Shown piece by piece: positions 1 through 64,000 of a stretch of 64,000 nucleotides of DNA. The translations under genes were made by a program, and so were the position numbers. The DNA lies in assembly GCA_013239625.1 (NCBI GenBank), contig MU057346.1, positions 6,720,431 through 6,784,430 on the forward strand. The letters run 5' to 3'. The notes under the pieces were generated by a model. It ran no database searches. It was given only the letters and a program-made list of their open reading frames with translations, and was not told the origin of the DNA. Position 1 is the first letter of the stretch. Every line of letters begins with the position of its first letter. This DNA comes from Lama guanicoe (Eukaryota).

Positions 1-29
1 AGGGTGACTCTTGGCCATTTCATGATTTG

Positions 30-205
30 CTCTAACACTGTGCCACTTTTGGCAAGTTATTTACTTCTCAACCTGTTTTCTCCTCCTAAAAATGAGGGTG
101 AATTGCAGGACCATCTCCCATTGGTTTTGTAGTTGGTACATGGCATGTGTGAGCGTACTGCTCGATACAGTCACTTACAGAGTGGTCCATAATTGGGAGC
201 CATCA
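30..205 (+). mobile_element. MIR SINE, degraded
   Basis: MIR core-like text: tgtgccacttttggcaagttatttacttctc...tcctaaaaatgagggtg. Confidence 0.55.
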
Positions 206-334
206 CCTCATGTACCAGTTTTGTAGACGAAGCTCCTTGCAGGTGGAAGCAGTTGCTAGGCATTTCAGCCAGCAGTTAAATTGTTGAATGTCAGTCACAC
301 CACGTGTTGCTCGGTAGAATGAAATCATCTAAAT

Positions 335-507
335 GAGTGGTTTTCAAAGCGTGGCTCCCAGGCCGGCAGCATCATTTGGGAACTTGTTAGAAATACAAAT
401 TCTCAGGCCCAACCTCAGACCTGCTAGATCTGAAACTCTGGCCCCAGAGTCTGTGTTAACAAGCCCTCCAAGTGGTTCTGATGCTCGAAGGCACTTGAGA
501 ACCTCAG
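335..507. mobile_element. MER5A (hAT-Charlie MITE)
   Basis: agtggttttcaaagcgtggctccc...gggaacttgttagaaatacaaattctcaggccc...ttgagaacc matches recalled MER5A consensus, both TIR remnants present. Confidence 0.85.
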
Positions 508-986
508 GTCTAACTACACTAAGTGTTAACATCAGGGCGACTGGCTGGCTTCGTTAATTTGCTCCAGTGAAGTTAGCCTTTGAACCAATTCCATTACAGC
601 ACTGCTGGGGTCACAGATTGGTGCCTGAAAGGTACTTATGTCTCCAGGTGCTCTGGTACGCCGTCTGAAAGCCCTCTCAATCCAATCCATCCTCCTCAAA
701 TGTGCCATTGTTTTTATCTCATTAATGGCTCCTGAGAGCTGGGCAAATTTGTCCCAAGTTTCTTCACTCTCTCCTGTCTCAATTTTGGATGATGGCTAAC
801 TACCATGTTACAGAGTGTCTGCTCATTTCTCAGAAACCAGCCTTTTGGGCCAGAGATGAAAATGTCTTCAGGAGATTTGAGGCGGTCCAGGTAAAGATAA
901 TCCCTGATGAGAGGAACTGCTGCCCTGGGCTTGGTAGAACCAGCCTTTCTGCCATATTAGATCTGTGACCCTGAGGAAGTTATGTG

Positions 987-1163
987 TGCTTCTCAAACTT
1001 TGCTGCACTTAAAAAAAATCACTTGGGGAGTTTTTAATACCCCTGATGCCCAAGCTAAACTCCAAACCAATTAAATCAGAGTGTGTTGGAAGAGACCAAA
1101 CATCCGTACATTTATAAAACTCTTCAGGTATTTCCACTGTGAAGCCAAGTTTGAGACTCTCTG
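987..1163. mobile_element. MER5B-like hAT-Charlie MITE
   Basis: ttctcaaactttgctgcac...atcacttggggagttttt...ccaattaaatcaga...gccaagtttgaga. Confidence 0.75.
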
Positions 1164-3482
1164 AGTTACTATAACTCATTTATACTCCAGTTTATTCATC
1201 ATTAGGACAGGGGTTAATGACACCAACCAGGTAGCTTTGTTGTGAATATCAAATGACATCACACAAGGAAGAGTTTCTAACACACAATAGCAGAGAATCA
1301 AAGATCTGATTTCCTTTCCATCAACTGCCTTACTCTGAGTAAATATCTGAAATGAACTACTCTCTGCTGTCTCTTTGGACACAAGCACTTACGAAATGGA
1401 AATGCAGAGAGACCCAATTTGACAAACAAACAAAAGGATTGTCTTCTGACTCACTTGAGAAAAAAATAATTCAGGGTTTGGTCGCAGTCTCTCCCCACAC
1501 CAGAACCTCCGAGCATCTCCATCCGACCCTCCCATTCGGCTTTTCTGTTTCCAGTCACTTCATTTTGCAGCCTGACCTTATCTGTGAGGTGCACCTGGTG
1601 CAACTGAGGCCTAAAGAGGTTAAACAGCATCACGATGGCAGCCATATACCTGGATTAGACCACTGAGTTGCTCCTGACTGATTATTTATTTGGTCCACTA
1701 AGCAAAGCTGCTGGCTCACTCAGGGCCATGGAAATGTATTTTTCGAAACTTCATTAGCTTAAACTCCTCAGAAGAGGTCGAACTTGAATCTTGGAAGAAC
1801 CCAACATTTTTCCCTCAACTTTCTCCTCCCGATGCTGGGCTCACATCCGAGGCATCAGGCCCACAGCCTGGACCTGCCAGACAGTCAAGGAATGAAAACG
1901 TGTGTGGTCATCAATTCTTCTCTTCTTTTTTTTCTGCTTTAATTATCTAACTACAACCAAAGCTCTTTCATTGTAGCTGCTTTTCAAATGATTTAGCAGC
2001 TTCTTTTTTTCCCAAATGCTGAAGAACCACAAAATATCAGGACTGCAAGAGCCTTTGGATCCATTTTATCTAACCTGCTAAATTTATAAATAAGAAGCTC
2101 TATAATTGACCAATGGTTTTGACTCTCCGCACTGAAGAAAAGATTGCTGCTGTTCTGTTCTCCCTCCATAACAGGCACTGTGGCAGCCTCTCTGGGGCTA
2201 GATCCTGCAAACACAGACAAGACACTCCTTCCAGCTCCCACCACTCACTCTCCATCTATTCGCATTCATCAATAGGCATTAAGGGTTTTCTTTTTTTTTT
2301 TTTTCATTTTGTAAAAATGAGTAGGGGAGGGAAGGAGTTTGTTGGGGACAGGGACTAGGAGGAGAAAGAAGCAAAAGAAGATAAAAACAGACTATCCTCC
2401 TCTGGCCCCTTAAAGTGGGTTTGACACTTTGACGTTAGAGGGCAGAAAATTATGGAAATTATTTCTTTCATGAACTACTATACAAAATTGGAGGTGAGGA
2501 CCAGAAGCTAATTAAACCAATGGCAAAAGACTGGGTAAGATTCTAGGTTCAAGCACTACGGCTGTGAAGCCAAGTGACAAAGGATGACACAGTTCTAAAG
2601 AGAGCCATCCCCCTGCCCAGAGATTCCTGCGGCACCTCAGCATGGGAGGGTGGGTAATTAAGGGGTGGATCACCATGGCAACACTCCCTTGAGTGGCCCG
2701 GATGAGGGGGGGAGATGCTGACATTGATTGGGGGCACTTGTGAAGTCAGCCTTGGATTTCCCAGTATTTTCCAGTATTTTTTGAAATACTGGAATGATGC
2801 TGTAATGGAGCCGGAGTTCCCCTTGAGCAGGTGGGAACCCGGGGTCCTGTGAAGGGGGTGAGTGTAGATGTGACCTATGTCCTCACTGAGGGTAGAGAGC
2901 TGCTGACCTCAGTTCTGGCCAGGGCCCTGCTTCATGTTTGACTGGAGCAGACCACCTTAATTACAGATTTAAAGTCGAGAGCGTCTGTGAGCAAAACTCC
3001 AGGAGACGAAAGAGAGTGTGTAGGAGCCTGATCTTTGCCAGCTGAGACTTCTCTTCCAGCCAAGAGAAGCGTAGGGGAAAGTAGCAGCGCCCGTGGAGAG
3101 GCGACTCGGAACTGCCGCAGGGATGTGCGCACGCCGCGGCCAGCACACACCCGGCAGCCCCATCCAGCGCAATTCAGATCAACTACAAGATTGATTGACT
3201 CAGCAGACCTCAATGGGATGCTTAATTCATACCAGCCACCGTTCCAAAGTAGTGGGGAGAGAGCAGCAGACCACCACCAAGTTTCTGCCACATGGAACTC
3301 TGTCAATAAATGAACTTTAGTGAGTATATAACACAAGCAGGTGGTTGTACACACTGGGAATAAAAATGGAGCAGATTAAAGATACAGAGCATGGAATGGA
3401 AGCAGCTGCATGGTCCAGGCAAGCCTGATGGAAGGTCTGAGGGCAGGAACACTGTCCTTCCCTTTCAGGTCTTCTTGACACC

Positions 3483-3640
3483 AAGGGTTCTCATCTAGGG
3501 TGACTGTGCATCCCAGGGGACGTCTGGCAGTGTCTGGAGACATTTTTGGTTGTCACAGCTTAGCTTGGTGCTACTGGCATCTAGTCATTTGAGGTGAGAG
3601 ATGTGGCTCAGCATCCTCGAAGGAACAGGACAGATGCCAC
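3483..3640. mobile_element. MER20 (hAT-Charlie), partial
   Basis: ggttctca...ccaggggacgtctggcagtgtctggagacatttttggttgtcaca...gtgctactggcatctag. Confidence 0.85.
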
Positions 3641-3699
3641 ATGTCATGTTCTGCAGGCACCAGCATGGGGCTGGCCTCTTAGAGGGTCTGAACATGTGG

Positions 3700-4200
3700 T
3701 TTGTTCACTCAAATACTCATCAGGCATGAATAGACTAGAAGTCTGTTCATTTCTAGGGCACAACAGCAAGGACACTGTCCCTGTCCTTGCAAAGCCCATG
3801 ATCTAGCTGGGGATGATTTGTATCAAGACACCTCCTCCACCACAGGACAAGAGCAAGGCCAGGAACAACCTTCCAGAGGCAGGACAGCAAAGCAAGTGCC
3901 GAAGAATGAGGAGAAGTTAGCCAGGTGACAGGAAGGGGACAGGGTGGGAAGAGTGTTCCCAGGAGAGGGGACAAAAGAGTTGACGATGCCTCTGCAGGAG
4001 AGTGAGGCCCCTGAGGGAAACAGGACTTGAACTTGACTCGCAGGGAAGGTAGGACCAGGTGCTAAGGAATGAGCTTAGATAAGACAGCCCTCGGTGACTG
4101 GTAGATGTTAGCGGATTTCAGGCTGGAGTGACGTGATCAGATGTGGATTTTGCACAGATGGCTCTGGTTGCCAGTAGAGGACAAGTGAGAGGTCACGAGT
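3700..4200 (-). mobile_element. L2 LINE 3' region, degraded
   Basis: cactcaaatactcat...tccctgtccttgcaaagcccatgatctagctgggga followed by purine-rich L2-like tract. Confidence 0.5.
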
Positions 4201-6511
4201 CCCATCTCTGGGTCTCTGAAGCCAGAGTGGCATATATCAGATAAATGGCATTCTCACCCAGGAAGAGCTGGGAGGTGAATCCAAACTCATAGTGAAGATA
4301 CTAAATATACCTTTGGATGAAATAAGTAGCAAGAATTGGAGGACCTGGTCCTGCCAGGCCTTGCAGAGTAGTCACCCTTCTTTCGGTTTTTATTCTCAGG
4401 AAGCCTTGGAGAGTTGTAAGCAAGGGAGTGACATGCAATTTGCATTTCAGGAAGATAAGAATTGTTTGAGAAAGTCAACAATAACATTCAAATTGCCATA
4501 AAATAGAAATTAATTCTAAAAAATGCATTGGTTTGTTGAGAATTTACTACCTAGCAGGCCCTGGGGAAGAGAGATAAAAGATAAACCCTGCTTTCCCTGA
4601 GCTCAGCCTTGAAGTTCTCTTCCAGGCAGAGTAAACTAGAATACCTTTCTTCATTCTAAATCCATGTGTGTGGAGGGGCGGGGAGTGCATTATGTGCTTG
4701 CCTGGTCCTTCCCTTGTTTGGCTCAATCTCCAGGCCGAGAGAGCATTCTCTGTTAAAATTCCAGTCTTTCAGTTCTTTCTTCTATGGGAGTTTATCAGTG
4801 AGCTATCTCGAAATTATTTATTAAGCACCGTTGGCTGGAGCTGTTAGGTATTGATTTGTTTGATTGGCATCTGTTTTTAAGATCCTTATTTTGAAGAAGG
4901 CTTATCTTGTTCTTGCAGTAAGGCGTTAGGTGCCAAAAAATCACTTCCACATTACTTTTCTTTCTTCTGAAATTATGAATATTTGCATATCAGGCTCCTT
5001 AAAGCAAAGTTCATCTTTTCTGGTACCACGTGGGAAAGATTACATGCTCGCTAAAAGAACTTGGTTGTGCTCTGTCCCTTCCAGGTGCTCATTCCCTGCC
5101 CGCAGCTGGGGCCAGACAGAACCTTGACCAGGCACTCCAAAGATGGGATAAAGTCAAAGGCTGGAGAGAAGGCATCCTCACTGAATGATGGGTTAGCATG
5201 TCAAACATTAACAGATCGAAGACTGGGTTGATGATGTTTGCCAAAAACAAGTCAGGAGAGCTCTTTCAATGTTGAGCATCCCCTCCTGGCTTGAGGGGCA
5301 CATTGAGTCACTGGCTAACACCTGGGGGAAAGCAGTGGTCAAGGTGGTAGACCCAAGGCAGAGGCCTTGGCCAGATGATCATGAAGGCTCAGAAACCTGG
5401 GGGACTGGCATTTCACAGTATATTGTGTCTGCATTTTCTATTCCTTTTGAGTTTTTAATACAGAGCCTAATCATGAACTCTACTCAAGTCACCTTAGTTC
5501 CTGTTTCATGTTTCTTCCTTTCTGTTATGTGAGGCTCTGTTAATTAGCAGAGCTGTTTCAGCTTCCAAATAAAAGGAAATATATTTCCAAAACATAAATG
5601 TTAACTCAAGAGATCAGGGCACGTGAAGGACTGGATTTCTCATTGCTGATGTCGCCCGTGGGATGGGTGCAGAATGTAGAAGTTCTGCATGGTAATGGGG
5701 GCTTTCTCCCAAACCCCCTCATCCATCTACTCCCCTGTTCCCAAGTCTACGCTTATGTCTGGGAAGCGACCGCCGAGGGCATTGAACCAACGTGACAGCT
5801 ATTTGCTGGAAACGCCACGATGTGGGTGGCATTATTTATGATCAGTCCCAGGAAGTCCAGGCCCTGAGACAGAAGGAAGGAAAAACTGCAAGTTCTGTTA
5901 TTTGGGGTGTGGATCAAGCATATGCCAGCGTCCAGAATACATCTTGGAAACACCGTTTCCATCCCGAGTGGTTCTTTATTTGCCTTCATCTTCCCTGGAC
6001 TCTCTCACCCGGCTTTCTAGACCTGAGCTACCACCCAGAGCAAGAGCTGGTGCTAGGCATTAGGGCTGGGGGAGACACAGAAATGAATAGGAAGGCTGTC
6101 CTCTGGAGGACCGGGACACCAGGTTCCCCCTCCTAGAAGGGTCCCCTCCCTCATCTTCCACCCCCATTCCCACCCCGACTCCCTCCATGAACAGTCAGTT
6201 AATTTTGTAGGTCAGATCATGACACACTGATCTCCTGGGGGTGAGGGATAGTTACCTTTCCCCTGGGGGGTCCTTCTATGTTGGCAGGTCAGCCACGTGG
6301 AGAGTTCTCCAAAGAAATCAATGGGAAGAGCTTGGGCTTCTCCCATAGTTCTGCTTCCTGACAGGTGTGAGGACGAATGGCCAGGTGACCAGCGTGGACA
6401 GAGTAGGTGTCCTGTGTGGTAGTGAATCCTTGCCGGGTGATGTGTTCAAACACCACCTTCAGAAACAGCTCAGAGGGGTTCTTACATTGAGAAGTTAGAT
6501 TAGAAGTAGGA

Positions 6512-6810
6512 TTCACAGACATAGCAAACAATCTTACAGTTACCCGGAGAAAGGGGGTGGGAAGGGATAAATTTGGGAGTTTGAGATTTGCAAATGTTAG
6601 CCTCTATAAATAAAAATAAATTAAAAAATTTTTTCTTCTGTATAGCACAGGGAACTATATTCAATATCTTGTAATAACCTTTAATGAAAAAGAATATTAA
6701 AATGAATATATTTATATATATGCATGACTGGGACATTGTGCTGTACACCAGAAATTGACACATTGTAACTGACCATAATTCAATTTTTAAAAAGTAACCT
6801 AAAATAAAAA
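6512..6810 (+). mobile_element. 5'-truncated L1 3' UTR (camelid-type) with 10-bp TSD
   Basis: L1 3' UTR motifs (gggataaatttgggagtttgagatttgc, gcacagggaactatattcaatatcttg), A-rich tail; AGAAGTAGGA at 6502-6511 and 6811-6820. Confidence 0.9.
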
Positions 6811-6816
6811 AGAAGT

Positions 6817-6978
6817 AGGAGGTCTGCAAACTATAGCCCGACCCAGAGTTGCCTGTTCATTTGTTGCCTGCGGCCACTCAGACCCCAGAACAGCAGAGCT
6901 GAAGAGTTGCTGCAGATCACGGCCGGCAGAGCACAGTGTCTCCTCTCTGCATGTCTACAGAAGAAGTTGCTGACCCTG
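6817..6978. mobile_element. MER58A-like MITE, internally deleted
   Basis: aggtctgcaaactatagccc ... gcagagctgaagagttgc ... agaagaagttgctgaccctg resembles MER58A termini. Confidence 0.7.
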
Positions 6979-7552
6979 GACTGGATGGGCCCTCACATCC
7001 CTTAGGAGTTGGCATCTCCACAGCCCTCCGATAACCTAATTTTAAGTTTTTTGAGACCACCTTCAGTCCCAAAAGGGAGCTTATCCATTTCCCTTTTCCA
7101 GAGATCTTGGAGGAAAGGCTGAATGTGTGGGGATGCTGTTAGACCCAGAGGCGAGCTAACTCCATTGGGACAGGCTCCCCGGAGGCATTTTCATGGAGAT
7201 GCAGTGAACCCCACTTCCAGATCAAGTGCCAGGGCTGCCCAAGTTCGTCTGCTCTCCGCTTCCTGAGTAAATGAAAGTGTGCTTGGAAGAGGCTTCACTG
7301 AGGGAGAGCGAGCTGACAGATGCCCAACACGCAATGAGATTTACACTCGCTTCTCTTTCCTGGCAGGTTTCTGTTCCCAGCATCACTCAGGGAGCTAGGG
7401 GCAGGCCTGAGCTGTCCTGCCTGCGGGCTCCACCTGAGGCCGACTCTTGCTCTGAGTCATAGAGTAACAACCACCCTGGGGGTGATGGTGACCCTTGTGG
7501 GTTCCGCTTAGCCCTCAGTAACCCTGGCATTGACTCAGTGGCTTAGGTAGCC

Positions 7553-7940
7553 TGTGTTAGCTTCCTGTGTCTGCCATGGGAAATGATAGCACTCTTGGTG
7601 GCTTAAAACAACAGATTTGTTACCTCACAGTTCCAGAGGTCAGGAGTCAATTAGGGGTCTCCCTGGGCTAAAACCAAGATGTCCACAGGAAGGGCTGATT
7701 CCCTCTGGAGGCTCTAAGGGAGAATCAGTGTTCTTGCCTTTTCCAGCTTCTAAGAGGCCATGAGGCGCATTCCTTGGCCTGTGGCCTCTTCCTCCATCTT
7801 CACAGCTGGCAGTGGTGAGTTGAATCTGCTTACACTGTTCTCTCTCTGCATTTCCTCTCCCAGTTGTAAGGACCCTATGGTAACACCGGTCCACCTAGAT
7901 GATCCAGGATAACCTTATTTTTAAATTCGACTGATTGGCA
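7553..7940 (-). mobile_element. MLT1 (MLT1D-like) MaLR LTR, partial
   Basis: ggtggcttaaaacaacaga...ctggaggctctaagggagaatc...ccttttccagcttctaagaggc is the reverse complement of the MLT1C/D 3' half. Confidence 0.85.
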
Positions 7941-8712
7941 ATAGAGGAACAGAGCAGGTTAGGAATTGATCCAAGATCACACAGCTGGTAAGAGAGATGA
8001 GCTGAACCTTTGGCCTCAGCTACCATCACCTCCAGAACCTGGGGACAGATGGCATAACCAGCAGTGTGAGCAAGGGGCTCCCCTCTTCTGTTAGCTGCAA
8101 ATAGGGGGATAACTGGAGGGAGCCATAGCTCACAGCCGACCCTCAGGGGCACCCCTGTGATTCTCTCTCTGAAGGTCAGAGGCAGATTGTCATTTCTCTG
8201 ATGTGTTTTCCTATTAGAACATAAATGTCCCGGCCTCTTTCACACTCTCCTCATTTCTCCTTTTGAAATGTCATCTCAGTGTTTCTCCAGAACAAGTGCG
8301 AAGCAGGCAGAAGTCGGACACTGGGTTTTTTTGTGCTTGGAGCAGTCTCAGGCTCAGAGCTGCTGTGGCACGAGGTGGGCCCTAAATGGTGACCTGCCCT
8401 GAGGCCCTCTTACCCACTGGAGAGTCAGGGGAGACTGGGTAGAGTATTGATTTCTCAGCCTACGAAGGCAGGTACCAGCACACCTGGTCCTGACCCTGAC
8501 CCTGATGCTTTAGAGGAGAGCATCCTGGCATGAGACCTAGTCAGCTCCAAGTCCAGATTCCTGCCCCAGCACCACTTACACAAAATACCAGCAGCCAAGC
8601 TTGACCTCACACTGACTGTGTCTGGCTCGATTAAGTCCTCTTCTTGGATGCTCTCTTCAAAGTTCAGTGTCCCCTAGCCTGCTAGGGATTTGAGAGTGAA
8701 CAAAACACATCT

Positions 8713-9039
8713 TATGTGGAATCTTAAAATATGACACAAATGAACTTATTTACGAAACAGAAACAGGCTCACAGACATAGAAAACAAACTTGTGGTTACC
8801 AAAGGGGAAAGGGTTGGGGAGGGATAAATTAGGAGTTTGGGATGAGCAGATGCTAACTACTATAGGTAAAATAGATAAACAACAAGCACAGGGAACTATA
8901 TTCAATATATTATAATAACCCATAATGAAAAAGAATACGAAAAAGAATATATATGTATGTATAACTGAATCACTATGCTGTACACCAGATACTAACAAAC
9001 ATTGTAAATCAACTATACTTCAAAAAGAAAAAAAAAAAC
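8713..9039 (+). mobile_element. 5'-truncated L1 3' UTR (older cetartiodactyl-type) with TSD
   Basis: tatgtggaatcttaaaatatgacacaaatgaacttattt...ataactgaatcactatgctgtacacc...poly(A); AAACACATCT at 8703-8712 and 9040-9049. Confidence 0.9.
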
Positions 9040-9251
9040 AAACACATCTGTTGCTCCCTCAGGAACCTTGAGGCAGAGACCGTTTTTGTGCATTTTTCAT
9101 TTGGAGAAACTAAGGGGAGCATCAGGAAGCAGCTTACACAGCTGGTAGGTGACAGAGCCAGGTTGACAGCCTTCTTCCCCATCCCGAGCCCAGGCTCCGC
9201 ACACTGGCTCCATCGCACACCATTTAAATGCTTGGTTTGCTCACTGTAAAC

Positions 9252-9465
9252 CAGCGGTTCTCACTTAAGAATGATGTTGGCCCCCAGGGGACAGTTGGCG
9301 ATGTCAGGAGACATTATTGGTTAATGCATCTGGGAGAGGGCTGCTACTGGCAGCTAGTGGTAGAGACCAGGGGTGCCATTAAGCATCCTGCCATGCACAG
9401 GACAGCCCCCACCACAAAGGATGAGCCAGCCCCCGATGTCCTAGTAACACTGCTGAGAAACCCTG
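9252..9465. mobile_element. MER20, near full length
   Basis: cagcggttctca ... tgcacaggacagccccc ... tgagaaaccctg; both TIRs present. Confidence 0.9.
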
Positions 9466-10348
9466 GTGGAACATGAGAAGAGTGAAACACCCTCTGGGGT
9501 TGCTGTGAGCTTTGAAAGTGGTAACGTGTGTGTTAAACATGGTAAATCTTCTACCTAACCAAGCCCTGTTTTCACCAACCAGACTTCATTTTAGCTGGAA
9601 TCTTGGCTCGCTCGGGGGCCCCCACCCTGCCTAGAGATCCCCCCTTTAATTCTGAGAAGCACCCAGTAATATGGTTCTAGAAGAACTCGCCAATGCTCAT
9701 TTTTTATTTGGCATGGTGTTTTAATTTTTTCTTTCTCATTGCAGAAGACAAATTCCATTTCCTTACTCCTGAGGGAAAACTAATTCCAGCAAACGCCATT
9801 TGTCTTTGGCACCTTAAGATCTAGATAATTTGCTGCAAGTTTATTTTTATTGAAAATTATGTAGATATTATTCAGAAACACAATTTCCAACTCTACGGCA
9901 CATTTCAGCAGATTTTATCTTAAGTGTTAATACATCTACTGAGGATATATGCTCAAATGTCCATTTCTTAAAGATACCCTTTTTTATGACTCTCTGCCTT
10001 TGAGATCCTCAAACTTGTGTGCTATGGAGTGCTGAAGGATTAAGATATTTTCCAAAAGAAAATTGTGTTATAAGTTATGAGCTGTTACCATTCGACTGCA
10101 ATTCAGACTCATGACACTTTATATAGCTTATATGATTAATTCAGAAATAATTTGCATTTAAATGCATTTAAGATATTTAACTTGTGATTCCAAATGTACC
10201 TATTTTAAGCTTAGCAGAATACTCCAAAGTGTGTGGACACCCCTCCGCCCGCCCAGCAATTACATAGACCTGAGAAGGATTCAGATGTTAATTTAGAATA
10301 GCTTTATCAAACTGTTTCTGGAAAAACAAGAACTAAGAGATGGCCCCC

Positions 10349-10350
<2 letters not shown>

Positions 10351-10392
<42 letters not shown>
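10351..10392. repeat. (AC)21 microsatellite
   Basis: perfect AC dinucleotide run. Confidence 0.98.
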
Positions 10393-10395
<3 letters not shown>

Positions 10396-10877
10396 GACCC
10401 ACACTCTCACATGAAAGGGAGTCCTGTGCTCTCTTGGGAACAATTGGGAAACATTGAAAGGCTGGGAAACATTGAAAACTCTAATTGCTTCTTTAAAATT
10501 TGCAGTGTATATATGACACAGTAAAAACAATTTGAAGGCCTTTAGTTGAAAACCTGTTTAAGTGAGCATAGTCCACACTTTAAAAAACTAAACCTTGTAA
10601 CAATGCTTTCCTGTAAGAAGTATTAACCATTACAGAACTCACACTCTGGATAATGTTACTGAGAAAAAATTTAATTGATGAGACCAGAAAGAAACAGTCA
10701 GTGTGGAGTGCCCAGTGGGTGCCAGCATGCCTTCCTGAGATGTTGCATGGTCCGCCATTTTGGAAAAACAATTCTGGAGACAATTTGGCATCAATATTCT
10801 CTATTAATGTAGTGGAACCTAGGCTTATCCTCCTTCCTGTTGTTTTAGCTCATCAAGAGGTAGGGGAGTATCTGGAC

Positions 10878-11260
10878 TAATGGATGGATAAATGAATGTT
10901 GGTCATCCACTCAGTGGGCTATGATTCAGCCATTAAAAAGGAACCAAGTACTGATGCATGGTACAATGTGGGTGAGCCTTGGAAAGATCCTGCTGAGTGA
11001 AAGAAGCCAGACACAAAAGGTTACATATTGTATGATTTCAATCATCTGAAATGTCTAGAATAGGTAAATCATAGAAACAGGAAGCAGATCACTGGGGACA
11101 ACTGGTGGGTATTGGGTTTCCTTTGGGGATGATGAAATGTTCTGAAACTAGACAGTAATGGTGGCTGCACAGCACTGTGAATGCACTAAATGCCATGAAC
11201 TGTTCACTTTAAAACAATTGATTGCACTATGTGAATTTGACCTCAATTTTCTTTTTTAAA
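10878..11260 (+). mobile_element. L1MB-type LINE-1 3' end
   Basis: ctgagtgaaagaagccagacacaaaagg...tttggggatgatgaaatgttctgaaactaga...gtgaatttgacctcaat. Confidence 0.85.
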
Positions 11261-11578
11261 TAACGGAAAATAAGAAATGGTGAGGGAGGCAAGAGCCAGA
11301 GGACAGAAACACTCAGGTGGAAGTCCCAGGAGGAAGAGGGTGGGGCAGAGGGAGAATCCAGGGGCGGGGTGTCCTGCACATTTTCCATGGTGGCCTGGGC
11401 ACCTTGTCCATATCTGACAACAGCTTGAAGAAATTACAGCCTAAAGGGATGAATATTCAGTACACAGAGTGGCCGCTGAGAGACAGGAGAAGGGCAGTAT
11501 CTGCCCAGCTCAGCAGGAACCCACACCACGGCGATGTGTTCATGACAGGAGCCTGGTGACCCACACTGGTCTTTGCTC

Positions 11579-11748
11579 CAGAGTTGGAAGCAAGTGACCA
11601 GGAAACTAAGCTGGACTTTCAGAGTCCTTTACTTACAGTGACCCCTTCTGCAGCCCCGCTCCCAAGGTCGCATTGCATGTCTTCTGCTTAAAGGAAACCC
11701 TCCCAATTGCATAATCTTCGGCTTCTTCACAACCTGAACCAGCCTCTG
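11579..11748. mobile_element. hAT-Tip100 MITE (Arthur1A/MER69-like)
   Basis: cttaaaggaaaccctcccaattgcataatcttc...aacctgaaccagcctctg resembles the recalled terminus. Confidence 0.5.
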
Positions 11749-11871
11749 TGACTTTAGCCTAGTGGAGCCCAGCTGAGGAAGCATCCCAGTTCTCTTCTGA
11801 CGTGGTCAAGCCTCACATTCACTAATGCCTCCTGAAAGTCAGGCTCCGTACATATTGGAGAAGGACTAGAC

Positions 11872-12087
11872 CAGTGTGGCCCAATAGAACTTTCTGCAGT
11901 GATGGAAATGTTCTGTATCTTTGCTTCCCAACATGGTAGCCAGATATATGATCATCTATTACCAGTGGCTTGAGCCCTGGAATGACGGTCAGTGCAACCA
12001 TGAAACTGATTTTTTTTAAGTTCTGTTTTTGTTAGTTTTTATTTAAATAGTGACTTGGCTGATGGATCTGGTATTGGAAAGTGCAGA
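11872..12087. mobile_element. MER3 (hAT-Charlie)
   Basis: ccaatagaactttctgcagtgatggaaatgttctgtatct...tattggaaagtgcag; CTAG-containing flanks typical of Charlie targets. Confidence 0.85.
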
Positions 12088-12099
12088 TCTAGGAAGAAG

Positions 12100-12490
12100 T
12101 CGTGGGTGAAAGTGTTGTTTTTAGCATCACACAGGTCTATATTTTAATATTAGTTTTGCCTGTCACTAAGAAAGGTAGTTTGCGGCAGTTCACTTAATCT
12201 GTAAGCCTTGGTTTCCTCATCTATAAAAAGGTAGAAATGACAGGACCTACTTGCTAGAGCTGTTGTCAAGAGGAAATAAGACATTCCTCATTAAGTGCGC
12301 AGGACTGGGCATTTAACAGTGCTTCAGTAACACTATTTGTTCTTTTTGCTATTGGTTGTTCATCTCTGCTTTACACAGCGGGGCTTTGAAGAACTGAGGG
12401 CTAGGGAGGTGAAGTAACTATGCTCAGGGTCGTATAACCAGAAGGCAGAGGAGTGGGAATTTATTTCCGCATTTCCGATGTCAGAGTCCA
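12100..12490. mobile_element. Two MIR fragments in opposite orientations
   Basis: cacttaatctgtaagccttggtttcctcatctataaaa (+) and gaactgagggctagggaggtgaagtaact (-). Confidence 0.7.
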
Positions 12491-13847
12491 TTGGGTTGCT
12501 GTGGTGCTGGGCTTCCTCCCCTTGGAAGCCTGTTCATCAGGTTCATCCCCACCTAGAGACTGAGACAGGGACTGAGGAACAGGTTTTGTTTCTCCGTATA
12601 AGCTGGTCCATTAAGTATGAGCTATCTGTTGTTTGTTGAGAGTGGGTGAGTAGGAGTTGAAATCCTCAGGAGAACATGTGAATGTGTGAGTGGATATCTT
12701 GTCTCCATAGTGGTCTTTGTTTCTTGGCTGGATTGGTTCTAGCCAGGTTCCAGGCTGGATGAGCACAGATTGGTCTCTGTCGTCTCAGCATCCTGAAGAT
12801 TTTGGTTGAGTCAGATTTTTCAGACACACTATGTATTCATCCAATCTTGATTCATGTGTTAAGACTAAACATCCCCTTTTGAATGTTTTTTCTTCTTTCT
12901 ATGGAAAGTTGCCTCTAAGTCTAGAGAACTAGGTCTGGCATAGAGGCAGGACAGTCTCCTTTTGCTCCAAGTTTAATTGTAAAGAACACGTGTATCCCAC
13001 CGTCTTCACCTGGGAGCTGAGGGCAGGCTTGGGCTTGGGGTAAGTCACATTCTGATCTGAGAGATGAATCAGTCATTGCAAAATCCCTGTATGTGCTCTT
13101 GCTAGCAGGGCGGTTGCATTCTCAAGGAAAGCTTAAGGAACCAAGAATCAGTGCTGGTCTAGGGGCTGATGCTTCACTTCCCACTTTAAATACAGCACCT
13201 GTCTTGTCACATTGGCTGTTTCACAGCCCTGCCCGTGTCATTTCTTAAGAGAAACAGAGGGAGGTTTCATTAACGGGAGAGATCAGCAGTAGTTCAGTTA
13301 TAAGTTATCACTGCAGAGGGAGAGCAGCAGGGTTAGCTCCTCAAGTTGGAAATAAAAAAGATGAATGCGAAGAGGAAATGAAGTTAGTGCTTTACTGCCT
13401 GGATGCTTTGCACTGGTGCTTGAGAAGGGAGGGGAGAGCCCTTTCTAAACACAGATTGTATTCCAAAGGCAAATACTAATTTTTATCTGTGAAAGATCCA
13501 CTTGCTATGTTAAGATTCACAGGCCTCTCTCCAATGCCGTGACCCCAGGACGATCTTATTTTGTGACCCATCAAACTGGTGGCATCCCACTGGCTAACTC
13601 ACGGTAGCCACATGGAACCATAAACCTTCCCTAAAGGGTATGGGGTTCCCCGCGTGTCAAGAAGACAGAACAGTATGGCGTCACTGCAGCCAGTCTATTT
13701 CCTGTGACTGACGTGCTTATTGTGAAGTGTATCTATTCCACCTGCCCCACACATTCACTCTTTCACACTCATTAATTCAGCTGGTGATGACTCAGATCCT
13801 CCTGCCTGTCAGGTACTGTTCAAGGCACTAAGCAATGCATTTAGGGT

Positions 13848-14005
13848 ATCTCTCCCTCTTCTTAGAAGGACACCAGTCAGCCTGGATTAGGGTCCACCCC
13901 TTATGACCTCATTTCACCTTAATTACCCCTTTTAAAGTCCCCATCTCCAAATACCTTCGTATAGGGCGTTAAAACTTCAACATGTGACTTGGAGAGACAG
14001 TTTTG
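13848..14005 (-). mobile_element. MLT1A/B-like LTR fragment
   Basis: ggattagggtccaccccttatgacctcatttcaccttaattacc...ccatctccaaatac. Confidence 0.8.
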
Positions 14006-14184
14006 TCCCTGAGAGACACCTATGTTGAGGAAGATTCTGAGGCCACCTGCAGATCTACAGGAAAGAGAACCGCAGTCGTTGACTGTGTCTTTCTCAGGAA
14101 ATTGACATTCACGCCACTTGCACACTCTGCCCAGCTGAGCGGGTGTCCCCGCCTCCCTGGCTCAGATGGAATTACCCTCAAAAA

Positions 14185-14370
14185 CAGCTAACACTTTCAA
14201 GTATGTGCGATGTGCCTCCTGCTATTCAGGTAGCTTTTTTTCTTTGTGAGAACCCAGTGGGGTAGGTATTACTACTATCTTCAGTTGACAGTTGAGGGAA
14301 GTGGGGCACCGAGAGGTTAAGCAGCTCACCTGAAACAGGCTTAGTAATCGTGGAGCCTGGTCCTGGCTGA
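14185..14370 (-). mobile_element. MIR SINE
   Basis: gtaggtattactactatcttcagttgacagttgagggaagtggggcaccgagaggttaagc. Confidence 0.7.
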
Positions 14371-15201
14371 ATATATTTGAATGTAAGACTATCATACTTA
14401 CTGTCAGTGTGTATAGGAGATCTTAGCCTCAGTGGAAGTGAAGCTTTACTGGAATAAGAAACCTCTCAGACAAACACTTTATCCAATTGGCTTAGATTTA
14501 GATTTTTGGGGAAGTGTAGCATCACCATTTTAAGCATATTCTTCTTCCTTAGCTATGAAGCTTTCTCCCGTAAGGGTTTATCAGCTTCATAGAAAAGGTT
14601 TTTGTGGGACCACCTAATTCCCATCTCTGGAAATTCAGAATTCTGAAGTCCATCCACGTGTCTTCCTCTAAAATTAGGAACGTACCAAAGAGTCAAGCTT
14701 TCTACTTCAGGAAAGTGTATTGACCACTGTTTTTTTTTTCTTTTTTTCCTGCATCTGTTTGTTTTTTATTGCTGAGTTTTCGGTCTGTATCTTTGTCTAC
14801 AGCTCTGTCTTTACTGATGGTGTTTGTTTTAGATTTGTGAGCATCAAGGGAGCTGAGACAGCACACTTTAAATGGGCTTCACCATGTTGGCACAGCACTT
14901 TGTAAATAAAGGCCCAATAATTAATTCAACAAACATCTAGTGAGCAGTTGTGTGTGGAACAGTGTGCAGGGCACATGGCTGATGTTCAAGGTGTGGCAAA
15001 GAGGGCATCTCTTTTCTCAGAATTATAGTAATATTAATAGAAATGTTGGGGTAACAATATTAAGGACTACCACTTATAGAGCCCATCTCATCTGCCCGAA
15101 ACTGTGCTCCAGTTTTTACATACATTCTCTTAATTCATCTATGCTCTTGAGCAATTGTTTCCCTCAGAACACAGTCTAGCAAAATGGTGATGGATGCTCT
15201 G

Positions 15202-15755
15202 TGTGTCAGGTATCCCCCAAGACCACCGTCACTTTGAATAATTCTCTAGAAGAACCCACAGACTCGGCATGTTGTCACACTCATGGCTAGGATTTATTAC
15301 AGCGAAAGGATACTGAGCAAAATTAGCACTGGGCAGGAGCGCGGGGAGATGTGGCAAGGAAACTGGGCGTAGGCTCCCAAGGTGCCTTTCCTGGTGGAGT
15401 GGCCCAGAATGTGCTTAATTCTCTCAGGCAGGACTTGGGCCAGCACACGTGAAATGCTTGCCGGGGAAGCTCATTGCAGACTCCTTGCCTAAGGTTTTTG
15501 TTGGGGGCTGGTCACATAGGTGTCATCTGCCTGGTGTGCAGCAGGACTCCAGACTTCCAGAAAGAAAGCAGGTGGTTAGTAGAAACCATATGTTTTCGTA
15601 TGAACAGGTTGGGTACTGTTAACCAACCTTATCTGTTAGGAAAGAGTGGAAAACCCGTCCAAAATCCAAGTTCCCAGATGCCAGTCAAGGGGTAAACTTG
15701 GAAGCAGGCCTTCCTAGGGACAGCAGTCTCTGCTGTGTTAGCTCTTTTCTGCACA
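15202..15755 (-). mobile_element. Complete solo ERVL LTR (MER68/MER77/MER21 group)
   Basis: Minus strand begins TGTGCAGAAAAGAGCTAACACAGCAG and ends GGTCTTGGGGGATACCTGACACA; 554 bp; degenerate 5-bp TSD ctctg/ttttg. Confidence 0.8.
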
Positions 15756-15763
15756 TTTTGCCA

Positions 15764-15810
15764 TAGACAGACAGACAATGGATAGATAGATACAAACAGA
15801 CAGACAGACA
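15764..15810. repeat. (GACA/GATA)n compound tetranucleotide repeat
   Basis: tagacagacagacaatggatagatagatacaaacagacagacagaca. Confidence 0.8.
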
Positions 15811-17089
15811 TATCCATAACCAGGTTTGAAAAACCAGTTGATCAAAGTTAAGCCGGTTTCTTTACCTCTGGATTCTAATAGTCCAGACTCATTTGACCAG
15901 GGATATCTCCCTTCGTCTCCCAACAGAGCAGCTTAGAAGACTTTTGCTTTATAGGAAATGACTTCAAGAAGTTTTTTGGTGAGAAGATGACATTGGTCTC
16001 ATTAGGGTCAAACACTGGAGAAATTCCACTGCAGGAGAAGTCACTTTAAAATGTATGATTTATCTTTTACTTTACACTTCAGCACTGACAGATGATTGTT
16101 GACCTAAGTATCATCTCAGATGTTGCTCAGAAGTACCAAGAGAGAAGGGCTGAGGCTGAGCTGGCCTCCTTGAGATGTAAAATCTGAGAAATCCACTTAA
16201 GACTTAGAATTATTAGCTGTGGTCTTTACAGATTTATCAAGGGGTCACCTGTTAATTAAATAATTATCTTTTTCATTTGAAATTAAATTCAGATTGTTTT
16301 CCTATGCAAGGGACTTTAACCAGGGTTAGATCTGGAGCTATGAAATGCAATTTAAACATATTTTCAGCATACTGAAAACCTAACCTAATTGTTTTCTTCT
16401 ATCACTGAGAAGTTTTTTGCCTAAAACCCAAATTAGTTCTTATTTATTGTTACAATCAAGATTTGAGAATAGGCTTTTATTCAGTTAAGTATCTGGACTA
16501 GAATTTATTCATTCTCCAGATGCATTAGTTTTGGAATCATTGAGAAGACAGGAACCCAGTTTCCACTAACATTTCCAAGAGGGATCTTTAAATGTTCACC
16601 TGTGGGAAAAATTTTATGTGAAATCTTGAAAAAGACGTAGTATTTTTCTGTTAGTAAATTATTGTTTTTCCCCTGTCAGAGTGGTGTACGATTATTTTAT
16701 TCCTTGACTTCTGCTTCCATCTGCATTTGCAAACTTCACGATACTCATCTCCTCATCAGGGCCTCATGCTGATTGATTTACTGATTTTCCCCAATGATGC
16801 TCTGCAATCTATCAGTCCTACCTGTAGCCTGGAGTGTTTCTTCATCTCCTCACTTCTCCATGGTTCATTCATCTCCATTTGTCTTTGTTTTTCTTCTAGG
16901 TAATCTACTTTAAGAAGCAATCACTAAATCCTGTTGGAGTGATCTATAAAATATTTCTTCCTGGGTTCCATCCTGAGCATTACTTTCTCAGTTCTAACTG
17001 TCATTTTCACCTGAACAGGTGAGACTCTTCCCTTTGGCTTTTAAGCACTGGTCTGTTCTCCTCCCCAGTGTTCCTGCCAGAGGCTTAAC

Positions 17090-17285
17090 ACTAGATCTGG
17101 TCCTTTCCTTGCTTAAGCTATCAGCACTTCTCTGCTAACTTCAGGATAAGTCCAAGTGGGACACAGACCCTTGGCCATGTGTTTCCTTCTTCAGTTCTCC
17201 TTCCAGTGGTGCTTCTGCTCTGCCATACTGAACTGCTCATCATTTCCTTAATGCACCTTGCTGCCTCAGTGCCTTTGCACATCCA
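17090..17285 (+). mobile_element. L2 fragment
   Basis: cttcaggataagtccaa...gccatactgaactgctc...gcctcagtgcctttgcacat. Confidence 0.6.
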
Positions 17286-18339
17286 TATCTAATGGGTTGC
17301 TGGGATGGCTTCTGCAACATGGGTGATGACTGACGTGAACCAGGAAGGACATCTGATTTGATTTGGGGGAGGGGTGAAAATGGATGCAGGAATGTTTAGG
17401 TCTTTAGCTCTAGGCAAAGGGATCCTGTGGACTTTAGGATTAGAGATCATTCGATCTATGCCATCCCAGGAAAGAGAGGAGAAACAATTCACAGACTTGA
17501 TTTTAAGGAAAGGACAGATGGGGTCTGGCAGGTCCTTTAATTTAAGCCCACAGGAAGGTGGCAGCGTGGGACAGAAACTGGCGATATATTCTGTACCTGG
17601 TATCATTTACTTGGACACTTGGATAGGATATGCTTCCAGAGGAGGATCTCAGTGGCTGAGTTGCAAAGAGCTGGGAGTGTTACAGGGTTTGATGAGGGCT
17701 CAGGCTTGTATGGGCTTCAGTAGGGCACACACTGCACTCTTGTATCAGGACCTAGCGCCTCTCCTTCCTGCTTCATTCTGGACGTCTTGAGAATACAGTC
17801 CACTCTATCCTCACTTTTGTTTTTTAAAAAATGACCACAGTGGCACACTACCTATAAAACATGTGTTAAACACGTATGTTATTGAGATCTGGATATCACC
17901 CCCACCACCACCCTGCATTAAATCACCTATAAATACTTGCGTTATTGTTTCTTTTCCTCTGGGGTTACTTTTGGATTTCCCATGAAGCCTAAGAAAAAGA
18001 TAAGAAGTTATTATCTATACCATTTTTAACTATTGGGTTTATTTTAAATTTAATCTTAGAGACAGGAATCAGCTTTCCTCATTCATCATGTTCATTCCAC
18101 CTGTAATTCTAAATCCTTTCAATGGACAAACCAAACAGTGCTCCAATATCAAATCCAGAAATCAAGCCTAAATACACCCCATGAATATCAGCTAGTGAGT
18201 TACAGCAAATAATAAAACACGCTTCCAAAGGACAGATGCTTCTTAAGGAGACCTGCTGCTCTTTAAATGTCACCCACGGATTAGGGTCCTTTGTTCTGCT
18301 CTGTCTCTACAGCTCTGTTTAATAAGTCCAGGGGACACC

Positions 18340-18798
18340 AGGCTGTTGGGCAGGGGACTAGAAAAGGGGGGGTGGGGAGAAGGCAAGATGAAGCCATAGG
18401 GGAAGGTTGATGTTTTCTCATTTCTGAGGGCTCTTCCTGATCAGGGGGTGCTGAGGAGATGGGGGGTGAGCACTGTGAGAATCCACAGGCTTTGTTCGAC
18501 TCACAGCCTCAGACTGCTGCCATCAGCGGGGCCAAGGGGAGGGCGTGCTCCAGGAAGGGAGAGAACAGTGTCGGTGTGTTTGTGTGTGGGTGAGAAGGAG
18601 CGAGAACAGAGAAAAATTAAAATCCCAGACTCCGGGACCGCGTTCTTCAGGAGTGGGTGTGTTTTTGCTGCTGTCCGCAGCCTTTCCTAAGCTTGTGGGA
18701 GCTTATCAGAGACTTCACCGAGATCCGCAGCACCAAATCAGCGACAGGAAGTACTAAAAATTACTTCACAGGGCTAAGAACTTAAAATGAAAGTAAGC
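18340..18798 (+). promoter_or_regulatory. Putative promoter plus first (or 5' UTR) exon ending ATG AAA | GTAAGC
   Basis: Repeat-free, locally CpG-enriched; GGGGTGGGG and GGGCGTG KLF/SP boxes, CTTATC (GATA), ACAGGAAGTA (ETS); no ATG from 18462 to 18786; ATG at 18787 with A at -3; donor GTAAGC at 18793-18798. Confidence 0.45.
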
Positions 18799-19527
18799 CT
18801 AAGGAATCATCAGTAGGTTGGTAGATGAAGAGAATTCTCTCACAATGTAGCAAGTCTCTTTTCTCTCCTGCTCTTCAACATTAACTTTCCCGTTCCCTTT
18901 CCGTCTCCTGGAACTTTTCCCAAAAGCACTCAGGAACTTCTCTGCTTCTCATCTTAAACAGACCTTCCCCCAAGTTTCTTCCTTTTCCGTTTTTCTATTT
19001 CTGGCCCTTCCAGTCTTAACCAAACCCAAAGCTTCACCCTTTGCTCTATGCAGGGAAGTCCCCTGCCCAGCCCAGAACTCCTACCATCCCGTGTTGCCAC
19101 CTGCCACATGTATCAGCTCCAAGTTATCTTTTGCCATCTTGCCCTTCCTGTTTTCCCAAGCTGAACTCAACATCCTTGTGTCTAATTCTAGCAAAGAATC
19201 TGCTAATGTCTTTCATTTTTTAAGTTCACTGTCTCTCTCACCCCATTTCTTTGTCCTGAAGGACTGGACTGGAAATCATGGTCTCTGTCTGACCCTTAGG
19301 AATCATTTTGAGTTGGGGAAAAGTACACTTCCAAGTCCAGGGTACTCAGGGGTATCCCCCAGAGCTTTATTCCTAACACACAATTGTTGTGTGCCTGGAC
19401 CTTAACCTTAGTCTTCCCTGAGTCATTGCCAACACTCAACTCTCTTTAGCAAGTTACATGTCATACAGAACCTGTTTTTGAAATACATCGACCAGACCAA
19501 GTAGAGGATATTGTGTCCTTTAACCAA

Positions 19528-19727
19528 GGGACGATGTGCTAGAGCCAGCTCATCCACTCTCCTGCGATGCTTGTTGGAATCTCTTTCCAATTCCACATTC
19601 AGTGTTTATAGCTTGACATCAGTCACGACAGGAGAGTTTACACCCTGGAAATGGGCAGGTGCTGCAAGCCAAGGCTTTTTCACTTTTCCAGAAAGCTGGT
19701 GGTTAATCATTTACCTGCATACCCCTG
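19528..19727. mobile_element. MER63A-like (hAT-Blackjack)
   Basis: tgtgctagagccagctc...tttacaccctggaaatgggca...ggttaatcatttacctgcatac. Confidence 0.7.
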
Positions 19728-21029
19728 CCCCTACCAGACTTACCAAACAGAACTTAACCTTGTTAGAGGTTAGCCACAAAAAGAGTTCATGAGACGTCCA
19801 GGGTTCTGTTTGGATGAAGAGTTCCCAGTAAAAAACTCCATATCTGTCCAACTGAATAAGATTTTAAAATCCAAGTTTCTTTCTATAAATGTTTAGCTAA
19901 CAACCCCTGTCCCCCAAAATAGCACTGTCATTGACCAACCAAATAGTTGTTTCTGCGCAACAGGAACAACAGACACGAGAGAACGAATAACTCAAGATAC
20001 CTGAGGTGGTTAGCAGCAAACCCTTTAGCTAAATGGCTGTACTCATGGGGCGTGAGAGTGATAGTGATTGTAACTTATCACCGCCTTTAAGATATAATGC
20101 TTTTGGTCTAGGTTAGGTTTCCTAGAACTGTAAATCTGAAGAAATATTAGGAGGAGAGTCAACTGCCTCTGGGGTCTTATCTGAAAGGGCAGGCCTCTGA
20201 GATCTGGATGGATGGGCTGCACGCCAGAGACCCTGTCTCCCCGCCTTGGTAACACTGCTGGATAGCAGCTGGAGGCTTGGTTCCTTCTGAGGAGCAGGCG
20301 TGTTCTGTGGGAGATGAGGGCACCGTGTGAAGTCACCTGGCTGGGACATCAGAGCTGAGGCTGCCTGGAGGGAGGCACATACCTAGAAAGCCATCTGCCC
20401 AGCCCAGCGGAGCTTTGTGAGCATTTAACGTGCAGACCCAAAGGGTGTGCCTCTTTCTAGTCCCCAGGAAGCTGCTCCAAGGCTGGTGCCCCTGCGTAGA
20501 CTGATCCGTGGGTGGGAGGGGAGGGTTAAGTTCTGTTGTTATCCCAGGCTTAACAATTTCCCCCGTCCATCTTTACACTCCTGTGCCAAGCACCATATGA
20601 GCTAGCATCCTTACGCCAAGTATACTTTCATTTTAGGATATGAGTGGCGTTTTTAGAATTTGAAGAGAAAGTTTTAATTTCTCCTGATGTGTTTGCTCTA
20701 CCTTTAGGCAAGTATTTATTAGGATTTTATGGTTAATATAATAATGGCCATAACTTCCTAATGAATGCAAATGGAGAAATAAGATTTTATTAAGCAAGAA
20801 TGATCATCTTAACACCATTATAAAGTTGTGTTTATGGAAAACATTTTAGGAGTACACCTGTTCTTAAAAGCGAATCTTACCCTCCTTTCTTGTGCTGAGG
20901 ACTCTTGGAGACTTACACTGAGCCACCTCTGGTGTGACGAGCAGTTGTGTGAGGTAATGAGTGGTGAACGCTGGCATCTCAGCTGCCCTGGGAAGTTAAA
21001 CGCAGCACATTGTCTGAGGCACACCCGGT

Positions 21030-21220
21030 GTTGGGGGCGATGACCCCCACCCCCAGGGGTCATTTGGCAACATCTAGAGATGTTTTTGATTGTCCTGAAT
21101 ACAGAAGGAAGTGCTACTAGCATCTAATGCACAGGTTCACCAGTCCCCAATGTGGGGGACAGGACAGCCCCCACCAGAAAGAATTAACTTGTCCCAAATG
21201 TCAGCAGTGTAAGAAGTCCA
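21030..21220. mobile_element. MER20
   Basis: ccaggggtcatttggcaacatctagagatgtttttgattgtc...caggacagccccca...cccaaatgtcagcagtg. Confidence 0.85.
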
Positions 21221-22569
21221 TAGGGTAAGAGGTCAAGTCTTATAAAGTCAAGTCCCGAGTTAAGATAATACACTCAGGTGTCACAGGGACTTGTTTCCAT
21301 ATCCCAAATTCCAAGACCTCAACTGTTTGAACTTCTACATCCTGGTTTTTAAACCAAGCAGTGAGACTCAGGAATCCCTTTGATAAAGTGCCTCATGTTC
21401 TCCACCACCATCACTGTCAGCCATTTACATCATTCACTGGCCACGTTTCTCCTTTTCACTTTAGCCAACAAGATGCACGGGGTCAAGCTTGTGGTTCAAG
21501 CATAACAGCTACATCTGTGGACGGCCTATCGTGTGCATTTCTCTTTGATCCTTCTTCTCATCTATTTGTAATTCCACATTAATTGCGTTTAGATGTGCAG
21601 GCTCCCTCGAATCCAGTGTGGATTCACGTGCGGTATAAATAAATTTTTTAAAAACCCAAACCTTGAATCTGTTCAATAATTCTCCAGGATTTTGCTTAGC
21701 TTTTTTTGTGCTTCTTCCAATTTGAGACCCACAATAAAAGTGCATCACCTAGCTTCTCTTACTGGCTGACTGTAACTATAAAAATAACTGATTCCCATAC
21801 CAAGTCTAACAGGATCAATTAAATTCCCTGTAAAAATGTCTCTAGTAGGGGGAAATGCTGGGTGAGATGCTAAAATTCATGTGTCCAAAAGCAAGAGGCC
21901 AGCTCTTTCTTGTTTTTCTGCAGCTGATCAAAGTGCTCCTTGAGCTCCTTGTAGCTTCTTTTTGCCCAAGGTGTCTGTGACAGATGGCTTAGGAAGCAGC
22001 AGGAATGCACAGAACCTCTTTTTAATAAAAACTGCTAACTATAAAGGAAATTGACTATTGAAGAGATTGAGTATTCAGTCACTGAAAACTGTGTCAAGTC
22101 AGGGCACATTACGACTTTCTCAGCGTGGGCTGTGTGGCCATGACGGCGGGCTTTGAAATTAAAAAGAGAAGTGGAGACATGCCCCCAAAGGCCAGCCCCC
22201 TCCCCTTTCTCCAGCTTTAAACTAGGGTCAGTTGCAAGATGCCTATTTTTATTTGCATCGGAACATTAGGACTGCGTGCAGAAGATGGCTTCCTCACAGA
22301 TAAAGACAATTAAGCCTCTTAAACGTTGGGAAATGTCTCCCCAAGCATATTCAGATATCAGGCTTTTACTCCACTTGAGAAAGTCCCTGCCATCCTGCCC
22401 GGCTTGGCCCGTCCTGAGAGGGCTGTGCTGGCCCAGATGTCTGCGCCTCATTTAACCCTTGAGAGGCCCCTTGCTGGACTCATTGCTTCCCTGGTCCAGT
22501 AGCAGGATGAATTCAGCAACCTGGGACAACTTTGGTTGTGATATTTGTGATACTTGTAATGGAGTGGCA

Positions 22570-22760
22570 CCCTGGTGTAGTCAGGGCTGGGTTCAAAGTC
22601 CAACTCTGCTTCTTCCCGACTAAGCAAGCTGTGTAGCTTTATCTGTAAAATAAGAATATTGGCTCCTAATTCATAAGGTTCATCTAAAGGTTACAGGAGA
22701 CAATGTTGGTAAAGCACTTTATGGTAAAATCTACTAATATGCTAGATGCGTGGTAGGAAT
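22570..22760 (+). mobile_element. MIR SINE
   Basis: gggttcaaagtccaactctgc...atctgtaaaataagaatatt...gtaaagcactt. Confidence 0.65.
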
Positions 22761-23169
22761 CAGAAAGGGGAAGTTGACAGCCTAAGTATGGTCAAACCTA
22801 GGAGAATTTGACGTAGACTCAACCTCATAGGGCTGTTAAGGATAAATTGCTCATTGTAAGTACAATTGTATTTTTAAAAATTCTAAGTATTTATGAGGAA
22901 CTGATGCTCTGAGATTCAGAACCCATTGTGCCTTCATCTTAAGTATTGCCAACTCGGAGCGCTTCGAGGCCACAAGGACATTCAGGATAATCTTTCAAAA
23001 CATTACAAATATTGCGAGGCACCTGCAATGGAGGGGATGTGATCCCTGCCCACAAGCAGTCCCCAGCCCCTCCCGAGCCCCTCAGAGGTCTGCAGCCTGG
23101 CCGTGCCCTCGGGAAGCTGTGATGGGCCCTGATGTGTCTCATACTCCCTAACTTTCCCTCTCTCCTACA

Positions 23170-23530
23170 AATGCGTATTGCTCACCCGTTGTATCTCTTG
23201 GGGCCTGTATGCTCTGTGTTGTGGGGCAAAGGTGGTTGTCCTTGGAGCTCATTATCTGGTAAGGAAGCAAACATTGAACAAGTAAGATTAAGTGATGAGT
23301 CTCTGAAGGAAAATACAGGACACCATAGGAACACAGAATGGGAGGTCTTAACCAAGTCTGGGGATGGAAGAAGGCTTTTCTGAAGAAATGATGTCCAATC
23401 CCTCTTGCCTGAGGGTGAGCAGGAATGAGCCACACAAAAAAGGGCTGAGTCATGGACAAAGGGACAGAATGTGCAAAGCCTCCAAGGGGGGAAGTGATGG
23501 CGCGTTCGACAGATTGAAAGAAGCCCCTTG
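23170..23530 (-). mobile_element. L2 3' region
   Basis: gtccttggagctcattatctggt...ggaagaaggcttttctgaagaaatgatg...gacagaatgtgcaaagcc. Confidence 0.65.
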
Positions 23531-23867
23531 CAGCTGCAGCTTCAGTAGAATTCATCTGTATTTCCTGTTTTTGTTTACTAAAAGTGAAATGGTAAGATAA
23601 GAAATATAAGGAGCATTGAAGTTGATCCAAAAAGCAAAGGTTCAAGGATGCTGGTCTCTCCCTTCCCCACCCCCTTCTGCTTTTAGGTTCAATTCATTGC
23701 CTCCATCGGTCCCAGTTCTTTGGTACTGGGTCCATGATGTAAGAAGTTTACAAAACTTCTTCTGTCAGGGAAGGTATCTCCCTGAGTCTCTTAGGAAGAT
23801 GAACCCCCAGTGGGTGGGGCCACACACCAGCAAAGGCTGATTATCTTAAAGATTTATTATTGCTTTA

Positions 23868-24168
23868 CTCTTTTCTTTAAATATTTGTTTATTTATTTTC
23901 TTATTGATGTACAATCAATTACAATGTGTTTCTGGTGTACAGCACAGCACAATGTCCCAGTCTTGCATATACATACATATGTTCATTTTCATATTTTTCC
24001 ATTAAAGGTTAAGATATTGAACATAGATATAAGATATTGAACATACTTCCCTATGCTACACAAAAGAAACTTTTTCCAATCTATTTTTATATATAGTGGC
24101 TAACAATTGTAAATCTCAAACTCCCAAACTTATCCCCTCCCACCCCTGTTCCCTGGTAACCATAAGAT
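23868..24168 (-). mobile_element. 5'-truncated L1 3' UTR (same subfamily as 6512-6810)
   Basis: T-rich tail, then ctggtgtacagcac...aatgtcccagtc...aaatctcaaactcccaaacttatccc...ggtaaccataag. Confidence 0.9.
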
Positions 24169-25264
24169 TAAATGTGTGAGATGATAGATGAAACCAAGCA
24201 CCTTTATAACCGAGCACAAACTGGTGGTGGTTTGTGGGATATTTTTTATTTAGGCCACGAATTATACTAATATTGTTCATTAAGATGAATGAAAGCGTTG
24301 ATTTGGCTGAAAAGCATAGCTCTCCAGAGGCATGTCAAAGTCTGACTATTAAAAAAAAATTTCTACTGCTAATATTTTCAGCTGAAGTAGCCAAAAAAGG
24401 TGTATCATATTTAAAATTGCAACACCCTACTGAGAATGGCCCTCTTTAACAGCCCTGTTTCCTGATTATTAAGATGAACCTTCTTAATGTACCCAATAAA
24501 AATTAGACTCAAAGATGCCTACCAGCTTTAGTGGCTGCAATTGGAAAAATACGCCAGCGAAGCCCAAAAGCTGAAAGTAGTGTGGTCACTGCAGATCAGG
24601 ATGAGAGAAGGGCAGCCTGTGAAAGATGAGGGGCAGTGGTCTGCCTGCTGCATGGCTTTCTGGAGTTGCATGGAGACCACTGGCATGTCTCAGATGTGAC
24701 CAACACATAGGTGCCAGGGACAATTAACAGAGCCAGGGTGGCAAAGCCATTAACTCAAGAAGAGAATCTGCCATTCGGAGACGTTAATTTAACATGACAC
24801 CAACAGGGGTGTTTATATGTGCTCATCGTGGTGTCAGACATTCTGCTCTAATGGAGTTAATTAAAAGTTAATGGCATAGAGCGCATCACCAAGATGCTGT
24901 AAACGACAGGCACGTGACCAGTCCTCATACCCTCTTGTTTGAATGCATCTTTCACTCACTGTCAAATTCCACTTCTGAAAGATTCATTCCACCATCACTG
25001 CCTCTCCCTCTCCCTTTGAAGAGGGTGAGTGCTGTTCCATTTGATACATAGACAAAGGGAACCGGGAAAGATAAAAGGAAGCTTGTGTGCTCTGTCGTAA
25101 TATCGCCCTTAATTGCCAGCCGTGTACTTGAGCGTGTAGATCAGAAGAGGGGTGCTCCTGTTACAGCTGTGGTGGGACAGGGAGGGGGGTCCCTGCTGGA
25201 GGCGGCATGAAGGTGACGAGAGGGGACAGTGCTCAGAGGACGAGGTTTCAGTCAGGTTGGTGCA

Positions 25265-25455
25265 GATCTTACGAGGTGGGAAAGCCACGTAGCCTCTCTG
25301 AGCTTCCTTTTGTCATCTGTGAAAGGGAGATGAGAAGAGGGTCCAGTATCCACGTCATCGGATGCTCCGCCCAGTGAAATGGGAGAATCTCTCTCAAGCC
25401 CTTGACACAGTGTTGGGCATGAGTGCGTCTTCGGTAAAGGCTGGATGCTGCTGAT
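25265..25455 (+). mobile_element. MIR SINE
   Basis: cctctctgagcttcc...catctgtgaaagggagatgag...aagcccttgacacagtgttgggca. Confidence 0.65.
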
Positions 25456-25617
25456 TCGAGAGTCTCTTCTGTGAGTGGGGAAACAAAATCCCCAGGCATG
25501 GTTTTACTGTGCTTTCTGCCTTTGTTTGGGCAGCCAAAGGGGCTCTGCGTGTTAGTTTTTATATGCTGGGTTGTTTGATTAATTTATGTTACAGATGTCT
25601 CTAAAAGGGGATGTTGT

Positions 25618-25748
25618 GAGGAGGGTATAGCTCAGTGGTAGAGTGCGTGCTTAGCATGCATGATGAGGTCCTGGGTTCAATCCCTCGGACCTCCACTAAC
25701 AAAAACAAAAACAAAAACAAAAACAAAGTTTTAAACTTTAAAAAAAAA
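25618..25748 (+). mobile_element. Camelid tRNA-derived SINE (Vic-1-like)
   Basis: A-box TAGCTCAGTGG, B-box GGTTCAATCCC, (CAAAAA)n/A tail; weak TSD aaaaggggatgt / aaaaggtatgt. Confidence 0.85.
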
Positions 25749-26202
25749 GGTATGTGCAGCATACTCACAGTACAGGCAGAGAAGCACTGAAGAATCATTC
25801 ATGTGAGACAAGGCAAAGCCAAACCAAAAAGGTCTCGGTCTTGCATCCTAAGAAATGCACTGGCTGACTTAAAACTGAGCTCCACGCCTCCCAGCATCTT
25901 ACTCGGGCCTCATGTTTACTGTGCTGCGAACCAGAGCACCTTTTCCGAAAAAGGAGGCAGACTTCTTCAGGGGCCTAAATTCTACAAAGAGTCTGTGATG
26001 GGTCATCACAGAACCCAGTGAACATAATTTTTGAGTAATTTTAACAGTTAAAAGATAGTGAAATGAAGCAAGTCTTAAATGGCTCTTTCTTGGGACAACT
26101 CTTGATGAAGGTCAAAGATAGTGACTTTTAAACTTTTTTGATAGAACCCCTACAGTCAAAAATGGATTTTCCACCACAGTCCAGTACCCTCAACACCCAC
26201 GT

Positions 26203-26230
26203 GCACATACACACACACACACACACGCAC
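26203..26230. repeat. Imperfect (CA)n microsatellite
   Basis: gcacatacacacacacacacacacgcac. Confidence 0.85.
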
Positions 26231-26624
26231 GAAATGAATTTTATAAGTAATACTGACTGTCTTTACTATAGGTGTTGCTTGCTTTCTAATTTCTCCTCTG
26301 CTTGCTTCTGTTACTTGAAGTGCTGGCTGTGACCTATAAATTGATTTCATAATCTGGAAATGAATTGTGACACTCGGTTTTAAAAACACTGATCCAAGGT
26401 GTTAGGTAAGAAAATATTTCTGTGAAAGTACCTAAGTGGAGAGACAGGGATGAGTGGGGCTAGGTGTCTGGGGTTTTGGAAGGAATTAAATCTTTTATTA
26501 GCATTCATTTCTCATCTTTCTGTCTCCTCCCAGGCATGGTGGCTTCTGCATGGCCCAGAGTCCCACCAAAGGGAGGCTGTGGGCGCTTTGATTGCTTTTA
26601 ATCTCAGCCTCTCTCAGGAAGTAC

Positions 26625-26735
26625 TTCAACAAAGAATCAGCTGGGATCTTAGTGGGCCCGGGTGGGGCCTGAGATTCAGCTCTAACCGGCCCCCAGGTGC
26701 TGAGGCTGCTGGGCCCCAGACCATACTCTTTAGAG
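26625..26735. mobile_element. MER5A fragment
   Basis: ggggtggggcctgagattc...tctaac...ccaggtgctgaggctgctgggccccagaccatact. Confidence 0.7.
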
Positions 26736-27330
26736 TGAGGAGAGGTAAACACAAAGATGGCACCTGTGTTTCCAGTCGGACACCTCAGCCCCATCCACTG
26801 ACACCCCTTTGTCTTCCAAGGCCATCCTGTCTCTCGCCACTCACTTTTAGAGAATGATTATGCCATTTATTTGCTTTTGCTGAATTTTTTTTTAAATCGC
26901 TTGGATGAAGTTGAAAATGAAAAAAGAATGTACTTGAAAAGCTCTCAGAACTGACAGTAAAACTGATGAGACAGATCCTTAGAGAGGCTGCGAAGCCGAG
27001 GAGCTCCAGGCTTTGGTAGCAGCTACTGGTGTTGCTCCCTTCAGATGAATGAACCCACACCAAGGGCCCCTTGACAGAGACACTTGAATTCCAGAGAGGG
27101 TCCAAATGGCCTAGCTTGGGTAACAGGTCCACCCCTTAGTCCTCCGCTAGGACAGGGCATCTTGGCTGACAGACCCACCAACAGGGCAATTATGCTTTAG
27201 CCACCATCCAAAGGGCCATGTGTGGTTGACCATCTAAATGGCAGTGAGAGGGGAAGAAGTGCTCTTTGCTGAGTTCCAACTCTGTGTCAAGCACATGACA
27301 GATAGTATTAACTTAATGCTCATCTTAAGC

Positions 27331-27575
27331 CAATGGTTATCAACTAGGAATGATTTTGCCTTCCAAGAGATGGTTGGCCATGTCTGGAGACAATTTTTGG
27401 TCATTGCAACTGGGTTGGGAGTGCTACTGGCCTCTGGTGGGTAGAGACCAGAGAGATTGCACTTCCTTTCAGATCTCATATGGTCCTGCTAAATGTTCTA
27501 CTGTGCACAGGACAGCCCCCTCAGCAGAGAAGTTATCCAGTCCAAAATGTCACTAGTGCCAAGTGGAGAAATCTG
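27331..27575. mobile_element. MER20, full length, nested in a MIR
   Basis: caatggttatcaac...atgtctggagacaatttttggtcattgcaactggg...tgcacaggacagcccc...gagaaatctg; MIR-like sequence on both flanks. Confidence 0.85.
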
Positions 27576-30204
27576 CAGTAACTCTGAAAGATATTAGTGG
27601 TTTCCTCTTGTCTTCGTTTCATGAATGACAGAAAGTTAGGTCCTTGTCACAAGGGCAGACCTCAGTTAGGTAACTCGCAAGTTGCAGAACTAGAACTTGG
27701 ACCAGGAGGGGGGTGGTTCCAGGACACGCCACCTTCTTTGCTGTACCTTTGAAAAATAGCCTCATGCATGTAAAAGGGTGGAGGGGAGGAGAGGCACTCA
27801 GACAGAAGTTCTGTAAACCTCGTAACAATGCGCAAGCCCCGCTTTTGCTAATCAGACATGTTCTATCCCATCTGGAGCCATTCCAACCTAGCAGGTTTTC
27901 ATTTAACGGTAACGTGTGGAAAGGCTTCGTGTCTGAGGTTACCTGGTGCAGCTGTCTTCACGCTGGCACAGTGAGAAGTTACCAAGTGATTAATAGCCGT
28001 GGTGTTTCCCGAAACATCCAGGTGGAAGGCACAACCAGCTTCCTCTCTTTTAATATTCAGTCGTATAAATTGAATATAACAGGGTAACTGCAGGCACCCC
28101 TGGAGACCTGGGAGTGAGCTTTAGACTCATGTGACCTCCTCCAAGTATAATTTCCCCAGACCACATGGTGGGTAATGGGCCTCCATCCCTCGGATTTATC
28201 CACAGGGAAGAGGGCATTAAGTCTGTACGGTTGTGCTATAATCAGATATGCAGGGAGACAGAACTGGAGGAACCTTTTCCCCATGCTGTCTCTCCTGAAG
28301 TGCTTGTCAATAAAAGCAGACTTGGGGCAGACATTTTGTTTGAAAAGAGGAAATGTCACTTCCTTTCGAATCTCGTATGGTTCAGGTGAAGAGCCTGGAG
28401 TTTTTCTAATTATGCTGTGAGCCACTGGGAAGTATGAACACGTTTTGCACATTAAAAGACCTGGATTTTCTTGAACACCCAGGGGAAATGTTCTCGCTGT
28501 AGTGCCCCACCTTCACCTTAGGAAGAACCATCCGAATTGAAAAAGAAATCTGCAGCAGGAGAGAAAGTATAAAGAAAACTGAAAAAAAAAATCATAACTT
28601 TCAAGTAAAAGGGTTTCCTAAAAAATTCATGAGATGGGGCATAATAAACAGCCTGGAATAACATGAAACCAAAATATCAACAGGTTTTCTTCTGCAGATG
28701 TTTCTAATGTATTTGGGGTGGTTTTTGATGGTCAGTATTTTCTATTTCGAGCAGTTTTGCCCATCATTTTTATGTTGCCCACTGGAACTACTGATTGATA
28801 ACGGTTTTTGCCAATTAGTCTAAATTCATTAGACCTGAATGTGATTGTATTTCAGACCAACCAGCTAAATTGATATTATGTTGTTTTTCCTAAGAGTAAT
28901 TGAGTGACTCATAGGAAATAGGGACATATTCTTTTAAATTTGATATTCGTAGTTCTTGATATAGTCTGGTATTTAGTAACATTTTGCTAAGTAAATGAAT
29001 ACACTACAGAAATAGATATAAATAAGTAAGGTGGGGAAAGATGGATGGGCTGTGTGTGATTACATGAGAAACACAGGAGTCATGGCTCCTAAAGAAACTT
29101 GGATTTCACTCCAGTGGAGTCGATGATATGGGTGTTTCCATGAAGTCTGGGAAATAATTACAGAAATCAAACATTCCACCTTTTTGCACACAACATCCTG
29201 TCTCTTGGTTTTCCTCTTTCTCCCCAAATGCTTGGAGCATTTCCTGTGATCAATGAGTGTGCAACAGCAACCTTTCATTTTCAGGAGTTCAGGCCGTAAG
29301 TGACTGCCTTGTACTGCGTGCACATCTGCCTTTTCAGAAGCATCCCTTTCCTCCTGGTTCTTCCCCTTTGAGATACACAGAGATCTTCCAGCCATTCTAC
29401 ATGACAGATCCCAGGTGTCTGGGGCAGATTCTTTGACCATCCTTCAAATGAAGGGTCTTGACTGTTCCCTCACCACTTTCCACTAGATGGTTAATGTCAG
29501 ACAACAGCTCTTTAAAATAAGATCTCCAGGATGTGGTTTGCCCGTAACATCGGCTATTATTAAAATTCATTAATGGCAGCTACATAGACTGATTATAATG
29601 GCTGTTTCAGTGTGTTCATCACCTTCCAGAGATTGGCTTCTGCTGGCCTGGTCTCGCCTCTTGAAGCTCCTGGGAACATCTGAAAGAATGGAAACGTAGT
29701 CCTTGTCCTTTACTAAGCCTCTTGACTCAAGACAAAGATGCCTAAATAAGGAGAAAGGGTAGAACACGCGTTAAGCCAGTAACTCCCATGGGGATGTTCA
29801 AGGCACCAGCACCACAGACATCACACACAGCAGGTGTCTCCCACCTGACTCATGGTGGTGGGTGAGGTGCATGTGCTCCTTGAGCCCTCTCTCTGCCCAC
29901 CTCTAAGTGCTTCTAGCTTTCACTCATTATTCCTGGTCACAAGTGGAGGTGTCTTCTCGTGACCTGCTCTGTGACTCACAGGCATCTCCACCTCTCTGCT
30001 GAGTTTCAGCCGATTTCTCTTCTCCAGTCATGTTCTGATTGCAGCTGCCGGTGGTTGTGTTGCCTCCAATCGCTTGTCTGATTAAACATCTTTATTTGCC
30101 AGTACTTCCAGCCTCACTTTCCTCCTCAGCAGCAGGGATCTGGGGGGAAGGAGCTCGTGAAACCCAAAAGTGCAGCAAGGACCTACATTGTTTGTGGAAA
30201 CAGA

Positions 30205-30680
30205 AAGCCGTTGGAAACCAGTAACAGAAAATCCCAACCCAAACTGTTGTAAACAATGAGGAAAACGTATCATTTCACAAAACATAGCCTGGAGCAAAGC
30301 TCCAGGAATGGTTAATTCAGCGCCTCACCAGCATCAAGATTGGGTTTCTCCTCTCTCTGCTTTGTCACCCTTAGCCTGATGCATTATCATCAGGCTAACT
30401 CTCCACGTGTGCAGGACAGCTGCACAGCCACAGATGTTGCAGGTGGGCATGTCAACTTAAGGTGAAGGAAGAGAGCACATCTTCCTTGGCATCTGATGTC
30501 ATCATTTTCCTGGAAGCCCCCGTCCCCATCATATGTACCCTCATGCCTCATTGGCCAAACCAATCACTAGCAAGGGAAATGGAAACATCCCTTTGTTTGG
30601 GTGGAGATACCTTCCTTGACCACATGGCTGTTTGGGAAATGGTGTAGCCCAAATATAACTGGTTATTCTACCAAAAAGGA
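30205..30680 (-). mobile_element. Old MLT1 (J/K/L-type) LTR
   Basis: agtaacagaaaatcccaacccaaactg...aaacaat...ggttaattcagcgcctca...tcattggcca. Confidence 0.65.
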
Positions 30681-30879
30681 AGGATTTCAAAGAAGTAGTG
30701 AAAATTGCCTGCCATGTTTACATCACCTCACCTTCCTTCCTTCACTCATGTGTTTGCCTAACCATCAATGTACTTTCTATTCTCGGCATTATATGAGACA
30801 TCGAAAATGGAATCATAAATAAGATATGATCCTGGTTCATGAAAAGGAGGCCTGATAAAATGGTGGCTAGTTGCCCAGT

Positions 30880-31050
30880 GTTTGGAATGCCACCGCTCTG
30901 ATTTTGATTGTGGCCCACCTCAGTCAACTCCAGCTGTGTAACCTGGAGCAAGTTACTTCACCTCTCAGAGCCTTGACTGATTCATCCAATACATGATGAT
31001 GACAATATCTCCTTTCCAGGGCAATTATACAGATTAAAAGTTTATAGGTA
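30880..31050 (+). mobile_element. MIR SINE
   Basis: agctgtgtaacctggagcaagttacttcacctctcagagcct. Confidence 0.7.
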
Positions 31051-31571
31051 GATGGCTAGAGATAGGTAGACATACACACATACATATTCACATGTGTTCA
31101 CAGTGAGAGGACCAGAGTAAACCCTTGATGATGGTAATTGACTTGATAATAATAAAAAACAGTCAAAATAACCGCATCGCTGTTTGACCTAAGTACAGTG
31201 ATATATATATTTGTATACGTGCACACCTATATACACATATGTATGTATCCATATCCCTATCATACGTAACCTTTGCAATATGTAGAAAGAAAGTCAGGAA
31301 ATTCCATGGGAACACAAACTAGAGACCAACTGGATGGAAACCGTCTATGCCCGAGCCGTGTGCAGCTGATGTGTCTGGCGCATCTTGGTTCTGTTCATAG
31401 CGATGCCGCCGCCAGTTGGCTCAGTAACACCAGGGCAGGCGCCACAGCTGTTCCTCCAGTTCCCACATTTTTTCCAAACTAATAGGACACACAATCTGTC
31501 AGATACTTTTTTTCTGATTTGTGAATTCATTTATGTGATATGAATTACAAAAACATTCCATATTGAGTTTG

Positions 31572-31748
31572 AGTATATATAAATTATATTTATATCTAAG
31601 CTATATATATATATATATATATATAAACTATATATCTAGATCTATAAGCCTATATATATAAATATGGAAACTATATTTATCTAGATATATGGAAACTATA
31701 TAGATCTATAGATCTAGGTATATATGTAGACCTATAGGTATATCATAT
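31572..31748. repeat. (TA)n / AT-rich low-complexity array
   Basis: pure TA run near 31603-31625 plus repeated atatggaaactatat and tagatcta units. Confidence 0.9.
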
Positions 31749-33214
31749 TTTTTGGAGACATTAATGACATGAAATGAAATACAGATTTCAATGTGTACAT
31801 GTGGCATCCTGGTCTCAATAATTTTCCTAGTATAGGCATTCCTCCTACGCTAAAAATTTATCAGAATTTGAATTGAACACAACGTGACTGAGTAATTAAG
31901 GACTGTGAGTTCTATTCCATGATCCACTAGTGGGTAGACAGTGGAAACCGGGCACCAGTTCACAGGAAATGAGTGGTGAGAACACAGCAGAGAGGCCCCG
32001 AGCTGCTCCCTGTCCCATACATTCTCGGGTTTTGCCAATCATTCTTTGCTTCTCCATTGTTGGAGGTGAACTTGGCCGCAGCTGAACTGCAAGGCCAAAG
32101 CAGGAAGCTGGGAAGGTCGTCAGAGAAGCTCTTTGGTTTGTTTTGTTCCAGTCTGACCAGCCAGCTTCCTCAGCTTTAGCTTTCAGTAGTCAAATACATT
32201 TTATCTGTAAAGATGTCTTTATTTTTAATGTTTTAAACAGGAAAACAATAACTTAGTGAGTCCAGAACTCTCTAGCATCTCCTTTTCTGTTAGAAAAGCA
32301 GTTCCTTTTCTATGACAATTTTAGAAAACATGAGACTTCTTAGAAACTCAACTCTTGTATTTGTAGCATAACATAATATTTACATCATTGCAGAGAACTC
32401 ACAGGGTGGCATGCCCCTGTGTCACAGTCCGCCTTCCCAGGACTCCTGAGAACATCTGAAGTGCCGGGAAAATCCTGTCACCTCAGATTTGTATTATGAA
32501 ATTTCATTAAAATGTGATGTAACATTATTTCTGTAAGCATAGTAAACAGAGTCCTTTAGGTCCTACATATTGATTATCTAAATCATGCCAGGTCATCTTT
32601 TTGGACCTGGGGATGGAAGATATAAAGATGCAGTCTGGTGAGAGAATAAAATTCCTAAACAGTTATTAGAATAGTATGGAAAGTGCATGGGAACTCAGAG
32701 GAGGGATCCATAGCCCACCAAGAATTCTGGGGTCACCCCAGTCCAGGAGGCCTGCAGAGAAAGTATGAAAGTGTGCACCCCTGGTGATTCTGTCTGCATC
32801 AGGCTACCCAATCCACAGATCTCTGCAGTTGGTATTGACCTGGTTCCAACTGTAAAATAGTTAATTGTGTCTGCGACAGAAAGATTCTTACAACTCGGTG
32901 GTCTTATCAGTCAAGGTTGCTGCCTTTAGTTAATCCACCACCACATGTATAGTGTGGATAACTGGATTTTCTTCACAACACACCATGCCTCTGCATCTCT
33001 CCATCTTCTGTGGCTCCACTGGTGAAGGGGTGTGGAAGGGAGTGTTTTTATTAACCTATCTCTCTTATCTGTCCTTTTATTCTTGTCCCAAAGAACCACT
33101 TTCTCAGACATTGAATCTTTCCAGCCCGCCTCAGTCATGCTAAATCCCTCCTCCATGGTCTGGCCCCATGGTCAGAGCAGTGTGAGACTGCCCCAGAAAA
33201 TTCTGAACGGACAC

Positions 33215-33440
33215 TTGACAGAGTGAACGCTGTATGTCTTAAGAACATGGGATCTGGAATAAGTTTTGGATCTGAGTCCAGCTCTGTAAATTTACTAGCT
33301 GTGATGTTGGAAAAATCCCCTGATTTCTCCACACTTAAATCTCCTCATGTCTTGGGTAAGTTTGATGATGATAACACACATGCCCTAGGGATGTTGTAAA
33401 GAATAAATGTAATAATATACGGTGTGTAAAAAGCACTTTG
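33215..33440 (+). mobile_element. MIR SINE
   Basis: tttactagctgtgatgttggaaaa...atgttgtaaagaataaatgtaataatat...aaagcactt. Confidence 0.7.
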
Positions 33441-35839
33441 TTAAAGAAAAAAGGGTAACGCTGACCGCAGTGGGTGGTAGTCATGGGTTAGGTCATATTA
33501 CTTCATACACTGCTCATCCCTACCCAGGACCCTGAGTACAGTTCCCATGACCTCATCTTTGACCTGTGTCCACCTGCCTTCCAAACGTGCTCTTCACCGT
33601 GCAGCCACAGATAACACAGCAGCTCAGCCTCCAGAGAATTTGGCCGCTGGAGAACAACTCCATCCCTCTGTGCTTCGGGGATGGTCTGATCTGGTTTGTC
33701 TGCCCTATTTCTCTAAACTTCTATAAAGTATTTCCATGCTAACAAAATTGACTGAGGCTAGATTTGCTAAGTCCTTTGAAACGGTTCTATTATTTCAAGT
33801 GCAAGAAAAGAATGGAGTACACCTCCTGAGAAATATATCTTCTGCAACATTTTCATTAATCTCTTTATTAAACTAAACTGGTTTCTCTTTGGAAATTAAT
33901 TACTGAAGTAGTATTGAGAATTTTAATTTTCACAATATACCAGCAAGAAATACTGCTGTTTCTTTATACACTATTACACAGCAGGGCAATAATCTATTGA
34001 AATAAGCCCGAAAAGGGGGCAGCTTGTAATTAAAACAGTATAACACGAGTATTTAATGACTCTCTTAGTGCTAAGATGGCCCTGTCATGCTGTGTTTGGG
34101 TGGAATAAAATGTGTATTTAGGAAACAGCTCTATATGGAAAAGTCGACAAGCGCAGGTTTTACAGTTTGGGATGTGGCTGTGTTTCACTGAGGAAAGACA
34201 CCCACAAGGAAATATGGCTTGTTTTGGGCATCTGAGAATTACAGCCACCGCTGTACAATGGGAAGCTTCCCTTATTAAGCCACCCGCATTGTGACGTTTA
34301 AAATATTTATATCATGAAGTAGAAAGCATGAATTATAGATGTTGGTATCCATGGAAAAATGTGAGTGTGGGAATCCTTGGACTTACACACAACAGACACG
34401 TGTAGATGTGACTCCCTGTGAGAAGACAGGTCCCGCCTGTACGCGTGAAGACGTTCGTCTATGCAGATTTCACACTTCATCATTCTCCTTCAAGTTTAAA
34501 GGAGGCTTCATATTTTTCAAGACACGTTCCTATCTATCATCTCTTATCCTCCCCAGCACGTTTTCTCATGGTAAGAATTATTTACACATCATTTACATTT
34601 ATAGATCTGCTGCTCTTCCTCGTGCCAAAGACATTTTGTGCAGATTCTGTTTCTTCTCTTCCCCCACTCCCTCCTTTTCCTCCCTTTCTTTTGTAAGAGC
34701 AGTAACATGATTACATTTCCCCTTTCTCTGTTCCTTCCTCCACATTTCCACTACCTGGGGAATCACTCTCTATAAATTTTCTGCAAACAAAAACTCTATT
34801 CAGAGGCAGCTCCAGACCCAGCTCCAGAACATTTTTTAAATAAGCAAAGGAGAATTCCTGAAATTGGCAGCAGAATAAGACAAGGAAGCTGGTACTTTTC
34901 AGGAACTCAGGGTGGTCCATTCACCCCAAATCAGCTCAGGGAACTGGAGACCCTAACACAAGACATTTAATGCCACGTATTTCATCTGCTCTGGTGAGCA
35001 CCGGCAGGCTGGCCATAATGTTTCCCCAATTTCAGGTGCTCACTTCCCAAATTCATGATTTTTGCTCCATTTGGGTACCAGCTTTACCTAATCCTAATTC
35101 TATAATATCTGTATAAACATAGATTTTGTGTAATACTTATTGTTGATGTGTCGCACATAAGCAGTACAATTCCAGATTTCATCCTTGTACCATCTAAAAT
35201 AGTCTTGCGTACTACTGAGAAAAAGTGTTTTATTATTCACAAACATCTACTTGTTTCCCTATGGCCCGAGTGTTTACTGACTCGTTTTAGAATTCTGCCA
35301 GGAATCAGTGTGAAGTCACAGACCCATCCTTTCTCTGTTCTGTTTCTGTCTGAAAATCAGGCCAACAAGCAACACAGAGAACCTCCAGAGGGCTCTGAAA
35401 TGAGATGGAAGAGGTAGGCCCGCCTCTTTGCTAACCAGGAAACTGAAGCGTAAAGACATGACAATGAACCTAAGCTCAAGTATTTGAAAACACTCCTTGA
35501 ACCAGGAGACTCTTGCATTATCAAAGAGTTCATTGTTTACCTAAGAGGGGTGGGGAATTCAGGCTCTTGGCCTATCAGATTAAAATAGGAGTTGATGGTT
35601 AGAGAAATTGATTGTTTGTAGGAAGCAATCAACTTGGGTTGAGCAAATAGGATTGAATAGAGCCTTGTGTGCCCTGGACAGGCAAATAATTTGGTGTCAT
35701 TTCACACTGATATCCTGTAGTGGTGTTGCGTATTTATTAGGAAGGAGAGGATGAGCCCTGTGTGCGAAGAAGGAAGGGGACCCTTTTGTGGAGTCCTCCC
35801 CCTTCCTTTCTCACCTTAGCAATTCAACTCCAGCCTTGA

Positions 35840-35965
35840 ATTTCAAACATTTCTTCCACAGAGATCTACCCTGTGCTTGCAATGACCAGGCCCTGCTCAG
35901 GGTGCTGGGATTACTGTCATGGACAGCGCCAGGCCCCTGCCCTCAGTGAGGGTACATTCTGTCCC
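35840..35965 (-). mobile_element. L2 3' end
   Basis: caaacattt...ccaggccctgctcagggtgctggga...cccctgccctcagtgagggtacattct. Confidence 0.6.
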
Positions 35966-36931
35966 GCTTAACAAATAAAATCCTCCAGGTGCTGCTTCTT
36001 GGAAGGCAGTTTGTTGATTGTTACCACTGATCCACGTTCCTTTGAGGGCTTAGGTCCCATCCCCAGGAGTTTTTCAAAGAAAACGTAGTACATCCAAATC
36101 ACGTGCTCTGAAACTCTAGGAGTAAAAATGTTGTTCATCTCATGAATAAAGTGATATTTTTATAAATGATATTTTAGTCAATCTTATAGGTGAGTTTTCA
36201 AGGCAGCTTCCAAACTGGGCTGCTCCTTATTCTGGTTTTAAGGCCACTAGCAACGTTCTTGAATGGAATTTAGACAGCATCTCTGCCCCCCCGGGAGGTA
36301 AAAGTGACCAAAATTATGTCTGCTGTTTGAGCCCCGATCCAGGATAATGATTTTCTATTTAAAGAGGTGGTACTTGGAAGTAATAGTTAAGAAAAGAAGG
36401 ACATATGACATACCCAAGACCATAAAATGCTGAAAATCATAATATTGCCGGTTTCTCAATAAAAATAAAATAACTCATGGTTCTTGAGTGGACTGCAGCC
36501 CTTATGAGCCAGCCTTATTTATAGAACCCCCTTCTTTCACCTTCCCCTGCAAATCTTTTGACTGGAATTGTTGACTTAGGATAATTAGAGGAAAATTCCA
36601 AAATAAATCCTGTATGAATATTGACTACAAATCAATTCCAATAAAAATGCTTCTGTCCAATCACCTGTGCCACTGCCACTGGGAGGTGAATAATTTATAC
36701 TCAAACCTCTTTAGCTGAATTAATCTCTTCAGACCTAAATGATCCCTATGAAGATTGTTGTCACTGCAAATTATTTTTGATCTGATGTAGCTGACATGTC
36801 ATGACGGTAATAAAAAACGTTTGGGCTCTGCCTCAGCCTTTACAAAGTGCTTTCCCATCTGTTATCTCTCTTAATTTTCGTAACAATTTCTAGGTAGTTA
36901 ATTCATTTACCCAATAGCCGAGTGTTTCTTG

Positions 36932-37240
36932 CTTCATTCATTCAACAAACATTTATGAAGCCCCCCTCCGTGGCAGGCACAGTCCTCACCACTGGGGATC
37001 AGGGCACATAAGACAAGGTCCCCAGTCATGCAGGAACTATATGCTAGTGAAGGAGGCAGATGATAAGTGTAAAAATTACACAGATGTCTGACCCAGCACT
37101 GGGGAGTGGTGAGGACTGAGAGGCTAAGGGACAGAGATTGATGAGGAACACTGGTCCCTCTGCCGAGGTAACGGGGGTAGTCCTGAGTGACTTGAAGGTG
37201 TGAGGGACAGTATTTCAGGCAAAGAGAATATCCCGCTCCA
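36932..37240 (-). mobile_element. L2 3' end
   Basis: ttcattcattcaacaaacatttatgaagc...ggcaggcacagtcct...agacaaggtcccc. Confidence 0.8.
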
Positions 37241-39179
37241 GGCTCACAGACAGTATTGCATCCTGCACTTCCAGCTAATACCGCGCGAGCATTTTCCCGT
37301 GTTGTTAAAAGTTGAATTTGTAAAGGCTGAAAAAGTGCTGTTTTATGAAGTCCTTATAGATGTTATAGATGTCCAAAAGTTGCAGTCCAGAGCTCATCAA
37401 ATCTCTCCACTCCTTTTGGGGCCCACCAGGCTTCGCGGGAACAACCAGTAAATCATAATCATGGGGGTTAATAGGTCTGCGTGGCCCCTAACGATTTACT
37501 AAGCTAGAGAAGCTACCCCCAATGCCTGGAGATTCAGCTGGACACGCTTAAATAGCTTTCCTCAAAAATTGAGGAGGGAGGAAGATAAGCTGTGGAGGAG
37601 ACAGCATGGGAAATGGGGTCTACTGAATGCCTAGGACTTCCAAGCACAGCTATTCTGTGTGGACCAGTCACCAGGTGGGGTTTTTAGAAGGGCTTGCACT
37701 GCCAGGGCCCACTGATGAGATTGCTGGAAAACAGCGTTTCCATTTCCGCATACACTTGTTAGTATATGATGTGTGCAGGCTGCGCTCAGATAACCCAGCC
37801 TCCCGGGCCATCGTGTGTCCTGTGCTCGTGACTGGGGCTCAAAGAACAGGCTCTGGTCTCATAACTCCAGCACCTGTTTTTTCAGGGACCCACAGAGATG
37901 GTATTTGCTGAGCGTTCTTCCCCCGGTGATGGTGCATATCACTTCTGTAATCGAGCAAAGTGGCTCTAAAACAACGCCAGTTCTTAAGAAGCCTGCAGGG
38001 TGGCCCATCTGAAAGCAGCCACTGAGGGCTGTGCAGAAGTGACTCTACTGTGTGTGGCTCTGCGGTGCTTTCCCTGCGGGGAGCATGTCAACGCTATGGA
38101 GCTGTCGTTAGGTTTCATTTTCACAACCGTCCTCGGAAGCAGGTTGAGTTATCTCCACGTTCAACAGATAAAGACCTGGAGCCTTAGAGGGATGAAGAAA
38201 ACTGCCCTTGATCAAACAGACCTTGGTACAGACCTGGAGCTGGGTCCCGTGTGTCGACATTGAAGGTCTGAAGCACTGACGTGTGTCGGGCTGCCGTAGG
38301 TCCGGGTGTGTCGTCTGACCACACTGCTCACACGTTCTCCTCTTCCTTGGCATCGCTTACCTGGGGTTAGGCCCTCTCTCCTCTAGCTTAGCCCATTCCA
38401 GCTCCAGTCTCACGCCCTCCGCCTGGCCCCCGGCTGTCTCATCTTCCACGTAGCCAACACCACCGTCCTCCTAAGGGAGCAGCCCATCGGTCCACAACCC
38501 AGGTTAACAGCCTTCATGACCACAGTTCTGCTGGGCAGGGCTGCAGGCAGAAAGGTGGCCTCAGGGGAAGGGCTGGTGTCAGCCATGGCTGGGGGTGGGG
38601 AGAATGTTCTAGAAAGCCCATGTGGATGGAAGGGGTTGTCCAAGACCTCTCATTCATTTCAGACCCTTGGTACATTTTTTTTTTTCTTCCTCCCACTCAT
38701 CATTTGACTCCTACCCTTTAGGAGGCCGCTCCTGACCTCCTGCTCAGGACCTGCCGCAGGCTCCTTATGCTACTCCTCTGTGAAGCCCTTACTGCATTTG
38801 AACTTGTTTGTGTAGCTATGTAATTAACTTCTATAAATCCCATTAAACAGTGTACTCCTTCAAAATATAAATCCTGTCTTCTCTCCCAGAGAAACCCCTA
38901 CTCCCAGCACATAGAGTGATTTGCAGAACTTGCTGAATGCAGTGAACAAAAAAGTAGTCATTATGTAAATTTATTCAAAGGGTGTCCAGCTCCTAAAGCT
39001 CAGGTTCCCAAACACGCTGAGGTCAGGGAATGTGTTGTTAAATATGCAGGTTCTCGGGCTCTTCCCAGGATTTACTAATTAGAAATTCCCAAGTGTGGAC
39101 TCCAAAGTGTTTGTCAGAAAAGCTCCCAGGATGAATCTGATTTGGATGAAAGCATAGGGACATCCTTCTCAGCAGATAA

Positions 39180-39462
39180 CAGCTGGTCTCTGCGTACATT
39201 TGTTCTATTCAGCTGTGTTCACGGTGTACTCTCAATGAGTTCTTCTCTGACCCTGCTTCCTGTTTAAAATTCCAAACTTCACCCTCACCCACCTCACCTA
39301 GTTTTTTCTATTTTTATCCAGAGAACTTGACTGTCACCACCCACTAGTATAGAAACTCACCAGGGCAGGGATCTTCATCTGGGTTGCTCCTGCCACATCC
39401 TCATCCCTTAAACGGGGCCTGGCACATAGTAGGACCACAACAAATATTTGAATGAATAAACA
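39180..39462 (+). mobile_element. L2 3' end
   Basis: cagggcagggatcttc...gcctggcacatagtaggaccacaacaaatatttgaatgaataaa. Confidence 0.75.
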
Positions 39463-40987
39463 GTTTGCCCCATAGAACATTTAAAGTATTCAAGGCCCTG
39501 TGCAGCCGGGAAAGGAGAGATGCCAGGCCAGTGCAGCTTGAAATAATGTTGACTTTTTTTTCCCATTTTTTTCTTTTTTCCTTTTGATTAGATGACACTT
39601 GAGAAATTAGGGCAGCCGTCATACTTTCTCTCCAAATGATGTTGGGTTGTGTCCACCTAATAGAAAGGCAATTTTGGCTGCTAATTTCCTGTCTGATCAG
39701 ATTAATTGAATTCAGATGGTGAGCAGAGTGCCTCTTTAGAGTAAACAAGACACCGCTGCAATTAATCCTCACCCAGGCTTCCTAACTTTCCTCTGATGAA
39801 GAGCTGTGTTTCATTGTCTTGATATGTTTAAGTTTCTGGGAAGGAGGGCCGAAGAGAGGAGGGAACTAGCGGAGCATGCAGGAGGGGCCCCGAGGGTAAG
39901 GACTCCGTTTTCCTCACTGGCTTTAATGGAAACGCAGAGATGAGCCTTGTGACTCTAGGTTGGGAGCTATGGAGTATGTGCTTTGTCGATTGTAGTGATG
40001 GAAAGCTTTGGTTACATGCCATTTCTGAACCCACAGTGCCTACTGTCTGCTTGATGTGAATTAGACCTTCCATTCCTAGAAAATAATTCCTGTGCATGAA
40101 CTGAGTACCAGACACTGGGGTAGTGGGATGGGTGGGTGGGAGGTGAGAGAGGCAGAGCAGTCACGAATAGGACAGAGCGACTGACCTTAAGAACTTACAC
40201 ACTAATGAAACGCTTTCAATTGTATGCTTTATGTCCCATATTTGGGGGAAAAAAATTGAAGTGGCTTGTAATGAAAAGCACGAGTTCATTATGACCATTT
40301 AAATAATCACAATAGAAGGAAAGATGTATATAAGAAAAGAAGCCAATAGACCCTGAGTACCCAGGGCAAGACTAGTTTGCAGGATCCTAAACCATCAGGG
40401 GTGAATAGGCTGATCCTGACTGCTCGGTTCAGAGTCTTCCTCATACCCTCAGACTGTTTCTGAATCCTCTTGAGAGATAGTCCACTGGGTCCCAACCACT
40501 CCTTCTCTGAGTAGCTCTGTTTAAAATATTTTATTTATCAAGCCAAGATCTGTTTTCCACCCATTGATCCTAGCCCCACTCCTTAGGAGCCACCCAGGAA
40601 ACCCCCAGGCCTTCTTCACTGAGTCCATCACTGAGTACTTCAAGGCTGTCGTCTTCCCTCCAGCGCCTTGGTGTTTCCTCATATGACTTACAAGCATCTA
40701 AAGCCAGTGATCACCCCTCATGTACCTGTGAGTTTGCAAAGCTAGCACAATAACTGTTGTAGACCAGGTGCTCGATAAACATTGGATAGACAGATGCTTT
40801 AGTCCCCTTCTTAAAGGAAATTCCTCTCACTTTGCAGAGGGAATGCGTAGAATTCAGTTGGAGGTTTCTTGCTTGTGGTCCTGACCTCGCAGGTGAATGG
40901 GAGCTCATCTAACTTGCAGATGTGTTTTAGCCTTCACACGCTGGCGGAAGATTGAACAAAGCCTGCCTGAAGCTTGTAAGATGAAGG

Positions 40988-41125
40988 TCTTTCTCAAAGT
41001 ATGGGGAGTTTGTTTATAATACAGATGCCTAAGCTGACCCACTGAATAAAGAATTCTCTATGTAGGGCCCAGGAAATCTGCATTTTAACAAGTTGTACCA
41101 ACTGTGTACCATACAGTTTGGGAAT
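40988..41125. mobile_element. MER5-family fragment
   Basis: tttctcaaagt...atacagatgcct...gggcccaggaaatctgcattttaacaag. Confidence 0.6.
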
Positions 41126-41149
41126 ATTTTTAAAGGCTTAAAAATGGCA

Positions 41150-41644
41150 AGCATTTCTTAAAATGTTCCTGGGAAGCCCTGAGACCTTCTCCAGGGGTAC
41201 ATAGGGCCGAAACTATCTTCATGGTAACACTAAGATGCTATGTGCCTTTTCCCCTCTCATCTCTCACAAATGTACCATAAAATGTTCCAGAGGCTACCCG
41301 ATGGGTAGACTTGCGATAGACTGAATGCAGAAGCAGCTGAGAGATTCTAGCTGCCTCCCATTAGTCCAGGCATTGAAGCCAAGCAGAGGGCCACTCTTCT
41401 TACTATATTTTCTTTTGTTTAGGGAAAGACGGTGATTTTTTTCATTAAAAAAGTATCACTTTTGTTTACAAGTTATAGGTTTATTACTTTAAGCGAATTA
41501 ATAAATGCATATTTTTAGGTTCACGGCTTTAATTTCTAATATGTAAATGTTGATAAGCTATAACCCACACGAACAAAAGGCCCTTGGGTTCCTCATTTTT
41601 AAAAGCAAGAAGGATCTTGAGACCAAAAAATCTGACAACTGCTG
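41150..41644. mobile_element. MER119-like hAT-Charlie element
   Basis: ttccagaggctac...gactgaatgcagaagcag...ataacccacacgaacaaaag...tgagaccaaaaaatctgacaactgctg. Confidence 0.8.
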
Positions 41645-42176
41645 CTAGCAAGAAAGAGACTAAATTTGTTTTAAAAATAATTTCTCTGTCTTTATTCACC
41701 TGTAGCAACTAGTTGATCCATGTCTATTCAATTTGTACAAAATTATGATTTCTACTGGTATGAGTTGTGATATTTTCCCTTCTCTAAAGAGGCTGAGGTG
41801 TTTTTGCAGTATTGCAACATAGAAAGGAATCTGTACCAGATTTTTTTTCCTTGCTTAGAAAAAAATACTTTATACTATCCCCCAAGACTTGCCCCAAATT
41901 CATCAAATTTGAAATTATCCAATGTTGTGTGTATGGAGGACAAAACCTGGATAGACGAAAAAAATGTAAAACATTGGGGATTTAGCTTCAGGACTTGATG
42001 AGGTCACATATCTGTCTGGCTCCATTTGTCATTCCCAAGCCTAAATCAGAGCCAGCCTGAAGCCATCCCATGATTTCTTCCTTCTCTTTCCCCGTCCACC
42101 GTGGGCCCCTTGAAACAAAAGCATCTTCTAAGCAAAAGACTTAACCTCCTGAAATAGTGCTTCCAAAGTGGGGAGA

Positions 42177-42302
42177 CAGTGGGGTAGTGATAAATGTTTC
42201 ATAACTGGGTGAGAAGTGGAAAGCCAAGCCCTGATTGGTAGCAGTTGCCAATTTCCATAGGGTGAATGTTCTCGCCTTGGCATTGCTGGGAAGGGATGCA
42301 CC
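42177..42302. mobile_element. MER63 fragment
   Basis: gataaatgttt...agccctgattggtagcagttgccaatttccatagggtgaat. Confidence 0.6.
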
Positions 42303-43329
42303 TGGCAGGCTTGGGAGGAGGAAGCAGGAAGACTGCTGTAATCCCTTAGCTCCTCCCACCAAAGTTCTACTCCTGGATCCTGGCAGAGCCCATGGATGTG
42401 GTTTTACTCTTGGGGAGTCGTTCATACATGAGCAGAGAGGAAAAGAGTGCAAGTGCAGGAAAATATACTAGAGAGCTGAGGAAGCTTCCTGAGGACTTCT
42501 CTTTCTCATCCCAGAGAAGGGAGACCAGGACCAGCTGAGTTTAAGACTACGCTCTTCCTTGCCAGGAGATATTGAGCCCCCATTGCTTCATTAGTCTTAT
42601 CAGAATAACAATAGCTAGCATGCCAGGCTACTGTGAAGACAAGCCGTAAATAAAGCAAGCACACAGCACTCTGTCTGGCTCGTAGTATGGTAATGTCCTT
42701 TTTATTTTATTTTTTATTGTAACGGATGCTCTTCTTGGCAGAATGAATCAACTAATTCTGAATTCAGGTTCTGACTACTTTTGTGCAGGTTCATCTCATT
42801 TTAGCATTTTTTTCTCTTCACATCGTTAGATTTGAATTGAATATTTAGTCACAGGAAGTTGCTTTAAGTTTTCTGGGAGTCCAAAGGTAAGAATTCTATA
42901 TAATAGACACAAACAGGTCTAATGTCAGGACTAGATTTATTTTAATTAAGTCATTGTGAGCCACATATTTTTATCGATCTGAGGCAGAAGGAAAGTAAAT
43001 ACACCATCCCTGAGGATTTGTTAGTAGAGATTTACATGCCTCCTTTCCACTGTTGAGTTTAAATTTAAAATATTCCCAATGCCAAGGGGCTCCTGGATGC
43101 ACATACAAAATAATTGTTTTAAAATTCTATTAAGGGAAAACCACAGTGCAATAGCTAAACTGCAAATGCCAGAGGCTAGGGAAAACTTAAACATCAGTCA
43201 AACACCACACACAGCTACCAGGTTCTGGAGACCATTGCTGAAAACTGGTATTAAATCTCACCTTAAAGGTCAGGGACAATTTACCCATTCTTATTAATGG
43301 CTCTAAATTGCCCCAGAAGGAGCTGGCTG

Positions 43330-43725
43330 TTCAAATATGTGAGATTGGGACAATTGTCTATATATCTAGGAAAAACATCATTAGCTTCCTACCTTCCAAC
43401 CATAGCAATATGCACTTTTAGATGGATATGAGGTCTAAAAATGAAAAACAGACCATAAAACATATCAAAAGATAATATAGGAGAAGCTGAAAATATAATC
43501 TTGGACTAGAGAAGGCTCCAACTGCAGAAACTATAAATGAAAACATAAAAGCAACTTAAACTTCTGTCTATTTGGGAAACCATAAGGTTACAAGACAAAT
43601 GACAAGATGACAGGGAAATTTTGCAACATGTATAACAGATAGCAATTGTCCTTAATATAAAAAAAGCTCCTGTAAATCAATAAGAAAGAGACAAGTAACA
43701 TGGAAGAAAAGTTGACAGGGAAATA
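43330..43725 (+). mobile_element. Ancient L1M ORF2-region remnant
   Basis: A-rich: tagatggat...accataaaac...aatataggaga...ttgcaacatgtataacaga...aaatcaataagaaa; no intact frame. Confidence 0.65.
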
Positions 43726-44394
43726 AATTCCCCCAGTGCCCTGAGAGAGTAAGTCTTTCCTTCCGGTGGACCCAGAGAATTACAAGGGCTTCTAACTGCC
43801 TGTTTGCCCTTCAGTCAGGGATGCTGATGGATGGATTTTTATCAGAGCACATCTTCATCCTGCCCAGATGGCCTCAGTGTGTCTTCCATGTTGACAGGCT
43901 AACATGAAACCTCATAAACTTGGCATTCAACTAAATGAGATAATGAATGTTCCTAGTACAGTTTTAGCTGTGGTAAGCTCCCAGTGAATTACTTTTGATG
44001 ACCTAGTCTGCTGGAACAGACTTGACACATAGTTAAGTCCTCAAAAACTATTGAATGAATAAATGAATGTCAGTGAGTGAGGACAGACACATCCCTTTAC
44101 ACAACATTAGGACAAATCACCATACTCTCTAGGATCTGAAACCAAGCCCCTGTCATCTCTAGGCCATCAAATGCTTGTCTTCATAGAGACAGCCTTATTA
44201 GCCAACTCAGCTGATACTTGTCAAAGAGTGTAGTTTTCCTGTCAATCATGGAGTTATTGTCCATCATGTAGCTGAATCAGATTCACTATCATTTGGGGGC
44301 TTTGTAAAACCCTTGCTGTTGGCTTCTCAATTTGGATTTTCAACCCAGAATAAAGAGGTCACCTGGAGGAGGAGACTCAAGCAGTCAAAAGCAG

Positions 44395-44560
44395 GGGGTT
44401 GGCATCAAGTGGTGTTGGAGTCATTAGCTGTTTGACTTCGGGCAAGTTGCCTCTCAGACCTCAGTCTCCTCATCTGCATGATGAAATATAATGCTATTGC
44501 CTGCCTCACGGGTAGGGATAAAATGAGGCCATTCATAGGAATATATTTATCATACTATAA
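44395..44560 (+). mobile_element. MIR SINE
   Basis: ttagctgtttgacttcgggcaagttgcctctcagacctcagtctcctcatctg. Confidence 0.75.
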
Positions 44561-46611
44561 GGCACATCATGAACATTCAAAATATGATGGCCTGCAGGAA
44601 ATAAAAAAGAGGATTAAGATTAAAGAGCACAGGCCACTCTGAAGAGAACTGGGGCATTTTTCAGTGGAAGAAGGTAGGGAACTAACATTTCCTGACTGCC
44701 AGCCATGTTCTAGGCTAAGAACTTCTCTGCTTAATTTAGTGCTGAAAAATGGCAAATTATTTAAATGTATAACATATGATACTATGGCATAGTCTAACAT
44801 AACACAATATGATGTAACTGTAAAATATATTGAGGATGATTAACATAATAAATAGTATACTTACTATATAATAGATATAAAATAATTAGTATATGATCAA
44901 TCAAATGTAAAATAATATAATACACTGTTACATCATATATTTTGTATATGTCTTTTTGAACCCTTTTCAGAGTAAGTTGGAGAAAAAGCCCAGAGTTTGG
45001 TAGTGATTTTGGTAATAAAGTGAGGAAACCGAATATGTTCTGTTGAGCTGGTTGCAGCTGTTTGGTGATCGTATTTTAATTATAAAAGATCTGGCCAGTT
45101 TCCGCACACACTCTCCCTGCACAAATGTTAGCTCCGGCTCAGAGGCCTCTTTCCTACATCCAGTTATTCTCCCACGTGATTTTTTTTTCCTCTCTGTTTT
45201 TTGTTTTGCTCTGGAATGACTCCTTGACCTTTAGAGGAAGTACATTTTGTCTGGGGGACCAGGAAATCTGTGTGATCCTATCTGTAGACTCTCAGCAACA
45301 GGAAAAATGTCTGTATGAAGGAGTCAAGTCCTAAAGAAAGTGACAACGGGATCTCACGGAGAAAAGTCATTACACGGTTTCCTCTGTGCTCTTCATTCCC
45401 TAAAGGGACCTGATCCTGGTCACTTTCTCACTGGTGCTTCTAATTATTTCAGTCCGTTAGAAGTAAAATCTTGAGAAAACTAATTATGCGGTTGTTTTAG
45501 AGGCTCAAGTGGCACCTTCAGGGGCCTGACTGGGCTGACTGTTCTGTGGTTCGTTTTGGGATGGGGGTCTCAGTGCTTCATTAGTTACTGATGTAACTGG
45601 ATTCTGGAATGTGTTCGGGTTTGTTGGCAAATTGAATGGCTGGATTTGCATTAAAATACCCAATGAACTATTGGAAAAAAAAAAAAGTAACACCATCCAT
45701 TGTTGCCAGGCATCAGAGGAGAGTGGGAAGAGGGGGGACCAGTGAGTCTGGCCAAGAAGCGTGAGGAGGTTGGAGGGTCCCTGTTTCCAAAATGACCCCT
45801 TTCTGCCCCAGGCTTCCGAGGAGCCAAGAGCTGTTGCATAAGAAATCTCCAGCTCAGCCGTCTTTACTCTAAGTCCCCTTGCCTGGCAAGTCTGTCTGAG
45901 TACCTTCCCTACCTCCGCCCCACTCCCGATGCTGGAACAGAACAGGTGACTACTTACCCAGACACTTCTAGGAGTTTCCCCTCAGCCCAGGACCTGGGTG
46001 AGCCCTCATCTCCCGGTATCAGCCGCAGGGGACCCTCCCAAGATGCTGTCAGTTACATACTATACTAGGGTTGGTTTTTCTTTGACAAATACTTTTTCCA
46101 TATTTGTGGGTGACCCCAAAGACTACTATCTCCAGGGCTTCTGCCACTCTATGTGGTGTCTTTGTGCAGATATAAAAAGGTGCCCCCTCTGGGTACAGGC
46201 ATACTCTTAGTTACGTATCATCAAAGTGTAAAATATATTCTTTACTTGTGGGTAGACTCAGGCTCATGGGCTGGATTTTTGGTCCCCTTGGCATGTGCAC
46301 CCTCTTTTTGTATTACAACTCTAAAACCATGGGTGGGACCCCTGAGAACAAGAACCTCCTTCTTCCCTTTATCTGGAAAATGCTCTTCCTCCGTTTTAGG
46401 GTCACCTACATGAGACAGAGCTTGCAGGTTATCCTGGAAGACTAAGGTACATGTGGGAAAAAGCCATAAATGCTCACAAAGCCACAGGTTATCTTATAAG
46501 TCATGCTCTTTCAGCAAAAATTACTGGAACACTCAGGAAGCCTAGCACAGACAAGAGTCCAAAAGGGCTGGGGTGGAATCAAAGGTTTCCCATAGGATGT
46601 GGTAATTGCCA

Positions 46612-47084
46612 CAGGAGCCCAGATTAAGGTGAAGTGAATGATGACCATGGAGATGCTCATCTTGGGGACACAAATCCTCGGTCATCAAGAGAAATAACAT
46701 TTTAATGCCTCATTTTAAAGACTCAGAAGTCATGCAAAAGAAGTCCGTGATGAACAAAGTATCAAAAAATTTAAATGAAGACAGATCAAAAGGAATACAG
46801 AAAATCCATAATGAACAAAATCTCAGAATTTTACATCCAGGCAGCAGCAGTACTGCTGAGTTTTCCTTTTGCCTCAAGGCTCCAGTATGGTTCACCTTCG
46901 CACCGTGACTGATCCTGTTTTTATTTAAAATTTTGAGAGTTTGTTCATCATGGGTTTTCTGCATTCATTTTGAATTTGTAAAATATTATAATAGTATTTA
47001 TCTTGATGACTGAGTTTTTTGGTACTTCATTCCTGTTAGTGTGAAAAGCAGGTGCATCAGTCCCCTCACCCCAGTCCAGCTCTA
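46612..47084. mobile_element. MER96B-like palindromic hAT MITE with internal duplication
   Basis: Long inverted arms (atgcaaaa..tccgtgatgaacaaagtatcaaa / tttgagagtttgttcatcatgggttttctgcat) around the core ttttccttttgcctcaaggctccagtatgg; termini caggagcccagattaaggtgaag / cctcaccccagtccagctct. Confidence 0.8.
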
Positions 47085-47104
47085 ATGGCTAATTGCAGGT
47101 TAGT

Positions 47105-47270
47105 CCCCCTTGTTGAGGGCTGTGCCAGACACTGTGCTATGAACTGAGCATTGCACCAGCTCCCTTTAATCCTGACAACCATAGTGTGACGTGAGATCTC
47201 TCATTAACAGAAGAGCAGACAAGTTGAATAATTTGCCGAAGGTCCACACGAAGGGGAGGGGGAGGGAATC
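47105..47270 (-). mobile_element. MIR SINE
   Basis: tgtgccagacactgtgcta...tttaatcctgacaacc...ataatttgccgaaggtc. Confidence 0.65.
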
Positions 47271-50200
47271 AAATTAGGTCTAAAGCCCATTGCTTTGGTC
47301 ACATTTAGTAACAAGGGAAAGAAAAGCATGGAGGAAGCAAGGGCAGGTGCAGAGGTATGGGAGCGAGTGTAAGGCAGCCACCTTCACAGCATGGCAGCCC
47401 CGCCCCCCAGCAGAAGGGTCCCACACAGCCAGCTGCGCTCCTAGGCCTCTCCAAGGTGACATTTTACACAGCAGAGTGTTACCGAGAAGAATGCACGCAT
47501 CCAGGACTATGGATGGAAGCTGATTACTTAACCTTTTTCGAAAGAGTCTTCGACAAATATGGCACACCCCAAAATGAATTATTTTTTCCTTTCGGGGAAA
47601 CTCAAGTGGACGCATCTCCCCTTCTCTGCAAAAAAAAGCAGTTGCCGCGCGATCACTCGAAATGCAAAGTCTGAACAGAAATTAATGCTGTTGATGAAAC
47701 CAGGGGTCTAAAACATGAAAGGATATTGGACTGAAAAAACAGTGCCATTTGCATCCTTTTGAACGCTCGCCTAGATCTGTGTAATGGAGATGTCAGTTGT
47801 ATTGCAGGAGAAAAATCAACCTGCCTGGGCTCACATTAACTCTGCCTGCTCCATACATCTCCTCTACGGGGTTAGAATACCACCATGCCCTGCCCTTTTG
47901 AAAGAGAAAAATGTGCAGCCCCTACATTCAAGTGAGTCTTTAGTGAAACAGGAGTGAGACACGTCATGAGCTGGTACCTGCTCCCCCATCGGCAAGAAGC
48001 AACAAGACAAATTTCTGCTGGACGCCAGGACCGGGAAGACTCACTGTCTGCATGTGAATGTGCATTAATTTGGTTGTCAGAAAATGAACGGTACATAACC
48101 CAACCTTAGACCTAGGCCTGTTGGCTTCTACTGCTAGAAATCAGAATGTCAACTCCAAGATCCAGTTCTATTAATCTCATTATTTTTTGGTGTCTGCGAT
48201 CAGCTTCTCCTTGGGCTTCTGTTTAGCGGTGTTTATCAGCTGTAGGTAGGTGGATGTCAAAACCGCATGGAGTGCTTTTTAAAAAATGCAGATGCTAGGG
48301 CCCTGTTTTCGTGTTGAATCCAGGCATGGCTATGTTTTCGTTTGCATTTTCAAAGACTACTTTGTGAACCCAATGGAAAGACAACCCAAGGTAGACTATT
48401 AGTAGATTTATTTCCAAAGGGGCAAAGACAGGTTTTCTGGTGGCCTTGTACTGTTTGATGTAACTAAAAATAAAAGTAGCCCTGACTACTCTTAACGCAA
48501 AACCACTGAAAGTTATGGCAAGGGAAAGGTGAATAATTCAACTCCAACTTATTCTGACCCAAACTGATGCCAAATTATTCAGAAAAATGCCCTGAGTTGC
48601 CCCTCAATACATCTTGTATAGCTGGCCCCATGTATATTCAAAAAGTGTTTTCTGTGATTATTTTCCGTGTTGCTAATGTCACCTTGACAAAATCAAAGTT
48701 CCCACAGGTTTTTTTAATATACAAATTTATTCCATCCCTTTTAATCATACCTGCTCCCAGTGGATATGAGTGATTAAATTCATCTCTAGAACAGAGTTAA
48801 TATATAATGTCCTCCAGGTATTTGTCACTGCTGGCTTATGTCTCCACTTTTGTTTACATTTAGCTCAGAAAGTACAGATTTAAGAAGTGGCAGGTTGTAA
48901 CTAGACATAAGATCAATGCGGTTAGTTTCTGTTTAAGCTTTAACAACATGGTGGCTGTCAACTGAAGCATGAATACACACATCAGTAAATCCCAATGAAT
49001 ATACTGTGGTCACACTCACAACAGGAGTTAGTGGTATTTTCTCCACAACACAATGAAGCTCTTAGAAGTAGCATCATTGATATTACACTACTGGTTTTGT
49101 TCTGATTTTCTTCTCATTTTACCCCATTCTGGGCTCTCTGTCCTCTATCCTGGGGTCTCTTTTCATGTGAAGCTTTTTTAGAGCTGATGTTCCTTCTGCC
49201 ATCCTGCTGTCTGAGAACCTCAGTCTCTCCCCCTGTGATTGCTTGGAGCATGTGATTAAAGTGAGCAGCTTTCAGCCACGATGACATCAAGTTCTCATCT
49301 GTCTTTGTCTTGTCCCCTCTACTTCTGTTTTGAACAAGTCTGCCCAATTTGGAAATTAAGAGCTCTCCTGAATAAGTCCCCTCACATATTCTTACCAAGT
49401 TGGCGATTTTTTTTGTATGATAAAAATGACTATGAATATTTGAATTGAAATCATTGAGATGCTCATTTAAAAAAAAAAACACTATCAGTTAGTACCACAT
49501 TTCTGTCAATTCCCTCAGGGCGCATTCAGAAAATCACTATTGTAAAAGCTTGAATAGTTGTATCAGTTTAGCTTGATGGTACATGGATTCTTTTTTCTTT
49601 ATTTATAAGTACATGGGATAGTACATTAATAAGAATTAAGTAATTTTATAAAAATGAAACAAGCAGGTTTGCCTTTAGAAAACAGTTTTGCAATTCCTGT
49701 TGGGTAATTAGGCCCCAGTCCTTTATGCCATGATAGAATCTATAATTAAACACGTCCCTTGGACTGAAGTTACTGAGCAGGCACTTGGGACCATTACACA
49801 GCAACAACGAGCACTGCGTTAGATGTGATCACAGCAATAATTACTGTGTAGCATTATATTCTACTTCAAAACACTCTTTTTTTAAGAATGGGTTATCGGT
49901 AACGGAGACCGCATTCAGCTTTTATGACAGGTTTTGGCACTACGCGTTTCTGATAAGGACCGACTCCTCTAATGAGAAGTGAGAGACCTATCTTGTTGTG
50001 TAATATGAATAACTTTATTAACTTACTTCTAACAGCAAACGTTTATTGGATGCTTACCGTGTTAGGGGCTGAAGATACAAAGACACCTAATTGGACCCAT
50101 GCCTTCTGGGGCTCACGTTCTAATTTGGGACCTACTGCGTGCGCAGGAAAAGGTAGTTGTGGCAGCCTAGCCATTTGACGAAAAAAGAGCTCAAACTCCC

Positions 50201-52769
50201 AGTTGTTGCTTGATGTGGTCAGTTATCAACTCGGGAAGGTCAGTTATTGCCCGAGACAAGGTCGCTTAGGAAAAGACCTTACCATGTCCACAGCCCAGTG
50301 TTTAGCCCCCTTCTTTATAGACTTAGAAGCCTGATTTGGTGTCTACATCCTGGGGTGATCTGTATCTTAGAGATAGACTTTTACTAATTGAACTCAAGGG
50401 AGATGAATATGTAAGCCAGAATGCAAATCTATTCATTTGTAGTGAGAAACCAAAGATCTTCTGACTTCTGTTGATAGCCTATTTTTAATTCAGAGAATTA
50501 AATTCTGTCTGGAGGAGTCTATTAATCTTTTAGAAAACTAAACTCTGGTCATTGAATAAAATCTCTCACTTGCAGAAATTTCTATAACTTTCTATGTACA
50601 GATGATTTCATACGGCAAATTTTTCCAACCAGCAGCTTTCTTAGCACATTCTCAGCATTTTTTTCCGAGTGACAATGCCTTCAGTCCTAACGTGCATCCA
50701 GTTTCAAGATACCCATCTCCTCCTGTTCTTTGTGCTTCTTTCCCTCAATCGCCTTCTTCCCTTTCATCACATTTACTAACCATGTCAAGCATTGCACTTG
50801 CATTTTCTCTTTTAACCTTCATAACTTCCCTGTGACAAATTCCGCCCCCATCTTACAGAGAAGACAATCTATTTGTATTGACATTCAGTAACTTATCCTC
50901 AGTCAGATGGGCAGTACCACAGTCAGGAGGCATATTCTGTGATCAGTTCCTGGAAGATAAGTGTCAGGAAATGGAACCCATCATAGGAGCTCAGGATGAA
51001 GAGGAATCAGCCTGAGAATAAGCAATGAGAATGGTTTAAGGGCAGACGTGTTTAGAAAAGGAGAAAGCATAGGACGCAAGAGCAGGAAAATGGAAAAGGT
51101 CTCTGGTCTGCTACTGATGTCTGCCAGAGAGGGAGGGGAAGGATGTGGTGGCCAGAACATCAGGCATTTACCCTCTGGGCTGGAAGTTGTCAGTTCTCAA
51201 TTAGTGCAATACACACACTATGGGATCCTGGTCATCTCGGCAGGGCATACAGTTTACAAGACAGAGGTAATGGTTTTGTAATGAACTATATGCTAACCAA
51301 GCTTACTATCATTTGAATATTCAGCAACTTATTCCAGCTAAATCCAACAGCAGATTGAATTTAGTCCCAATAACACGTGAATGTACCTTGTCCTGGGGGA
51401 AAGGGTCCTTTGTGTATCAGCATGATGGAACCCAGTTTTATGATGGTTTGGAATATTCCACAAATTGAGAACAATTACTGGAGAAAATAGGGAGCCACTG
51501 GAGGCTTCCTAAGTAAAGAATTGATGAACTCAGAGATGTGTTTGGGAAATAGCTCTGGGGTAGACGGAAAGAAGGAGGAAGGATGCCTGGTGGGCTGAGG
51601 AGCTGTTTTCCTTGCAATAGAACTGACAGGATGTGAGGAAATGTGTGACTAAAAGCAGGGAGATCTGAGGGAAGGGCCTGACTGCGAGAAACACTGTTCT
51701 CAAAAAGCTCTGACCCACTGCCCCTGCACCAGGATGCTGTTTTTCTTTGAACACTTTTTTGAATGCCTCCTATATGCCAAGCCCCGTTCTCGCCAGATTT
51801 TGAAGTCAGATGCCTCTGCCAACATGTTGGAGAGAGCACTTGCTGTAGTGGAGTGTGTGCCAGGCTTTCAGTCAAATAGAACTTGACTCACTTCGAGCAG
51901 TCAAGGGGGCTGCCGTGGCCAATTGGGCTTTGGTGTGGGTCCTTCTAAGTCCTGTCGTCTGCACGGTGCCCAGGACATACATGCTTAACATGTACCCTGT
52001 GGTGAATAGATGGACAGGTGGCCCAAGGAATGGAGTAAATAGACTAATTGAAGGACCTCAAAGCTCAACTTTAAAGTGCCTGAAACTGTTTCAAACTGAG
52101 ATCCAGACCATTCTTGTGGAAGCATATTTCTGTATTCCAGTCTGTGCAGTTGGTGAAAATAAGAAAAAAGAGGGAAGACAGCAATACAGATAAAAATATT
52201 ATTTATCTTAGAATGTATCCAAGCCAAGCAGAATGATAGTTTTTGAAAGTAGTTTCCCATCTGTAGCCCTTAGACAATAGGTGTTGAAATTTCCAAAGCC
52301 CATGGGTTAAAGTATGGATTCCTAGGTCCTGCCCCAAATCTACAAAGTTGATCCCTCGCAAAGGGAAAGAGAACTTAAACAAGCTCCTCTGTTTATTCTG
52401 CTGCACTAGAAAATAGTGAGAATCACTTTTCCAGAGTTAAGGCCAAGCTTTCTGAGGACTTAAAAATCCCAGGAAGGAAGGGTCTGTCATGGAAGCAGCT
52501 CATACGATAGTTAGACCTCCTTTGAAAACCTTTTAAAACATCAGGGGCACCAGTCTCTCTTGATGAACCTTTGAACTGGGAAGGACTCAAGGTTCAGGGG
52601 CCCCAATGGCCCCAGCATGAAACCCAGTGACTACTGCATGAGAATGTTCCAGCTCCAGGATCCGAGGGGAGTTTCACCCTACGCCATGTGATGTCTTTTC
52701 CAATAGTAGTATTAACAGGGACGTGTTATCTTTAGGGCATCTTCCTTGTTTTATATATTTAGCAATAAA

Positions 52770-53110
52770 TTTATATAACTTTTACTGTTTCTGGGTGTAA
52801 AAGTAATGCATGTTTGTTGTTAAAAAAATTAGAAGTTTCTAAAAAGCATAAAAAGAGTAAAAATCACCCATCGTACCACCAGGAAAAGATAAGCACTGTC
52901 AATATATCTCCTCCCAGACTCTTTAGTATGTGAACACACGTACACTTTTACCAAAATGAAATCATGTCCTATGCACTGTTTTGCAACCTGCTTTATCCAG
53001 TCTGAATGGTGATAATATCAAAGTCATGTATACTGTCATTTTTAATGACCACAGAGTACATCACAGTGTGAATGTTCCTCTTTATTTTACTATTCCCTTA
53101 TTTTTGAAGT
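52770..53110 (-). mobile_element. Ancient L1ME-type 3' end
   Basis: aaagtaatgcatgtttgttgt...aaaatcaccca...ctgttttgcaacctgcttt. Confidence 0.65.
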
Positions 53111-53574
53111 TTGAGTTCTTTAAGATTTCACTTTAGACTGTGGGGAAAAGAGATGAAATTGCAAAAGGAAGGTACATCAAGATGGCACTGCCCTGTCGTA
53201 AACTTCCTGGCTCACGTCATAGCCCAGAGGCGAGGACTTCACTTGGTTCTCTGCCTCCACTCTTCCTTTTTTCATTCTTTGTCAGAGGCTCCACCATCTT
53301 CCTCCGAGGTCCCCATCACTCACCTGCTTTTCTCTGGCATGTCATTCAGCATCACTAGAGATCATCTTGCTTCACTTAATTATTCATAATTCATTGCACA
53401 AACATTTACCAAGTACCTCCTGTATATCAGCACTTTGCCAGACCCTCACTTTATTCAGTCATTAAAATGTCTATGATCCTGCTCCCATTAAGATTACAGA
53501 CAAATGATAAAACCTGAGCCATTGACCAAAAGGCACGATTACTGTCATCTGAAGTCCTGGAAATCTGTGGAAGT

Positions 53575-54092
53575 TTTATTAGTTAGCTATCACTGCATAA
53601 CAAATTATCCCAACACTTAGTAGCTTTAAACAACAGAGTTCTTTAGGTCAGATTCCTGGGTGTGACTCAGCTCTCCTTCTGGCTGCAGCAAAGGTGTCAG
53701 CTACCTCCAGGCTCAAGTGAAGAAAGGTCTACTTCCAAACTCACATGGTTGTGAGAAGAATTGAGTTCCACTTGGGCTGTCAGGCTGAGGACCTCACTTC
53801 CTTGCTGTGTGTTGGCTGGAGGTCACTGTCTGTTGCCATGTGAGCCTTTCCTACGTGACAGCTTGCTGTGGCAAAGTGTGCAAGCCACTAAGTAAACAAA
53901 GAGAGTACCAGTGAGATGGAAGCTCTAGCCTTTTGTAACCTGATCACAGGAGTGATGTTCCATCCCTTTGCCAGATCCTATTCATTAAGTGTGGATTTCA
54001 ACCCACACTTAAGAGGAGGAGATTACCCGGTGGTCTAAATACCAAGAAGCTGAGGTCATTAAAGACCGTCTTTGAGATCAGTGCTGCTCTCA
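53575..54092 (-). mobile_element. MLT1F-like solo LTR
   Basis: tattagttagctatcactgcataacaaattatcccaacacttagtagctttaaacaaca...tgtaacctgatcacaggagtga. Confidence 0.8.
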
Positions 54093-54721
54093 TAGAACTT
54101 AACAGTTAATGATCAAACCAAAGCTATTTAATAAAAAAGTTAACTTAGAAAACACTCTGCCACCTGAGGTACTGGCAATTCATGGAACGTCTCATTTTGA
54201 CTCACTTTTAAGTTTAGGGATATGAAGAAAGAGGTCGATCTCTTTACACTTGCTAAATGTACACTTAAATGTTATTTATATGGGTTTTTGCAGCTGGCAG
54301 TGTATATATTCTGGGTCAATATTTCTGTTAGGTTTTCTCAAACCTGGGAAGTAGGGACGGAAGATGTTATCTCAGATTTAGAGACTGATGAACTGAGCCC
54401 TGGCAGGTTACTGGCTGAGTCGGCTACGTCTTGCTCCCAGTTTATTTGCTGGTTTGACAAACATGTACAAGCAAGTATTACATGCTCGGCCCCATACCAG
54501 GCAGCACGTGGGGAGGATGCTGAACAAAACCACTTCCTTCCCGGCTCTGAGCTCTGGTCAGGGTGAATATGAATCAAATAATCTCCCCAAAAACAAGGTT
54601 TCAAACTTTAAAATTCTGTAGTGGTTGCAAAGACCATGGTTTATGCAGTGTTCACATATACATGTTTACATATAAAAAGTCATCCACTGCACTTTCAAAA
54701 TTTGTACACTCGACTGGGTGT

Positions 54722-54790
54722 CCTCCCCCCTCCCCTCTCCCTGCCCCTCCAAACCTCCCTCCCCTCCCCCTGTCCCCCTCTCCTTCTTCC
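54722..54790. repeat. C-rich polypyrimidine tract
   Basis: many CCC(C) runs. Confidence 0.85.
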
Positions 54791-55078
54791 AGAGGTGATG
54801 GATATGTTCATGGCATAGATTGTGGTGATGATTTCACTAGTGTATACTCATCTCCAAACTCATCAAGTTGCATATATTAAACATGTACAGCTTTTCAGAG
54901 GGAGGGTATAGCTCAGTGGTAGAGTACCTGCTTAGCATGCACGAGATCCTGGGTTCAATCCCCAGTGCCTCCATTAAGTAAATAATACATAAATAAAACT
55001 TATTACCTGCCCCCACAAAAAAAATGTACAGCTTTTCTATGCCAATTGTACCTCAATAAAGTGATTTTTTAAAAATAA
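54791..55078 (+). mobile_element. L1MD/L1MC-type 3' end, interrupted by a SINE
   Basis: gaggtgatggatatgttcatggc..gattgtggtgatgatttcac...aaactcatcaagttg...tacctcaataaag. Confidence 0.8.
54897..55023 (+). mobile_element. Vic-1-like SINE with perfect 14-bp TSD
   Basis: ggagggtatagctcagtggtagag...gggttcaatcccc; ATGTACAGCTTTTC at 54883-54896 and 55024-55037. Confidence 0.92.
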
Positions 55079-55819
55079 GGTTAAAACAACATCAATAACC
55101 TATTCAGAGATTAAATTTTAATTTCAAATTTCAAATGAATTTTAAGATATAATTTTAAAAAACAAGTTTTCATGCAACTTGCCAAGACCCAGAATTTAAG
55201 TCAAGAAGGTATTTTTCACACTGCACAATCAGGGCACCTTATATACCCCCAAATGAGTAAATGTACGAAAAGACACAACATAAATTTTCTCCCAACTCTT
55301 ATTCCTTAACTGGTAGCTATTCAGCAAAGTCAATTTTGCAAAGCTTTATAAATATCTGCCATTTACCAGGAACTAGGAGAGGAGAGACTAATAAGATCAT
55401 GGTCCCTGATATTGGGGGATTCATAGCCTAATAAGTGGAATCTGACAAGTCAACATAGAATTTCAAAATAAATGCCAGGAGAGGCAAAGGTAAAGCAAGA
55501 CAGAGGGGGGGGCCCAAGCCTAGTGGAGGGAAGAACAGGACTATCAGAGGAGACAATGAAGTGCAGATGCTTTAGCTTCAAGGAAAAAAATCTCTACCTC
55601 AAACTTGGGTTGGTGTCAAGGCGGCTGCAGCAATTGAAGATGTGATGACATCAGAGAGAGAGAAGAGGGGATACAAGGGCCTGGGATTCTCATGGTGGCT
55701 GGGATGGGCATCTTGGGTGGGACTGACGGGTAAGCCTTCACCATTACCAGGAAAGGTGTTCCCTGAAGACTCTGGACCTGGCCTGCGTTATAGGATGAAT
55801 AGGACCTTTCTGGTCTATA

Positions 55820-56260
55820 ACTGTTAGAGATGGAGAGGGAACCATCTCTGGGTGTGCAAAAGCAGAGGGCACAGAAGATCACAGTGATTCTGGGGATTCC
55901 AGGTACTCTTACTTGACTCAACTGTAGAAGCAGCCTAGAGACCAGTGATAGGAGTTTAGGTTGGAGGAGAAGGTAGAGGATGAAATATGAAGGATCCTAC
56001 AAGCCACACTAAGAAATGTGGCTTTTTTCTTGAAGGAACTGGCAACCCACTGAAGGATCTGAAGCAGGGAAGTGCATGAGATGATGTGGGAGTTCAATCT
56101 AGAACAACCCACTAAACGGATTGGAGCATGGGGCAGGATCAGAGTCTTGGAAAGTGAAGTTCCTGTTGGTAGTTCTAGAAGGAGTTGGAACCAGGACTAG
56201 GTCACTGGATAAGTGGGTGACCTGAGGGGACGGAAGGGAACTCAAGGCGATGATTTCAGT
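55820..56260 (-). mobile_element. L2 fragment
   Basis: ggcaacccactgaaggatctgaagcagggaagtgcatgagat and purine-rich L2-like flanks. Confidence 0.55.
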
Positions 56261-57204
56261 TTTTTCTGGGGTTTCCAAGATTCCCTAGAGATCTAGATAA
56301 AAGTGATAATGCATCTGGGAAAATCGGAATCTAAGAGCTGGCTACTTAAATCTGACTCAGTACTGTCGAGTGAGTGTCAAATAATAGATATTGGTTTCTC
56401 AATACCTGGAGGATACTGGCCGGCTGGATAAATGAAAAGCTTTTATAAATGCCCACTGGCACATGTTATTGACTGAAATGAGGAACGGTGATAATACTTG
56501 CGTCACACAAAGGAGAAAGTGGGTGTGATATTTACAAGCAAGGCACTAAGCAGATATCCTATGGGTTAACAGGCTAGTGATTGAATTCATGCGATTTAAT
56601 CAGCCTGGTGAAGCTGCAGATCAGGTGAGCTACACTTTAGTGGCAACCACTTTCTCCCTCTGTTTGTGTGTGTGTGTGTAGCTCATCGAGTCTTGAAGCA
56701 CTCTATTCATGGCAGAACTTCCCTGCTTTGCATATTTTGCAAAGGAGCCTTTTCTTTCAGCCTCAAGTGCGTGTAATTGGAATGAGCTACGCATCCCCCC
56801 AGACCCACAAGCCTTTGTCATCTTAACTAGAACACTCCTGTGTGAGGTCAGTTTATAAAATCAGATCTGACTCATTTGTAGGTGTCCTGTCCCAAAGGCA
56901 AAAGGACTGTCCTGCTTCTGATGACTTCCCACTATGTAAGCATGGTTCAAACAGAAGCAAGGAGTGAGTTGATCCCTTGACACATTTACCAACATCTGTT
57001 TGTGGGCATCCAGCTGTGTAGGAGGGGACTACTGACCGCAGAGATTTTCCTGCTTGGACCCTTCCGTCCAATGTCTTTTCTATGGAAGGAACTTTTAGTC
57101 TAAATGTGTACCCTGGAGTTTTGATGTCTTGAAGTTTTCAGTCTAATCTCAGAGTATTTACAAGTCATGTGTTTTGGGAGGGTTTTGTTTATCCTTGTGT
57201 GGCA

Positions 57205-57500
57205 ACAAGATACCATGGAAAAAGTCTGGAAGTTGGAATTATGCCTTCTGAGCTTGAATCCCAGCTGTGCCCCTTAACTGCTATAACCTTGACTCGGTGG
57301 GATATGGGGAAAACGGCTTGTGATTTGGTGCCGGGCAGAACAGAGTTTGCATCTTAGTGCTGCCAGTCAGTAGCTCTGTGACCCTGGACAATTACTGTTC
57401 CGTTTTCTTTCATCTGTTAAGTGGGGTTAATACTACTTAGTGCTCGTGCTCATGAGGCAATAGCACACAGTGAAGCACTGCGTGGAGATGCAAGCACATG
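57205..57500 (+). mobile_element. MIR fragments
   Basis: tgaatcccagctgtgccccttaactgc; agctctgtgaccctggacaa...catctgttaagtggggttaata. Confidence 0.7.
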
Positions 57501-57633
57501 TCTTGCGACTCCATACATGACAACTGCCGCAGTTCTTGACCTCTTAGGCGCTGTGTTCTAATCGGGAACATAGGAATAAGAAAACTGTCTAATCTGCGTT
57601 TTTGATACGAGCACTTCAGTGCCACTTCTAGAA

Positions 57634-57840
57634 CAGGGTTTCTCAACCTCACCCTTGGCCCTACTGACATTTGGGGCCACCTAATTCTTCCTCAGGGGGG
57701 CTGCCCTGTGCATTGTAGGCTGTGTCCTCACCGGATGCGAGGCACACCCGCCAGCCCCAGGTGCAACAACCAAAAACATCTCCAGATACTGCCTCCTGCC
57801 CTTGGCGTGGGGGTGGCTTACTCTCAGTTGAGAACAACGG
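57634..57840. mobile_element. MER20, full length, perfect 8-bp TSD
   Basis: cagggtttctcaacctc...ggggctgccctgtgcattgtagg...gttgagaac; TTCTAGAA at 57626-57633 and 57841-57848. Confidence 0.92.
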
Positions 57841-58717
57841 TTCTAGAATGTGGAAGGAAGCACCTGGCACTGGGGAAGCGTTCCATAAGCAAGAGGAGCC
57901 CTATTTCTAACCTGTCTATAAAACTGTGAAAAGAAGTAGAGAAAGCAAAATGTTGTATTTATTTTGTGAGACCCCAGGTGGTAATGCAAAAATGAGAAGA
58001 GTAGAACAAATTAAAGTTCTTTTCAGCATGAATAACTGCCCCAAGTTCAGCTCCAAATACAAACCACAGTTGGGTGGTGCTACCAGTCATCAGAAAGCAG
58101 CTGTGGTAACGTGTGGTTTGCAGTCACTTCTGCTGGAACCTGATGAGTCCAGGGAGTGAAAATGGTGACCCCGACCCCGCCAGCCCCTCCCCTACTCCTC
58201 TTTGCATGATTCTGGGGGGTCAAGTTCACTTTCATTCTAAGCACACCTCAGGGAGTCAGCAAGGCCTGTTTTATCCCCGGCATGTTTTCTTTTTCCCCTT
58301 TTCCATTATTTATTTATTTATTAGCTCTTCCCCTGGGAGCAGGAAGGTCATTTTAAACCTGTATCACTTTCTCTTAACTGATCAAATCTTAAAGCAGCAA
58401 GAATATTCCAAAATTCCTCCATCCTGCCATGAGAAGTATGAGTCCACGGATGTGTGGGTGGTTTTGAAGTAGCTCTGATTTCATATTTTAAAATGATTTC
58501 TCTAATTGGAACATCCAATCCTTTGGTCCATGAAAAGTTTATTTAACTATAAATTTCTTCCTTCAAGGTTTCATTATGTTGGTAAAAAATAAAACTAAAA
58601 ACTACACTGCTTCCATGTCTGGAAAGGTACAGGGGCACAATTCAGCCACGTTATTAATAAAAAGTGAGAAGAATTGTGAAAGGTATTTCTGTTAAACCTT
58701 GAGAGAATAGAAAGATA

Positions 58718-58792
58718 CCCACCCCCCCACACACACTCACACACTCCCCGACCTGCCTTCTTCTTCTTCCTCTTCCTCTTCTTCTTCTTTTT
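58718..58792. repeat. Compound C/(CA)n/(CTT)n simple repeat
   Basis: cccacccccccacacacactcacac...cttcttcttcttcctcttcctcttcttcttc. Confidence 0.8.
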
Positions 58793-58794
58793 GG

Positions 58795-59340
58795 CTATGA
58801 GATTAAATGAAGAAGCAATTTTCTCCTCCCCAGAATGTTACTGCTCAGAGCAGCATTTTAGCGCTGCGATCGTGTGATAATATCAGGGCCAGGGAGTAAT
58901 TATTTTCTGATAATTCGTGTGCTGTGCTGGCTGTGACAGTGCTCCCGTGCTGAGATCTGTGAAGCACAGATTATACATTTCAACACTTATTCAAAATATG
59001 TATTTTTATGATTGATGAGGACATTGCAGCATGCCACCTTCATAATTTGCATTTTTTTTTTAAAAAATGGTTCTGGGTGTAAGTCATTGGCATGGATTAT
59101 CTCAATCATAAATCAAATGGTTCTCATTGTAAGTGCTCTGAAATATGCTTTTATTAAGTAGATTGTGGAAAAATCAGGCATAAATATGCCTTAACAGACT
59201 TTTTATATTTTATTAATATTCAGTATATATTTTTCACTACTTGAACAAAGAAAATGCCGCCTCTTATGATACCATTCCTGTCAAATTAAAGATTAGCCTT
59301 TCTCTTCCCAAACCTATGTATTTTGTGCTTAGCACAAAGC
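58795..59340. promoter_or_regulatory. Candidate conserved non-coding element / developmental enhancer
   Basis: Repeat-free AT-rich block with TGATTGAT, TGATTTAT (reverse strand), TGACAG, TAATTTGCAT and TAATTA motifs. Confidence 0.45.
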
Positions 59341-60139
59341 CAGGAATGACCTTTTAGGGGATTTAACAAATGCTTGACAGAAAGTAAAAATTCTCTATTT
59401 GATCAGAAAAAACAAAAATGATGAGGCTAAATTCGGCTTTAATCAATCCTGGTACTTTTTTTTTTTTCCTGGTAAGATCTCAAGCCCCAACAGAGGGTTC
59501 TAGTCTTATCCAGAGATGTCCTATAAGAAAACCTTCAAACTTGAAAATTGCATTTAATCTCTTCATAAAAGGAGTAGGAGTTTTTCAGTGCGAGGCAAAT
59601 GGCAGGAAAAAGATGGTTGAGATCACAAAGGCAAAGATACTATTACTTTAAAATGCTTTAAGAAAATGTTACTGCTGAACCTGGATGGTTGAAGATGGAA
59701 GTCCATGTAAAGACTCTTCCTGAGCCAACAGTTTAGCAAGAGCTTTGGCTGGATGAAGAAACGGAGCCCTTGCTGATAGGAGATTCCTGCCTCCACCCCC
59801 GGGGTGTGGAAAGTTCAGAGCTGTGTAAAAAACAGGATGGAGAAGAACCAAGACTCTAGAAACACACGCCCATGAGGGAGCCTGGGCATCTTTGCTAGAG
59901 CTGCAGCTAGAACAGGCGCTCACTACGATGTTAGGACTTAAAGAGTAAAATCCGCAAGCTGGACGGAGGAGGCAGGAATCTGGGATGGCTCCAGGGAACC
60001 CACGGCGAGAATGTTCAGACAGAGGAGAAGTGGGAAGCAGCCCAAGACATGTTGGGTTGATTGCCAAAAAGCATCCCTTCCTCTGTGTCCTGGATCCAGT
60101 CCCTCCTGTCGCCTCACTGCACCTCAGTCCCCGGAGCCA

Positions 60140-60312
60140 CCCCTCTTTGGTCTCAGTGCTTATCACTCCGTGTTGTAATTCTCTTTGTCTTCTATTGAGT
60201 CTGCTGTTTCTTCTGCGTGAGTGTGAGCCCCGGGAGCATAGAGCTTGTGTCTGTTTTGTTTACAGCTTTCTACCAAGCGCCTGCCTACTGGTAGGCCCCA
60301 AAGAGATTTTGC
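60140..60312 (+). mobile_element. L2 3' end
   Basis: gtgcttatcact...tgtgagccccgggagcatagagcttgtgtctgttttgtttac...gtaggcccca. Confidence 0.65.
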
Positions 60313-60346
60313 CACAGTTAAAGTGGAGATTGAACTGGGGATACCT

Positions 60347-60481
60347 GGTGGGGATACTCAGTGGTAGAGTGTGTGCTTAGCATGCATGAAGTCTTGGGTT
60401 TAACCCCCAGTACCTCCATCAAAATAAACAAACAAACAAACAAATACCTAATCACTTCCCCGCAAAAAAAATTTTTCTAAA
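60347..60481 (+). mobile_element. Vic-1-like SINE
   Basis: ctcagtggtagagtgtgtgcttagcatgcatgaagtcttgggtttaaccccc...(CAAA)n tail; TSD aactggggatac / aattgggggtac (10/12 match). Confidence 0.85.
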
Positions 60482-62794
60482 AATTGGGGGTACTAGCAAG
60501 TTCAGAGAAGATCTCCATCAGTCAGATCCAGAGGGTAAGGTCTCTGCCTTCAGCAGATGTCCTTTAAGTTCTGACTCAGCCTCTAAAGGCATCACCTTCC
60601 TCTCTTGAAATGGGCAAGTGGTGTGTCTGATTCCATCCCACAGAGAACGTCTGCCAAGAGCATGAAGTAGCTCATGAGTGCCTTGGCTTCCCCCTTCTGG
60701 AAAGGAGGTCTTCTCTCTCCGCATGACTCCTGTGGGACTTTCATTTTAAACTTTGCCTTTGTGGGCTCCAGAGAGCCTTCCAGACAAATGGCTGCTTCAT
60801 TTCTGAGGTGGTGATTTATATCCCTGGAAGAATAATTCTCAGTCAAGGTGTCTCTCCTTCATCATAAAGGAATAACAAAACATTTATAAAAGGGAGACTG
60901 AGCTTCAGATGAGTGGGTATAAAAGTTCTGTACAATATCAATGGTTGAAAAAATATGCATATATTAATTAAGAATTCCGACATACTTCTTTTACAAGGTC
61001 CCTTATGAAAGATAGACTATTTTCCACATTTACTTTGTGTTGGAAGTGACAGATGAAATTAATATGCTTCATAAATTTCCATCACAGAGGGTCAATTAAC
61101 AAGCGAACTAACCTTGTGAAAGTCATTTTGAAAGACTAGTTATGTCTATAATATTCCCTGTCAAATTAGGTAAAAGTGAGAAAATTAGAAGGCTGTCAAA
61201 TAAATAACAGTGTAAGATACTGAGTAATTGCATTTTTGATAAGGTAAATTAGTTTCCATGATTGTTGGCTAAGAAACAGGAAATGAATAGAGGAGGTACT
61301 AAAGACTACAAGGCTGTGCGTGTGAGTACACAGGTGTGCACACAGGTGTATGTGACGGATGTCTGTTTACTTCTGCACACACACATGGACAGGGAGGCAG
61401 AGCGGAGAGTCATCTGAAGGTTCAAAGTGGGAGTAAGATGGGTCTACACTCGGTGTTCAGCCCATTCCCCATTCCTCCACCAAGGCTGCTCTCCTTCAGG
61501 TACCCAGCCAGCTCCCACCTCTTTCCTTCAGTTCTTCAAAATGAATCCTTGCGCATGTGCCCTGGGCTGGACAGTGTCCTTGGCCATGGACTCGTGGTCG
61601 CCCTCACCCCCCTGGAGCTAACACTCCCGAAGTGGGGATGGTGTCAGCCGTGTCTGAACTGATGCTCTTTCTCTGTAGTACATTTGCTCCAAGGCTATAA
61701 AAGTACCAGAGAAACAAACCCAACTGGGCCCAGTTTGGAGACTGAGGGAGCTATGGCAGTCTGATTCTGAGGCTATTTTCAGCCCAATCCCCAGTACAGA
61801 TGGTTCCAGAAAGGCTACAGAATGTACCCAAGGCACTCTGATGGAGAGGCTGTCCTCTGTCAGGGCAGACGCAGCTGTGGCCAGGCCCCCTTCCTTCTTC
61901 CCCGTGGGAAAAGATTCCTACAGGGAGCCCCCTTCTCTCCTGCCTCCTCTAACATCTCAGCTTCCTTCGTCATGGCTGTGATGTCCCGTTTCTGCCAATT
62001 AGATCCTTGACTGGGTCTCCAGTTCCTATTTGTCATACGAACCAGTAGAGCTTAAAATTCATCTGAAGTCTTGGTCGCCATTCCCCATTCCTCCATGACC
62101 TCTGTGAGACTTGGAGCAAGTCTTTTATCAGGATGTGTGCTCCCCAAGTGTGAAATGAGGCTGCTTTATAGCAAGGAGATTTGTTTTAAAAATTGTTTTA
62201 AAAAATGTTGTATTTATGGGTACACCAGACCCACATGTGTATGCAGAGCAAATGCTTGGTATCAAATCCTGTTCCTTCCCCTGCACTATCTCCTCATCTC
62301 TCCCATGTCAGGGAGTCACTGAAGGTATATAAATTGCACATGTGTGTATAGTGTACATGCGCATATATTCTCACAAGTGTACACAAACATAGTTTTTCCC
62401 CTAGGTTCCCCATTTTACAGAGTCGGAAACTGTCTCAGTGGGGGGACATGAGTTGTGGGTGGCCTCTCTGTCAGGATCGGCACAAGCGTTGAACCCAATC
62501 AGTGTGTTCTAAGACCTGTACTCTCTATGATATGCTGAAGGGTCGTTTCTTCACAGCCAATTTCCTCATATAACCTCTTCCTAAAGAAGGAAGACTCTTG
62601 GGAGATAATATGCCCATGCATTTTATTTTTGATGGGCTGACTGATGCATTTCTGTTCCAAGTTCCTTTTTGTATTTTCTGCCCTAGATTGCACAGTCCAC
62701 TTCTCTCCCTGGTCTGCCCACTGCAGGCAGACGCAGCTGAGCTGGCCAAGGCTGGACACACGCAGATGTGGACCAGTTCAGAGTAACGTTCTCT

Positions 62795-63238
62795 TGTGAG
62801 CTGCTCAGGGTTCTGTGATCGAAAGAAAAACACTGGCCAGCTTAAGCCATAAAAGGTTCATTGGATGAATGCTGGCCATATTCTACACATTTAAAATCTG
62901 ACAGCTGAACAGGAATGGGCTCAGTTCTGGGGATTCCAGCCAGAAACTCTTGAAGCCTCTTTTCTGAGGCAGAACCAGTGGAATACATCCTCTCCACCCA
63001 CCTTCCATGTTTGCACCCTTTGTATCACAGTTCTTGGGAGAGAGCTTCTGATTGGCTTAGGTTGGGACATGAGCCTTCTTCTCTTGGGCAGAACTGGAGG
63101 AAATAACATTGTGATTAACAGTCCCACCAGAACCACGGGGAAGAGAGAGAGTTAATGGCCCAGGGATCAGCAGGGCACTGTTACTTAGAGAAGGAGGTCA
63201 GGACAAGAAAGTCAAAACTTGCACATATCTCCCATACC
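62795..63238 (-). mobile_element. Old MLT1 (J/K/L-type) LTR
   Basis: ggccagcttaagc..aaaagg...gggagagagcttctgattggcttaggttgggacatg...gcactgttac. Confidence 0.55.
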
Positions 63239-64000
63239 ACATCATGAAAAAAAACTAAAAACCTTAATTTATTATCTGCTGCTTCCAAACCTAAACTGCA
63301 AATCTGCATGCAAAACTTGGCAGCGGTAAAGGTAGCAGCTTGTGGGTGTGACAAAAGCCAGGAGTTCAGCTCAGAAAACCTGCACTCATATTCCAGCCTG
63401 GCATCTCTAGTTGTGTTACCTTGGTTTCAGCGTGCATCACGCCAGAGCCTGCTGTAAAGTGCAAGTTATCCCAACACATCTCCCAAATCACAGGGGGATC
63501 ACATGAGATGCAGCTCCTCAAAATGCATGGAAAGTCAGCACCACCCACCTGGGCCTAGAGTAGGAAGGATTGACGTTGGGGTTGCAAATAACAAGTGAAG
63601 CCCCAGAACCTGGTCATGGGTCTACACTCTATTTTAAACACTTGTAAATATCTCACCTGGGCCATGTACTTTTGTATAGTTGAGAACTGAATAAATAAGT
63701 CTTTTTTTTTTAAAGGAGAGTCTTTGAAGGACTGGGAGATCTCAGAGCTATTGATATTTTGACAGATGTGTTGGTGACTTGAAATCTTTGCATGCAATTA
63801 TCTTTGAAATTGTGGATGCAACAAATGTAGATATTGATAACCAACTTGATATATGCAACCTTCTCTCCACACCACCCAGTGTCCCATAGCATCCTTCGTC
63901 TGCATACTGCCACTAATCTTTCAGCTGGCCAGAAAGCTAACAGCTATCTTTTCGGTAAGGTGGCTCCATACTCATAATCCAATAAAGCAGTAAGACTCCT

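Follow-up and report, generated by a model that had tools for sequence, protein, structure and literature searches.

A CpG-retaining, single-copy, and likely cis-regulatory element in intron 5 of the Lama guanicoe CDH13 gene

The window, i.e. the whole stretch of 64,000 nt that was analyzed, lies entirely within intron 5 of CDH13 (encoding T-cadherin) and in the sense orientation. An exon scan of the window did not find a convincing coding exon, and the analyzed DNA was therefore widened by 200 kb on either side to 464 kb. The exon-like frames in the flanks corresponded to CDH13 exons 3, 4, 5, 6, and 7, all on the + strand and numbered by what we take to be the scheme of the human gene. Pfam Cadherin_pro or Cadherin domains (the CDH13 domains being PF08758 and PF00028) were identified in three of the four CDH13 exons scanned, and the best PDB matches of the exon frames (3k5r and 2v37) as well as the protein database matches were cadherin-13. 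Exons 3-7 and four later exons were collinear on one contig, and those scored were 87-94% identical to whale CDH13. The last base of exon 5 is contig position 6712938 and the first of exon 6 is 6816272, therefore placing the window inside this 103,333-nt intron, 7.5 kb beyond exon 5 and with 31.8 kb between its own end and exon 6. An earlier note had assigned its candidate first-exon site to a large gene, which is CDH13 with the site on its sense strand, and the phase-0 start that an in-frame splice from that site calls for was found in exon 6. The candidate donor is situated 26 kb 3' of exon 5 and 77 kb 5' of exon 6. The features of the locus are given below, including their state in one relative that is about 3% diverged.

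1..64000, + strand: part of CDH13 intron 5, both intron ends in phase 0
18369..18377, + strand: GGGGTGGGG, presumably a KLF/SP-like GC box, not reached by the contigs of the relative
18405..18874, no strand assigned: CpG-retaining, single-copy, likely cis-regulatory element with its slowest-changing core at 18566-18874
18541..18547, + strand: KLF-like GGGCGTG, unchanged in the relative
18577..18583, + strand: TGTTTGT, which we take to be FOX-like
18655-18661, + strand: second KLF-like motif, GGGTGTG
18662..18680, + strand: acceptor-like tract ending in AG at 18680, moderate score, no use seen
18681..18792, + strand: putative exon of 112 nt, or the 3' portion of a first exon
18702..18707, - strand: GATA motif (CTTATC on the + strand)
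18744..18753, + strand: high-consensus ETS motif ACAGGAAGTA, unchanged in the relative
18787..18792, + strand: ATG AAA (Met-Lys) with A at -3, in frame with exon 6 if spliced
18793-18798, + strand: donor-like GTAAGC, crossed unspliced by all three contig sets

The element thus holds a cluster of lineage-factor motifs (ETS, GATA, KLF, and FOX-like), and the motifs, ATG, and donor-like and acceptor-like sites described in the earlier note were all recovered at these positions. Its ATG-free leader of 325 nt was likewise present, the nearest ATG 5' of 18787 being at 18459, and its description of the stretch as repeat-free was borne out by the lack of tandem repeat overlap and by a single match in the 2.05-Gb genome. 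Self-comparison with the 464 kb of surrounding DNA gave only a weak 45-nt match (E 0.005) touching the element, and no Rfam match was found at it. A repeat or retrocopy origin is not supported for this single-copy element. When an approximate weight matrix was applied to the + strand of the window, the donor GTAAGC ranked 46th among 3463 GTs and the acceptor 139th among 4727 AGs. The donor scored 4.1 bits with this matrix, below all five of the CDH13 donors scored (5.1-6.4). Two reading frames that span the element gave zero matches when searched against proteins, and the three matches of an exhaustive protein search were tandem-repeat proteins at 31-42% identity that were rejected as orthologues. 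The long open frames at 17362-17790 and 18851-19405 had no Pfam match, the latter (+ strand) running for 184 codons without a stop through the pyrimidine-rich tract 3' of the donor and being probably compositional.

The CpG enrichment claimed for the site was local as described and modest in size (12 CpG, observed/expected 0.41, GC 0.53). The interval 18500-18799 carries 11 CpGs, a count within the highest 1.1% for windows of 300 nt across the 464 kb. CpG islands are defined by an observed/expected ratio of at least 0.6 with GC above 50%, and the ratio at the element was 0.41-0.56, below that of a CpG island promoter. The CpG-richest part of the window is 38001-38750, with 22 CpG per 500 nt and a GC of 0.57, and 38001-38500 is richer in CpG than the candidate element.

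Comparison with the relative, drawn from three contig sets, covered 2759 aligned nt and revealed 74 substitutions. The core at 18566-18874 (309 nt, an interval chosen post hoc) had one substitution compared to 9.2 expected, and the scan-corrected probability of this dip was 0.048 for any such gap and 0.011 for a gap covering both the ATG and the donor. In the covered part of 18340..18798, an interval fixed beforehand by the earlier note, all changes numbered 6 compared to 11.3 expected (p=0.066) and non-CpG changes 4 compared to 6.9 expected (p=0.19). In the same part, 12 of 14 CpGs were common to the relative, compared to 6 of 21 in a total of 977 nt of flanking sequence (Fisher p=0.0016). 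The tally of CpG and non-CpG changes came from 40 of the 79 differences and is off by at most one over the contigs used, and the contig runs were picked by words common with the stretch, which may slightly favor similarity there. The CpG retention suggests low germline methylation or purifying selection at the element; such retention is also typical of promoters.

The ATG, the GT, the acceptor, the ETS motif, and two KLF-like motifs were identical in the relative, this comparison covering one genome of about 97% identity. The sole core substitution (A18708G) changes TGATAA to CGATAA and weakens the GATA site. A motif-pattern scan of metagenome contigs, with a pattern that also required the GATA base changed in the relative, produced one match lacking BLAST similarity to the window that was rejected as chance. 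The relative also carries 20 extra nt after 18550; this segment begins with CAGGAAG as does its flank, pointing to a microhomology deletion or a duplication within the element. The constrained core extends about 80 nt beyond the donor and 115 nt 5' of the acceptor, and the constrained region is thus wider than the exon.

The combination of start codon and donor is by itself near the chance rate. When a pattern of purine at -3, ATG, at most 17 nt, GTRAG, and 300 ATG-free nt upstream was counted over the 464 kb, two instances were found on the + strand and two on the - strand, making one such pattern per 64-kb window unremarkable. An ATG-free run was reproduced in 95 of 3000 dinucleotide shuffles. 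ETS and GATA motifs within 60 nt of each other occurred in 6 of 3000 such shuffles, for motifs picked after being seen, and the real DNA had seven ETS and GATA pairs in 464 kb, among which the element's pair has the most CpGs. Intron 5 contains 14 phase-0 ATG-donor motifs, and only the one at 18787 is preceded by 300 ATG-free nt. A further motif was observed in intron 4 at contig position 6677554 (+ strand), with a phase-0 Met-Ser-Thr followed by GTGAGT, 300 ATG-free nt, and nine CpGs, and an antisense ATG-donor motif lies 1.4 kb from it at 6678967 (- strand); such candidates are therefore not rare.

RNA evidence was drawn from four of 24 candidate runs over 17000-20700. One of the four, the raw-read run X24, gave no reads there, and the evidence consisted of three contig sets (X1, X6, and X7) from three studies, X7 being only guessed to be RNA. 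Depth in X1 and X6 was flat at 5-7 over the element and on both sides of it, and in X7 it was patchier at 3-5. The contigs of all three sets read through the donor unspliced and look like CDH13 pre-mRNA or DNA. No splice joints or loose ends were present at 18680 or 18792 in X1, X6, and X7, which represent few tissues and, being contigs, drop rare forms. An abundant spliced form is absent from the sampled X1, X6, and X7 material, and the proposed use of the donor or acceptor thus found no support in the three sets.

Since exon 6 is in phase 0, ATG AAA|GT would splice in frame, and the predicted product has 503 residues (Met-Lys plus residues 213-713). Exon 6 starts at residue 213 of 713, which is position 75-76 in an EC1 structure of about 105 residues. 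As read from the whale orthologue, the predicted form lacks the signal peptide, the prodomain, and about 70% of EC1 while keeping the hydrophobic C-terminus, and no signal-like segment followed the join (best 10-residue hydropathy 1.83 compared to 2.6 for the real signal). The attachment of GPI anchors takes place in the lumen of the ER, and precursors that lack a signal tend to be degraded. A signal-less GPI precursor of this kind would probably be degraded, and a product without a signal peptide makes a functional T-cadherin isoform unlikely. Adiponectin binding requires EC1-EC2 (PMC12902817).

None of 220 CDH13-like proteins, among them 15 of the 715 in the main mammalian cluster, started with Met-Lys followed by exon 6, and ordinary cadherin-13 clusters came up first when protein clusters were searched with the exon 6-14 protein. 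The "MK-" isoform put forward in the earlier note is consequently not annotated in any of the 220 proteins, and its ATG-donor pattern occurs at chance frequency. As positive controls, four of nine alternative post-exon-5 tails and two of six alternative heads before exon 6 mapped elsewhere in intron 5 (E <1e-4), two further tails being too short for mapping, and none of the six heads or nine tails mapped to the candidate site. The suggestion that 18681-18792 could instead be an internal exon was upheld as far as the 112-nt segment has acceptor-like and donor-like ends and failed for a coding exon, as reading it in phase 0 after exon 5 meets TAA at 18783-18785, a stop at codon 35. An internal exon of this kind would therefore be a poison exon.

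Other observations in and near intron 5 concern annotated CDH13 variants and repeats. Window positions 1463-1531 (+ strand) match the post-exon-5 tail of a 237-aa humpback whale CDH13 model (74% identity, E 1e-10), and this is a putative cryptic terminal exon site in intron 5. At positions 53682-53717 (+ strand) there is a match to the alternative tail found in a deer CDH13 isoform of 227 aa (E 1e-5), and the surroundings resemble an old MLT-type LTR, so that the match may be another copy of the repeat. Upstream of the window (L041, about 7367-7402, + strand), a match to the tail of 229-aa cat-family CDH13 isoforms was identified (E 3e-7). Models ending after exon 5 occur in several mammals and would be a secreted prodomain plus partial EC1. 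Three tRNA-derived SINE copies were identified via the Rfam tRNA model at 25621-25695, 54902-54973, and 60347-60418.

A neutral stretch of intron with a chance coincidence of motifs, CpGs, and the ATG-donor pair is unlikely: the bare pattern at its chance rate, the weakened GATA site and 20-nt indel in the relative, the non-CpG divergence that is not significantly low in 18340..18798, and the picking of the site by a scan of 64 kb all speak for it, and are opposed by the CpG retention in the pre-fixed interval and by the divergence dip in the core. A rather unlikely reading is an internal promoter restricted to certain tissues, with a first exon that ends in ATG AAA and is spliced to exon 6 to give the 503-residue T-cadherin. 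Having lost its signal peptide and prodomain together with most of EC1, this form could neither arrive normally at the surface nor bind adiponectin, and it would be cytosolic or tail-anchored via its hydrophobic C-terminus. The sense orientation and phase shared with exon 6, the unique ATG-free leader among the 14 phase-0 motifs of intron 5, the unchanged ATG and GT within the constrained core, and the promoter-like CpG retention are consistent with such a promoter, and a weak lead comes from platelets, on which first-domain antibodies fail while full-length ones bind (PMC8003554). These points are countered by the lack of a joint in X1, X6, and X7, the absence of an MK start from the 220 proteins, the equal frequency of the ATG-donor pattern in antisense, a donor weaker than each of the five CDH13 donors scored, and a joined product without a signal-like segment (whale orthologue); PCR in the platelet study moreover gave isoform 1 only (PMC8003554). 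The fuller proposal of a hidden intron 5 promoter driven by ETS, GATA, and KLF factors and yielding a headless intracellular 503-residue T-cadherin is doubtful and should be regarded as quite improbable.

A poison cassette exon at 18681-18792, shifting the frame and exposing the transcript to nonsense-mediated decay through the stop at codon 35, is very unlikely. Both splice-like ends exist and are unchanged in the relative, the in-frame stop is present, and cryptic exons are annotated in intron 5 of other mammals. Both sites are, however, moderate in score, no joints were seen at 18680 or 18792 (in three contig sets made without a block of nonsense-mediated decay), none of the nine alternative tails maps to the site, the reading frame was absent from the longer proteins searched, and constraint reaches well 5' of the acceptor. 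A promoter or exon of an antisense or intronic non-coding RNA within CDH13 has hardly any probability in our estimate. Human CDH13 hosts several lncRNAs (PMC12393607; PMC12250294), while the available text of these two sources places none of them in intron 5, the element has no Rfam match, and depth across it showed neither a local rise nor a joint.

The element in CDH13 intron 5 is most likely, with a confidence slightly above even, an ordinary intronic enhancer-like control element, as judged from its motifs and comparative features. We infer factor binding, with ETS, KLF, and possibly GATA or FOX proteins as the predicted factors, and CDH13 as the target. The element would likely help to set T-cadherin transcription in vascular-type cells, a cell type inferred because of the motif mix and the known endothelial expression of CDH13. 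The Met-Lys-donor motif is probably incidental. Were the element to initiate sense transcription, the first good donor would be GTAAGC, from which a minor spliced meRNA-type RNA carrying exons 6-14 could result; its signal-less protein would probably be degraded. Points against an enhancer are that the sole core change weakens the GATA site, the 20-nt indel, and the non-CpG divergence (p=0.19). A real first exon would account at least equally well for the in-frame phase, the sense orientation, and the 325 ATG-free nt.

CDH13 counts among the loci for adiponectin level and for coronary disease (PMC3161336; PMC12393607) and its regulation was called relatively unexplored in a review (PMC12250294). 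Mapping a control element to intron 5 would add to this in a modest and useful way, intronic enhancers being ordinary. The element would gain in importance only if the Met-Lys exon were really used, since it would then provide an intracellular, adiponectin-blind T-cadherin and affect the reading of 3'-based CDH13 expression measurements, and if true this would place inside the cell a receptor for adiponectin and LDL that is known as a GPI protein of the surface. Among the papers listed by the literature searches, no title or abstract opening described a CDH13 intron-5 promoter or an MK isoform, and CAGE or cCRE tables may hold the site.

Among known CDH13 forms, the annotated N-terminally short proteins differ from the predicted product in that the 459-aa forms start from a Met inside exon 6 and the 536-aa big-cat form uses another upstream piece. 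Platelet T-cadherin hints at a form missed by first-domain antibodies, yet at 160-250 kDa, on the surface, and GPI-anchored, it is unlike a short signal-less form (PMC8003554); being heavier, on the surface, and of isoform 1 only, the platelet protein does not support the short form. The closest parallel is with the intragenic enhancers that produce meRNAs (PMC4054604). The defining features of meRNAs are chromatin high in H3K4me1, starts seen by CAGE, and polyadenylated RNA that is spliced, whereas the element described here is a sequence-level candidate, and the examples in the available text of that study are mouse erythroid genes and not CDH13 (PMC4054604). The element is like them in lying inside a protein-coding gene and in carrying GATA and ETS motifs, and as in meRNAs its sense donor would pass a transcript to the downstream exons of the host (PMC4054604).
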